In this document: one piece after another, positions 1 to 64,000 of the stretch | Numbering within the stretch: the first letter of the stretch is position 1 | Layout of the letters: the number at the start of each line of letters is the position of its first letter | Assembly (NCBI GenBank): GCA_964016885.1 | Contig: OZ024743.1 | Location: 327,298,001-327,362,000 of the forward strand | Direction of reading: 5' to 3' | DNA: 64,000 bases | Origin: Eledone cirrhosa | Taxonomy: Eukaryota | Position numbers and translations under genes: made by a program | Notes under the pieces: model-generated | What the model saw: the letters and a program-made list of their open reading frames with translations, nothing else | Told to the model about the DNA's origin: nothing | Databases searched by the model: none

Positions 1-130
1 CAATAGCTGGGGGATAACCCTGCGATGGATTGGAGTCCTGTCTAGAAGGGGCGGGGAGTCTTGTACTCTCAGTCACTCCATGCCATGGAAACTGGGATAA
101 GTCTGCCTCCGGGCTTGAGGCAGACTTGAA
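1..130 (+). mobile_element. SINE 3' portion
   Basis: gggggataaccctgcgatggattggagtcc...catgccatggaaactgggataag, a central/3' motif I recognise from metazoan tRNA-derived SINEs. Confidence 0.5.
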
Positions 131-349
131 TTTTAACTTTTTAAGGCTATGTTAGAAGACACCTAGCCAAAGTGCAACTTGAAACAATGTAGTTGCAAGG
201 TGAACTTCTTACCTGAAGAGCACCCAGTCGTAAACAACTACTCTAACAAAAAAACTAAGGTAAATTTGTTGTATAAATTTACCAAAACTACATGTTAGTG
301 TAGAATATAATAACGAATTTAAAGTAGGAAAAAACAAAACAACACATAC

Positions 350-392
350 ATGAGCCTCCCCTCTTGGCCCGTCGGACACTAATTCGGTGTGC
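350..392 (-). CDS. 43-nt internal exon, AHRISVRRAKRGGS (furin-type site), probably the next exon of the type II TM gene
   Basis: Strong acceptor ttttgttcttttcttttcag and donor gtatgt. The phase-0 reading gives R-R-A-K-R and matches the phase-0 donor at 21990. The exon ends in phase 1. Confidence 0.6.
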
Positions 393-1149
393 CTGAAAAG
401 AAAAGAACAAAAATAAAGCATAATTACAGTATTTGTAATTTTAAATGAGAATATTTTATTTCACTGTGATACCTTACCAGTTCAAAGTGAGATTAAGGAT
501 CTCAAACTGAGATAAATACAAAAGATTTATTTAACAGAAATTATAACACAAAAACACTATAACATTATTTATGCGTTCTTTACAGACCTGCCAACCTCTA
601 AAAACCCAAACGGAGTACCATGAAAAAAAGTGCCCCAAAACGGGGAAGAAATGAGGCAAAATTTACATAATGAAAGCTATATCCATTTTCACAAGAGAAG
701 ACATCTCTCACCCACCCCAAAGTGGGTGGGAGATCTCCCTGTCCAACAGAGAGAGTTATAGGAAGAATGAGGAGTCAAATAATTACTTATACCTTTTAAT
801 AACTATAAGTTGAAATATCTAAGGACTTTGTTATTACAAACAATTATAAGAAAATACCTTAGTCGATGTGTTGTTTCAAACACCATTTTTCTTTTGCCGT
901 TCAACCACTAGCCAATATGTAACGACAACAACATAATTACGGCCTGGCCAGCACCTCAGCCAGTCGACCGTACCTTCTTAATTTGTTTATTACTTTGTTT
1001 GGCATGCCAGCTCAACCTTTGTAATCGGCTTGTAAATAAATTATGTTAAAACATTGTAAAGTCTTGTGATGCTATTACCACAGCCATAGCCTTTAAATGT
1101 GAAATGGAAAGATCCTTTCCAGAGTTATTATCACACAGCAACAGAACCT

Positions 1150-1345
1150 GTGAATTGGCAGCATCGGTAAAGCGTCAGACACCATGCTGTACAGCATAGA
1201 GTCATGTCCCTTTACGTTGAGTTCAAATCCCGCCAAGGTTAACTTTGATTTTTATCCTTAATGGGTCTATAAAATGAAGTACCAGTAATGCTCTGGAATA
1301 ATTGCTGGCCTTGTGCCAAAATAGAAACAATTATTATTATTATTG
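1150..1345 (+). mobile_element. tRNA-derived SINE, family A (tail ccttgtgccaaaagtagaaacaa(tta)n)
   Basis: A-box-like tggcagcatcggtaa and B-box gagttcaaatcc. Homologous to copies at 13315, 20800-21870, 27720, 31735 and 39305. Confidence 0.85.
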
Positions 1346-1559
1346 TCGTTGATACTATTATTACATGGCATAATATTATTTTTTTGCTAAATTGGTGACT
1401 ATTAAATAACTGCTATATTGGTGACCCCTGTTGATACAAATATTATCATTATCATAACTCTGCTAAAAGTGTATTACTCGATGCTCAATGTACCAACAAA
1501 TGAATGTTGTTATAAAATAAACATTGTTAACATCACAATTCTGGCATTATTCTTTCTAT

Positions 1560-1756
1560 CATTCATCCATAAAAGAATACATTTATCCACTACAAATGGT
1601 GACCGCCGACGTGATTCAAACCCAGTCTTCTCACATTTACCCACTATAAATGGTGACCCCGAGTTAAAACAACACATCCTTCTCGCTACAGAGTTGACAG
1701 ATCTGTGTTTTTCTTGGCCAAACAGTGAAGCTAAACAATTATCTTTCGAAAAATGA
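1560..1756 (+). mobile_element. LTR-retrotransposon (Gypsy-like) LTR end/primer-binding-site remnant
   Basis: ccactaca followed by tggtgaccgccgacgtgatt (1597) and again tggtgaccccga (1651). Both are complementary to the 3' end of eukaryotic tRNA-Trp. Confidence 0.5.
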
Positions 1757-1994
1757 TTGATGGATTACATTACATCTACCGTTTTTCGGCAATGATTCTT
1801 GTTTTCTTGCATGTATGTAGTCTAAATTTATTGTTTGCAATCGTCAAATTAATATATTTGAATTGACTAATGTCCTTGTAGTTCAATCTACAATCATAAT
1901 GTGTGAGCTGACTGTAAACAACACATCTTTGTTCCACGTACACTCGATGGTGCTTGTAAAGTATTACAACAATCACTTTAGAAAATAAGCACTT

Positions 1995-2210
1995 TTGTCA
2001 AAAATCGGCTGCTCTCTGATAAGTCTGTGGTTGAGCCGGTGACAGTGGAGACTGCCGGCGTTCTTAACCCACGACCATATCCTTTGTCACTGCTATCGGA
2101 GCGGAGTTGGCTTCCCACAGGTGCGAACCTCGCGAGGTATAGTGACTATAATGTTTTATTGATAGAAACTTCCAATAAAGACCAAGCTATACAAGGGAAA
2201 TAACTCCCGT
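1995..2210 (+). mobile_element. CRE-clade non-LTR retrotransposon, decayed endonuclease C-terminus
   Basis: Translates across a frameshift as EPVTVETAGVL / PTTISFVTAIGAELASHRCEPRE, matching the CRE RLE motif PVAxETxG...LGxxL...GxxRE. Confidence 0.6.
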
Positions 2211-2559
2211 CAGTCGTTAGAGCTTCGGTCAATGATTAACAGTATTTGGTCTAGCTCTTTACTTTCTGCGTTCAAATCTTTCCGAGGTCAACTTTGCCTT
2301 CCAATAAAGTACCAATAAACTATTGGATCGGTATAATCGACTTTCCCCTCCCCACAAATTACTTGTGACGTTTTTTTAATTTCTTACAGAATAAAAATGT
2401 AAACACAAATATAAACAAAAGATTATTGCTAGGAATCTCACAAATATGATGCACAAAAATATATGATCAAAGCGAGAGAAAAAGAAAAGGAACGAAATAA
2501 ACAAACAAAAACAACCAACAATTCACAACCGAATGCAACAATCGGCTGCACACAACTAG

Positions 2560-3150
2560 GGTCAACGGAAAATTTTGAGGCAAGCCAACACGATCACAGC
2601 ATTACTGCAGCTGATGGTGAAACAACCAGGTACCTTCACGGGTATCACCTGATACATAAGTAAGCCGTGCTGCCAACGATGACATGAGCTTGGCTGTCAG
2701 CAGCCCAGCTCCACCAAACGTCTCAAATGCTACAGGCTGGAAAGATTGCTTATTTGATTATTTTCAGTATTTTAGTATTTTATTCCGTTCAGCAACAGAA
2801 ACAGTAACCTTCATATTTACTGTGGCATCCATGATGTGGGAGGGAGTAAAAAAGTAACTGATTGTGGCATCTCAGATGGAATATCTGGTCTCTTCCCATC
2901 AATTCTGGATAATCCAGCCAGTTCCAGAACTGAGGGGATATTTACATGTACTAGGGCCCACTTAATAGTCAGGTTTAGATCGGTGTAGCAGATGAAGTGA
3001 CTAGCATTCAGGTGGCAGGACAAACCATGGAGGCATGTGGAGTCGAGGGATCTACCACAGCGACATCTCAGAACCCTACAGACATCAGCTCCCACTCGAA
3101 GTGCAATGGAGATGCAGAGCTCATCCAGACTGAGAAGACCACTCTAGTCA
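2560..3150 (-). mobile_element. CRE-clade non-LTR retrotransposon 3' fragment (Zn knuckle + restriction-like endonuclease)
   Basis: CRCGRSLDSTCLHGLSC...NIPSVLELAGLSRIDGKRPD, then FQPVAFETFGGAG...SGDTREG. Confidence 0.85.
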
Positions 3151-4035
3151 CCCAAGAATTTTGTGCTGGTGACTAAATTAGAAATCATTATTTGACTTAC
3201 TGTGATTGAAAGTGAATGGTTTTTGTTTGTTTTGTTGCGTATATTATCATAGTGTCTTGTTCTCTGAATCATAAGACTTCCATGCTACATCACTATGTGA
3301 AGATACATTACCTTAGTTAAATTAAGTTTAAGTGAAACGACAAGGTTGGGAGAATATGAATGGAATGGACCTCTGTGGAACAGCCTGCTTGTTAAATTAA
3401 CAACTGGCTGAGAATTCCAAAGACATTAGTATGCTATATACCAGGATTACTGTATATATAAACAATCATACAAACTGAGAATTTTAAAGTTTTATAAATT
3501 AATGGTTTGCATAAGAGAAACCCTATATTTTATGTTCATTACTGACTCGTGGAAGGGATTAAAGATAAGAATGATGTTTTAATAATTTCTAGTATATAAT
3601 TACATAAATTCTCAGCATATATGTACAAATTGCATACTCGATTATGAGTAACATTGAAGAAATAACTTACAGGGACAAATGTAGAGATAGAACCCAAGAC
3701 CTTGTGATTGGAAAGCAAACTTCTTATTGTAACAACATTACTGAGATAGGAAATACATTGTATATATGTTTGTAAATGTTATAGAGTTTCAGATGGAAAT
3801 ATACAAGCATGTATTATATTAATATGGTTGATTAATTGGAAAATTCAGCATGACAGAGTATGACATAGCTGACCCTATCCAACTGACTTCCAATTAGTTT
3901 CCATCTACCCAATTTCACTCACCAGCCTTGGGTCAATTTGAAGCTAAATGACCCTTGCCCAAGATGTGAGATTGAATCCTGGACCTAATGATTGCAAAGG
4001 AAACTTCTTATAGACTCACCCTACTTTAGGATATA

Positions 4036-5026
4036 CTAGCAGAATGGCCTGGCGTTGCTTAGGACTCTAAACATAGATTGGCATGTTTATCCCTCCTTTC
4101 TGAAACAGTACAGAGAAGTACGGAATAACTCGGCCTTGCGACCGTTGAATAGCAGATTCCACTGATGATTCATTAGCCCACCTTTTTCTTTTTCTTGCCG
4201 CTTTTGCAGTATTTCGGTCAATGGAGTATCTCTTCTTTTGAGGCATGACCTAAAAGAAGGACGAAGTACACTAACATTAACTGGTAGAGTAAGGAGTAAA
4301 CTCGTCAGTGATGCATGTGATTTCCAAACCATTGACTATGTAATTGCTGGCCTTGTGCCAAAAGTAGTGGGACTTTTTGGGTGGCATATCGACAGTAACA
4401 ATGACGATAAGCCGTCTGTACTTTTGTGAAATAAATACGTTTGTTTATATTTTGTGTTTTTGTGTATGAAAAAATATCTGTACACGAATATATATATATA
4501 GATATATATATATATATATATATATTGAAATAACAGATTAAAGTCTAAGCAAAGAATCGCTGCTTTCACCCTTAACAGGATCTTCTGAAACTAAAAAAAT
4601 CAATCTGTGAACGCAGAAGTAAATATTTCGAAAAACGTTGCAACCGAAGGAAGACAGGAAGACGATACTTTGGTTCGTGAAGACATTCCCTGGCAATGAA
4701 CGGAAAATAGCGAAGATAATATGTCAGCAATAAGAACAATATTTGTCATAATGTCGTAATGCAGACAGCCAGACATACAGACATATTATAAGGGCGCGAT
4801 GTTATAGCTATGTATCTATCTACAAAGACAGACTAAGAAAGACAGAGAGATCGCAAACCGGCGCCTTATGCGGTCCCTAGAGCATTGAAAATCTGAAATA
4901 ATTTTTGCTCAAAACACTCACACCACCATAAGTATTACACGTGTAAAGTTTGAAAAAAATTGGTTGGGTGGTTCTCGAGTTTTAGGGAGTCAGACAGACA
5001 GACATTCTCTGTTTTAGATATAGAGA
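4036..5026 (-). mobile_element. Non-autonomous Helitron
   Basis: Minus strand starts a|TC and ends in a GC-rich subterminal motif followed by CTAG|t. The first ~110 bp and the 3' end match the element at 55067-55679. Confidence 0.75.
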
Positions 5027-5609
5027 TTAAATTAAATTAGCTGACCTGTTCATCATCAAATCATCTCACTTGTACTTTCTTTCTTTTAACTTTATGCTAC
5101 CGTATTGGATAAGTTATAAAATTTATATAAGTGAGAAAAAATGTTCATTTTTCTCCTGATTGTATGCCAGTTAGAATCATATCTGACAAGCTTCTTCCAC
5201 TCAACGATTCTCTATGCTAAATATATTCTTTCAGACATTGAGATTGATACAAATAATTATGCACCAACAAGCTATTTATGATTTGGTTTTGCATACATTC
5301 ATATTTACATTTAAAAATTAATACATTACATTAGTTTATTTTCTCTAATTAATATGTTAATTTTTCTTTCATTAAGTTACATCAATCTTATAAAGTATGA
5401 ATAAATAATAGGATATTTTATTATGCAGCTTTTCTCATTATTTGATAAACCCTGTTTTGTTTGTTTTTTAATTGTTTCTGCACATTTTTACCTAAATGTA
5501 ATTAGTGATGGCTGTATATTTATCACCACTACAGAATGGTAACTCCACCATTACCACTACATACCTAACCAATTAGCCATGCTGCATCCACTAAGTAGAA
5601 ATGTGAGTA

Positions 5610-5970
5610 TCTGGAGAGAAATCAAGCAACCATGTTTCGTTGGATGTGCAATGTAAATGTGAGAGAAAGGCAGAGCTTGGATGAGCTGAGGGAGAGGCTG
5701 GGTTTAAGGGGAATCCGAGATGGTATACATGAAAGAAGACTGTGTTGCACATGGACAATGACCGGTAATCCCAGTGGAAGGAAGTTGCAGTAGAGGACGA
5801 CCAAGAAAGACCTGGGCAGAGGTTGTGTGAGCAGATCTCAAATCACTAAGACTGGCAGAGGAGATGATGAAGGAACGCGACAAGTGAAGAGATGCCGTGC
5901 CGAGAAGGAGCTGTCCAATCCATGCAAGCATGGAAAAGCTGACGTAAAAATGATGATGAGGATGATGATA
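5610..5970 (+). mobile_element. RTE LINE 3' fragment
   Basis: LERNQATMFRWMCNVNV...RGRPRKTW and a (GAT)n tail. Confidence 0.85.
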
Positions 5971-6884
5971 ACTAATGTTAGAGAAATCCTTTTCACTGCT
6001 GGACAACATTTGTACTATTAACTACTAAACTGTTAAGGAATAGAACATAAGTGCCCCTGGGTGAACTGAGCCATGCCTTGCTGAAGGATGTCATTGCAAT
6101 GACTTTAGCATTAAAATTTGGACTCATGTTCATGTAGTGATAGTCCTATACCTAAACCTCATAGCTATACTGTATGTTATGGAGCTTTAGTTCAGCTCCG
6201 ATCAAGTGCTGGAAATAGGAAAAATTTCATCTCCCTGTCCTATTTCATGGCTTTGTGGTTAGAGTGTTGGGCTTACAATCATGAGGTTGTAAGTTTGATT
6301 CTCAGATGGGAGTTCGGCTCCTCTGTGTTTGGACCTTGTGTACATGTGTCTATGTTTACTAAAATATTCATTGAAGACACATGGCTGCTGTTTCTAGCAG
6401 GTAAAATGACCACATTTATTTACAGGAGTTCCAAATGAAAAAGATCGACATGTATAATAACAAACTGGCAAAGATTGAAGTTCATTGTCAGTGGCCCAGC
6501 TCCTGCATAAGCCACAGGCTGGAAAAACAGTTTGTCGATAATTTCCAATATTCCAAAATTTTATTCCGTCCGTTTACGGTAGCAGTGAACCTCGCATTTC
6601 CTCTAGAAAATAGTTATTTAACACAGATTTGACTGCTTTTTCTAGCAGGTAAAATGACCACATTTGTTTACAAGCACTCCATATGAACATGGTCAGCATG
6701 TGTAATAACAAATTGGGAAAGATTGAAGAATATGGGCATCGTTCCTCGTTATTTGGCTAAGTTATATAAACAGAAATACGACATAGATTTTATAGATAGG
6801 AATACCGACGGGTATACAACACTTTTGAAGGAGTAATGTGTGCTGATTTAAAAGTTAGCTGAAAAAAATGGAAAAATTTGAGTC

Positions 6885-8015
6885 CCATTTCCACAATCTG
6901 GTGGGCTCTTCGGAAATTAGGGGTAGATGAGTTGTTTGTGAGGGCACTTCAAGCCATGTACAGAATAGCAGTCAGCAAGGTTAGAATTAATTATAAGTAT
7001 AGTGAGGAACTTAGTGTGCTTGTTGGGGTTCACCTGGGCTCTCTTCTTAGCCTTTTCCTGTTTATTACCGCCCTCCAGGCTATAACAAAAGAGTTTATAA
7101 CTGGCTAAACATGCCGATGACGTAGTCATAGCTGAATCTATAGTAGAATTAGAGAAGAAATACCTGACTTGGAAGCAAAACTTGGAATCAAAAAGTCTTA
7201 AAGTCAACTTGGCAATGACAAAAATCATAGTAAGTAGAAAGGAAAACAGGGTCCTGATCCCTCCACATGGAACAAGCTCTATAAAAGGGCTCTGTAGAAG
7301 TAGTTGAAAACTCCTATTACCTGGGTAACCTAATTAGTGATGGAGATGGATGTTTTGGAAGAACAGTAGCCAAAGTAAGAATGTGATGGAAAAAGTTTAG
7401 GGAACTACTACTGTTTTTCCCTCCAAATGTAAGGCAGATTGTATGATGTTTGTGCATGAACAACAATGCTGCATGGAAGTGAGACCTGAGTGCTATGTGC
7501 AGAGAGCCTATGAAAATTGGAAAGATTTGAAGCTTGCATGTTCTGATAGATGTGTAATAGTAGTGTACATGAAAGGTGATGCATTTATAAACTGAGAAAG
7601 AAACTGGGCATAAGAGGGATCAGATACAGTATGCAGGATAAGAGATTGCAGTAGTATGGACATGTGATGCCTATGGAGTAATGACAGCTATATAAAAGGG
7701 TGCAGGGCACTTGATGTTGATGGAAAATATGGAAGAGGAACACCTAGGAAAGTTTGAGATGAAGTAATAAAACCTGACCTCACACAATTAAACCTCTCAA
7801 AGGGGATGACACAGAATTGAGATCTCTAGCGATATGCAGTGCTGTAGAAGACTGGTCTTCCAATGTGTACATGATGTTTGGAAAAGGTTTAAATCATTGA
7901 TGCTTGTTCCTTCAATTTCCCCTGTGCATCTTTTACAAACAAAGTCTTCCCTTCCTGTTAATCTAGTTGTTATCCCACTACATCTCTTGTGTACCCAAGA
8001 CTTCCATTGTGTATA
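6885..8015. mobile_element. RTE LINE RT/3' fragment (+, 6885-7870) abutting an inverted RTE fragment (-, 7870-8015)
   Basis: IWWALRKLGVDE...GVHLGSLLS...HADD on the plus strand; WVHKRCSGIT...CKRC on the minus strand. Confidence 0.85.
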
Positions 8016-8017
8016 TA

Positions 8018-9272
8018 TTGTTTTGGCCAAAAAGTCTGTTCGGTTTTTGTTGACACTAAACTTCAAGCATTCTAATATGTAGCTAACTTCAGTTTGTTCC
8101 TTGTACATGTGGACTTGTTAGATTCTTGACAGTTCAAAGTAGTTTGACACAGACTTGCAACATGACGAGTTGTATTTTGTGTGCTTTGATCACACTGAAA
8201 ATGAAGAACCAAACTGGATATTATTGATATTTCATGCTTTATGATTTAAAAAAAAGGCAAGAAAATGACAGAAACCTTCAGGAAGATATATGCTGTGTAT
8301 GGAAAGGATGCTGTTATAGAGCGTGTGTGCCAGAAGTGGTTTCAAGATTTTGATCAAGAAATCTTTTGGCTCAAGATGAACCTTGCTTTGGTCAGTTAAC
8401 TGAGATTAACAGTGACAAAGTGAACAAGTTAGTCAAGACCTACCCCCTTTATACATCCAGGATGTTTGCAGATATTCTTCAAATATTCAAATCAAGTGTT
8501 GAAAATCATCTGCATCAACTTGGTTACGTCAGCAAGCTCGGTGTTTGGGTCCTACATCAATTGACTAAGGCTAACCTCACCCAACAGATTTCTGCAATTT
8601 GTTGCAGAAACATGAATAAAATAATCCTTTTTTGAAGAGAATAATGACAGGGGGCGAAAATGGATAATTTATTATAATGTGAAGCACAAACGATCATGGG
8701 GGAGTCCGGCGAACCACCACAAACAACCTCCAAAACAATTTTACTTGAAGAAGGTATGCTTTCAATTTGGTGGGATTATGAGCTTCTTCCTACAGATATC
8801 AATTCGGATGCATACTGTGACCAGCTGGACAAGTTAAATGCAGCAAGCTACCAGAAGCATCAAGCATTTGCTAATCATAAGAGCATTGTGTTTCATCATG
8901 ACAATGCCAGATTGCACACTTCCTTGCAGATGCAACAGAAGTTACTTTATTGGGGCTTGGCTGGGAGGTTTTGGCATACCCTCCATATTCACTTAATCTT
9001 GCACCTTCAGATTTCCATGATTCAGTCTCTTCAAAATTCATTGAATGAACACTTTCAACTCAGAAGCGGATGTAAAAATACAGCTGGAAGGGTTTTTCAG
9101 CAGTAAAGACAGGACATTCTTTGAGCAGGAAATAATGGATCTGTCCACAAGATAGCAGATGATACAGGAATGAAATGGTAATTATATCATTGATGGAATA
9201 AATCACTTTTTTGTTTAAAACTTGTGTCATATTTTCGCTTAAAAAAACCAACAGACATTTTGGTCAATCCAA
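8018..9272 (+). mobile_element. Mariner DNA transposon, full length but decayed
   Basis: Imperfect TIRs (ttgttttggccaaaaagtctgttcggttttt / aaaaaaccaacagacattttggtcaatccaa) flanked by TA. Transposase motifs VYGKDAV..RVCQKWF, EKWIIY, HHDNARLH and PYSxxLAPSDFH, with frameshifts. Confidence 0.92.
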
Positions 9273-9312
9273 TATATGTATGTTGTGTATAGTCGCTCCT
9301 GAGTGTTACCGG

Positions 9313-9480
9313 TAACATGTAACCCAGTACAACATGTCACATGGCTGGGTCATCGATAACTAAGCCAGCAACCTCATCAAGCTTGCTTGGTGAGGAGGGT
9401 GATTGGACACCCTGCAGGATGAAAAAACCAAACCTGACGAAATGTGGAGAAATCATGAGGATCAACAGCCATCCAATAGT
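9313..9480 (+). repeat. Dispersed repeat, probably LINE 5' UTR-derived
   Basis: Clear homology to 54034-54200 (acatgtaacccagtacaac...ggtgaggagggtga...acaccctg...gatgaaaaa). Confidence 0.6.
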
Positions 9481-9699
9481 GTGTACATATGTAAATATTG
9501 TATTAGTATGTAAATATGGATATATGGGTGTATGGGGGGTTGTTTGCATATTTTATTGTATGCATTTTTTTAAACTTTAAAATTTTTATATAATTTTTTT
9601 TAAATTTCATTTTATCTTATTTATATATTTAACCTATTATCTACTAATAATCTTTTTTTGAGAGAGAAGGAATAACCAGCAACCAATCATCTTGCATCT

Positions 9700-12600
9700 A
9701 CTTGTCGATGGATCCTGGTTGTTAATAACTAGAGAGATGCATGTGTCTATCACAAACACATGCTACTTTGATCTCCTTGTGTAGATATCTTTTGTGGTGA
9801 TGAGGAAGCAGTGACGTATACAGTTGCTAATCTACACACAGGCGGCTTAAGGCTTATCTAACTTCATTGTCAGTTTTCAGAATAGGAACTGGATTGGGTG
9901 GAGTCTTGCGTTTGAGCAGCCCTTTCAAGGGAGAACATTGCTCACCCAAATCTTTGGAGTGGTTTAGAAAAGGTGACCCAAATATTGTCTGTTCCACCAT
10001 CAAGCTGGTCAGCTACCTGCGACTGATGGCTGTTCATACCGGCAGAAAAAACAAGAAAAAGAATAGTAATTTTCAAAAGAATAAAATTGCATTGAAAGTT
10101 GCTACATGGAATATTGGAACACTTCTTGACAAGGAATCATCGACAAATCCAGAATGCAGAACTGCTATTGTTGGCAGAGAATTGAGCAGGTATAATATTG
10201 ATATAACTGCACTATATGGAATGGTGAAGGTCATCTATCAGAGAGGGGTGTTGGCTATATGTTCTTCTGGAAAGGGAAACCAAATGGTAAAAAAAGGAAT
10301 GGAGGTGTAGGTTTTGCTGTCGAGGCAGAGGTCACAAAGCAACTGGAGAAACCACAAGGCATTTGTGATTGAATTATGCATCTAAGAGGTCATCTTTCAA
10401 GGGGACGTTTCATTACTATCATTTCAGTGTATGCCCCTAGCCTGGATATTAGCCCGGAATCAATCATGGCTTTATACCAAGATTTACAAGGGTGTATAAC
10501 ATCAATTCCACATTCAGACAAGATTTTGCTTCTTGGAGATTTTAATGCATGTGTGGGAAAGGACAACCACATCTGGAATGTTTTGGACATCATGGCATGG
10601 GCATGATGAATGCCAATGGTCTTTTTTACAAATATGCACTGAGTTTGAGCTGGTCATGTGCAATACCTTTTTTCAGCAAGGCAACATGGACACACCCGAG
10701 ATACAAACATGGATAGATCTTGGATTATATCATAACCAGGAAGAGAAACCACCAGGATATCTGCTCTGTAAGCAGAATGTGGTACAGACCACAAACTTGT
10801 ATGAGGCTAGATAAAGGTGCATATCAAAAGAAAAGTGAGGGCAGCAGGGGAACAAGTGCCAAAATGTATAGATGTGTCCAAACTGCAAAGTTTAGAAATG
10901 GGAGATGCTCCTCAAAATGCACTTGACAATGTTATCTTTGATGGAACTTGGGAACAGTTTAAACAAATTTACAATGCTGGGGCTGATGCATTTGGTCTTA
11001 AGAAGACAAAACACAGTGACTGGTTAGATGATAATGATACTGCAATCACCATGCTCATTGAAGAGAAGTAAGTGCTTTGTTCCTGAGGGTCCAGTGAGGA
11101 CCACTTTTGTGAAGGCCTTCAAAGAAACAACGTAAAACTCAAGAGATGAAGAATAACTGGTAGTCTGAAGTTTCAGCAGAGATGCAGAGAGCTTATAACT
11201 GCAGACACTTGAAGGCATTATACAGCACAATAAGGCAGGTTTTGGGCTCACAGTCCAGAAAAATGGCACCATTGAAGTCAAAAGATGGGAATGTCCACAT
11301 CAAAGATCCAGCAGGAATCATGCCTCAGGGAACTGAACACTTTAAGGATCTGTTTGTTAACCTATCTGTAGTTGATGAGGAAATTATTAATGGACTGCTG
11401 CAAAAGGAGATTGTAACAGAGATGATGAATGATCTAATCATTGATGAGATAAGGTCTATTATCAAAGAGATAAACACAGGGAAAGCTCTAGATTTGGATA
11501 GAATACCTGTTGAGCTGATTCGCTTTGGAGGAGACAGTGTTGCTATGGCCATTCATTAGCTAGTCTTATCTGTAAGGCATGGTGAGCCTGTCCCGCAAAA
11601 CTGGGTAGATGCAATTTTGCTCTTGATTTACAAGGGCAAGAGTTCCATGTCTGAATGCAGTGATTATCGTAGTATAAGTCTGCTGAATTCAGTAGGAAGA
11701 GTCTTATCCAAGGTCTTGCTGAATTGTCTAATAAAATGGATCTGCCCTGGTACCACCCTTGAGACCAAATGTGGATTCAGAGCTGGTTCTATGGACATGA
11801 TTTTTTCAGCTCATCAGCTTATAGAGAAGTGTGTTGAACTTCAATGGGACACTTTCAGAGTCAATTTCAGTGGAAAATGGTGTCAAGCAAGGTGACATTC
11901 CTGCACCCACTCTGTTCTCCATCTACTTTGCTGTACTGTGACATACGCCTTTCAAGACTTTGAAATTGGTGTATACTTACAAATTAGAAACTTTGGTAAA
12001 GTCTTTAATCTAAGATGCTTTAACACTAAGTCCAAAACGCTTGGCACTCTTGTAAGGGAGTTCCTGTATGCTGATGATGCAGATTTTGTGGCACATGCAG
12101 TTGATATTGGACACCTCTAATGCATGTACTGTGTTTGGGTTAAATATTAGCATAAAAAGACAGTTAGGGAAGTGTATGTGGAGCCAGACATTTTCATGAG
12201 AGGAAAAAGATTTGAGGTGGTGGACAGCTTTGTGTATCTCAGAAGTACACTTAGTAGAGATGGTACCCTTGATGCTTAAATAGAACACAAGATTGTGAAA
12301 GCAAATCTTGCCTTCAGGAAGCTTGAGAAGTGAGTCTGATCAGATTGGGGTATCACAAGAAACACAAAGCTTTCTGTGTATGAGGTCTGTGTTCTTATAG
12401 CCCTGTTATTTGAATGCAAAATGTAGACAACTTACATGCATCACATCAGGCCACTGAAAAGGTTTCATCAGCATTGTATCTGATGCATCAAATGATCCTC
12501 TTACGTACCTGATGCTGCTGTACTTGAGAAAGCAGGCAGCACCAGTATTGAGAGGAGGATTATTATGAACCAGATGCATTGGGCTGGTCATGTGGTCAGG

Positions 12601-13035
12601 ATGGAAGATAGAAGGCTGCCTAAACAGTTATTTTATGGGGAGTCAAACAGGGGAAAAAGGCCACAGCATAAACTGGTTTAGGGATGTCATAAAAATCCAG
12701 CAGGAATTGAGGTGCAATGTATGTGGCCAATTTCTTCTATCAAGAGCTGGATTTGTATACCAAGCCAAGGAGAAGCCACTTGTGAGATGGTTCTACCACC
12801 ACACACTGCATGGTAATTTGCAATGAGTATGGCTTAATTGGACTGACCAGACATGGTAGAATGCATGAAGACATACCCCAGCTGGTATTGCCAGAAGACA
12901 GTTCAAGTGTCACATTTGTGACCATGCTTGCAAAACAAAAGCAGGTCTGAAAAGTCACATGTATGCACATGATTGTGCAATGTCCAATGAAGGGATAGCA
13001 CTCTTCTAACAAGAAGTAGCAATCAACATGTATGT
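9700..13035 (+). mobile_element. RTE-BovB-like LINE, near full length, decayed
   Basis: APE endonuclease (ATWNIGTL, RELSRYNIDI, SVYAP, LLGDFNA), RT (YKGK, DYRSISLL, CGFR, FLYADD), C-terminal C2H2 fingers and a (TATG)n tail. Confidence 0.92.
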
Positions 13036-13314
13036 ATGTGTGCAGGCATGACTGTAAGGATAAGGAGTTCTTTTCACATCCACATGGTAAGAGAATACTA
13101 TTATAGCCTCAGCTTGTGGGTGAAATTTGGTAGGTGGAAATTGCAGAAGCCTATCATACATACATACATACACACACATACACATGCACACACACACAAA
13201 TATATGTAATATGTATGTATCCATAGCTATGTTTGCATTTGTGTCTTGTGTTTATGTCCCTATGAGCAACATAGTATTGTGGTTTGATAATTGTTAACAG
13301 TGTACACAATATTT

Positions 13315-13510
13315 AAATAATTGTTTCTACTTTTGGCACAAGGCCAGTAATTACCCAGTGGATTACTGGTACTTTATTTTATCGACCCCATAAGGATGAA
13401 AGGCAAAGTTAACCTCAGCGGGATTTGAACTCAGACCATAAAGGGCCGTAACTCTTTGCTGCAAAGCATGGCGTCAGTCCCTCTACCAATACTGCCAATC
13501 CACTGCATAT
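13315..13510 (-). mobile_element. SINE family A copy
   Basis: Reverse complement of the family A consensus. Confidence 0.85.
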
Positions 13511-13744
13511 ATTTAAATAATAAGCTATGGATTGGCATCAGGAAGAGTATTCAGCTGTTGAAATCCTGCCTCAAAAGGTCTCATTACAACCCATACAAGC
13601 ACGGAGAAAGCGAACAAAATTGATGGGGTGATGATGACTGTACAAGTTCAGTGAATGCACAGAAGTTGGTTTATCCACAGTTAGTTTTATAGTTGTATGT
13701 TGAAATTGTTAATCATATGACTGTGTAGAAGGTAATTTTCTTTG

Positions 13745-13992
13745 TCATCTTGATACCAAACCACTTGAAACCACCCCTGATCCTACTATAGAAAACTGTT
13801 TATTTTAAAGTCTTAATATTTATCTAAAACATTCCATCATAATTTTTTGTAAGAACCTTTGTTAAGTTATGTCCAAACACCATCTTAGTAATGAGAAAGT
13901 TAGTCATATTGCTAAATCCCTTCAGATTCTTGATTATTTTCAAAACCATAGACAGTGTCTTTCATTAGAAATATGGTAACAAAAGAGTTAAA
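13745..13992. mobile_element. MITE-like repeat, probably piggyBac-type
   Basis: Ends in aaaagagttaa. Homologous to 62290-62460 (gttccaaacacca...taatgagaaagttagtc...ttcattagaaatatgg). Confidence 0.5.
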
Positions 13993-14419
13993 GCTGTGAT
14001 ATGTAATTTTTTTTTATTCTTTGTACACAAATACATTGTGCTTTCCTTGTAATGTTACATTTCTCAATGCTTATTAGATCTAATAAAAATTATTTTCATC
14101 ATTGTTTTAATGTCTGCTTTCCCTGCTAGCAAGGAATATATTATAATATATTACTTGCTAGCAGGATAAGCAGAAATCATTATCTCTTCAATCAATAATT
14201 ATTGATTAAAGAGATAGTGTTGTCTAAGATTAGTACAAGGCCACATAATTATCAGAGAGAAGTATAGCTGACTGAATAAATCACAGTATATGACTGGTAC
14301 TTATTTTATTAACATTGGAGAGATTAAAGGTAAAGTTGATGGCAACATGATTTAAGAGTAGAACCTAGAAGAATAAACTACATTGTTATTGGACCACTAT
14401 TGATTCCAATGACAAATGT

Positions 14420-14718
14420 TCCTGCTGATTCAATCAATGGAACAGCCTTCTTATGAAATTAATGTGTGAATAGCTAAGCATTCTAAACTCATGTGCATTC
14501 TTAATGTAGTTCTCAGGGAGAGTCAGCATGACAGAATGTGTGATAAAATGGCTATTGGATTTACGGGCACAATTAATTTTTGACAGCTGAGTGGACTAGA
14601 ACAACATGAAATAAACTGTCTTCTTGTTTAAGAACAAAATGTACCATCTGGTCCAGGAATCAAACTCACTACCTTATGATCATGAGCTGAACTCCTTAAT
14701 CACTAAGCCACATGCCAT
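14420..14718 (-). mobile_element. tRNA-derived SINE with CORE-like domain, family B
   Basis: Head tggcttagtg...gtgagtttgattcc and a CORE-like gttctagtccactcagctg. Related copies at 48440-48580, 49555-49810 and 58680-59005. Confidence 0.7.
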
Positions 14719-15433
14719 CAAAATTAATATATTGCATGGTAGTTGTACTGCTTGAAGAAGTAAGACTAATAAACCAATTTCAATTCATTATTGTTTGTGT
14801 TATTTTTATATTAGTTAGGACAGGTAATTTCTTTCATATAGTAAAAAAAAAAAAAAGTTAATGTCTATCCCAAGTCCGGAGGCTTATCATGCTGGTGCTT
14901 CTCCAGGTTTTATTAGTGTTAAGTGACTGTCAGTACCAGACCTTTGCCTGGACAGGATATTAGTTCATTGCAGGGTTAACTGCCAGCTACTACTGGTGTT
15001 CATTTTCAGCTGAGTTGACAGGAGCAATCATCATCATCATCATCGTTTAACGTCCATCTTCCACGCTTGCATGGGTTTGGACGGAGCAATGTGAAATGAA
15101 ATAATTTTGCTCAAGGATACAGTATCTGATCCAAGAATGAAACCTAGAGATATGTAACAAAAGACCAATAATTTGTTTTTAAGAGCTGGTACAATGTGGT
15201 AGAAAAATACAAAGGATATATGGTGACAAATGAAACAAAACAAAACAAATTAATGTTTTACCCAGTGTATTTTAACATGATATTTAAGGGCAATTATCCT
15301 CTTTTCAGATGCAAAACTGAAACAGTCCAAGACAAAACAAATATTCTAAGAAGAGAAGTTAGTGAGGGTAGGTCTATATTAGTACACTAAAGTTGTAACC
15401 TCATGATTCAATTTCATTAGTTAATTACATTTT

Positions 15434-15583
15434 GGGTGTTGATACATAGCTGTGTACCAGTAATGTACTGGGACTGGCAAGTGTGGGTGTTGATACATAG
15501 CTGTGTACCAGTAATATATTGAGACTGGCAAGTGAGGATGTTGATACATAGTTGTGTACCTGTAATATACTGGGTCAGGCAAG
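15434..15583. repeat. 51-bp minisatellite, about 3 copies
   Basis: gggtgttgatacatagctgtgtaccagtaat...ctggcaagt recurs at 15434, 15485 and 15536. Confidence 0.9.
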
Positions 15584-15891
15584 ATTTAAGAATAGAAGGT
15601 AAGCTCTTGCTTTGCTAGCTGAAATTTTTTAACAAACTTTAGTATTAACTCTTAACATCTCATAATGATTTAGTAGAAACTATGTAATGCTGGTATGTTA
15701 ATTCAAATGTTTATAGTGTCTTTACTACTGGACAAATCGTTGTGAAACTTTGTACTATTAGAGTAAAGGCTTCAATTTTTCATATGTTGCAGTCATAGTG
15801 TTGTTTTATACTTTTCAAGAATGTCTTACTAATATGATTTCATTTGCTACAGCACGTTAAATGTTAAATGTATAAATATTAAATTACTAAC

Positions 15892-18800
15892 ATCATCATC
15901 ATCATCATCTTCGTTTAACGTCCATCTTCCACGCTAGCATGGGATAGACGGGCGTTGTCCCACTTGAGGCAAGATTGGTCGGGTGACTGTGTCTTGCTCA
16001 TATAGGACTATCTGGCAGGTTTTCTACGGCTAACACCAACCACATTTACAGTGTGGAACTGGGAACTTTTTACTGTGTTACCTACACGGCCACATTACAG
16101 CGTGGACTGTGTGTTTTTTTTCTCGTGACACCTACACGATCTCGATCTTGATCTCATTATCTCATTTATTTGGACTGGATGTTGTGGTACCAACTTTACA
16201 GAGAGAGGGTGGTGTTAGTGGGAGGATAGGGTAGGGGTAGTGGATTGGGGTGTATATTTGGTTAAGAGGTTTCACTTTGTACATAGGCAAGACGGGTCTT
16301 CTGTATTATTGCGTAGCGCCAAAGATCTCGGTCCAGTGACATTGTCTTAGAGAGGTGTAAGTGTGTAAGGTCGGAATTTATCAAATCGTCCCAGGTTTTT
16401 CTGGGTCTACCTACTCCGTAACCACCATCAATTTTGATCGCCCTGCACTTTTTTATACAGCTGTCGTCTTTCATGCGCATCACGTGGCCATACCAACGTA
16501 GTCTTCTCTCGAGTAAACAGCAACTGATCCCTCTTATTCCTAATTTCTCACTTAGTTCATTTATGCTTTGCCTTTCACGTATATTACTATTACACATCCA
16601 ACGGAGCATGCATGTTTCATTCCTTTCCAGTCTGCGCAGGTCCTCTGCACACAATGCCCATGTAGCACTGCTGTTCGTATACAGGCATCATACAATCTGC
16701 CTTTTATTTTTAGAGAGAAACCTTTTGTGGCCAACAGCAGTAAAAGCTCTCAGAACTTTTTCTATCCCGTTCTGACTCTGGCTACTGTAATTTCAGAGCA
16801 CCCTCCACCACTGCTGATTTTGTCACCCAGGTAACGGAAGTGTCCACTATTTCTATAGAACCATCTGGGCAATTGAAGGAGCTAGTATCCTGTGGGCACT
16901 TGCTACTTATTGCACCTGAGCATCGGCCACATATAAAATCTATGTTCTTAGATAGTTTACCTGTGATCCCACTATATCTTTTATGTGCCCATACTTTGCA
17001 TTTGGAACATAAAATGGAATTTCTGCCTACTCCTTTCCTACACACTGAGCATGGCCATTTCCCTGAGGGCACCTGTGCCCTATTTTCCTTTCTACAAACT
17101 AGAACTTTAGTCTTAGACAAGTTAACTTTAAGGCCTTTTGATTCTAGGCCATTCTTCCATGTTTGGAATTTCTTCTCTACTTCAACCATAGATTCAGCTA
17201 TGAGAGTTAGATCATCTGCGTATAGGAGTTCCCATGGGCAGCTGGTCTTAAACTCCTCTGTTATATCCTGAAGGGCAATAATAAATAGGAGGGGGCTAAG
17301 GACAGAGCCTTGATGAACACCAACTTTTACGCTAAATTCTTCACAATATTCATTGTTAATTCTAACCTTACTGACTGTTTCTTTATACATAGCTTATATA
17401 GCTCTCACAAGCCATTCATCTACACCTAGTTTTCTAAGGGCCCACCTGATAATGGAGCGGGGGACTCTGTCAAAGGCTTTCTGCTGGTCTACAAAAGCTA
17501 AGTAGAGGTGTTTACTTTTAGCTAGGTACTTCTGTAGTTGTCGTACAAGGAAAAGAACGTCTGTGGTACTTTTACCTGACACAAACCCAAACTGCATTTC
17601 ATCTAGATCAATTCGCTCTCTGATTAGTTGCGCTATAACTCTTTCTGTGACCTTCACGACCTGGTCAACTAACTTAATGCCTCTATAGTTTCCCCTATCT
17701 AGAGCATCCCCTTTACCCTTGAAGCAGTTAATGATGATGCTGCTGCTGCTACGCCAGTCTTTTAGTAAGACCCCATTCTGTATTACTTGGTTAACTATAC
17801 GGGTGACCATAGTATGTCCCACCATTCCAGATGCCTTCAACATCTCAGCAACTATCTCCGAAGGCCTAGCTCCCTTACCTGTCTTCATATCTTTGATTGC
17901 CTTACTACCTTTAAATTACACCGCTGGTCCTTCTATTGGATTGATTTGGGGCAGACTATCTTTTTCTCATTTATTCTCCTCATTTAATAGTCTCTCGTAG
18001 TGACACTTCCAAGCTATATTCTTATCAGTATCAGTGAGGGCATGTACACCATTATCATTAAGGACACACTTCTCCCCGACAATATCACGGTTTTCCTTGA
18101 CACATTGTCTAGCAATCCTGAACACCTCACGTTTTTGGTCCTCGCGTTGTAGAACATGCTTGAACTTTCTTTCCTCTTCTTCCCTTCTTGTAAGGTACAC
18201 TTGTCTCTTGGCTTCCCTCCTGGCCACTTGATAGTGTTCTCTACTTCCCCCATCCCGCCATACTTTCCAAGCCTGCTTTTTGGCCATGATTGTCTCCTCC
18301 ACCTTACTGTTCCACCACCAAGTTACTCTCCTCCTGCCAATAGGTCTGCTCCAGTCACAGATTTTATCCGTTGCTTTCAGCAGGTTCACTTTCAAGAATT
18401 GCCACTGTTCCTCTATATCGCACATCTCTAATTGCTCTTCCTTATTGTCAAAGGCATCAAGTAATAAGCTTTTAAATTTGTCACTGGCTATGGGGTCCTT
18501 CAACTTCCATAATCTTCTCCTCAAGGTAGGCCTCCTCTGTCGTCGAGTACGCCTATTCCTGACTATGAGGTCACTAACTACTAGGCTATGTCGGGAGGTG
18601 CATTCTTTACGAGGGAGGGATTTAGTGTTTACAACAGACACTGTCACGTCTTCTGGTAAGGATATAATCTATCTGACTGGCGTGTTCCCCTGATCTATAG
18701 GTGATCAAGTGGTTTTCTCATTTTTTAAAGTTTGTGTTACAGATAGTTAGGTTATTAGCGTCACAGAATTCCAGGATTATGGAGTCCTCCTAATTTCTAT

Positions 18801-19072
18801 TTCCAAGCCCATAGCCTCCATGGATTCCATCATAACCATCACTATGTTGTCCAATGTGACCGTTTAGGTCGCCAGCAATAATTAAGTAGTCACTGTTGGT
18901 TATTTGGGAGGTAGTGTGCATTAGCGTCTCATAGAACCTGTCCTTTATAACGTCAGATAGACCAGATTGGGGTGCATAAGCGGATATTATTGTGACAGTA
19001 GTTCTATTTAGAACTAGTCTTATTTTAATTATTCTGTCATTCACTCTATTTACGTCAATTACCTTATCAGCT
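15892..19072 (-). mobile_element. RTE LINE, 5'-truncated, ~3.2 kb (APE endonuclease, RT with embedded PHD-like finger, 3' UTR, (GAT)n tail)
   Basis: ISAYAPQ, IIAGDLNGH, NYRGIKL, QFGF, GVHQGSVLSP, LLYADD and GRPRKTW across several frameshifted ORFs. Confidence 0.95.
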
Positions 19073-19089
19073 AACATATGTAACAATTT

Positions 19090-19960
19090 TCTAAAAAAGC
19101 AACTATTGAAACTATTGAAAATGAAGAAAATTACAAACAGAAGCTGCTGGCTGAAAAACTGAGTAAAAGTAGGATCTTCATGGATTTGGTTGAAAAAAGC
19201 TGATCTTAATAGAGAGACAACGTTTAATAATAGCTGCTTAAGACCAAGCACTAAACACAATTGCGATAAGAAATATATATAACCCGGATGAAACAAATAA
19301 GTCATGTGGGAAGAAGGTAGAAAGTGTGACACATTATGAGTGCCTGTGACATGCTTGCACAGACAGAATGTAAAAGGCATTGTGATAAAATGTACTTTTA
19401 CTTGCATTGGTCTTTCATCATCATCACCATTTTACGTCCGTTCTTCCATGCTAGCATGGGATGAAAGAAATATGGGTTTGCAACCACTGAGAAATCAGAC
19501 TGTGAAACTCTTGTGGGACATTACAATTCAGACAAATAAAGTTCTTATAAATACAAGGCCAGACATAACTTTTGGTGGAGAGGGGGACTAAAAGGAGGTG
19601 TTTGTTGATCAATGTAACTTGCCCAGGAGACCATTACATCAATGGTAAAGAACACAAGAAAATTGTAAAGTATGCAGACTTGAGAATAGATGTTGAGAGA
19701 ATGTGGAATATGAAAGCAAGAGTGGTACCATTTGTGATTGGTTCACTTGGGTTAGTGACAGAAAATTTCCAGAAAAACCTTGATAGAATTGGAATCTGTT
19801 CCAGCATTATGACATTGCAAAAAGCAACACTTTAGGGAACAGCAAATATCCTGCAAAAAGTAATGTCTGTCTGAGGCTACATAACTTGATAGGGAGTCAA
19901 TTAAACGATCCAGTGTTAATAAGATTATCCATGTGCAAATTAATATTATAATAATAATAA
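19090..19960 (+). mobile_element. R4/Dong-clade non-LTR retrotransposon 3' fragment
   Basis: SWIWLKKADL..DQAL, CGKKVESVTH, KLLWDITIQT..NTRPDI, KYADLRIDVERMW..VPFVIGSLG; ends in (TAA)n. Confidence 0.85.
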
Positions 19961-20760
19961 TGACAATGTTTTCTTTATTAACCGCAAAGCGTATACTTAA
20001 ACTACATTAAAGACAGCACAGGACGGTACAAATATGGGTTTCTGCGTGTACAAAAAAAAAACAAAAAACAAATAACAAAAACAAAGGATGTAACAAAAAA
20101 TCAAAACAAAGGAAATTTGCCCAAGACGTCATCGTTCTTGCTCTCCACTAACCCTCTATAGAATGCGAAGGTAGAATTTCCACTGATCACAGTGCCTGAT
20201 TGGCCAAGGGCTTGAAGACATTTCAGTTCCCAAGCTCTCTTTCTTGGTCTCTGCTTGACCCAAGGTTACAGCTCCGTCAAGGAGATGAGTTGGAGAAAAA
20301 CATGCCTAGCGAGGAAGATCTGAAAATATTGTAGCCTCAGCGCATGTTTGTGCATCATCAGCCATGGCATGTCCACTCTTCCACATCATGGGTGTTGACA
20401 GCAGATGGACTGCCTGACCATCGGAACATATTCCTTCCACAAAAAGCGAAAGAGCAAACGCTCCAGTGCAGTCAGACGAGTCTTAAGACTAGGCACAATG
20501 GTCAGGTGATAGTAGATGACAGATCTACGCATTCATCACTTCCACCCAACCTTTCAGGGTTAGCTTCTTGGCTCATTTCTTCATGAGAGAGGCCACCCTG
20601 TTTGTCACTTTGTCCCAGTTTTTGTCCATCTGGAGGTCCGGACCAAACCAGACCTCTAGTAATTTAACCGGTCCACCCATCCAGTGCCCAACAATGCTGT
20701 TGGATGGTATGGACCTGCCTCACCAGGTGCTAAGTCAAAGGCCCACCGACTTTTCCGGGT
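19950..20760 (-). mobile_element. L1/Tx1-like LINE fragment with an internal deletion
   Basis: The 3' UTR matches 33792-33960. Adjacent coding sequence (RGLVESKNDDVLG) matches 33066-33107. Confidence 0.75.
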
Positions 20761-20799
20761 AAATCATTTATCCTGTCACCTCCTCGTATTCTCTTAGAG

Positions 20800-21870
20800 A
20801 TGAAAGGCAAAGTTAACCTCGGTGGGATTTGAACTCAGATCATAAAGGGAGGTAACTCTATGCTTCAAAGCATGGCGTCCGACCCTCTACCGATACTGCC
20901 AATCCACTGCCCTTATTAAAGTAATAATAATAATGATAATTGTTTCTACTTTTGGCACAAGGCCAGCAATTACCCAGTACATTACTGGTACTTTATTTTA
21001 TCGACCCCGTAAAGATGAAAGGCAAAGTTAACCTCAACGGGATTTGAACTCAGACCGTAAAGGGACGAAACTATGCTGGAAGGCATGGTGTCCGACCCTC
21101 TACCGATACTGCCAATTCAAATAATAATAATAATAATTGTTTCTACTTTATGCACAAGGACAGCAATTTGAAAGGGAGGGGAAAGTTGATTAAATCGACC
21201 TCAGTGCATTACTGGTGCTTTATTTTATCGACCCCGTAAAGATGAAAGGCAAAGTTAACCTCAACGGGATTTGAACTCAGACCGTAAAGGGACGAAACTA
21301 TGCTGGAAGGCATGGTGTCCGACCCTCTACCGATACTGCCAATTCAAATAATAATAATAATAATTGTTTCTACTTTATGCACAAGGACAGCAATTTGAAA
21401 GGGAGGGGAAAGTTGATTAAATCGACCTCAGTGCATTACTGGTGCTTTATTTTATCGACCTCGTAAGGATGGAAGGCAAAGTTAACCTCGGCAGGATTTG
21501 AACTCAGAAGATAAAGGGACGTAACTCTATGCTGCGAAGCATAGTATACAACAATCTACCGATACTGCCAATCTACTGCCTTAAATAATAAGGATAATAA
21601 TACTATTTTCTTCTACTGCTACCTGGTGGTGGTGGTGGTGGGGGGGGGGGGGGGCATTAGAAGGACAGATATTAATAATTGTTTCTACTTTAGGCACAAG
21701 GCCAGCAATTACCCAGTGCATTACTGGTACTTTATTTTATCGACCCCGTAATGATGAAAGGCAAAGTCAACCTCGGCGGGATTTGAACTCAGATCGTAAA
21801 GGGACGTAACTATGCTGGAAAGCATGGCGTCCGAACCTCTACCGATACTGCCAATTCAAATAATAATAAT
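20800..21870 (-). mobile_element. Head-to-tail array of about five family A SINEs
   Basis: Repeated ttgtttctactt...gaaaggcaaagttaacctc...gatttgaactcaga...taccgatactgccaat units separated by (TAA)n. Includes a near-exact 227-bp duplication. Confidence 0.9.
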
Positions 21871-21989
21871 GTAGGATAACAAAGGATCTACTTGTACACT
21901 TGATATATAACTACTACCACCACCACCATCACAGTGTCAACTAGCAAAACAAGCAAGACAAAAAATGATATATAAAAAAATCAACTTAC

Positions 21990-22256
21990 TGGATGAGATC
22001 GATTCTGAGGTATTGTCTCCACATAAGTAGTTGCATTTTTTTCATTAATGTTATTTTGCTCCAACAATGTCCCATATGGAGGTTTAACATTGTTTTGAAC
22101 ATCAAGTTCCTGCAACTTGGCTGAGAGGTTGTATACCTGCCATTGCAAGTAACCTACCCATGCTAGCAACATGACCAAACCCAGATAAACATATCTGCAG
22201 GTATCTGTAGCATTGTTGCTATAAATTGTTGCTAGAAGCTGCTTCTTTAATGACAT
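21990..22256 (-). CDS. Coding exon of a type II transmembrane protein (short N-tail, one TM helix, stalk); ectodysplasin/TNF-ligand- or transmembrane-collagen-like layout
   Basis: 89 codons, MSLKKQ...RYVYLGLVMLLAWVGYLQWQVYNLSAKLQELDVQ...NRSHP, in non-repetitive sequence. Ends at a consensus donor CCA|GTAAGT (phase 0). Acceptor tttcag lies 4 nt before AAAATG. The TM segment is followed by a heptad-like stretch and N-x-S/T sequons. Confidence 0.7.
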
Positions 22257-22466
22257 TTTACTGAAACTACTTTATCTGGATCCCATTTGAAATGAAATTA
22301 AAAAAGAATGAGTTGCAAATATACCTAAACTAGTATATGCATGCTAGAAATAGAATAACAAAAATAGAGGTAGCAACCCGGAACATCTATAACCTATTGA
22401 CCAATCACTGTTTTTGATACTTTGATATGCCCTTGGCCTGATTACATTTATATGTTTCTGGGAAAG

Positions 22467-22523
22467 GTGTTCTTAGAAAAGGGAGAAAAAACTGTGTATA
22501 TATATATATATGTGTGTATATAT

Positions 22524-22585
<62 letters not shown>

Positions 22586-22639
22586 ATATATACACATATA
22601 TATATATACACAGTTTTTTTCTCCCTTTTCTAAGAATAC
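22467..22639. repeat. Fold-back palindrome centred on (TA)n
   Basis: ttcttagaaaagggagaaaaaactgtg...(TA)n...cacagtttttttctcccttttctaagaa. Confidence 0.9.
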
Positions 22640-23660
22640 TAGATCACCTGTGACACATTGGGTCACATTCACTTCAAAATAATTTTTAAATAATTAAAAT
22701 ATACAGATGTATATATAATGTGAAATGAAACTGGAAGGCCCATATATATACGTGTGTGTATGTATATATATAAAATGTGTGTGTATGTATATATATATAA
22801 ATGTGTGTGTGTGTGTATACATATAAATATATGTATGTGTGTATATATATATATATATGTGGGTGTCTGTGATCTATATACACTGGTCATAGACACACAC
22901 ACATATAAATACACATATATATTTACACACACTCACCTATATATATACACACACACTCACACACTAATATATATATATATATATATATACACAACATCAC
23001 CAGCTCTCTCTCTCTCTCTTCCATTCTCCTCTGTCTCCTCTCCCTCTCTCTATGTCTCTTTCAATCTACTCTCTTTCTCTCGATCCTTCTCTCTCTCTCT
23101 CTAGAAGGTACCCGGAAAAACACCACATCTCAGGAACCCGTGTTCCGATTTATCCGAAACTTGTTTTATTCCATTTGTATTTGCATTTCAGGGTCAACTT
23201 CCTTTCAAAGTATTTTCCCATTATGTGCCCTTTTGGCTATATTACATTACAGACAAGCAACCAAACAATCACAGACCTTTAGTAATGCACTAGACCACCT
23301 GTGACCCGTTGAGTCATGTTCACTTCAAAATATTTTTTAAAAATCATGTTCACTTCAAAATAATTTTTAAATAATTAAAATATACACAAACGTGTATATA
23401 ATGTGAAATGAAACTGGAAGGCCCATATATATATACCTGTGTGGATGTGTGTGTGTGTACACATCCACATATGTATATATATGTATATATGTGTCTGTGT
23501 GTGTGTGGGTTTCTGTGATCTATATACACTAGTCATAGATGCACACACACATGCACACACACACACATATATGTCCACACATGCTGACATGTATATATAT
23601 GCAACAACACTCTCCCTCTCTCTATGTCTCTCTTTCAATCTACTCTCTCACTCTTTTCAT
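22639..23660 (-). mobile_element. Two tandem copies of a microsatellite-containing repeat with Helitron-like 3' ends
   Basis: Direct repeats starting at 22639 and 23290. On the minus strand each ends in a tgac..gtca hairpin followed by CTAG|t. Confidence 0.55.
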
Positions 23661-24029
23661 GGTAATATATATTTTTTTAATGCTAAATTATTAATAACAA
23701 TATACCATATTTGCCACCCTATTATGCCTTTTCATAAGGCACTCCCACTTTTTTTTTATTATATTTGACATTATATTTTGATGTTTATAGACATATTTAT
23801 GGACCACGTCCAATGTCACGGTTTTTCACTCTTCGTGGGTGATCTAGGACAATACCGGAGGACAATTGTATATGTGTATGTGTATCTATAGGTATGTGTA
23901 TAAATATATATATATATGTGTGCATGTCTATATGTATTTATAATATATAGATATGTATGTATGTGTGTATAAATATCTTGTATATCATCATCATATGTGT
24001 TTTTATGTCTTTTTTTCCATGCTTGCAAG

Positions 24030-25335
24030 GGTTGCACAGCTCTCACCACATCTGCCCAGGTCTTCCTTGGTCTACCTCTTCTGCGGCTTCCATCCACTGG
24101 GATTTCCTGGCACTTTTGCACCCATAAATCATCATCTATGCACATCACTTGCCCATACAAATGTAGTCTTTTCTCACCACTTCTGATTCCTCTTAAACCC
24201 AGATTCTTACTCAGTTCATCCAAGCTCTGCCTGTCTGTCACATTTACATTGCACATCCAACGAAGCATGGTAGCTTCATTTCTCTCCAGCCTACACATGT
24301 CCTCTGCAGTCACTGCCCATGTTTCACTACCATGCAGCATCGCACTTCACACACTGGTGTTATACAGTTATCTTTTTGTATATAGGTTGAAACTTTTTGT
24401 TATCAACAGTGGGAGTAGCTCTTTAAACTTTTTCTATCCTATCCTTATATGAGCTGTTATGCTCTTGGAGCACCCTCCTCACTGCTAATTAGGTCTCCCA
24501 GGTAGCAGAAGCTATGGATACTTCATGTGATTGGAAAATGTTTATATCACTGATGCTCTTCCCATTGATTACCCCTGTGCATCTAGTACATGTGAAAACT
24601 TCCTTTCCTGTTAATCTGCCTGCTATCCCACTACGCCTCTTGTGTACCCAAGATTAGTTTGTATACAACGTATAGAGTTTATGCCAACTCTTTTTCTGTG
24701 TATCGAGCAGGGCCATTTCCATGATGGGATCAAGGTCATGTCTTCTTTCCGGCATACCAACACTTTAATTTTTTTCTAAGTTTACTTTTCATTTTAAATT
24801 ATGTTTCCATTGTTGGAACTTATTCTCTAGTTCTTTTATGGATTCAACTATAAGGACCAGGTCATCTGCATAGAGATGTTTCCATGGATAGCCAGTTTTA
24901 AACTACTCCATTATGTCCTGGAGAACTATGATGGATAGCTGTGGGCTGAGAACCAAACCCTGAACTCCTACCTATACATTGAATTCCTCCCTAAACTCAC
25001 TTCCTACTCTCACTTTTCTAACAGCTTCTCTGTACATGACTTGCACAGCTCTCTCAAGCCATTCTTCTACACCTAATTTTCTTAAGGACCACCAGATAAC
25101 AGATCAGATTACTCTTTTAAGGACCACCAGATAACAGATCAGATTACTCTTTTAAGGACCACCAGATAACAGATCAGATCCACATACCAAATATAGTGGA
25201 TTATTTTTGGCTAGGAATTTCTCTTGTAGTTGTCTCATTAAGAAGAGGGCATCTGTAGTACTTTTTCAGGGATAAAATTGAACTGAATCTCATCTAATTT
25301 GATTCTTTTCCAAATTAACTGTGCTAGATCTCTTT
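24030..25335 (-). mobile_element. RTE LINE RT/3' fragment
   Basis: MLHGSETW..ERNEATMLRWMC, LYADD and a PHD-like segment. Contains an internal 35-bp triplication at 25082-25180. Confidence 0.9.
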
Positions 25336-25434
25336 ATATATGTGTGTGTGTACATTATCTATAAATATTTATATATATAATAAAGGTAAAATTATATGTA
25401 CAATGCTCGAAGGAGAGTAGAGAATTATATATTA

Positions 25435-26229
25435 CTAGCTGACGTACCCAGCTTCACCCGGGTAAACAGATGATAAGAAAAGACAGGTAAAAGAGAAAAT
25501 GACTGTATTGGTGTTTGTCTGGTTACAGTATGAGGCGAGTCCATGGTGTCTGTGTGATACAGAAAACAGTAAAAAAAAATCTTCCAGATATACCAGATTC
25601 TTCGTTGTACCGTTTGTGCATAGTATATGAACAATTCTAGGTGCTCCCACCTAGAATAGTGACCTCTAGGAGATGGTTCATCTTCTGCCTGACTGTAAAA
25701 CGTGTATCATTGCATAGAAGTGGTTGTTCCACGTTTCTCAAAAGAATGATGGAAGTTCCAATCTTTTATATTATATGTAGATATAGATATAGATAATTAA
25801 TATAAAAGATGATGCTCAGCCAGTTCGTCTTCAACCATCGCAGTATGCCATCGTTGCTTGGCTCCAGTGTTTCGTTGGCGTTGTTCAGCCAGCTCCTCTT
25901 CATTCATGGCGGCACGTCTTCGCCTCTGAAATTCGGCGTTCCGAACTTCACACATGTTGATAGTTTTTACTTTCTGTGGAACGCTGCACGCACGCACACA
26001 CACATAAACATACGCACACGTACATACACACGCACACATGGTAATAGTTACAGCGTTCACTTTGCCTCTCTGTTTCTTACTCTCCCCTCTCACTCCCTCA
26101 TTGGCATTATGCATATTAATTTAAGTTTGGTGTCGTTGAGGTGGGCGGAGTCGTTTGAAACCTATGAACCAATGATAATCGAGAAGTATGACACACGGAA
26201 TACTGACGTTGTTGAAATTAATATATAGA
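25435..26229 (-). mobile_element. Composite non-autonomous Helitron with a RepHel N-terminal-like fragment
   Basis: 3' hairpin acccgggtgaagctgggt followed by CTAG|t at 25435. TC-type 5' ends at ~25793 and 26229. Peptide RNAEFQRRRRAAMNEEELAEQRQRN lies between them. Confidence 0.6.
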
Positions 26230-26429
26230 TAGTATATAATTGTCATGTCTTTTCAGAATTAGCTTGATGTGTTAATATATTATATAGGTTTGAAGAGAAA
26301 GCAGTTTTTAGTGAGAAAGATTTGGAGATGTATACATAAACACAAAGCAAATATAAACAAGTATATCTTCTCCCCCCCCCCCATACACTTATTCCTAGGT
26401 GGGTTGTAGAGGCAGAGTCCTCAAGCACA

Positions 26430-26690
26430 TCATCATCATCATCATCATTTTACGCCCGCTTTTCCCTGCTTGCAAGGGTGGGACGAAAACTGATTCTGGC
26501 TTGATTTCTACAGCTGGATACCCTTCCTAATTTACAGTGAGTGCTGGGTGCTTTTTTGCCGTGGCACCTCCACGACCACTTTGCAGTGGAATGATAGGGA
26601 CCCCAGTCCCTATCATCTCATTTTTACAGCTGAGTAAACTGGAGCAATGTGAAATAAAGTGTCTTGCTCAAGGAAACAACACATCACCCT
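26430..26690 (-). mobile_element. SINE family C (CORE-like domain + RTE-derived tail), 5'-truncated
   Basis: Same junction and sequence as 45425-45815. Confidence 0.75.
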
Positions 26691-26744
26691 TCCAGTAAAT
26701 CCTGTCAGAAGCAACTGGCTCCAAATGATCTGGCTGGATCACCA

Positions 26745-26990
26745 ACATGATGCCTCTATATTTTCCTCTATCATGTGCATATCCTTTACCCTTGTAGCAG
26801 TTGGCAATGATGCTGTGGCGCCAATCATTCGGTATGACACCATTTAGGATTACTTGGTTTACAATACGTGTGGTTAAGGTGTGACCCACTAACCCAGATA
26901 TTTTCACCATCTCGGCAACTATCCGTGCTTGACTGGCTGCTTTCTTGGTCTTCATATCCTTAATTGCCTTACTTACTAGACTGATGCTGA
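26745..26990 (-). mobile_element. RTE LINE internal fragment
   Basis: AIKDMKTKKA...IVAEM...IPNDW...YKGKG...YRGIML. Confidence 0.85.
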
Positions 26991-28229
26991 CTTGCATGTG
27001 TGTACACACAGACTCACACAACTGTATTATATAATCCTATAATATATATGTAGATGGAAATAGCAATGAAAACTTCAATGGGTCATGCTTCCTGATTTGT
27101 GGAGACAATTATATGAGTGCCGTTGATGGAAGATCCAACCTTCTAATGGATTATGGTTTATTTAGTATGTATTATGTCCTAGGAGGTGAAAGCTAAAGCA
27201 CAAGATGTAAAGCCTAATATTATATCTAAATTTTGTACCCTTAACAGTTCTTTAAGTTCAGAAGGTGAGTAGAAATGGGTTGCAGTAACATCTGTCCATT
27301 ATTACAACAGAAATTGAATGGAGGATTTTTCTTGGAGCTCCTAAAGAATCTTTCCACCAACCATCTGAATGCATCACATTTAGAACATTTCTCATCCATC
27401 TTTTTCACAAAGTTTATTTCAATTACATCCTTTTTTTAATCGTCAATTGTTTGATGTTTGGAAAGTGTCTAGCCAGTTCCTCTTATAGTTAGTAGTTCTC
27501 TAAATTCATTCTTACCTTATCATTCAAATGCACCAAACATTTCACATTCAGAAGAGCATGCTCACCTCATTTTGTTCCAGTCTTTGCACATAATCTGCGT
27601 TCAATGCACGTTTTCCTACCATGCACTTTGTAAACAAACATGACACAATCAGTCCTTCACTCAGAAAGAGAAATGGACAAATATTATGTGTAGTATGTTC
27701 ATTATAACAGAAATAAAAATAATAATAATTGTTTCTACTTTTGGCACAAGGCCAGCAATTACTCAGTACATTACTGGTACTTTATTTTATCGACCCCATA
27801 AGGATGAAAGGCAGAGTCAACCTCGGCGTAATAATAATGATGTAGAAATCATTATAGCAAAAAAACAAAACAAATCATAATAAAAAGCACTGCATATACC
27901 CAAGGCACACAGATATATGCTCAGTTGTGCAGTAAAATCTTACTGAAATAATAACAATAATGTTTGAATGAGGTTGTCAACATGAGATATCATCATCATC
28001 ATCAATCCTCCAGTGTAATTCAATAGATAAAAGGTCACTTTACATTATGATTGTATAACATACTTGTAACATGATAGCTTACTGGTGTTGCAAAAATGGT
28101 GGCAAATAATTATTGTTGCAGCAGTAAAGAGTTAAAATGTCAGACTTGCAGAAATGGCAGAATATCAGTCTTTCACTTTCATTTATTATTTTTTAACTGT
28201 TATTAGTAAGGAGGTGTGGAGCTGTGGTA

Positions 28230-29300
28230 CAGGGCAAGGCTGGACTTGGTAGATCATCAACCCGTCTGGATACTGCAAACAGGAAAGTAAGGCAGAACTT
28301 GTTGCAGGGAGAGGTGCAAGCTTCACCAGACGGGGTGCAAGTAACCAAATCAGAGGCATTTCAAAAGTAAGGTAATTGGATAAAGTGAGCACAGGTAGTG
28401 GAGTGGAACATCACTTGGCAGGACATCTAGAAGTGGATAACATTTTTTCATTCAGTAGGGCCTATAATGTCCTGCACAGCATATCCAAACTCTTTCTATA
28501 AGGTAAGGTACAAACACCAGCATAGTAACTTTGTACCAAATCAGGAGCTCTTGAGCATATCTTGAACAGCTGCGCCAAAGCACTGAAGGAGGGATGCTAT
28601 TCTGGGAGATACGATCAGGTCCTGAAACCTATTGCTGAAGCAATCAGTAAGAGGATCAGACAGCAGGCACACATATGCTACAGCTAGGAAGATCATGTTT
28701 GTTAAAGAGAGTGAATAACTGAAGAGAAAATCTAAGAACTGTTTGGGTGGTTTGCTTGTCACAGCACGAGACTGGGTAATGGCAGTTGACCTGGAAAGGT
28801 GACTGAAACTTCCATCACATATTCAGTCAATGTTGAGATAGACGTTATTTAGGTTTCCAATGTCTTAATACGGGTCATTCTAGTGGAGCTAATTGCTACC
28901 TGGGAGAATAGGATGGTGGAGGCACAGGAGAGGTATAAATAGCAGGGGTTGAAGGAAGACTGCTACAGGAACAGATGGAGGACCAGGTGTATGCCAGGGG
29001 AGGTTGACAGTCGAGTGTTTGCAGCTCATTTCCTTAGCAAAGCCTACAGAACTCTGAGCATTACAGGAGCAAGTAAGAAGAGAGCCATCATGAACAATGT
29101 AGAAGCAGCAGAGTGGACATCTAGATGACTTTGGCTAAAGGGAAGTGACAAGTTGGGTCAGTAATATGTATGCTACTTGAACACAGATGGAGACTTGATC
29201 ATCTTCGATTGGGTCACCTCGATGAAAGTGACTATGTTATAAGACCTGAAAAACTCAGTGACTTTAGGATACAACACTGGTGATGTGTCCAAGATTTGCC
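28230..29300 (+). mobile_element. HERO-clade (RLE) non-LTR retrotransposon 3' fragment, decayed
   Basis: LEHILNSCAKALKEG...DQVLKPIAEAI, ARDWVMAVDLE, ILVEL..WE.RM.EAQER, WRTRCMP.EV and EAAEWTSR*LWLK. HERO-type 3' UTR ending acaacactggtgatgtgtcc. Confidence 0.85.
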
Positions 29301-29364
29301 ATCTGTGGATATGTGAAGAACCTGGTTACTATAGATTTCAATAAAACCTCTGTCAAAAACTGTG

Positions 29365-30090
29365 TTGTTGTTAAGCTCCAGTTCTAATCAAACCTGACCT
29401 ATGATGAAAAATATTGTAGCCATGACCATCCGATATTTTTTTCAGATACAATGCATCCAGGATAACCTTCATTTAATGTGTATTTTATTTTTATTTTTTA
29501 AATAGTAATGGTGTAGTTTGATGAAGATTTAACTGCTGTTTTTAGCAGTTTGCACAACTATACAGAGCAATGGTTTTTATTTTTACAGTTTACAGCACAC
29601 TGGAAGCTGTATTAAAAGTGCTACAGTTACAATCAGCTTTATATAAAAGTTTTACATAAAGAAAGAGTGTTAAAATTATTTTAAAACAGCAGTGGGCAAA
29701 TGCATTGCATTTTGCTGCAAAGTGTGGTGCATTAAAAAAAAAGTCTTCTAAATATTCTGTTATTTTTAGACTCACCTAAAAAAAACACAGCACACTTGCA
29801 GACAACATGCAGTAGAATGGTCAAAGACCTCTGATATAACGGATCCTTTGTTGGCTTGTGAAAAATAACAAAAGGAAGATTGTAAGAAAGGCAATAGATC
29901 TATTGTCAAATGAACTTGCATTCAAAAGCTATGTTATTGTTGTTTAGCAGCAGTCCTCATCCTATCCTTTTCCGAGGGAAAGTACTTTCAGGATCACATT
30001 AGCCAATGTGTCCTTTTTAAAGACAGCAGGATGTAATTTGAAGGACATTTGGTTGCTGTTCATAGAAAATTGTCTACTAAGAAGCTCCCA
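29365..30090 (+). repeat. Two copies (29365-29570 and 29935-30090) of a dispersed repeat
   Basis: Shared gttgtt(t)agc...aatgtgt...gtgtagtttg/gatgtaatttg...ctg(c)tgtt. Further copies near 31155 and 49170-49400. Confidence 0.55.
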
Positions 30091-31618
30091 TGTTAAGTCA
30101 AGAAACTTCCTCATGTTTATTGTTGGTGAACCTTTAGCGGTGTAAAGAGGATGATTGTTTGTTGTCAATTTAGTTCATTTGTTGGATGGTAGTATGAGTT
30201 TCGAAGATGATGTTGTCGAAGTAGTTGAATGAGTGAGTAGCTTGTTGGTTGAGTGATGGCAAGTGAGTAAATGAAGTATGTCTCATTGGGTCAAAAATGA
30301 TTTTCCCAAATCATATGAATAAGAATTAACAAATGAACAAAACACTGTTAATTTAAATGTTTTTATTTGTAACAGGATTTGCTTTGGAATCATGTGCAAG
30401 GAAAGAGATGCAAATATAAATGCAGTATGTTATATGTGTGAATACCATAGTAATATTTACTAACCTGTGTTGGTAGCAATCTCAGCTGCTGCTGATCCCA
30501 ACAAGGCTGGCTAGTGAAAGTTTGTGACTGTGTGCCTATGTGTTTACATAACAAAGCTGACCCAAATAAAATATCTGTATGTTGTAGAGTTGAAAGCAGA
30601 GTGTCTTTTGCTGAGTCAAAAAGCAGACTATTGGCAGGAGGGGGAGCTAAAAACTTTTTGTATATATACAAGCAACATTAAATAGATGGTCTTTTCCACT
30701 GTTCTCTTTTCGAAGACTCTGGTGTTGTAACCTCCTATAAGACAACATTATCTAGGTTTTGGGCTCTGAGGTCACAGCTCAGTCTTTTAGTGGTCGTCTG
30801 TGACAGACTAAGAAAATCATTATGTGAAAAACATGTTGAGATTTCACTACAACCCTGTCTCACTGCATTAAAATTAATCATGCACAGGTGTTGATTGCAA
30901 TAGCTAAATGTATAAGTTTAATTAGGATCCATGAATAGCATCATTATTTTTTCTTTTGTGATTCACTCAGGGTGGGGATTTTGAATTACTATATTTAAAA
31001 ATGAATCTATGATCCAACTGAAAGATTTAAGTTCAGTTTTGAAAGATTTGTTTTCTCCAAGAACAATAGTATCACTTATTGTTTTTTAATTGCTTTGTAC
31101 TGAAAGAAATAATAAATCCTTGCAATATTTAGTTCCATCTATTCTCTATGGGTTTGTAGTTGTTGTTTAGCTCCAAATCAACAGTGATCAAACTATTACC
31201 TTGATTAAATGCACCTAATCCATGCTTTAAAATGAGTGAGATTCTTTGAGACTAACCCTGTCTATGCAAACAGAAAAAGGGACATAAAATAGATGATGAA
31301 ACTCATGTGACCAAACTTTCTGAAGACTGCTCTATGTATTTCATTTTACAACTCTGTATATGTGGTAGTGCTGGTGCCATGATAAAGTGCACCCAGTCCA
31401 CCTTATCGGATGATAGTGCTGCCAGACTGGAACGTATGCATGAGATGCAGTTATCTGACAACCCATCTAACCCATGCAAGCATGGAAAAAATGAATGTAA
31501 AATGTTGATAAAAGGTGATATAAATATGATGGTTGAGTTGACATAGTATTGAATTACCAGATTATTAATTCTGAATTTGGTTTACTACAGAGGTTTCCAT
31601 GTATATCTGGTCAGTAAT

Positions 31619-32036
31619 CAGTGGTTGCCAACCGGTGGTTTGTGGACCACTGGTGGCATTTATAATTTTGTTATATTTAATAGGTGCACTTCATATTAAT
31701 AAAATGCAGGTTCTCTGATCATTATTTTACAAATGGGTGGAGGATTGGCAGTATCGGTAGAGGGTCAGACGCCATGCTTTGCAGTATAGAGTTACGGCCC
31801 TTTACGGTCTGAGTTCAAATCCTGCCGAGGTTAACTTTGCCTTGCCTTTCATCCTTACAGTGTCAATAAAATAAAGCAACAGTAATACACTGGGTAATTG
31901 CTAGCCTTGTGCCAAAAGTAGAAACAGTTGTTTTACAAATGTGTTTATCTTTTAAAAAAAACTCATATTAGTGGTCCGCGGGATTTAAAATTAGGAATTT
32001 AGTGGTCTGTGAGGTCTGAAAGGTTGGCGACCATCG
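31619..32036. mobile_element. hAT (Charlie-like) MITE with a nested family A SINE (31735-31930)
   Basis: Termini cagtggttgccaacc ... ggttggcgaccatcg. Confidence 0.7.
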
Positions 32037-32694
32037 CTCTTAATTCTACATTTTCGTTTCATTTTCTTCTCAGAAATAGTTGTCATACCAGCTGGAAATA
32101 ATATTTGAGCTGTACAGGTGTCCTGGTGTCCTATTCAGAGAAAAATATATCTCTTATCTGCTTTATACTATAAATCAGCACACAAAAAAATAGTTTGTAT
32201 AAACTCTAGCCTATGTAAACTCACTCAACACATTCCATCTAGTTACAGGTTCAAGTTGTCTCAGTAATCAGAGACTGTCAGGTTCTCTATTTGTGTTAAA
32301 TATCTTTCTTAGTATTAAGTAACTTTCTCAATTTAATGTTGTGTAAAAATCTATTTGCTAACCCTGATTGTAAACAATATATTTTTTGTCTAATCATTGA
32401 GGGTTCTCACCTTTCATTATTCATGATTACTTTACATTGAAATCACAACAAAGATCATTGTATCTACCTATGATTTCTTAGGGTGTAACCTACTGAATAT
32501 AAGATACCTAGATTTCAGTCTCTACTTCTATTTTAGTCACATAAGTTAAATAACATTATTACCACCCCATATGAAAACTATCACAGGTATTTGTGTAGAT
32601 CACTTTTGTTTATGTAATTTAAGTAGTATAAAATCATCATCATCATCATTATCACCACCACCACCACATCATCATCATCATCATCATCATTATC

Positions 32695-33960
32695 AGGGTA
32701 GAGAGGGAGGTGCTCTCTTCCCAGCTTTTTGTTGAAAGATGGGTGAGAGAAGCAAGTATGGCCCGAATGAATGGACCTACTCTGAGTATATGCCTGTAAA
32801 TTGAAGGTGGAAAACTGGGAGAGGACATTTGCCCTGGTGGTCAGGGTCACTGTGGCTTTTTTTAATGGGCTTTCTCCACGATGGCCCTCGGAAGTCTCCC
32901 CCCTATTGGGGAATTTTTCATTGTTCTTTTATTACATCCTCTGTTTTTTTTTGTTTTTTACACGCAGAAATGCCCATTTGTACCGTCCTGTATTGTCCTG
33001 TACTGTCCTTAATGTCTACTTTGTGTAAACCCTTGTGGTTAATAAAGAAAGCATTATTATTATTAAGAGGATTAGTGGAGGGGAAGAGCGACGACGTACT
33101 TGGGGAAACTCTAGGCGTCGACGAAAATCAACTAGCCAATCTCTTCGGAAGAACTTTCGGGCCGGGGCCTATGGACAACTTCCAGAAATCTCTGGCCTGG
33201 CAGTGCTACCAAGGAGCTTTGCCAGTTCAGGATAAACTCTACAGGCATGGAGGTGCCGTCAGCTGGGCATTTCCGAGATGCACGCAGGGCGACGAAACCG
33301 TCCTGCACGCACTCGTCCAGTGTCCGAAAATTGCTGACTTGTGGGTTTATGTCGAACACCTGCTGTCCCGTGTAGGACAGTTCCGGCTATCATCTGAGTC
33401 CATCATGAGGATTGCCCTGCCCTCTTCCTTTAGCCGGGAAGGGCAGGCAGTTTTTATCTGTCTGGTAGCCATGGCGAAAGAGATAGTATGGTGGACGCGT
33501 TTGAAAGGGCTGAAGACGAGCACTTACCTCTTTGGTGATGCCCTGATTGACTTTTTCAAATTTCATTTGAAAAGGAAAATCAGAGTAGAGAGGGAAGTGC
33601 TCTCTTCCCAGCATTTTGTTGAAAGATGGGTGAGAGAAGCAAGAATGGCCCGTATGAATGGGCTTACTCTGAGTATGTATCTGTAAATTAAAGGTGGAAA
33701 ACTGGGAGAGGGCACTTGCCTTGGTGGTCAGGGTCACTGTGGCCTTTTACTGGGCTTTCTTCACAAATGTCCCTCCAAAGTCTCCCCCCTATTGGGGAAT
33801 TTTTTATTGTTATTTTTTTGTTACATCCTCTGTTTTTGTTTTTTACACGCAGAAATGCCCATTTGTACCGTTCTGTATTGTCCTGCATTGTCCTTAATGT
33901 CTACTTTATGTAAACCCTTGTGGTTAATAAAGAAATCATTATTATTATTATTATTATTAT
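32695..33960 (+). mobile_element. Two tandem 5'-truncated L1/Tx1-like LINE 3' ends (32695-33063 and 33064-33960)
   Basis: zf-RVT-like region SLAWQCYQGALPVQDKL...PRC...ETVLHALVQC. The 3' UTR is duplicated and each copy ends aataaagaaa-(att)n. Confidence 0.88.
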
Positions 33961-34061
33961 TGTTCTTTGAGTCTCAGTCATTGATGTTATTTAACTGGAA
34001 GGCTTGTTGAAATGATGCTAGCGTGGAAGGTGGACGTTAAACGAAGATGATGATGATGATG

Positions 34062-35165
34062 AATATCAAGCCGCTACCTGCAGCCTCAGATATTCAGGAC
34101 GTATCGGAGGGTTCTTGCTATTCCCAGCAAGCATGCCTTTTGAAGTATTCCAAAAAGCGAGGCTGGACTAATCTTCTTTAACCATCCCTGGAAACTCTTT
34201 GAGATAGTACCTAGTGCTCCTATGACAATCGGGATGACCTTGATTTCATGGCAGTTCCAAATCCTTTTTAACTCCCACTTTAAGTCCTGGTATCAGTTAA
34301 TTTTCTCCCTCTCCTTCTCTTGCACTCTCGTGTCAAATGGGCAGGCTACATCCACAATCAGGCACAATCTTTTTTCTTTGTCCCAAACCACCAGGTCAGG
34401 TCTATTGTGTTCCAGTTTCTTGTCCGTCTGTATCCTAAAATCCCACAGCACCTTCACCTGATAGTTTTCTATCACCAACTCTGGCTTATGCTCATACCAC
34501 TTCTCAGAATGTCGTAAATTGTTTACTTTGCATAGGTGCCAGTGGATCACCCTGCCCATCACATCATGTCTCCAGCCTTTATAGTGAGTCTGGACTAGGT
34601 GTTTACACTCGGATACAATGTGAGCCACAGTCTCCTCTCTCTCTCCACAGATCCTACACAGTGGGCTAGCCTCCTCCTTGTAAATATGGTGTTTGACCCA
34701 TTTCGTTTTGAGGGCCTGCTCTTGCGCAGCCATTAGCATTCCTTCTGTAGCCTTTTTAAGGTCTCCTCTTTTCAACCAGTTCCATGTCTGTGGATCTCTA
34801 AATTCAGTTTTCTCAAAGAAGGTACTATGAAAGGATTTTTCATGATGGTTGTTCTTCCTCCTTGTTGTTATTTCCTCCTTAGACATCCCCTGGTCTATTG
34901 TCCTCTCATTTAGTACAATTCTGAGCATTGGCTCCCTACTATCAGTCATGTATTTGTGTAGGTTGTTTTTCTCCATCTGAACACAGTCCTCTATGCTGAT
35001 AAGACCTCTTCCACCTTCAGATCTCCTTAAGTAGAGTCTATCGACATCACTCCTCTTGTGGAACATGTTGTAGATAGTCAATAGCATCCTAGTCTTCCTA
35101 TCCATTTCTTTTTGTTCAGCAACATTCCATCTCAGAATTTCCGTACTGTACCTAATAATAGACAT
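34062..35165 (-). mobile_element. R4/Dong-clade non-LTR retrotransposon 3' fragment, little decayed
   Basis: DVDRLYLRRSEGGRGL, AAQEQAL, CRICGEREETVAHIVSEC, VLWDFRIQTD..HNRPD, VIPIVIGALG; one premature stop. Confidence 0.93.
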
Positions 35166-35167
35166 AG

Positions 35168-35345
35168 CAGGCATGACTGTGTGGTTAAGTAGTTAACTTC
35201 ACAACATGGTTTCAGGTTTAATTCCACTGAGTCATACCATGAGCCTCAGGTCAACCAATTCTTTGGCAAGTGTCATTTACCTTAGATTCAAGTTGACTCC
35301 TTTTTTGTGATTAAAATTGGGTAGATGAAATTGTTTGAAAGCCCA
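35168..35345 (+). mobile_element. tRNA-derived SINE, family D
   Basis: ggcatgactgtgtggttaag...ggtttaattccactg. Related copies at 13040-13160 (+), 140-235 (-) and 3890-4010 (-). Confidence 0.6.
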
Positions 35346-35394
35346 CCAGATGGACTATACCTATAATTCGTTTTTATGTGCTTGCATGGGTTGG

Positions 35395-35850
35395 ACAACA
35401 ATTTCACCTGATTTGTCTTTCAGGCTACCAACATTGAGAGTGGCAGTCCTGAGATTTGTACCTTGATAGTTGTTGTTATTTCTTTGGTTAGAGGTTCTAT
35501 GTACCTGAACGGGAAAGAGCTTGTGCAATTGCTTGATGACAGTCGAGGCATTATCGCATGGCTACTCTAGCCACCCCACTACATGACAAGTGTTAGCCCT
35601 GTATATGTAACTAGTGGAAATCATATTAGTCGGACTTTTCATAATTTTGGCTGGGCTTTACTGGCTAAGTTGCCCTTCCTATCACTAACCACAGTACAAT
35701 GTGGATTGGACACATTGTTCATGCCACCAGCACTAGCGGTTGTCTTACCAGACTTAAGAGTCCTCTCCACCCTGTATCAGTTTTTATTTGAAGTGTCTAC
35801 TCTCCTAGACGAGTAGCCTTCACTATGGCTTACAGAGCTCATGTCTCCCT
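35395..35850 (-). mobile_element. RTE LINE 5' end (5' UTR and endonuclease start)
   Basis: Minus strand reads NLRTATLNVGSLKDKSGEIV, downstream of a tctaggagag 5' UTR motif. Confidence 0.7.
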
Positions 35851-38800
35851 AATAATTACATTAAGAGTACATGTGTCTGTGGAATACACAGCCACTTACA
35901 CATAAATTTTAGAAACAGGCTGTTACAATGATTAAACAACTGGAACACTCATCCTTGAAACTGGTGGAGGTCTATTCCATTTCATGTATGTATATATTTA
36001 TGTACGTATTTGTATAGCCTTCCCATGTGCACAGGATGAAACAAATGTTTAGAGGATGCTAGTCTGTACCAATCTCCCCCCTATCTCTCTTCCATTCACC
36101 CTTCCCAATTTTAATACTCTGCCCTCATCAGTTAAATATCTCATTCACATCGTCCATGTCTAACTTGCATACTCATTCCCTTCCCCACCATCCACACTCC
36201 TGTCCTGTTCAACGAGCATGGACAGTTTGACATGCTCCAAATTTTGCTCTTCCACCTTCTGATAATGCTGCTACCATGACACTTTGTCCACCGTTTGGCA
36301 ATCTGGTGTCACAACAAAAGCACCCAGTCAACCCTGTAAGGTGGTTTTGATGGTGACATGACAAAAATCATCCAGTACATTCTGTTACATGGTCATTTTG
36401 GTACCAGGATAAAAAGCACCCAGTCCACACTGTAACATGGTTGGTGTGATGAAAGGCATCCAGCTATAAAACCAAGCCAAAATACAGATCTGTATCAGCA
36501 AGACATGGTTACCTGACCTGACTTGTCTCATAACGTGACAACTTGTCAAACTCAGGGAAACATGGAAAATGGATGTTAAATGATGATGATGCTGATGACA
36601 TATTTTGCTGATGTATATCACTGAAGTCTACAAATAAAGTGGAGGAACCTGAAAAACTGATACATTAGAAGCAGTATTTAGGGACAGACCACTGTTAGAA
36701 ATACTGTGAACCAGTGATTGGTTCATTGGAAATCTATAACCAATGATAATCCCCCCCACCACCACCGTTGCCGGTGCTGCCGCCACCACCGCCACCACCA
36801 CCACAAACAACAACAACAAACAAGAAGTTTGATAGCAAATGGCCTAGCTTCACGGCTTGTATTTTTTAGTTCATTTACAGAATTCAAAGAAGAGAAATTT
36901 GTTTCCTTTTAACCTGAAAATTTCACACACAATATATCTAAAACTATAAATATTTAATACCTTTGTCTGTAATCTTTCTCGGTAAACATGCATTTACAAT
37001 GCATATGTTTGGGCATGTATATCATCATCATCACCATCATCACTATTTAAAATCCGTTTTCCACACTTGATTGGGTTTGTTTGGAAGGTCAGACAACTGT
37101 GTACTACTCATGCATTCTATTTTGGCATGGTTCCTACAACTGAATACCCATCCCAATGTCAACCCCTTCACAGTGTGTGCCTCCTTCTGATTTTCTTTGT
37201 ATTCTTCTATACTGTTCATCCCATGACTATATCTTTCCTTTTATTTCTTTTATTCATTGACGGTACAACAACCTTTCAAGTTTTTGATATTCTAAATGCA
37301 AACATACTTAGTATACTTTGTAGAGTGTAGGAACATATGTAAGCAAGATGCAGGCCCTCACCTCATCTGAGAGGTCAGTAGCTATGATTAAATATTGACT
37401 TGGTCTATGACAACACATCTACCTAGTAAAGAGAATGGATATTATATAATGATGATGATGATTAGTATATGGTTATATTCTATTGATACTTATCATTTAC
37501 TATATCTAATTTGTATGTCTAGAAAAATAACATTCAATGTAAAAATATCATCATCATCATCATTTAATGTCCATTTTCGTTGCTAGTATAGGTTTGATAG
37601 ACCAAGTCAGCATTCAACCAAAGTCACTGCCCTCACAGGTAGGCCAGGAGCCACATGTCACTTACATATTTTCCTACATTTTACAGAGTGTAATGGGTGC
37701 ATTTTATTGTGGGACCAACACTAGGGATGCTGTTGTGCATTTAATATATGTGTGTGTGTGTGAATCATCATCATCACCGTTTAACATTCATTTTATCATG
37801 GGTTAGACGAGGTGACCATGTCTTGCTCATACAGAACTGTTTCTGGCTTTGTTTCTATGGCTGGATGCCCTTCTTAATGCCAACCACATTTACAGTGTGG
37901 ACTTGGTATATTTTATCATGTCACCAACACAACCAGTGTGAACTGGGCGCTTTTTGTCAAAACACCAACATGACCACTTCACTGCGTGGACTGGGCGCTT
38001 TTTGTTGTGACACCAACACGACCACTTTACAGTGTAGACTGGCTGCTCTTTTGCTGCGGTTCCAAAATGATCACTTTACGGTACATATTATAAAACATTA
38101 TTTCATACAGTTTTAACCTAAATCCTGGAATTATCAGACTTTGTATTAATATATGGAACAGTTTGCTTTATGACTCACTTACAAAGAAAATAAAGATTAA
38201 AAAAGTACTGAAAAAATACTAAAAGCTTTTGAATCATAAATAAACATTACTGAATACATTTGTAAACAATTTTCTAACTTATAATTTTTTTATACACATG
38301 TTGCGAGTGAATGCTGCTCTGATTGATTGGAAAATGATTAAAAATATATCAGAATTCTTCTTAATAAAGGCATATTGAATTTACTAGAACACTACTGAAT
38401 TTGTCTTGAAAGGTTAGCATTCATGTAAGAAATTAATTCTTTTTTAAAACATTTATAGAATTCTGATGTCTTAAGTACTCTGAAACATCTATAAAATGAA
38501 TATGATGGGTGGTAAGACACTCTCATGAGAGCTGAATAGCAGAAGGTCTTCAGAGAATTCAATTTTTTAAATATGATATAACTAATCAGGCATATTAAAT
38601 AAGAACAAATGAATAAGTGAACCCAATTTTAATTAATTTGATACTATTATTGAACATATTCTTTTGAACATATTGAACATATTTAAAAAAAAAATACTTT
38701 AATTCTAAAAAGTATTACAAAAATGAGTACAAAACCAGAGTGTTGGGAATAAAATCATTTTTATAACAGATGAAAACTAGATTTGAAACAATAAAGAAAT

Positions 38801-39484
38801 GACATTGAGAATTGAAATTAATGTAGCTTTAGGAAGTCTGCACACTGTCATGACAGCATCTCAAGATGTGCATTGTCTGTGACTTTACCAGTAGGACATA
38901 AATAAAGAGATTGAGGTAGGGGTTCAACCCTTGAGCATCCTACATAAAATTGACCATGAGCAAAGTAGGAGTCCTGTTTCTCTGTTTCTGCTGCTCTTAG
39001 AGCTCACTTACATTTAACAGCAGAAGAGGGTGGGAGTGTAGAATATGTTTTCCATGGTAATATTGATGAAAACATCATTAAGAAAAAAAAAAAATTTTAA
39101 GTTACAAAGAAACTAAAGAAATATAACTTTAAACAGAAACACAATTGTAAGTTAAAAGAAAATGCAAATATGAACAACGATCATTTAATTTGAGTTACAG
39201 AAGATATCAATATATAAATAAACTACACAGATCGACAGCTCAGACTAATTTCAAGAATAGGAGATAGATAGAGTGGGAGATATAGAGCGAGGGAGAGAAA
39301 ATAAAGAAAATAATTGTTTCTACTTTTGGCACAAGGCCAGCAATTACCCAGTGTATTACTGGTACTTTATTTTATCGAACCCGTAAGGATAAAAGGCAAA
39401 GTTAAACTTGGTGGGAAAAAGAGAGATAGGAAAGCAGGAGACTCGGAGTAAGATGTAAAAGGATGAGCCTGAAGGTAAATGAAA

Positions 39485-40317
39485 GTGACGAAGAGTGGAC
39501 ATTGGACTGTTCAATATAATCAACTGTTCCCACAATAGTTTCTGTCCTTTTGCCTATGTAAAAATAATACAAAGTGACAATGGAAGAGTGGACATTGGAC
39601 TGTTCAATATAATCAACTGTTCCCACAATAGTTTCTGTCCTTTTGCCTATGTAAAAATAATACAAAGTGACAATGGAAGAGTGGACATTGGACTGTTCAA
39701 TATAATCAACTGTTCCCACAATAGTTTCTGTCCTTTTGCCTATGTAAAAATAATACAAAGTGACAATGGAAGAGTGGACATTGGACTGTTCAATATAATC
39801 AACTTTTCCCACAATAGTTTTTGTCCTTTTGCCTATGTAAAAATAATACAAAGTGACAATGGAAGAGTGGACATTGGACTGTTCAATATAATCAACTTTT
39901 CCCACAATAGTTTTTGTCCTTTTGCCTATGTAAAAATAATACAAAGTGACAATGGAAGAGTGGACATTGGACTGTTCAATATAATCAACTGTTCCCACAA
40001 TAGTTTCTGTCCTTTTGCCTATGTAAAAATAATACAAAGTGACAATGGAAGAGTGGACATTGGACTGTTCAATATAATCAACTGTTCCCACAATAGTTTT
40101 TGTCTTTGTGCCTATGTAAAAATAATACAAAGTGACAATGGAAGAGTGGACATTGGACTGTTCAATATAATCAACTGTTCCCACAATAGTTTTTGTCTTT
40201 GTGCCTATGTAAAAATAATACAAAGTGACAATGGAAGAGTGGACATTGGACTGTTCAATATAATCAACTGTTCCCACAATAGTTTTTGTCTTTGTGCCTA
40301 TGTAAAAATAATACAAA
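39485..40317. repeat. 93-bp tandem repeat, 9 near-identical copies
   Basis: Unit gtgacaatggaagagtggacattggactgttcaatataatcaactgttcccacaatagtttctgtccttttgcctatgtaaaaataatacaaa. Confidence 0.98.
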
Positions 40318-40437
40318 TGCAGTTTTAAGTTAAAGAAAAACAAAGCATACAGACTGACAATTAAAGAAAAACTGAAAGAATAAGAACAAAAGATTAAGTG
40401 AAAATAAAAACTGTTTTAATTAATTTGAAATGATTAT

Positions 40438-40654
40438 TTAGCATTTAAACCAGCCGTATCTGGCCAGAATTCTCTTATCTCTTTCTGTTCAAACTGGCCA
40501 TAACTGGCTGCTCATACTTATGTTAAGCTATTGTTCTCAAAATAAATAACATCAAAACCTCGTAGATTCAATATTATGTGAGATAATTATGTGAAATAAA
40601 ATGCTTACTGTGAAAAAACAATAGTAAATATAGAGTAATGTAAATGCTAAAGGG
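40438..40654. mobile_element. piggyBac-type MITE, left TIR eroded
   Basis: Ends aatgctaaaggg|ttaa. Inverted homologue of 56305-56500. Confidence 0.7.
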
Positions 40655-41274
40655 TTAAGATATTTTATCGTTTTTTTTGAAAATGTGTTAAATAATAACG
40701 GGAGGGATAAAAACGAGAGTGAAAGAAAAGAGAACGACTGTGAATTGGGGAAAAGGGTGGGTGGAAGAAAGCATGAGGTTGTAATAATATGAAAGAGAAC
40801 TTTTGCTAGCAGGGAAAAATAGATGTTAATGATGATGATGATGATGAATGGCATTGAGAGAAACTAAAATACATGAAATGGTTCCTGTGGCTGGATACTC
40901 TTCCTCACACCAACCAATTTACAGAGTGTACCAGGTGCATTTTATCATAGCACTAGCACAAGAGAAGTTGTCATATGCTCAACCAAATTGAAGACTCCCC
41001 TTTACTCTATATCAACACCATTCGATTACCACAACTTAACAGAGTGTATTTGGCCCATTTTATCATGAGACCAACACTAGAGAGGTTGTCAGGTACTTCA
41101 CTGGGCCAGAAAGTCCTCTTAACTCAATGTAGTCTTGGTCTGTTTATCCATCACTTTATGGAGGAAGAGATATTGAGAGCATTCCATTGTGACATTGGGG
41201 CTTATCTCATCTACTGCTATATATATGTATATATATATGTATATATGTATATATGTATATATGTGTATCTCTCT

Positions 41275-41329
<55 letters not shown>

Positions 41330-41332
<3 letters not shown>

Positions 41333-42265
41333 TCACCATCATTTTACATCCGCTTTTCCCTACTTGCAAGGGTGGGACGAGTCCTTTTCAGCACAGCATC
41401 TCTCCATTCGTCACAGTCCTTTGTCATCTCCTCTGTGAGCTTCAGCAACCTGAGGTCACCTCTCACCATCTCTGCCCATGTTTTTCATGGTCTTCCTCTA
41501 CTGTGTCTTCCTTCCACCGGGATTTCTTGGCACTTCTTCACGAGCGGTCATCTTTCATGCGCATCACATGTCCATACCAATGCAGTCTTCTCTCCCACAC
41601 ACTACTTATACGCAGTTTAACTCTCAACTCGTCTATGCTTGGTCATTCATGTACATTGACATTGCACATCCATCGGAGCATGCTTGCTTCATTTCTCTCC
41701 AGCTGTCGCATATCATCTGCAGTTTCTGCCCATGTCTCATTACCATGCAGCATCACGCATCTCACACAGGCATCATATAACTGACTTTTCATTCGTAGGG
41801 AGAATCCCTTCATTGTCAACAGAAGAAGCAGCTCCCTAAACTTCTTCCATCCTGTCCTTATTCTAGATACTATGGCCTCAGAGCATCCTGCTCCCTTGCT
41901 AATCTGATCACCTAGATATCGGAAGCTATCAACCACCTCTTTAGATCCTAACTGCAATTGAAAAATGTGCCTATCATTGACACATCTACATTCAAATTTC
42001 CTTGAACATCTACTGCATATGCAGTTTCCCCTTCCTGTTAGTTTGCCTGCTATCCCACTACACCCCTTGTGTACCCAAGATCTGCATTGTGTATATTCTA
42101 TAGAGTTTATGCCAACTCCTTTTCTACATATTGAACATGGCCATTTCCCTGATGGAATCAGAGTTTTGTCCTCTTTCCTACTTATCAATACTTTAGTCTT
42201 TGCTAGGTTTACTCTCAGTCCTCTTGATTCCAGTTGCTGTTTCCATAGTTGAAATTTATTCTTTA
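41330..42265 (-). mobile_element. RTE LINE 3' fragment with PHD-like finger
   Basis: GLRVNLAKTK, KWPCSICRKG...WVHKGC...CSRC, FRYLG and MLHGNETW. Confidence 0.92.
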
Positions 42266-42653
42266 GTATCGGTTGGACGTCTTTATATGTATCTATACTT
42301 GTGTAAAGATATATATATTTCTTCATTTAATTTGTAATACGGTAGAGTCAAAATTTGACCGAATTGGACTGCTTTTTTTAGTAGCACACAACCTGCCAAT
42401 GTCCACATTTCTACCCTTCTGTTGATCGCATATCACAAAATAGTTCTTCCATTTGAAATTTTCCCTGATAGTGAAGGAGGAAGAATTTTTTTGTCTTAAA
42501 TTTTCTTTCTTGACTGAGAAGTCTCCTGATGTTTGAGATTTCTCGCAATACTCTACTTGGAGTATCCTTATTTTCTCAAAGAAACTGCAGTAGAGACATT
42601 AAAATAAGTAAGTAAAGATTTTTTTCTTATCTTGTTTGCTTTTCCCAGATATG

Positions 42654-42686
<33 letters not shown>

Positions 42687-42692
<6 letters not shown>

Positions 42693-43062
42693 TAATAAAA
42701 ATAATGAATAAACAAAGAAACAGTTCCTTATATTAAAAAATTCATCATTTTACAATCGTTTCTAGGATATATATGTTAGTGTTGGTATGCATATCCTATA
42801 GATCTATGTAAAATTTTTACAAACTATCAGAAGGAATATACATACCTACACATATATATGCTGTCTTCAGAAATATTTCTGAAGACAGCATATATATGTG
42901 TAGGTATGTATATTCCTTCTGATAGTTTGTAAAAATTTTACATAGATCTATATGATATGCATACCAACACTAACATATATATCCTAGAAACGATCGTAAA
43001 ATGATGAATTTTTTAATATAAGGAACTGTTTCTTTGTTTATTCATTATTTTTATTAATTTAT
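42687..43062. repeat. 376-bp near-perfect palindrome with no spacer
   Basis: 188-bp arms, centre ttcagaaat|atttctgaa at 42874/42875; I found only two mismatches. Confidence 0.97.
42866..43008 (+). ncRNA. Hammerhead-ribozyme-like motif with ~100-nt stem II (mirror copy on the minus strand)
   Basis: CTGAAGA (42879), long hairpin, GAAAC-GATC-GTA (42987-42998). Stem III is palindromic (ACGATCGT); stem I is attt/aaat. Confidence 0.55.
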
Positions 43063-43219
43063 CTTGACTCTGTTTTCCTGTATTTTTCATCTAAAAAAAA
43101 TTTTTGAATACATCTTCTCTTTTCATGATATTCGGATTACATTGAGTTCTTCATATGGATTGGACACTACCGTACATTTTGGAAGATTTATCTATCTATA
43201 TATATATATATATGTATGT

Positions 43220-43864
43220 AAAAGGTAAACAGAAATAACAACACAATCGGTACAGTATATGGAAGAGATATATTAGGTTAACGCTTGATATAGCAGGAAG
43301 AGGGTCTTAACGTTTCAGATGCTAGTCCTTCATCAGAAGAAAGAATGAAAAATAAGATAGATTGAGGGGACGGGCGGGATGGAATTGGAAAAAATGTCTT
43401 TAGATAAAAATAACAGGTCCATTCATGTTGACATCTCTTGCAAAACTGTTGGTGCTGGCGTTTTGTGTATGATTTATTTTTTAGAAAAGTAAAAATGTGA
43501 TGTTATTGTTGTATCGTGTTTTGGTGAAGATGAGGTTGGAGAGATGCATGGAGGATTGGATGCATATAGGGGGGAGGAGAGGTTGGAGAAAGCGCTTGAG
43601 AGTAGAATGGAGCTGGCGGAGAAAAGATTTGAGATTGGGCATATTGAAGGTACTAGGGTGGGAGTGAAAAATAGACAGGTGAGAAGAAGAAAGTGGTATA
43701 AGAAGATTGTAGTAGAGGAAAAGTGGTAGAGAGTCGTGGAATATTTAAATGCAAGAAGCAAAGAAAATTTCAATGATACAAAAGATTTCCTGGTGGAAGT
43801 TCAGGTGTACTGGTTGGTATACAGTTTCGAGGTGAAAATCCAATTAGAAAATCCAATGAATTTT

Positions 43865-43865
<1 letters not shown>
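43220..43865 (-). mobile_element. Probable Penelope-like element remnant between (TA)n tracts
   Basis: Carries a minimal hammerhead and a pyrimidine-rich decayed reading frame. No RT motif seen. Confidence 0.45.
43305..43340 (-). ncRNA. Minimal PLE-type hammerhead ribozyme
   Basis: tctt-CTGATGA-aggactagcatct-GAAAC-GTT-aaga. Stem I is tctt/aaga; stem III is the palindrome AACGTT. Confidence 0.7.
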
Positions 43866-43915
<50 letters not shown>

Positions 43916-43979
43916 GTCCAACCCTTGCAAGCAGGGAAAAGCGGACGTAAAATGACGATAATGATGATGATATGCTAAT

Positions 43980-44812
43980 ATCGCTGTTGGCCACAAAAGG
44001 TTTCTCTCTAAAAATGAAAGGCAGATTTTATGATGTTTGTATACAAACAGCAATGTTACATGTCAGTGAGATCTGGGCATTTTGTGCAGAGGACCTGTGC
44101 AGATTGGAAAGAAAGGAACAAAGCATGCATGCTCCATTGGATGTGTAATAGTAATGGCAAAACATAAACGAACTAAGTTAGAAATTAGGAATAAGAGAGA
44201 TCAGATGCAGTTTACTTGAGAGGAGATTACATTGGTATGGTCATGTGATGTGCATGAAAGACGATAGCTGTATAAAAAAGTGCAGGGCGATCAAAATTGA
44301 TGGAAGCTATGGAGTAGGTAGACCCAGAAAAACCTGGGACAACATGATAAAAACTGACCCTTGCACACTTGCACCACTCTAAGACAATGTCACAGGATTG
44401 AGACCTTTGGTGGTATACAGCAATACAGAAGACCAGCCTTCCTTTATGTACGAAGTTAAACCTACAGTCATTAGGCACCTTCTAACCAAATATATACCCC
44501 ACCCCACTACTCCTACTCTATCCTTCCACTTCCACAACCCTTTTTCTGTAAAGTTATGTTGGTACCACAGAACATCCAGTCCACAGTAAAGTGGTCATGT
44601 AGGAGACACGGTAAAAAGGCTCTCAGTCCACACTGTAAATGTGGTTGCTGTTAGGAAGGGTATCTAGCTGTAGAAAACCTGCCAGATACAGTTGTATATG
44701 AGCGAGACATGGTCATCCGACCAATCTTGCCTCAAGTGGGGGAATCCTGTCTAACCCATATTAGCAGGGAAGATGGACGTTAAATGATGATGATGATGAT
44801 GATGATGATGAT
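43980..44812 (+). mobile_element. RTE LINE 3' fragment with 3' UTR and (GAT)n tail
   Basis: Closely related to 15892-16760. Confidence 0.9.
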
Positions 44813-45424
44813 ATAAGAGAAATGAAGAAAATCCTTAATACAGTAAGATACATTTGAAAAAAGAGAAGAATGACTTCACTGGTAGTTGGTATGGTTTTAT
44901 AATCCAATGTTTTAGAAGTCATTTTTGTTATTAATCCTTGTTTTTCATCTCAATCTTTTTGAACATTGGGTTATTAAAACATACCAACCATCAGTGAAGT
45001 CATTCTTCTCTTTTTTCAAATATGTATGCAGTAATTTAGCAGACCCACCTTCTATGTGCACAACAAAAAGTATGCTGTCCCCACTGTAAAGTAGTTGAGT
45101 TGTTGTCTCAACAAAAAGCACCCAGTCCACACTGTAAAGTGATTGTGTAGGTGTTACAACAAAAAGCGCCTAGCCCATACTGTAAAGTGGTCATATCGAT
45201 TTCATGACAAAAGTGCCCAGTCCACTCTGTAAAGTGGACTGGGCACTTGTTGTCACCATCCCATGAAATAAAATATAGATACAAAAATAGTATATGGTGT
45301 GAGTTTTGTTGGACTCCTCTCTAGATATAGACAGGTACATATACAATATATTGTGTATTCTTTATGATATATGGTCCTTTCTCTCTCTCTATATATATAC
45401 ATATATGTTTTACATTTGAATTCA

Positions 45425-45815
45425 TCATCATCATCATCATCATCAATTTACGTCCACTTTTCCCTGCTTGCAAGGGTGGGACAGGAACTGATTCTGGCTT
45501 GCTTTCTACAACTGGATGCCCTTCCTAACACAAACCTCATTTACAGTGAGTGTTCGGTGCTTTTTTTCTGTGGCGCCTACACATCCACTTTACAGTGTGG
45601 GCTGGGTGCTTTTTTTGCCGTGGCACCTTCACGACCACTTTGCAGTGGAATGATAGGGAACCCAGTCCTATCATCTCATTTCTACAGCTGAGTAAACTGG
45701 AGCAATGTAAAGTGTCTTGCTCAAGGAAACAAAACAACACATCATCCGGTCTGAGAATTGAACTCACAACCTTTTGATTGCAAGGCCAATGCTCTAACCA
45801 CTAAGCCATGTGCCT
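45425..45815 (-). mobile_element. Full-length SINE family C: tRNA head + CORE-like domain + RTE 3' tail
   Basis: A box tggcttagtgg, B box gagttcaattc, ccttgagcaagacactt...cagtttactcagctg, then RTE 3' UTR subrepeats and (GAT)n. Confidence 0.8.
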
Positions 45816-46279
45816 CCATTATATGTAGAAACAATTATATATATAAACTTAGGAAAATCAACAAAGAGATGACAAGACAATGAATGAAAATAAGGTAAAA
45901 CAAAAAACAATTTTTTTAAGGAGAAAGTTAAAAAATTATTTTTTGAAAATAAAGATACAGAACTCCAAGGTCATAAGCCGTTGAGATAGACTTTGACAGT
46001 TTAGACCCCTACCAATGTTGGGGTCACAGCATCTGACACAAGTCAAAGACTGTCCTATGGAGTAAGGGATGAGGTAAAACAGCAACCGATAGCAATTAAG
46101 CTATGACAAGTACACATGGAATTTCTTGTGACGAAACTTTCGTGAGTGAAAAGAAGGGAAAAAGGAAAGGACAAAAAGCAATACAAAGAAAGCAAGATAT
46201 CCTGTTAAAAAATGTGACCCAATGAAATTAATGGTGGGGGCAGAAAGAACATGCTCATCACAGGTTAGTAATAATAAAC

Positions 46280-46490
46280 TTACAACAAGGGTGGTTAGGG
46301 TATGCCATACCCTCTCAGATGCTTTCAACATCTCAGCAACTATTTCTGATGGTCTGGCTGTTTTTCCTATCTTCATATTCTTAATTGCCTTACTTGCTAG
46401 GCTGCTGTTTGCTCATACAGCTGGACCTGGTTGGGTACATGTGGGGCAGGCTGATTGCTTCCCATGGATTTTTCTCATTCATCAGTGTAA
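46280..46490 (-). mobile_element. RTE LINE internal fragment
   Basis: MKIGKTARPSEIVAEMLKAS. Confidence 0.75.
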
Positions 46491-47904
46491 CTAAGGACAA
46501 GATAAAGACATACAGAGACACACAAGAACCAAACCAATAAACCAAACCAAACTCACACGGATAAAACAGGCAACCAACTAGCGACAAGTAAATAATCACA
46601 TAAATAAATAAAAACAAACACACACCTGGATATAACGCATGTGCAACCCAAGTACACAGCACACAGCTCTCAAAAACAAGATGGTGTAGGACAGAACAAA
46701 AGAGACACAAAATAACAAATTAGTCACTGAGGAGATTAAATAATGTGTGATGAAAAAACTTTGACAAGAAACAAATAAATAACCATCCAGTTATTAAACT
46801 AACCAATTGGAAGTTTATAATAAATTGAAGTGAAAACCAACAGGTGCATGTATTTTTATTGGCGGTATGACCCTCCCAAAGTATAACAATAGCTGTTTCA
46901 ACACGTGCTATCAGATAAGAAACCTTGCAAAACAAATACAAAAAACGAAGTGTGTATGTATATATATAGATACATATATATATATATGCATGCATATGTA
47001 TGTCTACTAAGAAAGATTAATGACAAAGGTATTAGATATTCCAGATATATTTTGTGTGAGATTTTCAAGTTAAAAAAAATAAATTTCTCTACTATGGAAA
47101 CATTGTAAATAAATTAGATAATATAGACCATGAATCAAGGCCATTTGTAATTGAACTCCTTTACTTATGACTCTGCATGCACATAAGCGGATGTGAAATG
47201 ATGCTGATAATGATGATGATGATATATATATATGTAGTGGTACACATTAGTAAGCAACACGCCTTTAGTTGAGTGAACAACTACTATAATTTCCCACCAC
47301 AGGTGACTCTCTCTTTTTTCCTCTCCCTATTTGTATGCTCAAGTTATTCAACTCATAAACAGTCCCACATGGGTTTGCAAATAAGCATTCTTATCTGCAG
47401 TTAGATTGTGTTTCATAATATTCTCAGGTCAGATCTATATATTTCATATTATGTCCTTTTGCTTCTTACTACATCTCTCAGAGTGCACAGGTTACATTCA
47501 ATCATGACACTGCACATGTTATGTGCAGAGTCGTGATTGATTTAAAACAATTTAAGAACTCTCCTGACCCATTATTTGGCAAGTTTTCTATGGCTGGATG
47601 CCTTTCCTATCACCAATCACTTTACAGAGTGTACTGGGTGCATTCAACCTATCACCAACACTAGATATTGTCATGCCCTTGACACAAAAGAAAGGTCCTC
47701 TCAATCCATTTTAGCATAGTTTTTACATGGCCAATTGGCACAATCATGCTCTCTAACGTCTCTGATTTCAAATCCTGCTGAAGTAAACTTTGTCTTTATC
47801 CTTTTGGATTTCACTACGAGTCTAGGATTGTGGAATTGGTAGAGCATATAACAAGATAGCATGTGGTATTTGTTCTAGTTTTGGGCATTCTGAGTCTCAT
47901 GGGT

Positions 47905-48200
47905 GATAGACTGAATCCATCAGCTAGTTTAACACCACCACATAGTTCTTGCATAGTAGACTTAATCTATCACCCAATTTAACATTACCACCTGGTTTTA
48001 GACTGGTAGACTTAATCTATCACCCAGTTTAACTACTGGCCTTTAGGTGGTGAAATTAAACTACCAGCCAGTTTAACATCAGTACCAAGTCCTTTGGTGC
48101 TAAACTTATCCAATTCCCAACTGAACTCTACCATCTGGTTTTTGGGTGGTAGATTTATTCTATCACCCAGATTAACACTACCACCTGGTCCTTGATTGCA
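47905..48200. repeat. Degenerate ~50-bp tandem repeat, about 6 copies
   Basis: Recurrent gtagacttaatctatcacccagtttaaca..accacctgg. Confidence 0.75.
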
Positions 48201-48840
48201 TTTAGTGGAGTCCATTCTGTATCAACCATTTGAGCCATATCTCTTTTCTTTCCATCAATCTAAGGTGCCTTGAAAACAAAAAATTGAGTATGACTCTTGT
48301 AACATGCCCATACCACTGCCCTTTTCTCCCAGACTAATCAGTATATAGAATGCAACAGAATTTACTTTCAACAAACCATGGATCTTCATCAGTTTCAATG
48401 ATAAATATTCCAATTGTTTGATTAATTGAACAACCAATTCAGAAAAGTAACATGTATTCAGCTGAGCATTCCACAGACTCAGTGTGTGATATGGCTGACC
48501 CTTTGAATTACAGGTAGAACTCATTTTTATCAGGTGAGTCAACTGGAGCAACGTGAAATAAAGTGTCTTACTCAGAAATACTTAGCTGCATTATAGTTGT
48601 CCTTGATTTTCATCGTTTGCTTCCTATTTTCTTTCTCTTTTTTCTTTCTGCCTCTCCCTCATTTTTGTTTCATAATTATAAGGAGTATTGGATATATCTT
48701 AAGCCATGGCTTACTAGCTCTATATGAATACTTAAATTGATTAAATACATTAACAAACAGGTCAGTCTACCTGGACCTATTTGTTGTTTCTGTTTTAAAT
48801 TATTTGATTCTATATAACAGATTTGCATGATAGTTTACAG

Positions 48841-49022
48841 TGAAGCAACTTTGTGGATATAAGGAATTTCCAATGAGTCAGAAAGTTGAAGCAACTTTGT
48901 GGATATAAGGAATTTCCAATGAGTCAGAAAGTTGAAGCAACTTTGTGGATATAAGGAATTTCCAATAAGTCGGAAAGTTGAAGCAACTTTGTGGACATAA
49001 GGAATTTCCAATAAGTCAGAAA
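48841..49022. repeat. 46-bp minisatellite, about 4 copies
   Basis: Unit aagcaactttgtggatataaggaatttccaatgagtcagaaagttg. Confidence 0.95.
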
Positions 49023-50709
49023 ATAGACAGGACAGCATGATGTCCTCAAAACCAGATTTTGTCACCCTTTTTATGAGAAAGAAAACACTTGTCGCTTCAT
49101 ATTTAGTAAACAAGACCATTTCCTTAATGTTTTTCAGCTTCAGGATGTCCTTGTTGCCAACTTGTGTTCTAGCCATGAGTCATAAACATTCCATCTCTTT
49201 TCAGACACAGAGTATCTAGGACTACATTATTCAATATGCCATTTCCTCTTTAAAGCAGTATCATTTGATTAGAGGATGATTTTGATGCTATTTCTAGGAT
49301 GTTGACCAACCAAATAGAGGATTCTTCATTGGCTTTTGTTGATATTTAGCCTGATATCAGCCCTGATTGAACAGATCTACAATGAAAGGCTTTCCAGCCC
49401 CAAACATACTCAAATCATATCCATCTTGAATTTAGTCAATTAAGTAGGTGAATATTCTAATTTAGAGATAAATGTTGTAGTATCAGGAGCTTATACCACT
49501 TTTTTATTTTGTGTCTTATAACTCTATCAGTTCTGACATCAAATATTCCACTTGTTTGAACACTGGAACTGCTTGCTTGTGAAATTCATGAGTATGTGTC
49601 TGGGCATTCCACAGACACATGCATCCTTAACATAGTTCTCCAGGAGATTCAACGTGACATACTATGTGACAAGGCTGTTCCTTTGAAATTACAGGTGCAA
49701 CTCATTTTTATCAGCTGAGTGAACTGAGCATAAAGTGCCTTGCTCAAAGAATTGAACTCACAACCTGATGGACATGAGCCAAAGACCCTAACCACTAAGC
49801 TATGATTCTTCACCTCATTTAGCACTATCACAAAAAGAATAGTATGTTGGCAACAGCCTTGCCAACAACTATAAGTGCAAGAGTGATGCACTACACTATG
49901 TAGGTATGTGAGATTTATTTAAGTTCTTTGCAGAATTCAAGCATCTCACTAAATAAGAGATAAGACCTTTTTGTTTGAATGGAAACTGATCCAGGGATTT
50001 GTGAGTTTGTATGTGTATATATGTAGGTGTATGTACTTGTACTCATGTTATGAGTAGATATGTCTCTTTGGTACATAAGTGTTGCTATGTGTGAGTGTGT
50101 GCATGCATGCATAATTATTCTTTATGTGTGTGTGTGTATATAATATTGCACACATATAATCATCATCATTTTACATCTGTTTTTCCATGCTTGCATGAGT
50201 TGGATGGGATGATGATGATAATGATGAGGATTTCAAAATTTGGCACGCTTTTTTTCTGGCTGGATGCCCTTCCTATCACTAACAACCTTTCAGCATGGAT
50301 TGGATGCATCCTTCATGTCACCAACAGCCGTAGAGTATAAAGAGTGAATTTAAGAAAGGAGATAGAAGAAGACTGAAAGTTCTAATGAAGTGGGAGTAAT
50401 CCAGGTGAGGAGTAAAATATCTGTACTGAAATAGAGCAAAATGACAGAATAGAGTCTGGTGTATTTTTTGCTTTAAAATAGAACAATCACTTTTTTCCTT
50501 CAATCTCTTTCTCTCTATAAATTCATGCACAAGCATGTGATTGTGTGTATACTTATGATCTTGTTACTCTTTGTGAGGTACATGTGTGTAAATGTGTGTG
50601 TGTGTGTTGTGTGTGCGCGCGCTATTGTCTGTGTGTGTGCACACGTGCGTGCAGGCTTGTGTGTGTGTGCATGCGTGTGTGTGTGTAGATATATATATGT
50701 AAGCCTTTC

Positions 50710-50743
<34 letters not shown>

Positions 50744-51338
50744 TTCATGTTCACATTTCCATGCTTGCATGGCTCTATATATATTCATATCAGTAATTAT
50801 AAGTCAGTGAATGCATGTCAGGGTGTATTTATTAATTTTTGTATTCTTTTATGCTTTTATTTTTTTATTCTCTAACTGGTTTCAGTCATTAAATTGTGGC
50901 CATGCTGGGGCACCACCTTGTATGGGAAACTATATATATTAACAAAATTGTCCCAGGATTTGATTTCAGCAACCATAAAATCTCTGCAATACTTAAAATG
51001 GGAAAAAAAAAGTAAGATAACAAAAAGTAGTAATACAGTTTGATCATTTCTCTGCTATATCTGCTTTTCATCACCTGTAAATCAAGTTTTAATAATACAC
51101 AGAAAAAAAACATTTATATATCCAGTCTTAATATGTTATATGGATGAGCTATAAATATGAATTACCTACATTATGTTAGTAGCTAAACAGAAGAATTTTC
51201 TGGGCAACACCCAAGTATCTTAATTTGTGCTATAGAATTTCAGTAAACATATAACTCAATATGAATCATTTATACTAAATAGGCCAAATATGAACCAAGT
51301 AAAGTTAGACAATACATACACATATGTATATATATATA

Positions 51339-51372
<34 letters not shown>

Positions 51373-51389
51373 GATATATATCATGATGA

Positions 51390-52940
51390 TGATGATGATC
51401 GTCATTGTTTACTGTTCATTTTTCCACGCTAGCATGGGTTAGACAAGTTGCCTCATTGTAAGATATAAGTCACGTCCAATGACTGGTCTTGCTCATACAG
51501 GACTGGTTTTGGCTTGGATGCCCTTCCTAAAACCAACCACATTTGTAGTGTGTGCTGGGTGCTTTTCGTCATGACACCTACATGTACCCTTTACAGTGTG
51601 AGCTGGGTACTTTTTGTCGTGACACCTACACAACCACTTTACTGTGTGGACTGGGGACTTGGAGAGGGAGGTAGATCTAGGGGCGTGTGTGAGGGGCAGA
51701 GAGTGTTCCGGCATGAGTGGAGTGTTAGGAAATGGGAGGTACAGGGGAGGGGGGCATGGATGGAGGGGGGGTGTTAGGGTGTGGAGGTGTATGGAAAGGA
51801 GAGGGAGAAGGTAGTGCATACAAGATGGATGCTTCAGTTCATGCACATAGGAAGGCGAGGCTTCTGTATTACTGTATAACACTAGAGATCTCGATTCTGT
51901 GTCATTGCCTTCAAGAGGGGCAATTGGGCAAGGTCAGCTTTTATCACCTCATCCCAAGTCTTCCTACACCATAACTTCCATCAACCTTGAACCCCCTTTG
52001 CGCCTTTTTATACAGCTGTCATTTTTCATATGCATCACATGAGACACTGAAGCCAAGTAGAAGTTCCACCTTACAGTTACATTTCTATATAAAATTACAA
52101 TTCTCCAATTGTATTTTTGTTGGTGATATTTTCATCAATAATATTTTCTTATGTAGGTAAAGGCCAGCAATTTGGGGGGAAGGAGCAATATACCATATCA
52201 ACCAATAATTGATTGGGATTTATTATATATCCACCTTGGAAGGATAAGAGGCATCAACGATGCCACAAGAAAGACATGGTTTAATTACCATCAACACAGT
52301 TTAATGTCTATTTTCCATGTTTCCATAGTTTAGACAGGCTGTCACATTTTGCAACTAGACAGACAAATCACGTGATTGCATCTCATCTAAACCCAGTTTT
52401 CTTAAGGATTACCAGAATGTGGAACTCTGTCAAAGGCCTTTACCAGATCTACAAAAGCTAGGTATAGCAGTTTACACTTAGCTAGGAACTTCTCTTGTTG
52501 TCTCACTAAAAAGATGACATTTGTGTTGCACCTTCTTAGCACAAGTCAAACTGCATCTCATCTTATTTGACTCTTTCCCTAATTAGTTGTATTAACACTC
52601 TTTCTGTCATTTTCATAAATTGATCTATCAGTTTTATGTCTCTGCAATTGATCCTTTTTAGATCACCATCATTTTCTTTGTAACAACTCATGGTTATACT
52701 GCTATGCCAGTCATTGAGTATGACACCATCATGTATTACCTGATTGATTATGCAAGTGACTAAATCAACTCCTACTTCCATCAATGATTTCAGAATTTGT
52801 GTTGGTATAACAACTTTACCATTTTCATCTCTCTGATTGCCTCTTTGACCCTATAACTGTCCATTTTGATAGCTGTCTCCTTTGTTGAGTCACTGGGGGT
52901 AGTTTTATCTTCCATTCACTCTCCACATTTCAATACACAT
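51390..52940 (-). mobile_element. RTE LINE fragments (3' UTR/C-terminus 51390-52040; RT 52380-52940)
   Basis: 3' UTR subrepeats; VILNDW...NCRDIKLIDQFMKMTERV. Confidence 0.8.
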
Positions 52941-53447
52941 GGATTTTGACATATTTCATATTTTTCCAAGTACTTTCAAATCTGCTGGGTCATTCTTCAG
53001 GTAAATATTGACACCACCACATTACCTTGGTGAATATTAATATGGTGATATCCAGGTGATTTAGGGTTAACATTTTCATATTTTATATTTACTGTCTTAT
53101 AAATGTGGATGTTATTTTTAAACAGTAAAAGTGAAATAGTCCATAAAACAGACTATATTATATACATACACACACACATGTCCACACAAACACACATGGA
53201 CACAGACAAACACTTACACATGCTTACATGCATTCATGCATACATATACCATCATTGTCGTTTAACATCCATTTTTCCATGCTTGCAGGGGTTAGACGGG
53301 TTGTCACATTATGAAACAAGTCACGTTAGGTGACTATGTCTTGCTCATGCAAATCTGTATACATATATATAACCATGCTAGCATGGAAAATAGATGTTAA
53401 ATGGTGATGATGATGATGATGATATATATATATATATATATAAACAG

Positions 53448-53863
53448 TAAGAATGAAAACAGCACGGAGTATATTCAAAGAATCTTTTCTTATCCTTTAA
53501 TCTGACAAAGAGTTATTTTTGAAAAAAGGAGAAAACTTTTTTTAAAAAAAAGGGTTTTATAAAATATATAAAATATTTTCAAAGTTTTAATATAATTCAT
53601 CTTATCAAATATTGAATATTAAAATTAAAATTTAAAAATCAAAAATTAAGTGTTGAAGAAGGTCTGTTCATATTTTGTGTTGTGAGGATGATTTTTAACT
53701 CTTAATTTTAATACTTAATATTTGATAAGATGAATTACATCGAAACCGGTAATATTTTATATATTTTATAAGAACGTTTTCTCCTTTTTTCAAAAATAAC
53801 ACTGTCGTATTAAAGAAGAAAAAAAGATTCTTTAAATATAATTCCGTGCTGTTTCCATTCTTA
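53448..53863. repeat. Diverged long inverted repeat (~190-bp arms, ~47-bp spacer) containing a degenerate hammerhead-like motif
   Basis: taagaatgaaaacagcacgga ... tccgtgctgtttccattctta. Right arm has gTGAGGA-tgat...atc-GAAAC-CG-GTA. Confidence 0.85.
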
Positions 53864-54033
53864 TTTTTTTTCTATAACCTTTGACTTGTATAGAACTTTA
53901 CTCCCTTTTCAACTATATATATATGTCTTTTTCTGTTATGGTATTTTTGATTTTTGATATATATATATGTGTATATATATATATATCAAAAAGCAAAAAT
54001 ACCATAACAGAAAAAGACATATATAAAACATAG

Positions 54034-54550
54034 TAACATGTAACCCAGTACAACCTGTGCCTGGTCGGGTCTTCAGCAACTAAACTGGCAACCCCACCAA
54101 ACTTGCTTGGTGAGGAGGGTGAATTTGGACACCCTGCGGGATGAAAAATAAAACCTGTCAAGGGGTGGAGGAGCTCGGGAGAGTCAACGGCTATCCAATA
54201 AAGTTTTTTTTTTGTGGAGCGAGAGACTTCTAGCTTCATTAAGACATCTCTCTAGGAGAAGGTCACTCAGATATAAAACCTGCAACTTCGTTTGCATCCA
54301 ATAATGTAGACCAGTTCTTCTTTTTGGGCAAATGCATTCCATGTTCAGAGAGTGGGATTGGCTCCGTGCAAAGCCTTTCCTCACTTCAAAAAAGCTTCAA
54401 GTACAGGCATCACTTGATATGTGACATTTTTTGCAATGCATGGTATTGCTGGCCATAGGCAAGTCCCTTGCAGGACTAAAAAGCCACATCTGTGATGCTC
54501 ATGCTTAAGTACCAAGCAGTGGCATTACTCGAAATTGAGTTGCAGCCATC
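54034..54550 (+). repeat. LINE 5' UTR-like repeats
   Basis: Homologous to 9313-9480, followed by a tctaggagaagg...aaacc motif typical of RTE-group 5' UTRs. Confidence 0.5.
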
Positions 54551-55066
54551 ATCATCATCATCATCATCATCATCTTCGTTTAACGTCCATTTTCCACACT
54601 AGCATGGGTTAGACGGGAGTTGTCCCACTTGAGGCAAAGCTGGTCGGGTGACCATGTCTTGCTCATATAGGACTATCTGGCAGGTTTTCTACAGCTGGAT
54701 GCCCTTCCTAACACCAACCACATTTACAGTGTGGAACTGGGAACTTTTTACCATGTTACCTACACAGTCACATTACAGCGTGGACTGATGTATGTATGTA
54801 TTGATACAGTACAAAAATAGTAAACATACTCACTACTTAAAAGTTTCACCTGTTGGATTGCCCATTAAGAGGTATTTGCATTTCAAGGATTTCTATAATG
54901 CCAGCATGAATAGTATTATTTCTTGTTATACACATTTGCAAGTCAATAGAAAGTAAGTCAATTATAATTGTCTTCGTCCCACCCTTGTAAGCAGGGAAAA
55001 GTGGACGTAAAATTATGAGGATGATGATGATGATGATGATGATTCTATGAATGACTTCACATGTTA

Positions 55067-55679
55067 TCTATATATATAAAACTGAGGATGTCTGTGTGTG
55101 TGTGTGTCTGTGAGTTTGAATCCCTAAAATTCGAGAAGTACCAAACCGATTTTTTTCAAACTTTACATGTGTATTACTTGTGTTTCATGGAGTGTTATGC
55201 ACATCAAAAAATTGATCTCTGAGGGCCCACAATAGGTGAAAAACTGCGTTTTTTTTCAACCTTTTAGGGGTCTTTTGAGGCGTTACGTCAGACCGGTTTC
55301 GTTGAAATTGTAACAGTCTCTTCTTCATACAGTGAGCAAAGAAAATCCAACTTTTTTATGGCCTAGGGCCCTCATTAGGTGAAAAACTTCATTTTTTCAG
55401 CTTTTTAGGGCTTTTTTGAGGCGTTACGTCTAACTGATTTTCCCGAAATTTCAAGGCATATTATGCACATAAAAAAAAATTATTTTCTTGATCCCCTAGG
55501 TGAAAACCTGCATTTTTCCTGCTTCATCGAGGAAAATCTTAAAGATTATCCAGCCAACAGAGTATTCGGTTTATTTTCTTTACATATTGTCCAGGCATGC
55601 AGTTTTTCCACAATTAGGTCTGTTGGCGGTCCGCATTCCAAAATACCTTATCCCGTGCAACGCCGAGTACCACTGCTAG
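55067..55679 (+). mobile_element. Non-autonomous Helitron
   Basis: a|TCtatatatataaaa ... cccgtgcaacgccgagtaccactgCTAG|t, inserted in an AT dinucleotide, with internal taggtgaaaa subrepeats. Confidence 0.82.
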
Positions 55680-56304
55680 TACTAAATAAATTCATCAGAC
55701 TTTTACAATACAATGGAAGAAAGATCAAAATCCTGGTCAATATATTGTAGGTAATTCCCCGGGGTGACATATATAATACATTAAATATTAGTTAAATTCA
55801 TTTGAATTAATATAACATATACCCTGTATACTCATATATAAGTTGTATTATCAACATAAGTCACATGCTCCTTTTTGTAAATACTGTTTGCAAATATTCT
55901 TGTAGTTCTGTTTAAATAAATAGAAAACACTTAATTAAAATAATCCCAGTCATTGCCAGTATAGTCTATCAAAGCCACAGAACCATAGATATCATGGCTA
56001 TATGTTTTAGGATTATATACTTTTATTTCACATAATTATGCTTACAAATAAACACAATTTATATATATATATATAATTAGAAGGAAGTAGGAGAAGACAT
56101 TCACGCGGAATCATATCCCACAAGGGGAACTGGGATTTCCCTCTCATAACTGTTGAGGTAAACCAACACACTCAACAACCCTTACTTTTACCACAGCATC
56201 CAAGAAGTGGGAAGGAGCAAAAGAGTCGCTATGCCTGAAATGAATATTAAATTCTACTGTCAGATTGCCATTCCTAATTGACAGACAACATATGTGGTAT
56301 TTAA

Positions 56305-56500
56305 CCCTTTAGCATTCACATTACTCTATATTTACAATTGTATTTTCACAGTAAAGTCTTTACCGCACATAATTATCTCACACAGAATCGAATCTATGAG
56401 ATTTTGATATTATTTATTTTGAGAATAATACTTTAACATAAGTATGAGGGGCCTGTTATAGCCAGTTTGAACAGAAAGAGGTGAGAGAAATGCTAAAGGG
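56305..56500. mobile_element. piggyBac-type MITE
   Basis: TTAA|CCCTTTAGCATT ... AATGCTAAAGGG|TTAA. Confidence 0.9.
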
Positions 56501-57229
56501 TTAATGGACTGATAACAGGTGACTAATAGAAAAGTATGCACTTATATAATGCACACATGGAAGTCGTTTTGATTTTGTGTAAGACATCATCAACGTATAT
56601 TTGTTTACAACGGTAATATTCATGTAGACCAGGTAGTGACATGACTACCCTGCTGTACATAATACACCATTTGCTGATGTATATGTATTTGCATTTGTCA
56701 TGCATGTGTCCATATGCGTGTGCATGTGTATGTGTGTGAGTGTGTGTCTGACTGTCTGCCTGTCTGTGTGTTAACGAGTGCTGTGAATAGCTAGAGCAAA
56801 GTACATTACTCGACTTTTCATGCCAGATTTTCTTTTAGCAGAAAAAACAAAAATGGTTTCTTTTTTTTAGTATATTTAATTATATTATTCACATAGTTAA
56901 TCACAATTTGAGTGTATAAGAATTCTCATAAAATATATCAGTAGATGGCATGTACGATTATATGTTCATCATTATTGGTGCAAATTATATATATATATAT
57001 TGAATAAATGAAGGTTTTTAAATCAAATCCCTCTTTAATCTCCACAATTGTTTCTATACAGACTAAAGATATGATATTCATGTAAACAATGAACCAATCT
57101 GTTACAATTAATAATCATTCACATAGTATTAATGTTTATTTCCTCATAATTCATTTTTAATATTCCTCAGTAGATGTGAAGGTGCATGGCTTAGTGGTTA
57201 GAGAGTTGGATTCACAATTATGAGGTTGT

Positions 57230-58665
57230 TTTCTGGGTCTATCCACTCCGTAGCTTCTATCAATTTTATCACCCTGCACTTTTTTATACAACTGTCATCC
57301 TTCATGTGCATCACATCACCATACCAACGTAATCACCTCTCGAGTAAACTGCATCAGATCCCTCTTATTCCTAATTTATCACTTAGTTCGTTTACGTTTT
57401 GCCGTTCGTGTACATTACACATCCATCGGAGCATGCATGCTTCATTCCTTTCCAATCTGCGCAGATCCTCTGTACACAATGCCCATGTCTCACTGCCATG
57501 TAACATTGCTGTTCGTATACAAGTATCAAACAATCTGCCTTTTATTTTTAGAGAGAAACTTTTTGTGGCCAACAGCGGTATAAGCTCTCTGAATTTTTTC
57601 CATCCCGTTCTAACTCTGGCTACTCTACTTTCAGAACACCTTCCCCCACTGCTGGTTTAGTCACGGAAAGTGTCTACTATTTCTAGAGAACCATCTGGGC
57701 AGTTGAGGAACTAGTACCCAGTGGGCACTTGCTACTTACTGCACCTGAGCATCGGCCACATATAAAATCTACATTCTTAGGTAACTTGCCTGTGATCCCG
57801 CTACATCTTATGTTCCCATAGTTTACATTTGGGGCATAGAATGGAATTTCTACTTACTCCTTTCCTACACAATGAGAATGGCCATTTCCCAGAGGGCCCT
57901 TGTACCCTATTTTCCTCTCTACATACTAGAACTTTAGTCTTAGACAAGTTAACTTTAAGGCCTTTTGATTCTAGGCCATGTTTTCATGTTTGAATTTCTT
58001 CTCTAATTCAGTCGTAGAATCAGCTATGAGAGTTAGATCATCTGAATCTTGAAGTTCTCATGTGCAGCCAGTCTTAAACTCTTCTGTTATAGCCTGTAGG
58101 ACAATAATAAACAAGAGGGGAGGGGCTAAGGATGGAGCCTTAGTGAACACCTACTTTTACGCTAAATTCTTCACTATATTCATTGTTAATTCCAACCTTG
58201 CTGACTGTTCCTCTATACATGGCTTGTATAGCTCCCACAAGCCACTCATCTACTCCTAGTTTTCTAAGAGCCCACCAGATAATGGAGCAAGGGACTCTGT
58301 GAAAGGCTTTCTCCAAGTCAATAAAAGCTAAGTACAGGAGTTTACTTTTAGCTAGGTACTTCTCCTGCAGTTACTGTACAAGGAAGAGAGCATCCATGGT
58401 ACTTTTACCTGGCACAAACCCAAACTGCATTTCATCTAGATCAATTCAGTCTCTAATCAGTTGTGCAATAACTCTTTCATGACCCCTGGTCAACTAACTT
58501 AATGCCTCTATAGTTTTCTCTATCTAGAGCATCTCCTTTGCCCTTGTAGCAGTTAACGATGTTGCTGCTACGCCAGTCATTTGGTATGACCCCATTCAGT
58601 ATTACTTGGTTTACTATCCGGGTGACCATAGTATGTCCCACCATTCCAGATGCTTTCAACATTTT
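57230..58665 (-). mobile_element. RTE LINE RT fragment with PHD-like finger
   Basis: Collinear with and very similar to 16390-17845. Confidence 0.92.
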
Positions 58666-59049
58666 ATATATATATATATATTTCATAGAACCACTTCAGT
58701 CACAAATGACCAAGGTTTGCACCTAGAAAGTTCCCCTCCGAGGCACATGCCTGGGCATTGTGTGTTTGTGGAAGATCAGCAGTCACCTATGCATGCCAGT
58801 TCCTCTCTCTATATCACTTATGTTATCCAAAGGAATAATGGCCAATACAGCTTGACACCAGTGACGTCACAGCCCATTTCTACAGCTGAGTGAACTGGAG
58901 CAACACGAAATGAAGTGTTTTGCTCAAGAATACAATGCACTGCCAGGTCCAGGATTCATTCTTACAACTATTGTGAGCATAGTGCTCTAACCACTAAACC
59001 ACACTTATTTATATTTGTGTATGTGTATGTATATATATATATATCCCGA

Positions 59050-59379
59050 CTTCACACGAGTACAAGCCGAAGCTGAAGCATATAGACAATATGCCCCCAC
59101 TCCCTCCAACTGCAAAGTGGTCGTGGAGATGTCACAACAAAAAAGCACCCAGCCCCCACTGTAAAGTGGTTGCGTAGGTGCCACGACAAAAAAGCAGGCA
59201 GCACTCACTGTAAATGAGGTTGGTGTTAGGAAGGGCATCCAGCTGTAGAAATCAAGCCAAAATCAGTTCCCGTAGAAACAAGACAAGGTCACTCGACCTG
59301 GCACTGCCCACAACAGGACAACCCGTCTAACCCATGCTGGCGTAGAAGAATGGACATAAAACGGTGATGATGATGATGA

Positions 59380-59380
<1 letters not shown>
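59050..59380 (+). mobile_element. RTE 3' UTR-derived fragment
   Basis: aaaagcacccag...cactgtaaagtggt subrepeats, aacccatgctgg...ggacataaaacg and (GAT)n. Confidence 0.8.
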
Positions 59381-59438
<58 letters not shown>

Positions 59439-59449
59439 CAGTATTTACG

Positions 59450-61922
59450 TATCGAGAAAGAGAAAAAAAGGGGAGGATAGGTGATACATATAGTTATTTG
59501 CCAAGTAGCGTATGCCAAAGGTGCTCGATACTAGTGCCGGCAGTATTAAATATTCGAAGTGTTAATATTTAGTGGACTAGAGAGTTAGCAGAGTGTAAGC
59601 ACGTGGGAAAGTAAAAAATCGGAGAATAGACCGTTAAAACATGTTTATTTAAAACAGCACCTACGTACGTTTCGTCCAGTTGGGCTTCTCAAGGGCATAA
59701 ATAATCACAAGTGTTCCTTATATTGCTCGGAAAGAGTTTTGGGGGTTAAATCCACACCAAGGTTCATTGCTCACAAAAATATCTTGTTTTGATTTTGCAG
59801 CAGGTCAAGGGAGGTAACTCTGGCCGGTGTTAGGGCAGTCTTTCCCGGACAATTTTTTTTTTTTTTTTTTTTGCCGCATCTGTTTGTCTGAGGCTGGGTC
59901 TGGTATGCAAGGATTGTTTCCTGGGTGTTATTTTGCAGCGCCTGCCCGCCGGGGTGTTAAGACTTGTTGCAGGGAGATCCGGTGTACGGTTTCACTCCTC
60001 ATCCTTAACCCATCTGAAGAAGGATATTTTTAAGCGATGTGTACAACTTATCGCTGTTTCAGCTCTGCTGTTGATGAGCTCGTGGGGTGCAGTTATGATG
60101 TGGTAGAGCTCCATGAGGCAAAGATCGCATTTCCTCTTGAAGTTGTACGGTGCAGCCCTGCCGACAATCTCCCAGTGCGTGGAGAAGCTGATGTTTAAGT
60201 CCTTTAGTGATGTGATGTAGTCCGCGAGCGAAGTGGAGTGCCTTAGTTTTCTATTTGTGAAAGAGTGGAGATGTGTTCGAAACCTAATTTTGAACGGGCC
60301 GGAGGTAGCCCCTATATAATGTTTAACGCTATTGTGGCTAGTAATAGTGCATCTATATATAACCCTATCAGTCAAGCAGTATCCTCTAAGGGGGCAGCGT
60401 CCTCTGTCGCGGCAGTTGCAATTTCTGTCGCGGTTCCGTCTATTTCCCACGGTAAGGCTATCATTGTTGCTGCCTACGTTGTTACCCACGCTATCGCAGC
60501 TGTCGTTAGCACCATTACAACCCACAGCACGCGGGGTGGTGCGATTGTTATTCCGCACGTCATGTCCTGGATGTTCCCCAGTCATTTCGCGGTTATGCTG
60601 GTTGCGTCTGCGGATGCCATTGCCAACACTATTGGATGCTGCCAGGGAGTTGTTAAGGCCGATATAGTTATTGTCAGGTGTAGGTGCATCTGTGTCGAGG
60701 TGCTGTGTCTTGGTGATCTTACTGTGGTTCATTGTTCCTATGATGTCTGCTAGGTTAGGAGTAGTAGAGAAGGATATTTTTATATTGTTCCTATTAGAAT
60801 TTTTCTATACCTATGGTTGGGCGGGAAATTCTTCTCTAAGGCTTCGAAGAACATCCGGGGTATGTTGGAGGCCACACTCCGAGAGTAGGGGTGGGGGTGG
60901 AACCATAGGACGTTACGGTGGCGATTACGTGTCCTTGTACTTTTGCTACGGGTGGTTCCATCTAGGTGACCGCTCTTATGTGTGTTAATGCGCAGTCGCT
61001 CGTTCGCTGCCCCTTTCACTTTATGCTCGGGTGCACTCTTCCTACCTCTTCCATGTTTATGTACACGAAGATGTTGGTTGGAAGGCGTTGGTAGTAGGCC
61101 GTCGCCTTTGTTGGTTTTGTAATAGGGGAATAGTTCGAGTAATCTACAGTGTTCACCGTCGCCGGGGTCGTGATCTTTGGTGCGGTTATCTATTCTATTA
61201 TATCCGACTTCAACGAGGTCGCCACGTGATCGGTTATAGGTATGGCTTACTATAACGTTTGTTTTATGAAGGGGGTGGTTTCTAGAGCTAGCGTTAGGGA
61301 TGTAGGAAATTCCTCGGTTAAAGCCGGCGCTTATCAGGGCCCTATTGTAGTAATCTGCCGCTTGGTTGAAGATATCCTCATTGGCGGATAGCCTCGAGAT
61401 TCTATGTGAGATACTATAGACTATGGAGTTGAGAGTCTGCTTAGGGTGGTTGGAGGCATAATTAATATAAGAGAGGCACTCTCCAGGCTTATGGTATGGC
61501 TTGTATAAGCCCGTACTCAACTCCAGGGTCACGTCCAGGAAGTTGACAACCCTGTGGTTGAGGTCCATAGTTACAGATAGGCCGTATGACTTGAAGAACC
61601 TGTGTATATGTTTGTTAAGGTTCTCTATCCTACGGGGGCTATGGTTCCTAACGGTAAACAGGGCGTCGTCCCTATATACACCTCCTTGTAGGGCCGGTAT
61701 CTCTTCCCTAAGCTTATGTAGGAGGTATATCCGGATCAGGTCAGTTGCTTGCGCTGAGTCACTGGACCCCATCGTGACATCAAAGTTATCAGGACAGTTG
61801 GTTCTGGTCCAGTGGGAGCCTTCGAACTGGATAATGGTTCTACGCGCCACTAGAATTATGTCTATTTCTTTTTTAGTGAGGCTAGTGTTAGATCTAGCTA
61901 AGATAAGTGCCTTATTTAAGAG
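59450..61922 (-). mobile_element. Penelope-like retroelement, Naiad type (RT + GIY-YIG), 5'-truncated, single frameshift
   Basis: FDVTMGS, GVYRDDA, VNFLDVTL, YINYASNHP; CNCRDRGRCPLRGYC, VIY...YIG, FKIRFRTH, KCDLCLME. The two ORFs join across a 1-nt deletion near 60797. Confidence 0.93.
59657..59697 (-). ncRNA. PLE-type hammerhead ribozyme, U3-A8 core variant
   Basis: gccc-TTGAGAA-gccc-aact-ggac-GAAAC-gtac-GTA-ggtgc, then AATAAA. Stem III is the palindrome ACGTACGT. Confidence 0.7.
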
Positions 61923-63157
61923 TATATATATATATATGAAATAAGCCAATGGTTAGTCCCTCTATATGTATGTATACACACACATATATAATATAATATC
62001 TATACTCTAATCTCTTTAAGTATGAAGAACTAAATTGAATAATGGTCATACTAGTCTTAATTAGTAACCCATTTCTCTCTGTTCTCTCTCTTTATGTGTG
62101 TGTGTGTTGGAATTGTTGATTTTTTAAATTATGAATAACAACAAACATTTGGAAGACTCGTTACTAGCAGTAGTCTCAAATTTATTATACATCTTGAATT
62201 AACTGGTAATGTGTTCAAGTTTGATCTTTTTATTCAGAATTTTTATTATTTATTTTAATAGTTCTTGATGTTTGGTTTGGAACAATAACATTTGAAAATG
62301 CCCCTAGTTCTACAATTCTATTTAAGAAACTTCATTATGTTCCAAACACCAACATAATAATGAGAAAGTTAGTCCCTTCAAATTCTTGATTATTTTCAAA
62401 AGGATTAAAAATTCATAAGTAATGTCTTTCATTAGAAATATGGAAATGAAAGAGTAAATGTTTTAACATCTTCATCAGCCACATTTTCATGATGATGGTA
62501 GTAATGGCATGTTGTTCATATACTTTTCAGTAGTTGCAAAGGATCATGGGAGCACTAGTAACATTTAAAAAAATTATTCAAACAATTAAAACCTGATTAA
62601 TTTCATAGTTAATTTCACTCATGCTATATATGTGCATTGATTGATTTTTTTTTTGTTTTTATTTTGGTATGTATCATACTGCCTCCATAGATACTTTCCT
62701 TATTTTATGTGGGATTCTATATAGAATTATAGTATTATTTACTAATGTTTTTTTAAATATTTCCTTACACAACTTTACCTTACAAAATACAACAAGCCTA
62801 AACTAGCCAAAAACACAATACACAAAACACAATAATCCAGTTAAGTAAAAATCACAACAGAAAAACCCTTTATACAAAAGATCTTTCAACTGGGATCTTA
62901 GTCCACACCTATCAAAGGCATAATACAATGTATCTAATTTTTCATAATATAATCATTCACAAGAATTAAATACAACAAACCTAAATTAGCCAAAAACACA
63001 ACGCACAAAATCCAATTACTCAAATAAATAAATGATAAAGTGTCATACTTGTGTAGCTACTGTTGCAACAATTAGTTGATAATACTACAATTCTATATAG
63101 GATCAAATATGTTTGAGAGAAAAGCTATTCCTTATTGACACATACACATACACACAC

Positions 63158-63239
<82 letters not shown>

Positions 63240-63419
63240 TTATAGAGATATAATTTACACATACACACACACACATGCATATATATATATATATACACAT
63301 ATATGCTTTGATACATATACAAATAATTATATACATACATATATATGCATAAATATATATACATATATTTATATTTATATGCACACATATATATGTACAC
63401 GTACATACATACATACATC

Positions 63420-63800
63420 CTGAATGAATGGTGACTTCTTCGCTTGTGAAGATCAGTGGAAGAATTGATGACCTGTTCTATGTGCTGACACACCCTGAGG
63501 TGGCTATAGAGCCAATCCTTGACCTGCAGGCTCTGGTACAGTTGAAGCTGTCTCAGCATCAGTATGCTCTCAAAGCTTGTGATATCAGCCCTCTTGAAGA
63601 CTTCCTCGTTTGTTACATAGTCCTGCCAATGGATGCACATGATGGAGTGAAGGCATCACTAATTGAATCTTTCCAGTAGCTTGAGCTGCATCTTGTACAG
63701 GACTCTGCTTTCATCTCTGTAGAGGATGGTAGTGATTACAAGAGCTCTGTAGACTCTGATCTTAGTGGTGAGGTGTAGAGAGTGGTTCTGCCACATGCAT
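63420..63800 (-). mobile_element. RTE-BovB-like LINE 3' fragment
   Basis: [34 protein letters not shown]. Confidence 0.85.
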
Positions 63801-63806
63801 TTCTGC

Positions 63807-63960
63807 ATACATACATACACACATACCCACATACATACATACACACATACCCACATACATACATACACACATACCCACATACATACATACACACATACCC
63901 ACATACATACATACCCACATACATACATACACACATACCCACATACATACATGTATGTAT
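63807..63960. repeat. Compound (CATA)n/(CA)n microsatellite with ~24-bp higher-order period
   Basis: Repeated catacatacatacacacataccca. Confidence 0.95.
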
Positions 63961-64000
63961 TGTCCCGTAACTCCTGATAGAGTCATATGGGTGCCGTATT

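What the first reader, a model, noticed from the sequence alone, without database searches (positions are those of the whole stretch)
350..22256. Candidate ectodysplasin/TNF-like type II membrane gene: TM exon joined over a ~21.6-kb intron to a furin-site micro-exon
Seen: exon 22256-21990 (TM and stalk, phase-0 GTAAGT donor) and exon 392-350 (strong acceptor, phase 0 to phase 1). Spliced, they read ...NRSHP|AHRISVRRAKRGGS. Established: EDA, gliomedin and collagens XIII/XXIII/XXV are type II proteins shed by furin. Human EDA has RVRRNKR in a small second exon after a very large first intron, and as I recall with the same 0/1 phases. Inference: a shed ligand of this class that the ORF track cannot show. 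The collagen/TNF/C1q/olfactomedin part would lie left of the window, so the family is not determined.
Basis: partly seen in the sequence, partly recalled or inferred. Interest (0 to 1): 0.7.

Follow-up and report, generated by a model that had tools for sequence, protein, structure and literature searches.

The report
Collagen-less TNF-family ligand gene, octopus-like
The two exons are the start of a seven-exon gene for a membrane protein that ends in a divergent, TNF-like signalling domain and is likely released by furin; it has no collagen segment, so it is an ordinary invertebrate TNF-family ligand rather than an ectodysplasin.

Summary
Exon A (22256-21990) and micro-exon B (392-350) start a real gene. 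One 1053-nt contig from a spliced-looking run leaves the genome at A's donor and covers a TNF-domain exon 62 kb away. The 136 nt between are filled exactly by B plus two micro-exons left of the window (43+32+61). The seven-exon model gives 274 aa: hydrophobic segment, stalk, RAKR, about 20 residues, then a TNF-like domain split over four exons. An Octopus sinensis RefSeq protein, named 'uncharacterized', is colinear at 48% identity and matches Pfam TNF over profile positions 3-127 (E 1.9e-4, 21.8 bits, cut-off 23). There is no collagen, and no cysteine in the TNF domain, so it fails the tests for ectodysplasin (EDA) and for the EF-disulfide group. The A-B joint was not read directly. Furin shedding, trimer formation and the receptor are inferred. 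One side point: exon phases and sizes resemble EDA with its two phase 1-1 exons (one holds the collagen) removed. Verdict: new member of a known family.

The parts
22257..22390 (-). 5' leader covered by the spliced contig; three short upstream ORFs (ATG at 22386, 22342, 22286); in-frame stop 18 nt before the main ATG
   Evidence: sequence
21990..22256 (-). Coding exon 1 (A): short N-terminal tail, hydrophobic segment at residues ~21-41, stalk; phase 0 donor
   Evidence: 42 of 89 residues identical to P0005
393..21989 (-). Intron 1, 21,597 nt, with reverse-transcriptase element fragments and tandem repeats
350..392 (-). Exon 2 (B), 43 nt, phase 0 to 1, carries RAKR (residues 97-100)
   Evidence: inclusion inferred from length and homology, joint not read directly
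1..349 (-). Start of intron 2 (4,562 nt). The gene continues LEFT of the window (G000:C4 position = 327298000 + coordinate): exon 3 -4213..-4244 (32 nt, phase 1 to 0); exon 4 -21989..-22049 (61 nt, 0 to 1, first strand of the TNF-like domain); exon 5 -39827..-39959 (133 nt, 1 to 2); exon 6 -48941..-49039 (99 nt, 2 to 2); exon 7 -49723..-49912 (190 nt with stop)
   Evidence: Exon 3 inferred like exon 2; exon 4 and exon 6 are the contig's loose ends and exon 5 is covered end to end; exon 7 matches Pfam TNF 76-127 at E 0.017; identities to P0005 for exons 3-7: 5 of 11, 6 of 20, 26 of 44, 20 of 33, 30 of 63

Best explanation
This is a spliced seven-exon gene whose 274-residue product has a hydrophobic segment near the N-terminus, a basic RAKR site in micro-exon 2 and a C-terminal TNF-like domain with no collagen; it is likely a type II membrane TNF-family ligand that furin would cut to release a predicted trimeric cytokine. 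Shown: splicing at exon 1's donor and at both ends of exon 5, an open frame over all seven exons, colinear homology to an octopus protein, and no Gly-X-Y run or TNF-domain cysteine. Inferred: inclusion of exons 2 and 3; N-in/C-out orientation (3 basic against 1 acidic residue before the hydrophobic segment; five downstream N-glycosylation sequons aligned in both species); a cut after residue 100 releasing a 174-residue, ~20 kDa, basic fragment; trimer formation; and binding to one of the TNFR-type receptors of this genome, for immune or cell-death signalling as reported for other invertebrate TNF ligands.
For: Spliced contig. Exact 136-nt fill. One stop, at the end of 825 nt, and all six introns GT-AG. 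Orthologue P0005 = XP_029633980.1, Octopus sinensis: 132 of 276 columns identical, E 2.7e-81; it matches only this locus in the genome (4 matches, all its exons). Pfam TNF is the only family for P0005 (E 1.9e-4, positions 3-127) and for exon 7. The only solved-structure hit for P0005 is TNFSF6 (Fas ligand), weak at E 0.46, with the W and G..F...SQI motifs aligned. The orthologue keeps a basic cluster with RFRR and KKKR at the same place. The genome has three loci with TNFR cysteine-rich repeats.
Against: The Pfam score (21.8) is under the cut-off (23), and exons 4, 5 and 6 alone gave no family. Exon 7 alone resembles C1q as much as TNF: adiponectin at E 0.0073 summed over three repeats; best Atlas hit 0.93 in a cluster with 12% C1q, TNF cluster 0.84. 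The hydrophobic segment is modest (Kyte-Doolittle 19-residue mean 1.44). Exon 2 is only 3 of 14 identical, and the orthologue has K where this gene has the last R of RAKR. The RNA evidence is one contig of one run whose kind is not on record, and DNA runs X2 and X4 laid nothing on exon 5, so that exon has no DNA control. No cleavage or receptor binding was tested.
Confidence: 0.8

Rival explanations
1. It is a TNF-family ligand that stays in the membrane, or is shed by a metalloprotease; the basic cluster is not a working furin site.
For: Exon 2 is poorly conserved and the R-X-K/R-R motif is shifted between the two species. Skipping exons 2 and 3 together keeps the frame and removes the site. 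TNF-alpha is released mainly by metalloproteinases (PMC12367993, passages).
Against: Both species keep a basic cluster with a full R-X-K/R-R motif in the same 25-residue segment. The contig's length requires those 75 nt.
Confidence: 0.1
2. It is a true EDA-lineage gene (EDA/Eiger group) that never gained, or lost, the collagen exons and also lost the E-F disulfide.
For: EDA exon ends c.396/502/526/706/741/793/924 give phases 0,1,1,1,0,1,0. Without the two 1-1 exons this is 0,1,0,1,0 against 0,1,0,1,2 here, with exons of 35/52/131 nt against 32/61/133 nt. Many invertebrate TNF ligands resemble EDA (PMC7674686, passages).
Against: No cysteine in the TNF domain of either species and no collagen. 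The intron after exon 5 differs in phase. The only PDB hit is Fas ligand, not EDA. Six Octopus vulgaris TNF ligands form their own cluster in a mollusc-rich clade, while EDA groups with Eiger in another (bioRxiv 10.1101/2024.07.27.603686, section 6); whether this gene is among the six is unknown.
Confidence: 0.2
3. The C-terminal domain is a C1q-type domain, making this a membrane-anchored C1q-domain protein.
For: Weak adiponectin and C1q-cluster likeness of exon 7. The two families share a fold (established knowledge).
Against: The full-length orthologue matches Pfam TNF and not C1q at E up to 1. The W and SQI/TQI motifs align with Fas ligand. For exon 5 the Atlas ranks a TNF cluster (0.86, a lead only) above a C1q cluster (0.84).
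Confidence: 0.05
4. The spliced contig comes from a processed retrocopy in DNA, and the intron-containing locus is not shown to be expressed.
For: Run X1's kind is not on record.
Against: Genome searches with exon 1 DNA and with exon 1, 5 and 7 peptides found only this locus as a full match. X1 holds 88 million letters against about 1400 million for X2-X4 and has no cover at 22396-22651, where those runs have some.
Confidence: 0.03

Closest known systems
Octopus sinensis LOC115209654 (XP_029633980.1, 'uncharacterized protein')
   Same: Colinear over the whole length, 48% identical, same layout, no collagen, one cysteine in or beside the hydrophobic segment only.
   Different: Basic site reads RFRR/KKKR instead of RAKR. 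Its exon structure and neighbours were not seen, so orthology rests on sequence alone.
Molluscan TNF superfamily ligands (abalone AbTNF-alpha, pearl oyster PmTNF, six O. vulgaris paralogues)
   Same: Transmembrane segment plus TNF homology domain, similar size (PmTNF 249 aa).
   Different: No such protein scored in my searches apart from P0005, so this gene is strongly diverged; no tandem paralogue within 200 kb on either side.
Vertebrate ectodysplasin A (EDA)
   Same: Furin site in a phase 0/1 second exon; similar phases and sizes of the three exons leading into the TNF domain.
   Different: No collagen-like domain, no E-F disulfide, different intron after exon 5 plus one more intron in the domain.
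APRIL / BAFF / TWEAK
   Same: Works alike by inference: no collagen, basic cleavage site a short way before the TNF domain (recalled).
   Different: They carry the E-F disulfide; this domain has no cysteine.

Membership tests
TNF ligand superfamily | C-terminal TNF homology domain | tested here: met
   Met at moderate strength and through the orthologue: Pfam PF00229 positions 3-127, E 1.9e-4, 21.8 bits, below the cut-off of 23; exon 7 of this gene E 0.017. The whole protein of this gene was not scanned.
TNF ligand superfamily | Type II membrane layout (short N-terminal tail, one hydrophobic segment) | tested here: met
   One hydrophobic peak at residues 23-41, charge bias, confident helix 17-50 in the orthologue model; orientation itself is inferred.
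TNF ligand superfamily | Jelly-roll fold and homotrimer | tested here: inconclusive
   Single-sequence models had low confidence over the domain; no complex prediction was obtained.
TNF ligand superfamily | Binds a cysteine-rich TNF receptor | not testable with these tools
   Candidate receptor loci exist; binding not tested.
Ectodysplasin A | Collagen-like Gly-X-Y domain between furin site and TNF domain | tested here: not met
   No run of 3 Gly-X-Y triplets in either protein; no run of 4 or more triplets with 2 or more prolines in 264 kb on either strand; the contig leaves only 136 nt, all accounted for.
Ectodysplasin A | Furin consensus site in exon 2 | tested here: met
   RAKR at 97-100 in the phase 0/1 exon; EDA's site lies in exon 2. 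Cleavage itself not tested.
EF-disulfide group (EDA, BAFF, APRIL, TWEAK) | Disulfide between strands E and F | tested here: not met
   Definition from bioRxiv 10.1101/444554; the only cysteine is residue 20 here and residue 39 in the orthologue.
EDA cluster / Eiger clade | Placement in a tree or conserved synteny | not tested
   No reference TNF sequences were in hand. Neighbours are PDCD10-like and gamma-tubulin-complex-like genes, not compared with other species.
Gliomedin / membrane collagens XIII, XXIII, XXV | Collagen repeats (and olfactomedin domain in gliomedin) | tested here: not met
   No collagen; the C-terminal domain is TNF-like.
C1q-domain proteins | Pfam C1q match of the globular domain | tested here: not met
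   No C1q match for the orthologue at E up to 1 or for exon 7 at E up to 5; only weak likeness.

The most novel reading that the evidence does not exclude
This cephalopod gene keeps the ancestral, pre-collagen exon layout of the EDA lineage: furin exon, ~32-nt exon, first-strand exon, ~133-nt exon. Vertebrate EDA would then have gained its collagen by insertion of symmetrical phase 1-1 exons into the intron after the furin exon. Intron positions would give an orthology marker for TNF ligands too diverged for trees.
Probability: 0.2. Interest if true: 0.55.

Novelty: new member of a known kind. Interest (0 to 1): 0.3.

Why it matters
It gives a family and a testable release mechanism to a cephalopod gene whose database counterpart is named 'uncharacterized' and scores under Pfam's cut-off, so automated surveys of TNF ligands can miss it. 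The links between invertebrate and vertebrate TNF ligands are stated to be unresolved (PMC7674686, passages), and the exon-phase likeness to EDA offers one handle on that. Beyond this it is ordinary: TNF ligands with a membrane segment are well known in molluscs, Octopus included.

Tried and rejected
Word-index homolog searches with exons 1, 7 and 5 found nothing significant (20, 6 and 8 candidates, 0 scored); they missed the real orthologue, so they are weak. The Pfam TNF search of the own genome gave 0 matches at E 0.001 and 12 at E 1.2-7.3; 11 of the 12 are copies of one repeated sequence and none aligns to the model. That search missed this gene too, so it says nothing on paralogue number. 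A 38% match to exon 7 at C4:337.47 Mb has two stops and lies in repeat-like DNA: rejected as a paralogue, most likely chance. P0004 (1927 aa, 24 repeats) is a repeat-summed artefact and was dropped. No RNA holder was listed by kind. Two single-sequence structure predictions were low-confidence (pLDDT 47 and 41), so no fold search was run. Rfam found nothing in the window. The bacterial promoter scan is irrelevant here. Three look-ups of earlier findings returned nothing. The histone H1 protein is not in the collection by exact sequence. A rival 72-nt fill (506-478 plus exon 2 in another frame) scores as well on splice sites (37.4) but was rejected as the observed form: wrong length, wrong first letter (T, not G), poor match to the orthologue. 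Two papers asked for were not held. Ten literature searches listed no study of this gene, but none used the LOC115209654 name, so I do not claim it is undescribed.
Full report
Observation. Exon A starts at ATG 22256, runs 89 codons and ends at a GTAAGT donor in phase 0. Exon B (392-350, 43 nt) has a long pyrimidine tract, a GTATGT donor and carries RAKR in the frame set by A. The window is G000:C4:327298001-327362000 in a 3.0-Gb genome. Coordinates below zero are window-relative: genome position = 327298000 + coordinate.

Transcript evidence. Four public runs from one study hold exon A; their kind is not on record. In X1 a 1053-nt contig of depth 82.1 matches 22390-21989 without a difference and then leaves the genome, while X2, X3 and X4 contigs run through the donor. 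I fetched 200 kb left of the window and scanned it with a simple splice score. This turned up an exon at -39827..-39959 that reads like TNF strands and a last exon at -49723..-49912. A contig of the same length and depth covers the first of these exactly, as letters 537-670. Its two loose ends map to the 3' end of an exon at -21989..-22049 and the 5' end of one at -48941..-49039. Between exon A (ends at letter 401) and letter 538 lie 136 nt. The 61-nt exon leaves 75, and exon B plus a 32-nt exon at -4213..-4244 fill that exactly. This is the best of 207 two-exon fills (37.3; next 31.5, also with B; best without B 27.6), and there was no single-exon fill. On the opposite strand the best scores over 29 lengths were 26.2-29.8. 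The score is crude and three-exon fills were not enumerated, so the A-B joint is strongly inferred, not read. The RNA evidence is one contig from one run.

Protein. The seven exons give 825 nt with one stop at the end and six GT-AG introns, in phases 0,1,0,1,2,2. The 274-residue product has one hydrophobic segment (23-41, mean 1.44), RAKR at 97-100, no Gly-X-Y run and a single cysteine at residue 20. A HMMER search of 1.84 billion proteins with the last exon gave 2 hits. One is a repeat artefact. The other, P0005, is XP_029633980.1, 'uncharacterized protein LOC115209654' of Octopus sinensis. It aligns end to end, 132 of 276 columns identical, including the two inferred micro-exons (3 of 14 and 5 of 11), and it matches only this locus in the genome. 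This is independent support for the model and suggests that the window comes from a cephalopod (inference). P0005 matches Pfam TNF over positions 3-127 at E 1.9e-4, 21.8 bits, just under the cut-off of 23, and no other family. Its only solved-structure hit is Fas ligand at E 0.46. Exon 7 alone leans partly to C1q. Structure predictions were not usable for the domain.

How it likely works. The tail carries 3 basic and 1 acidic residue, and five N-glycosylation sequons after the hydrophobic segment align in both species (43/42, 74/73, 85/84, 155/152, 257/251; a sixth pair, 15/14, lies before it). This fits an N-in, C-out protein. A furin-type protease would cut after RAKR and free 174 residues (20.0 kDa, pI 9.65). 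The orthologue keeps a basic cluster here but with the motif shifted (RFRR 93-96, KKKR 98-101). By family knowledge the domain would trimerise and bind a cysteine-rich receptor (PMC6001812, passages). The genome has three such loci, with 4, 2 and 1 repeats in the frames read. Known invertebrate outputs are apoptosis, immune defence and JNK signalling (PMC7674686, passages). All of these steps are inferred.

Comparison. It is not EDA. There is no room for collagen in the transcript, and the domain has no cysteine, whereas EDA, BAFF, APRIL and TWEAK are defined by an E-F disulfide (bioRxiv 10.1101/444554, passages). The exon layout is nonetheless close to EDA's. Variant tables give EDA exon ends at c.396, 502, 526, 706, 741, 793 and 924, with the furin site in exon 2 and collagen in exon 4 (PMC7010634, PMC6892193, PMC12879417; passages). 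The phases are 0,1,1,1,0,1,0. Dropping the two 1-1 exons leaves 0,1,0,1,0 with exons of 35, 52 and 131 nt, against 0,1,0,1,2 with 32, 61 and 133 nt here. From recall, not from a call: the small 0/1 exon and the phase-1 intron after the first strand are common across TNF ligands, so only the phase-0 intron before the first strand is EDA-specific, and one shared intron can be chance. The size of EDA's first intron was not checked. A survey reports six Octopus vulgaris TNF ligands in one cluster apart from EDA and Eiger (bioRxiv 10.1101/2024.07.27.603686, passages and section 6). Its supplements, which I did not see, may list this gene's orthologue. PMC12843592 (reference list only) and PMC4199593 (passages) added nothing on this gene; PMC12367993 (passages) describes a 249-aa pearl oyster ligand of the same layout.

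Surroundings. No second TNF-like gene was found within 200 kb on either side. Downstream lie PDCD10-like exons at about -111 kb (Pfam E 1.8e-14), and upstream gamma-tubulin-complex exons at about +157 kb (E 2.6e-4). An intact histone H1 gene sits on the other strand inside intron 4.

Verdict. A real gene and a good call from raw sequence, but an ordinary kind of protein: a diverged, collagen-less TNF-family ligand, likely shed by furin. New member of a known family; interest 0.3.

Noticed in passing
L005:1605-2210 (+); window-relative -28395..-27790: Intronless histone H1 gene (201 aa, Pfam E 3.3e-27) with a TATA box and a 3' histone-type stem-loop, nested on the opposite strand in intron 4 of the TNF-like gene; no core histone ORF was found in the 464 kb scanned.
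   Followed up: partly
L006:7417; window-relative -32583 (+): A second histone-type stem-loop with no histone ORF before it; perhaps a remnant.
   Followed up: partly
window 506-478 (-): Candidate 29-nt exon with good splice sites 85 nt before exon B. Used in place of the 32-nt exon 3 it would keep the frame but read exon B in another frame, without RAKR. Not in the observed contig; may be a decoy.
   Followed up: partly
window 22390-22257 (-): Three upstream ORFs (18, 5 and 4 codons) in the 134-nt leader, and CCAAT-like words just before the contig start.
   Followed up: no
window 39490-40317: 93-bp tandem repeat, 8.9 copies, 99% matches, open on both strands; its Pfam matches look like repeat artefacts.
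   Followed up: partly
window 16262-18668, 32805-33686, 34293-35192: Broken reverse-transcriptase retroelement fragments (RVT_1 with PHD finger; zf-RVT).
   Followed up: partly
window 59992-61952 (-): Two long ORFs that look like a Penelope-type element (my recall); no Pfam match at E 0.1.
   Followed up: no
L060-L065 (C4:100.76 Mb, C3:150.74 Mb, C3:40.02 Mb): Three TNFR-type loci; the C3:40.02 Mb frame holds a signal-peptide-like start, one cysteine-rich repeat, an Asn/Asp-rich stalk and a hydrophobic segment.
   Followed up: partly
L049-L050 (window-relative +161.7 to +167.5 kb, + strand): Exons that read like ribosomal protein L4 (my recall; the one exon scanned gave no Pfam match), head to head with the gamma-tubulin-complex gene.
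   Followed up: no

Follow-up and report, generated by a model that had tools for sequence, protein, structure and literature searches.

Introduction

Textbook features of endonuclease-bearing (EN+) Penelope-like elements, or PLEs, include an inverted, 5'-truncated copy and a tail on one side only (PMC8557442). Members of the Hydra clade are marked by an RWK-type motif, DKT, CxCx5C, and CxxC/CxH motifs around E and N, are without CCHH, and target (TA)n (PMC8557442). The pLTRs of PLEs contain promoters (PMC2377424; PMC3846280), namely a TATA and Inr pair in rotifers (PMC3846280) and an internal promoter with an Inr in Drosophila Penelope (PMC2377424). They also carry hammerhead ribozymes, which cut weakly, as dimers or with protein (PMC4209133; PMC11167929), and opposite-strand pairs of which have been noted 100-700 bp apart (PMC4209133). 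For the head-to-head repeats of PLEs, an antisense template was proposed in 2013 (PMC3846280). In vitro, the Poseidon element of Anolis uses two internal RT starts, extends both strands, and accepts unprocessed RNA (PMC11167929).

The window analyzed here is a stretch of 64,000 nucleotides from Eledone cirrhosa (assembly GCA_964016885.1, contig OZ024743.1, positions 327,298,001 to 327,362,000 of the forward strand), and coordinates refer to this window. At 42687-43062 it contains a palindrome that is a very short PLE insertion and no new element family. PLEs, inverted pLTRs, the tail, and the pLTR hammerhead are already known. What is new, as far as we have found, is a ~100-nt helix II whose length stays constant among divergent subfamilies, together with genomic evidence that a capped sense template and a one-arm-per-site rule underlie head-to-head junctions.

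A spacerless palindrome in a (TA)n tract

The two 188-nt arms, 42687-42874 and 42875-43062, abut with zero spacer and are 99% complementary, with two mismatches at 42796/42953 and 42754/42995. A first-pass annotation, made from the sequence alone, had described just such a spacerless 376-bp palindrome. It had also read CTGAAGA and GAAAC-GATC-GTA on both strands; the cores are indeed present in both arms (42879 on the plus strand, 42870 on the minus strand), each with a 101-nt insert, but the stem III loop of the left arm is GATT rather than GATC, so the shared motif is GAAAC-GATY-GTA. Among the other inverted repeats of at least 40 nt in the window with arms within 600 nt, none has equal identity.

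The insertion exceeds the palindrome. The left arm (42687-42874, minus strand) is a pLTR copy that runs from its outer end at 42687, which is the family's site 1 and the counterpart of 43062, back to 3 nt short of the putative capped RNA 5' end. The right arm goes on through the element tail; this pLTR copy (42874-43194, plus strand) would run from site 2, at ~43194, back to 2 nt short of the same 5' end, and it overlaps the left arm by a TA microhomology. The tail itself (43063-43194, plus strand), of ~130 nt, lies between the two putative RT start sites and is found on one arm only. Both ends of the insertion are within the (TA)n target microsatellite (42658-42686 on the left, 43195-43216 on the right, as read from the sequence), and other copies of the family likewise end in (TA)n. 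The segment 42874-43213 matches loci L031, L032, and L033. The identical zero-spacer junction recurs at two more loci (L182 and L190) and in the raw reads of another sample (15 reads, with 2 starts). A candidate host exon at 42420-42590 was unconvincing.

The arms as pLTRs of a young Penelope-like element

A genome search with the arm gave 1360 candidates, and scoring of 40 of these yielded at least 43 matches at 98-100%. By this measure, the arm family is young and abundant in the genome, and the arm is multi-copy, as the earlier reading of a mobilized element had anticipated. Many arm copies are outward-facing pairs, with spacers of 0, 7, 15, 114, ~400, 530, 1300, and 4300-4500 nt, which agrees with the suggestion in the first-pass annotation that they are inverted pLTRs. 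Between the arms of the two longest inverted pairs lie reading frames for RT and, C-terminally, GIY-YIG; those of L031 and L032 are interrupted by stops and frameshifts. Judging from these frames, each arm is the pLTR of a coding RT+GIY-YIG element, in keeping with the Penelope origin proposed at first. The family has both the inverted 5'-truncated copy and the tail on one end only that characterize EN+ PLEs. Given the RT/EN frames and the asymmetric ends, a reading as the TIRs of a DNA transposon was dropped.

The element protein contains RWR, SDKT, CNCRNKANC (the CxCx5C linker), CRLC (CxxC), and CNH (CxH), and CCHH is absent from it. It is 49-51% identical to two ~800-aa proteins, its sole relatives in a protein search; a Pfam search with three ORF pieces returned no RT or GIY-YIG match and nothing else relevant. 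The motifs of the protein and the (TA)n targeting point to a placement in the Hydra clade. The family shares with Hydra-clade PLEs (Craig et al. 2021, PMC8557442) the C-terminal GIY-YIG without CCHH, RW[RK], DKT, CxCx5C, and CxxC/CxH, as well as the (TA)n targets, the inverted 5'-truncated copy, and a pLTR hammerhead whose helix II has an extra N·N at its base. It differs from them in its tail, which is ~130 nt rather than 30-40, and in its length of ~4.3 kb with an Asn/Thr-rich ORF linker, compared with less than 3 kb in Hydra (PMC8557442).

The hammerhead lies ~500-600 nt upstream of the ORF, at the putative RNA 5' end. A second young family (883 candidates, 40 of them scored) has the same hammerhead core as the window family, and an older clade also bears this core. 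The old clade and the young family have a common end structure and common tail motifs; the link of the old clade to RT is made solely by three flanking fragments.

In the L032 ORF, the gap between RT and EN is occupied by a ~130-aa Asn/Thr-rich low-complexity linker, which recalls the N-rich inserts reported in rotifer Penelope ORFs. On the reverse strand of the same locus, between the tail and the ORF start, there is a possible 5' UTR intron with a GTAAGT donor and (TA)n, seen in this one copy only, and the sense piece of this copy starts exactly at site 1. In L031 (4760-5224), a partial duplication of ~232 nt in the 3' UTR contains a further copy of the start-site region and of the first core half, to which no second half corresponds. 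A subfamily consisting of L032, L012, L013, L029, and L030 carries a SINE of ~200 nt exactly at the putative start site, where 13 nt are duplicated; the window has similar SINE copies at scattered positions.

A predicted type I hammerhead with a helix II of ~100 nt

We predict a type I hammerhead in each arm, whose core, palindromic stem III, and long rod recur across subfamilies. In the right arm (plus strand), the 5' strand of stem I (42874-42878) is followed by the catalytic core's first half, CUGAAGA (42879-42885), and by the helix II domain (42886-42986), a 101-nt rod in which the basal pair position is C·A and pair 4 is a C·C mismatch that is conserved. The second half of the core, GAAAC, the palindromic stem III ACGAUCGU, and the cleavage triplet GUA occupy 42987-42998, and the cut is predicted after 42998. 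The stretch 42999-43052 comprises the 3' strand of stem I (42999-43005) and a downstream hairpin that would be able to capture it. Stem I has 5 bp in the window copy, where its 5' strand is 5 nt, and 7 bp (7 nt) in an RNA that begins at the putative start site. The left-arm motif is at 42751-42870 (minus strand), and its GATT loop leaves two G·U pairs in the dimer helix. The computed fold of the insert is a single rod, C·A and C·C at its base included, much as had been read from the letters.

Membership in type I follows from the core CUGANGA ... GAAA, A15.1-U16.1, and an NUH site, which is GUA or GUU across subfamilies. The G10.1-C11.1 closing pair is absent from the family: the first pair is C·A, A-U, G-U, or U-A. 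Published PLE motifs include N·N variants of the helix II base, with C·A for an element of Chara (File S2 of PMC8557442), and an active U-U variant of the closing pair has been reported (PMC3088659). An Rfam search of 40000-46000 with E up to 10 gave no hammerhead match; it missed the short neighboring motif too, and so is a weak test. Sub-threshold Rfam matches to AT-rich microRNA hairpins were set aside as matches of shape only.

Genome-wide, the core patterns matched 458 and 76 places, compared with 0 for reversed controls; that is, with 458 matches against none, the motif is beyond chance. The core, stem III, and three pairs of stem I were prescribed by the search patterns, so the invariance of these parts is not independent. 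In 12 old copies found by DNA similarity (of which 2 are also pattern matches and 1 is misaligned), the full core is the majority state. Per copy, the core of these 12 is conserved at 0.88 and the interior at 0.86, similar values being as expected under neutral decay after insertion. Among 117 distinct motifs in the fetched loci, insert length peaks at 101 (n=31) and 102 nt (n=14). Insert length keeps this peak while the identity of the interior drops to 39-50% between the old clade and the window family.

For covariation analysis, 75 motifs with inserts of 97-116 nt were reduced to 36 representatives at less than 93% identity. The proposed stems have 80.4% of cells paired, compared with 70.7% after shuffling (0 of 500 shuffles), and 81 cells are changed on both sides, compared with 36.5 (0 of 500). 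Slid controls all drop to 35-50% paired. Counted as pairs with double changes, the alignment is not above shuffles (12 versus 10.3; 72 of 500). Compensatory changes are present in seven of the eight basal pairs of helix II. At the eighth, the C·C position, 33 of 35 representatives are unpaired; the mismatch is thus a family trait and not decay. The first-pass annotation had regarded the C·A and C·C mismatches as signs that this copy may be inactive, an interpretation contradicted by this conservation and by the Chara precedent for C·A. Its reading of the motif as a hammerhead of type I, in which stem III is palindromic and helix II of unusual length, fared better: stems I and II appear to be backed by covariation, with a signal that lies largely between two related clades. 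Under default settings, RNAalifold found no structure in the old clade; under relaxed settings it found the rod there, with 522 of 646 cells paired. The rod has z < -2 in 14 of 15 young copies and in 7 of 21 old ones, and we read the distal rod, as modeled, to be strong in young copies and weak in decayed old ones.

Like the minimal hammerheads of PLEs (Cervera and de la Pena 2014, PMC4209133), the motif is of type I, resides in the pLTR, and has a palindromic stem III predicted to be dimeric. It differs in helix II. What that study calls a 'large' helix II has 7-8 bp and a conserved G10.1-C11.1 (PMC4209133), whereas the window family has a rod of ~30-35 bp in which the first pair varies and pair 4 is a C·C or C·U mismatch that is conserved. 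In Hydra, helix II consists of 3-7 bp and a loop of 3-10 nt (~10-25 nt), as against 101-116 nt for the helix II domain in this family; the longest domain in File S2 of the same source is ~54 nt, in a spike-moss element (PMC8557442). Other motifs in the genome have short stems, so the long stem is lineage-specific. A published scan for PLE hammerheads allowed 7-17 nt between the core halves, and with such limits motifs of 101-116 nt would be missed; elements scored as hammerhead-free may therefore bear long-stem ones. The family is also a natural test of the tolerance of helix II, and of a conserved internal mismatch replacing loop II. In the literature searched, a PLE hammerhead with such a stem was not found, though an earlier description is possible. 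A pattern scan of metagenomes gave 17 matches, none of which goes with a matching PLE protein or has stem I extended as in the family, and these were treated as chance.

Locus L275 (G000:C1:73144500-73150000) has an inverted hammerhead pair with a helix II of ~27-32 nt near a Hydra-type RT-EN fragment; it is possibly an intermediate in stem growth.

Predicted folding of the ribozyme and the palindrome

The minimum-energy fold pairs the two core halves together. The hammerhead fold costs ~3 kcal/mol in the short RNA, and ~10 kcal/mol once the downstream hairpin captures the 3' strand of stem I. This hairpin is 84% paired over 32 of the 36 representatives (four with deletions were omitted); its covariation is not above shuffles (158 of 500), and default RNAalifold gave no structure for the downstream region. 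We regard the alternative hairpin, a product of modeling, as suggestive.

For the window palindrome, a 184-bp hairpin has a computed energy of -279.6 kcal/mol, compared with -129.1 for the forced ribozyme fold, and transcription from either side makes the antisense arm first. Because the antisense arm comes first and the hairpin is far more stable, read-through would give dsRNA and no ribozyme; the first-pass annotation had expected both. The ribozyme at this locus is thus predicted to be silenced by the long hairpin. The window copy is probably an inert by-product, and a source of dsRNA at most. A role of the palindrome transcript as an ADAR or siRNA substrate is plausible. Among the RNA runs, none contained more than 0.04 of the words of the stretch.

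A junction hotspot at the putative RNA 5' end

Back-to-back arms with a spacer of 0-30 nt are found at 209 loci, and with a spacer of 31-130 nt at 29; an equal 0-30 control window inside helix II gives 9 loci. Of the 72 arm ends in a set of 36 of these loci, to which the window belongs, 34 are exactly at the A of ATTATTT, which is the first base of stem I, and no arm end is more than 3 nt beyond it. Raw reads of two other samples contain 282 and 351 loose ends at this same A. Fold-back joints at this putative start-site base, one of them of the window's type, are also found in the raw reads of other samples. Runs labeled as other organisms contained no more than short pieces and were left out of the evidence.

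Genome-wide, G is the base in 179 of the 658 arms with a non-templated base at -1, many of them right after pure (TA)n; 16 of the first 100 of these arms are, by eye, SINE-bearing or indel variants that dilute the share of G. In 32 fetched junction arms, G amounts to 41% at -1, compared with 3-15% at -2 to -8. Set against window-wide G (23% of non-C bases), this is a modest excess (p 0.007). Of the 15 G's among the arms of the 36 loci, 4 may instead represent the templated C of the partner arm. An extra G is a mark of the cap in full-length L1 insertions (PMC11702581). We infer that the -1 G was copied from an m7G cap, which would place the start of the RNA at stem I.

Shorter head-to-head insertions, with both arms stopping downstream of or within the ribozyme, are present at 267 loci genome-wide. 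A second hotspot near the contig joints at 43009-43012 was rejected, as the short arms there are broadly spread; read ends at 43010 in the RAD runs are probably a restriction site.

Proposed mechanism of head-to-head insertion and its alternatives

The outer ends of the arms follow a rule. At 35 loci examined for site 1 (43062) and site 2 (~43194), one arm ends at each site in 27 and both arms end at the same site in 0, while in 8 a single arm end could be assigned. The arms of a locus diverge by a median of 1.1%, compared with 7.4% between loci (32 of 36 loci usable). We consider it probable that the palindrome is a short head-to-head PLE insertion produced via two-strand priming on capped sense RNA, its arms carrying predicted type I hammerheads with the conserved ~100-nt helix II rod. 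In this mechanism, both nicked strands of the (TA)n target would prime RT, one at each of the two fixed internal sites, on a capped, uncleaved sense RNA. Both cDNAs would run through the uncut ribozyme to the cap, and the two run-off ends would then be joined by microhomology, which at the window locus would be the shared TA. Cutting by the ribozyme would be weak and dimer- or protein-dependent, so that uncut RNA would be the usual template. This scheme has much in common with the Anolis Poseidon element PAc (Frangieh et al. 2024, PMC11167929), in which two RT starts define the tail, both strands are extended, and the template is uncut. The PAc study gives no start-site difference between the strands; the parts of it drawn on here mention neither a rule of one site per strand nor run-off ends marked by a cap, and offer no account of how head-to-head junctions arise; also, the PAc hammerhead overlaps the start codon, while that of the window family is at the putative RNA 5' end (PMC11167929). 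Rotifer Penelope (Arkhipova et al. 2013, PMC3846280) likewise has head-to-head pLTRs, a junction palindrome, a one-sided tail, and TATA and Inr in the pLTR. Its proposed origin is self-priming on an antisense template, whereas the G and the end hotspot of the window family favor a sense capped template.

We infer that both cDNAs are primed, rather than one being snapped back, and snap-back is the main rival. In it, the cDNA primed at site 2 reaches the cap, folds back, and is extended, and the resulting hairpin is resolved at site 1 by the endonuclease. Insertion and ribozyme stay as they are under this rival, which departs only in how the second arm originates. The near-identical arms of each locus, and the contrast of divergence within and between loci, fit this equally well. 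Moreover, snap-back is documented for R2 after full-length cDNA (PMC11371274), the palindromic inverted junctions of rotifer PLEs have been read as self-priming (PMC3846280), the tail has been ascribed to EN resolution (PMC8557442), and some of our junctions resemble a C-G pair closing a 4-nt loop. We nevertheless find snap-back unlikely, as each of the 27 resolved loci has site 1 as the end of its inverted arm, with 43062 as the exact position in 25, and in vitro measurements have given two internal RT starts (PMC11167929). Spacers of 0 or 1 nt, and likewise a G carried by both arms (L155, L178), are hard to reconcile with a priming loop. At 42953, 122 arms include 33 with G and 85 with T, and the window arms carry one of each; this difference by two common alleles is a weak hint of two templates. 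The first-pass annotation had favored a separate non-coding fold-back or retrozyme-like element. An independent non-autonomous element of this kind, MITE-like or retrozyme, spreading as a palindrome would account for the palindromic form at 209 or more loci, and is very improbable: the arms are part of a coding PLE, the tail is on one arm only, and spacers vary between loci, which implies separate junction events. Foldback elements and MITEs have symmetric TIRs and a fixed structure, while here the ends are asymmetric and the junctions locus-specific. Non-LTR retrozymes, whose type I hammerhead is also of PLE descent, are direct tandem non-coding monomers (bioRxiv 2026.07.22.740005); the copies here are inverted or single, without tandem monomers, and appear as the dispersed by-product of an autonomous coding element. 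That the palindrome is a fold-back artefact of assembly or library we hold to be scarcely credible. Library preparation can produce perfect palindromes, and of the listed reads and contigs checked none bridges the window locus, but the arms differ at two sites and by the tail, and this class of junction is found at 209 loci and in the raw reads of other samples.

Two parts of the two-strand reading have alternatives of their own. The discrete 5' end might be a 3'-processing cut after AATAAA that is then recapped, or a strong RT stop at the base of stem I with a non-templated G added afterwards, rather than a transcription start. Family A, family B, and the old clade all have a conserved AATAAA 10-16 nt upstream, and family A is without a TATA at -30. 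Against this, the peak is one base wide on an initiator-type C|A step (TCA+1TT), the enrichment of G is confined to -1, TATATAT is present 30 nt upstream of the putative start site in old subfamilies, and rotifer pLTRs and Drosophila Penelope have TATA + Inr and Inr promoters, respectively (PMC3846280; PMC2377424). We thus judge a processing cut or RT stop to be rather improbable. As for the ribozyme, it is possible, though we would not favor it, that the motif descends from a hammerhead that has lost cutting, its core and rod being retained at the RNA 5' end as a structure for protein binding or regulation; this is compatible with the proposed insertion mechanism. The 5' ends show no pile-up at the predicted cut (30 loci there consist of 9 indel variants and 21 truncations spread over -6 to +7), competing folds exceed the hammerhead in stability, C·A is non-canonical as a base pair position, and the Anolis element inserts in vitro without cleavage, with no RNA-seq read ending at the cut in the data described (PMC11167929). 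On the other side, every core position, the NUH triplet, and the palindrome of stem III remain the majority state where subfamily interiors are less than 50% alike, copies found without the core pattern included. Furthermore, PLE hammerheads do cut, if weakly, as dimers or with protein (PMC4209133; PMC11167929), and Hydra motifs commonly have N·N at the helix II base (File S2 of PMC8557442).

Returning to two-strand priming, a more speculative reading, which we hold to be possible but less likely than not, is that an active hammerhead with a ~100-nt helix II at the start of the capped mRNA would act as a switch: cutting would decap the RNA, the downstream hairpin or the bound protein would block cutting and license the RNA as a template, and the protein would prime one strand per fixed site. 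If true, this switch and two-site priming would explain the head-to-head repeats and the one-sided tail of Penelope elements generally, without an antisense template. Hundreds of young insertions record a single 5' end, a cap-like G, and the one-arm-per-site rule (27 to 0), which makes the origin of Penelope head-to-head repeats with a one-sided tail directly testable in the existing in vitro system.

Neighboring features in the window

Sharing the (TA)n tract of the palindrome is the 3' end of a different Penelope-type element (43217-43860, minus strand). It has an ordinary minimal hammerhead at 43336-43309, with a helix II domain of 13 nt and a stem I of 4 bp, and it recurs beside L140 and in L001. 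Another Hydra-type element fragment is present at 61925-60019 (minus strand), whose RT and EN are 48% and 41% identical, respectively, to those of the palindrome's family; ~350 nt downstream of it there is a decayed, short-stem hammerhead-like sequence. The palindrome is flanked by two fragments with SINE-like tails in inverted orientation, 41500-42270 (minus strand) and 43960-44440 (plus strand), which resemble the 3' ends of RTE-type LINEs. A fragment at ~8800-9070 (plus strand) resembles a mariner-type transposase. Finally, a tandem array at 39397-40440 has a 93-nt unit with an open frame, and its middle copies are 98-100% identical.
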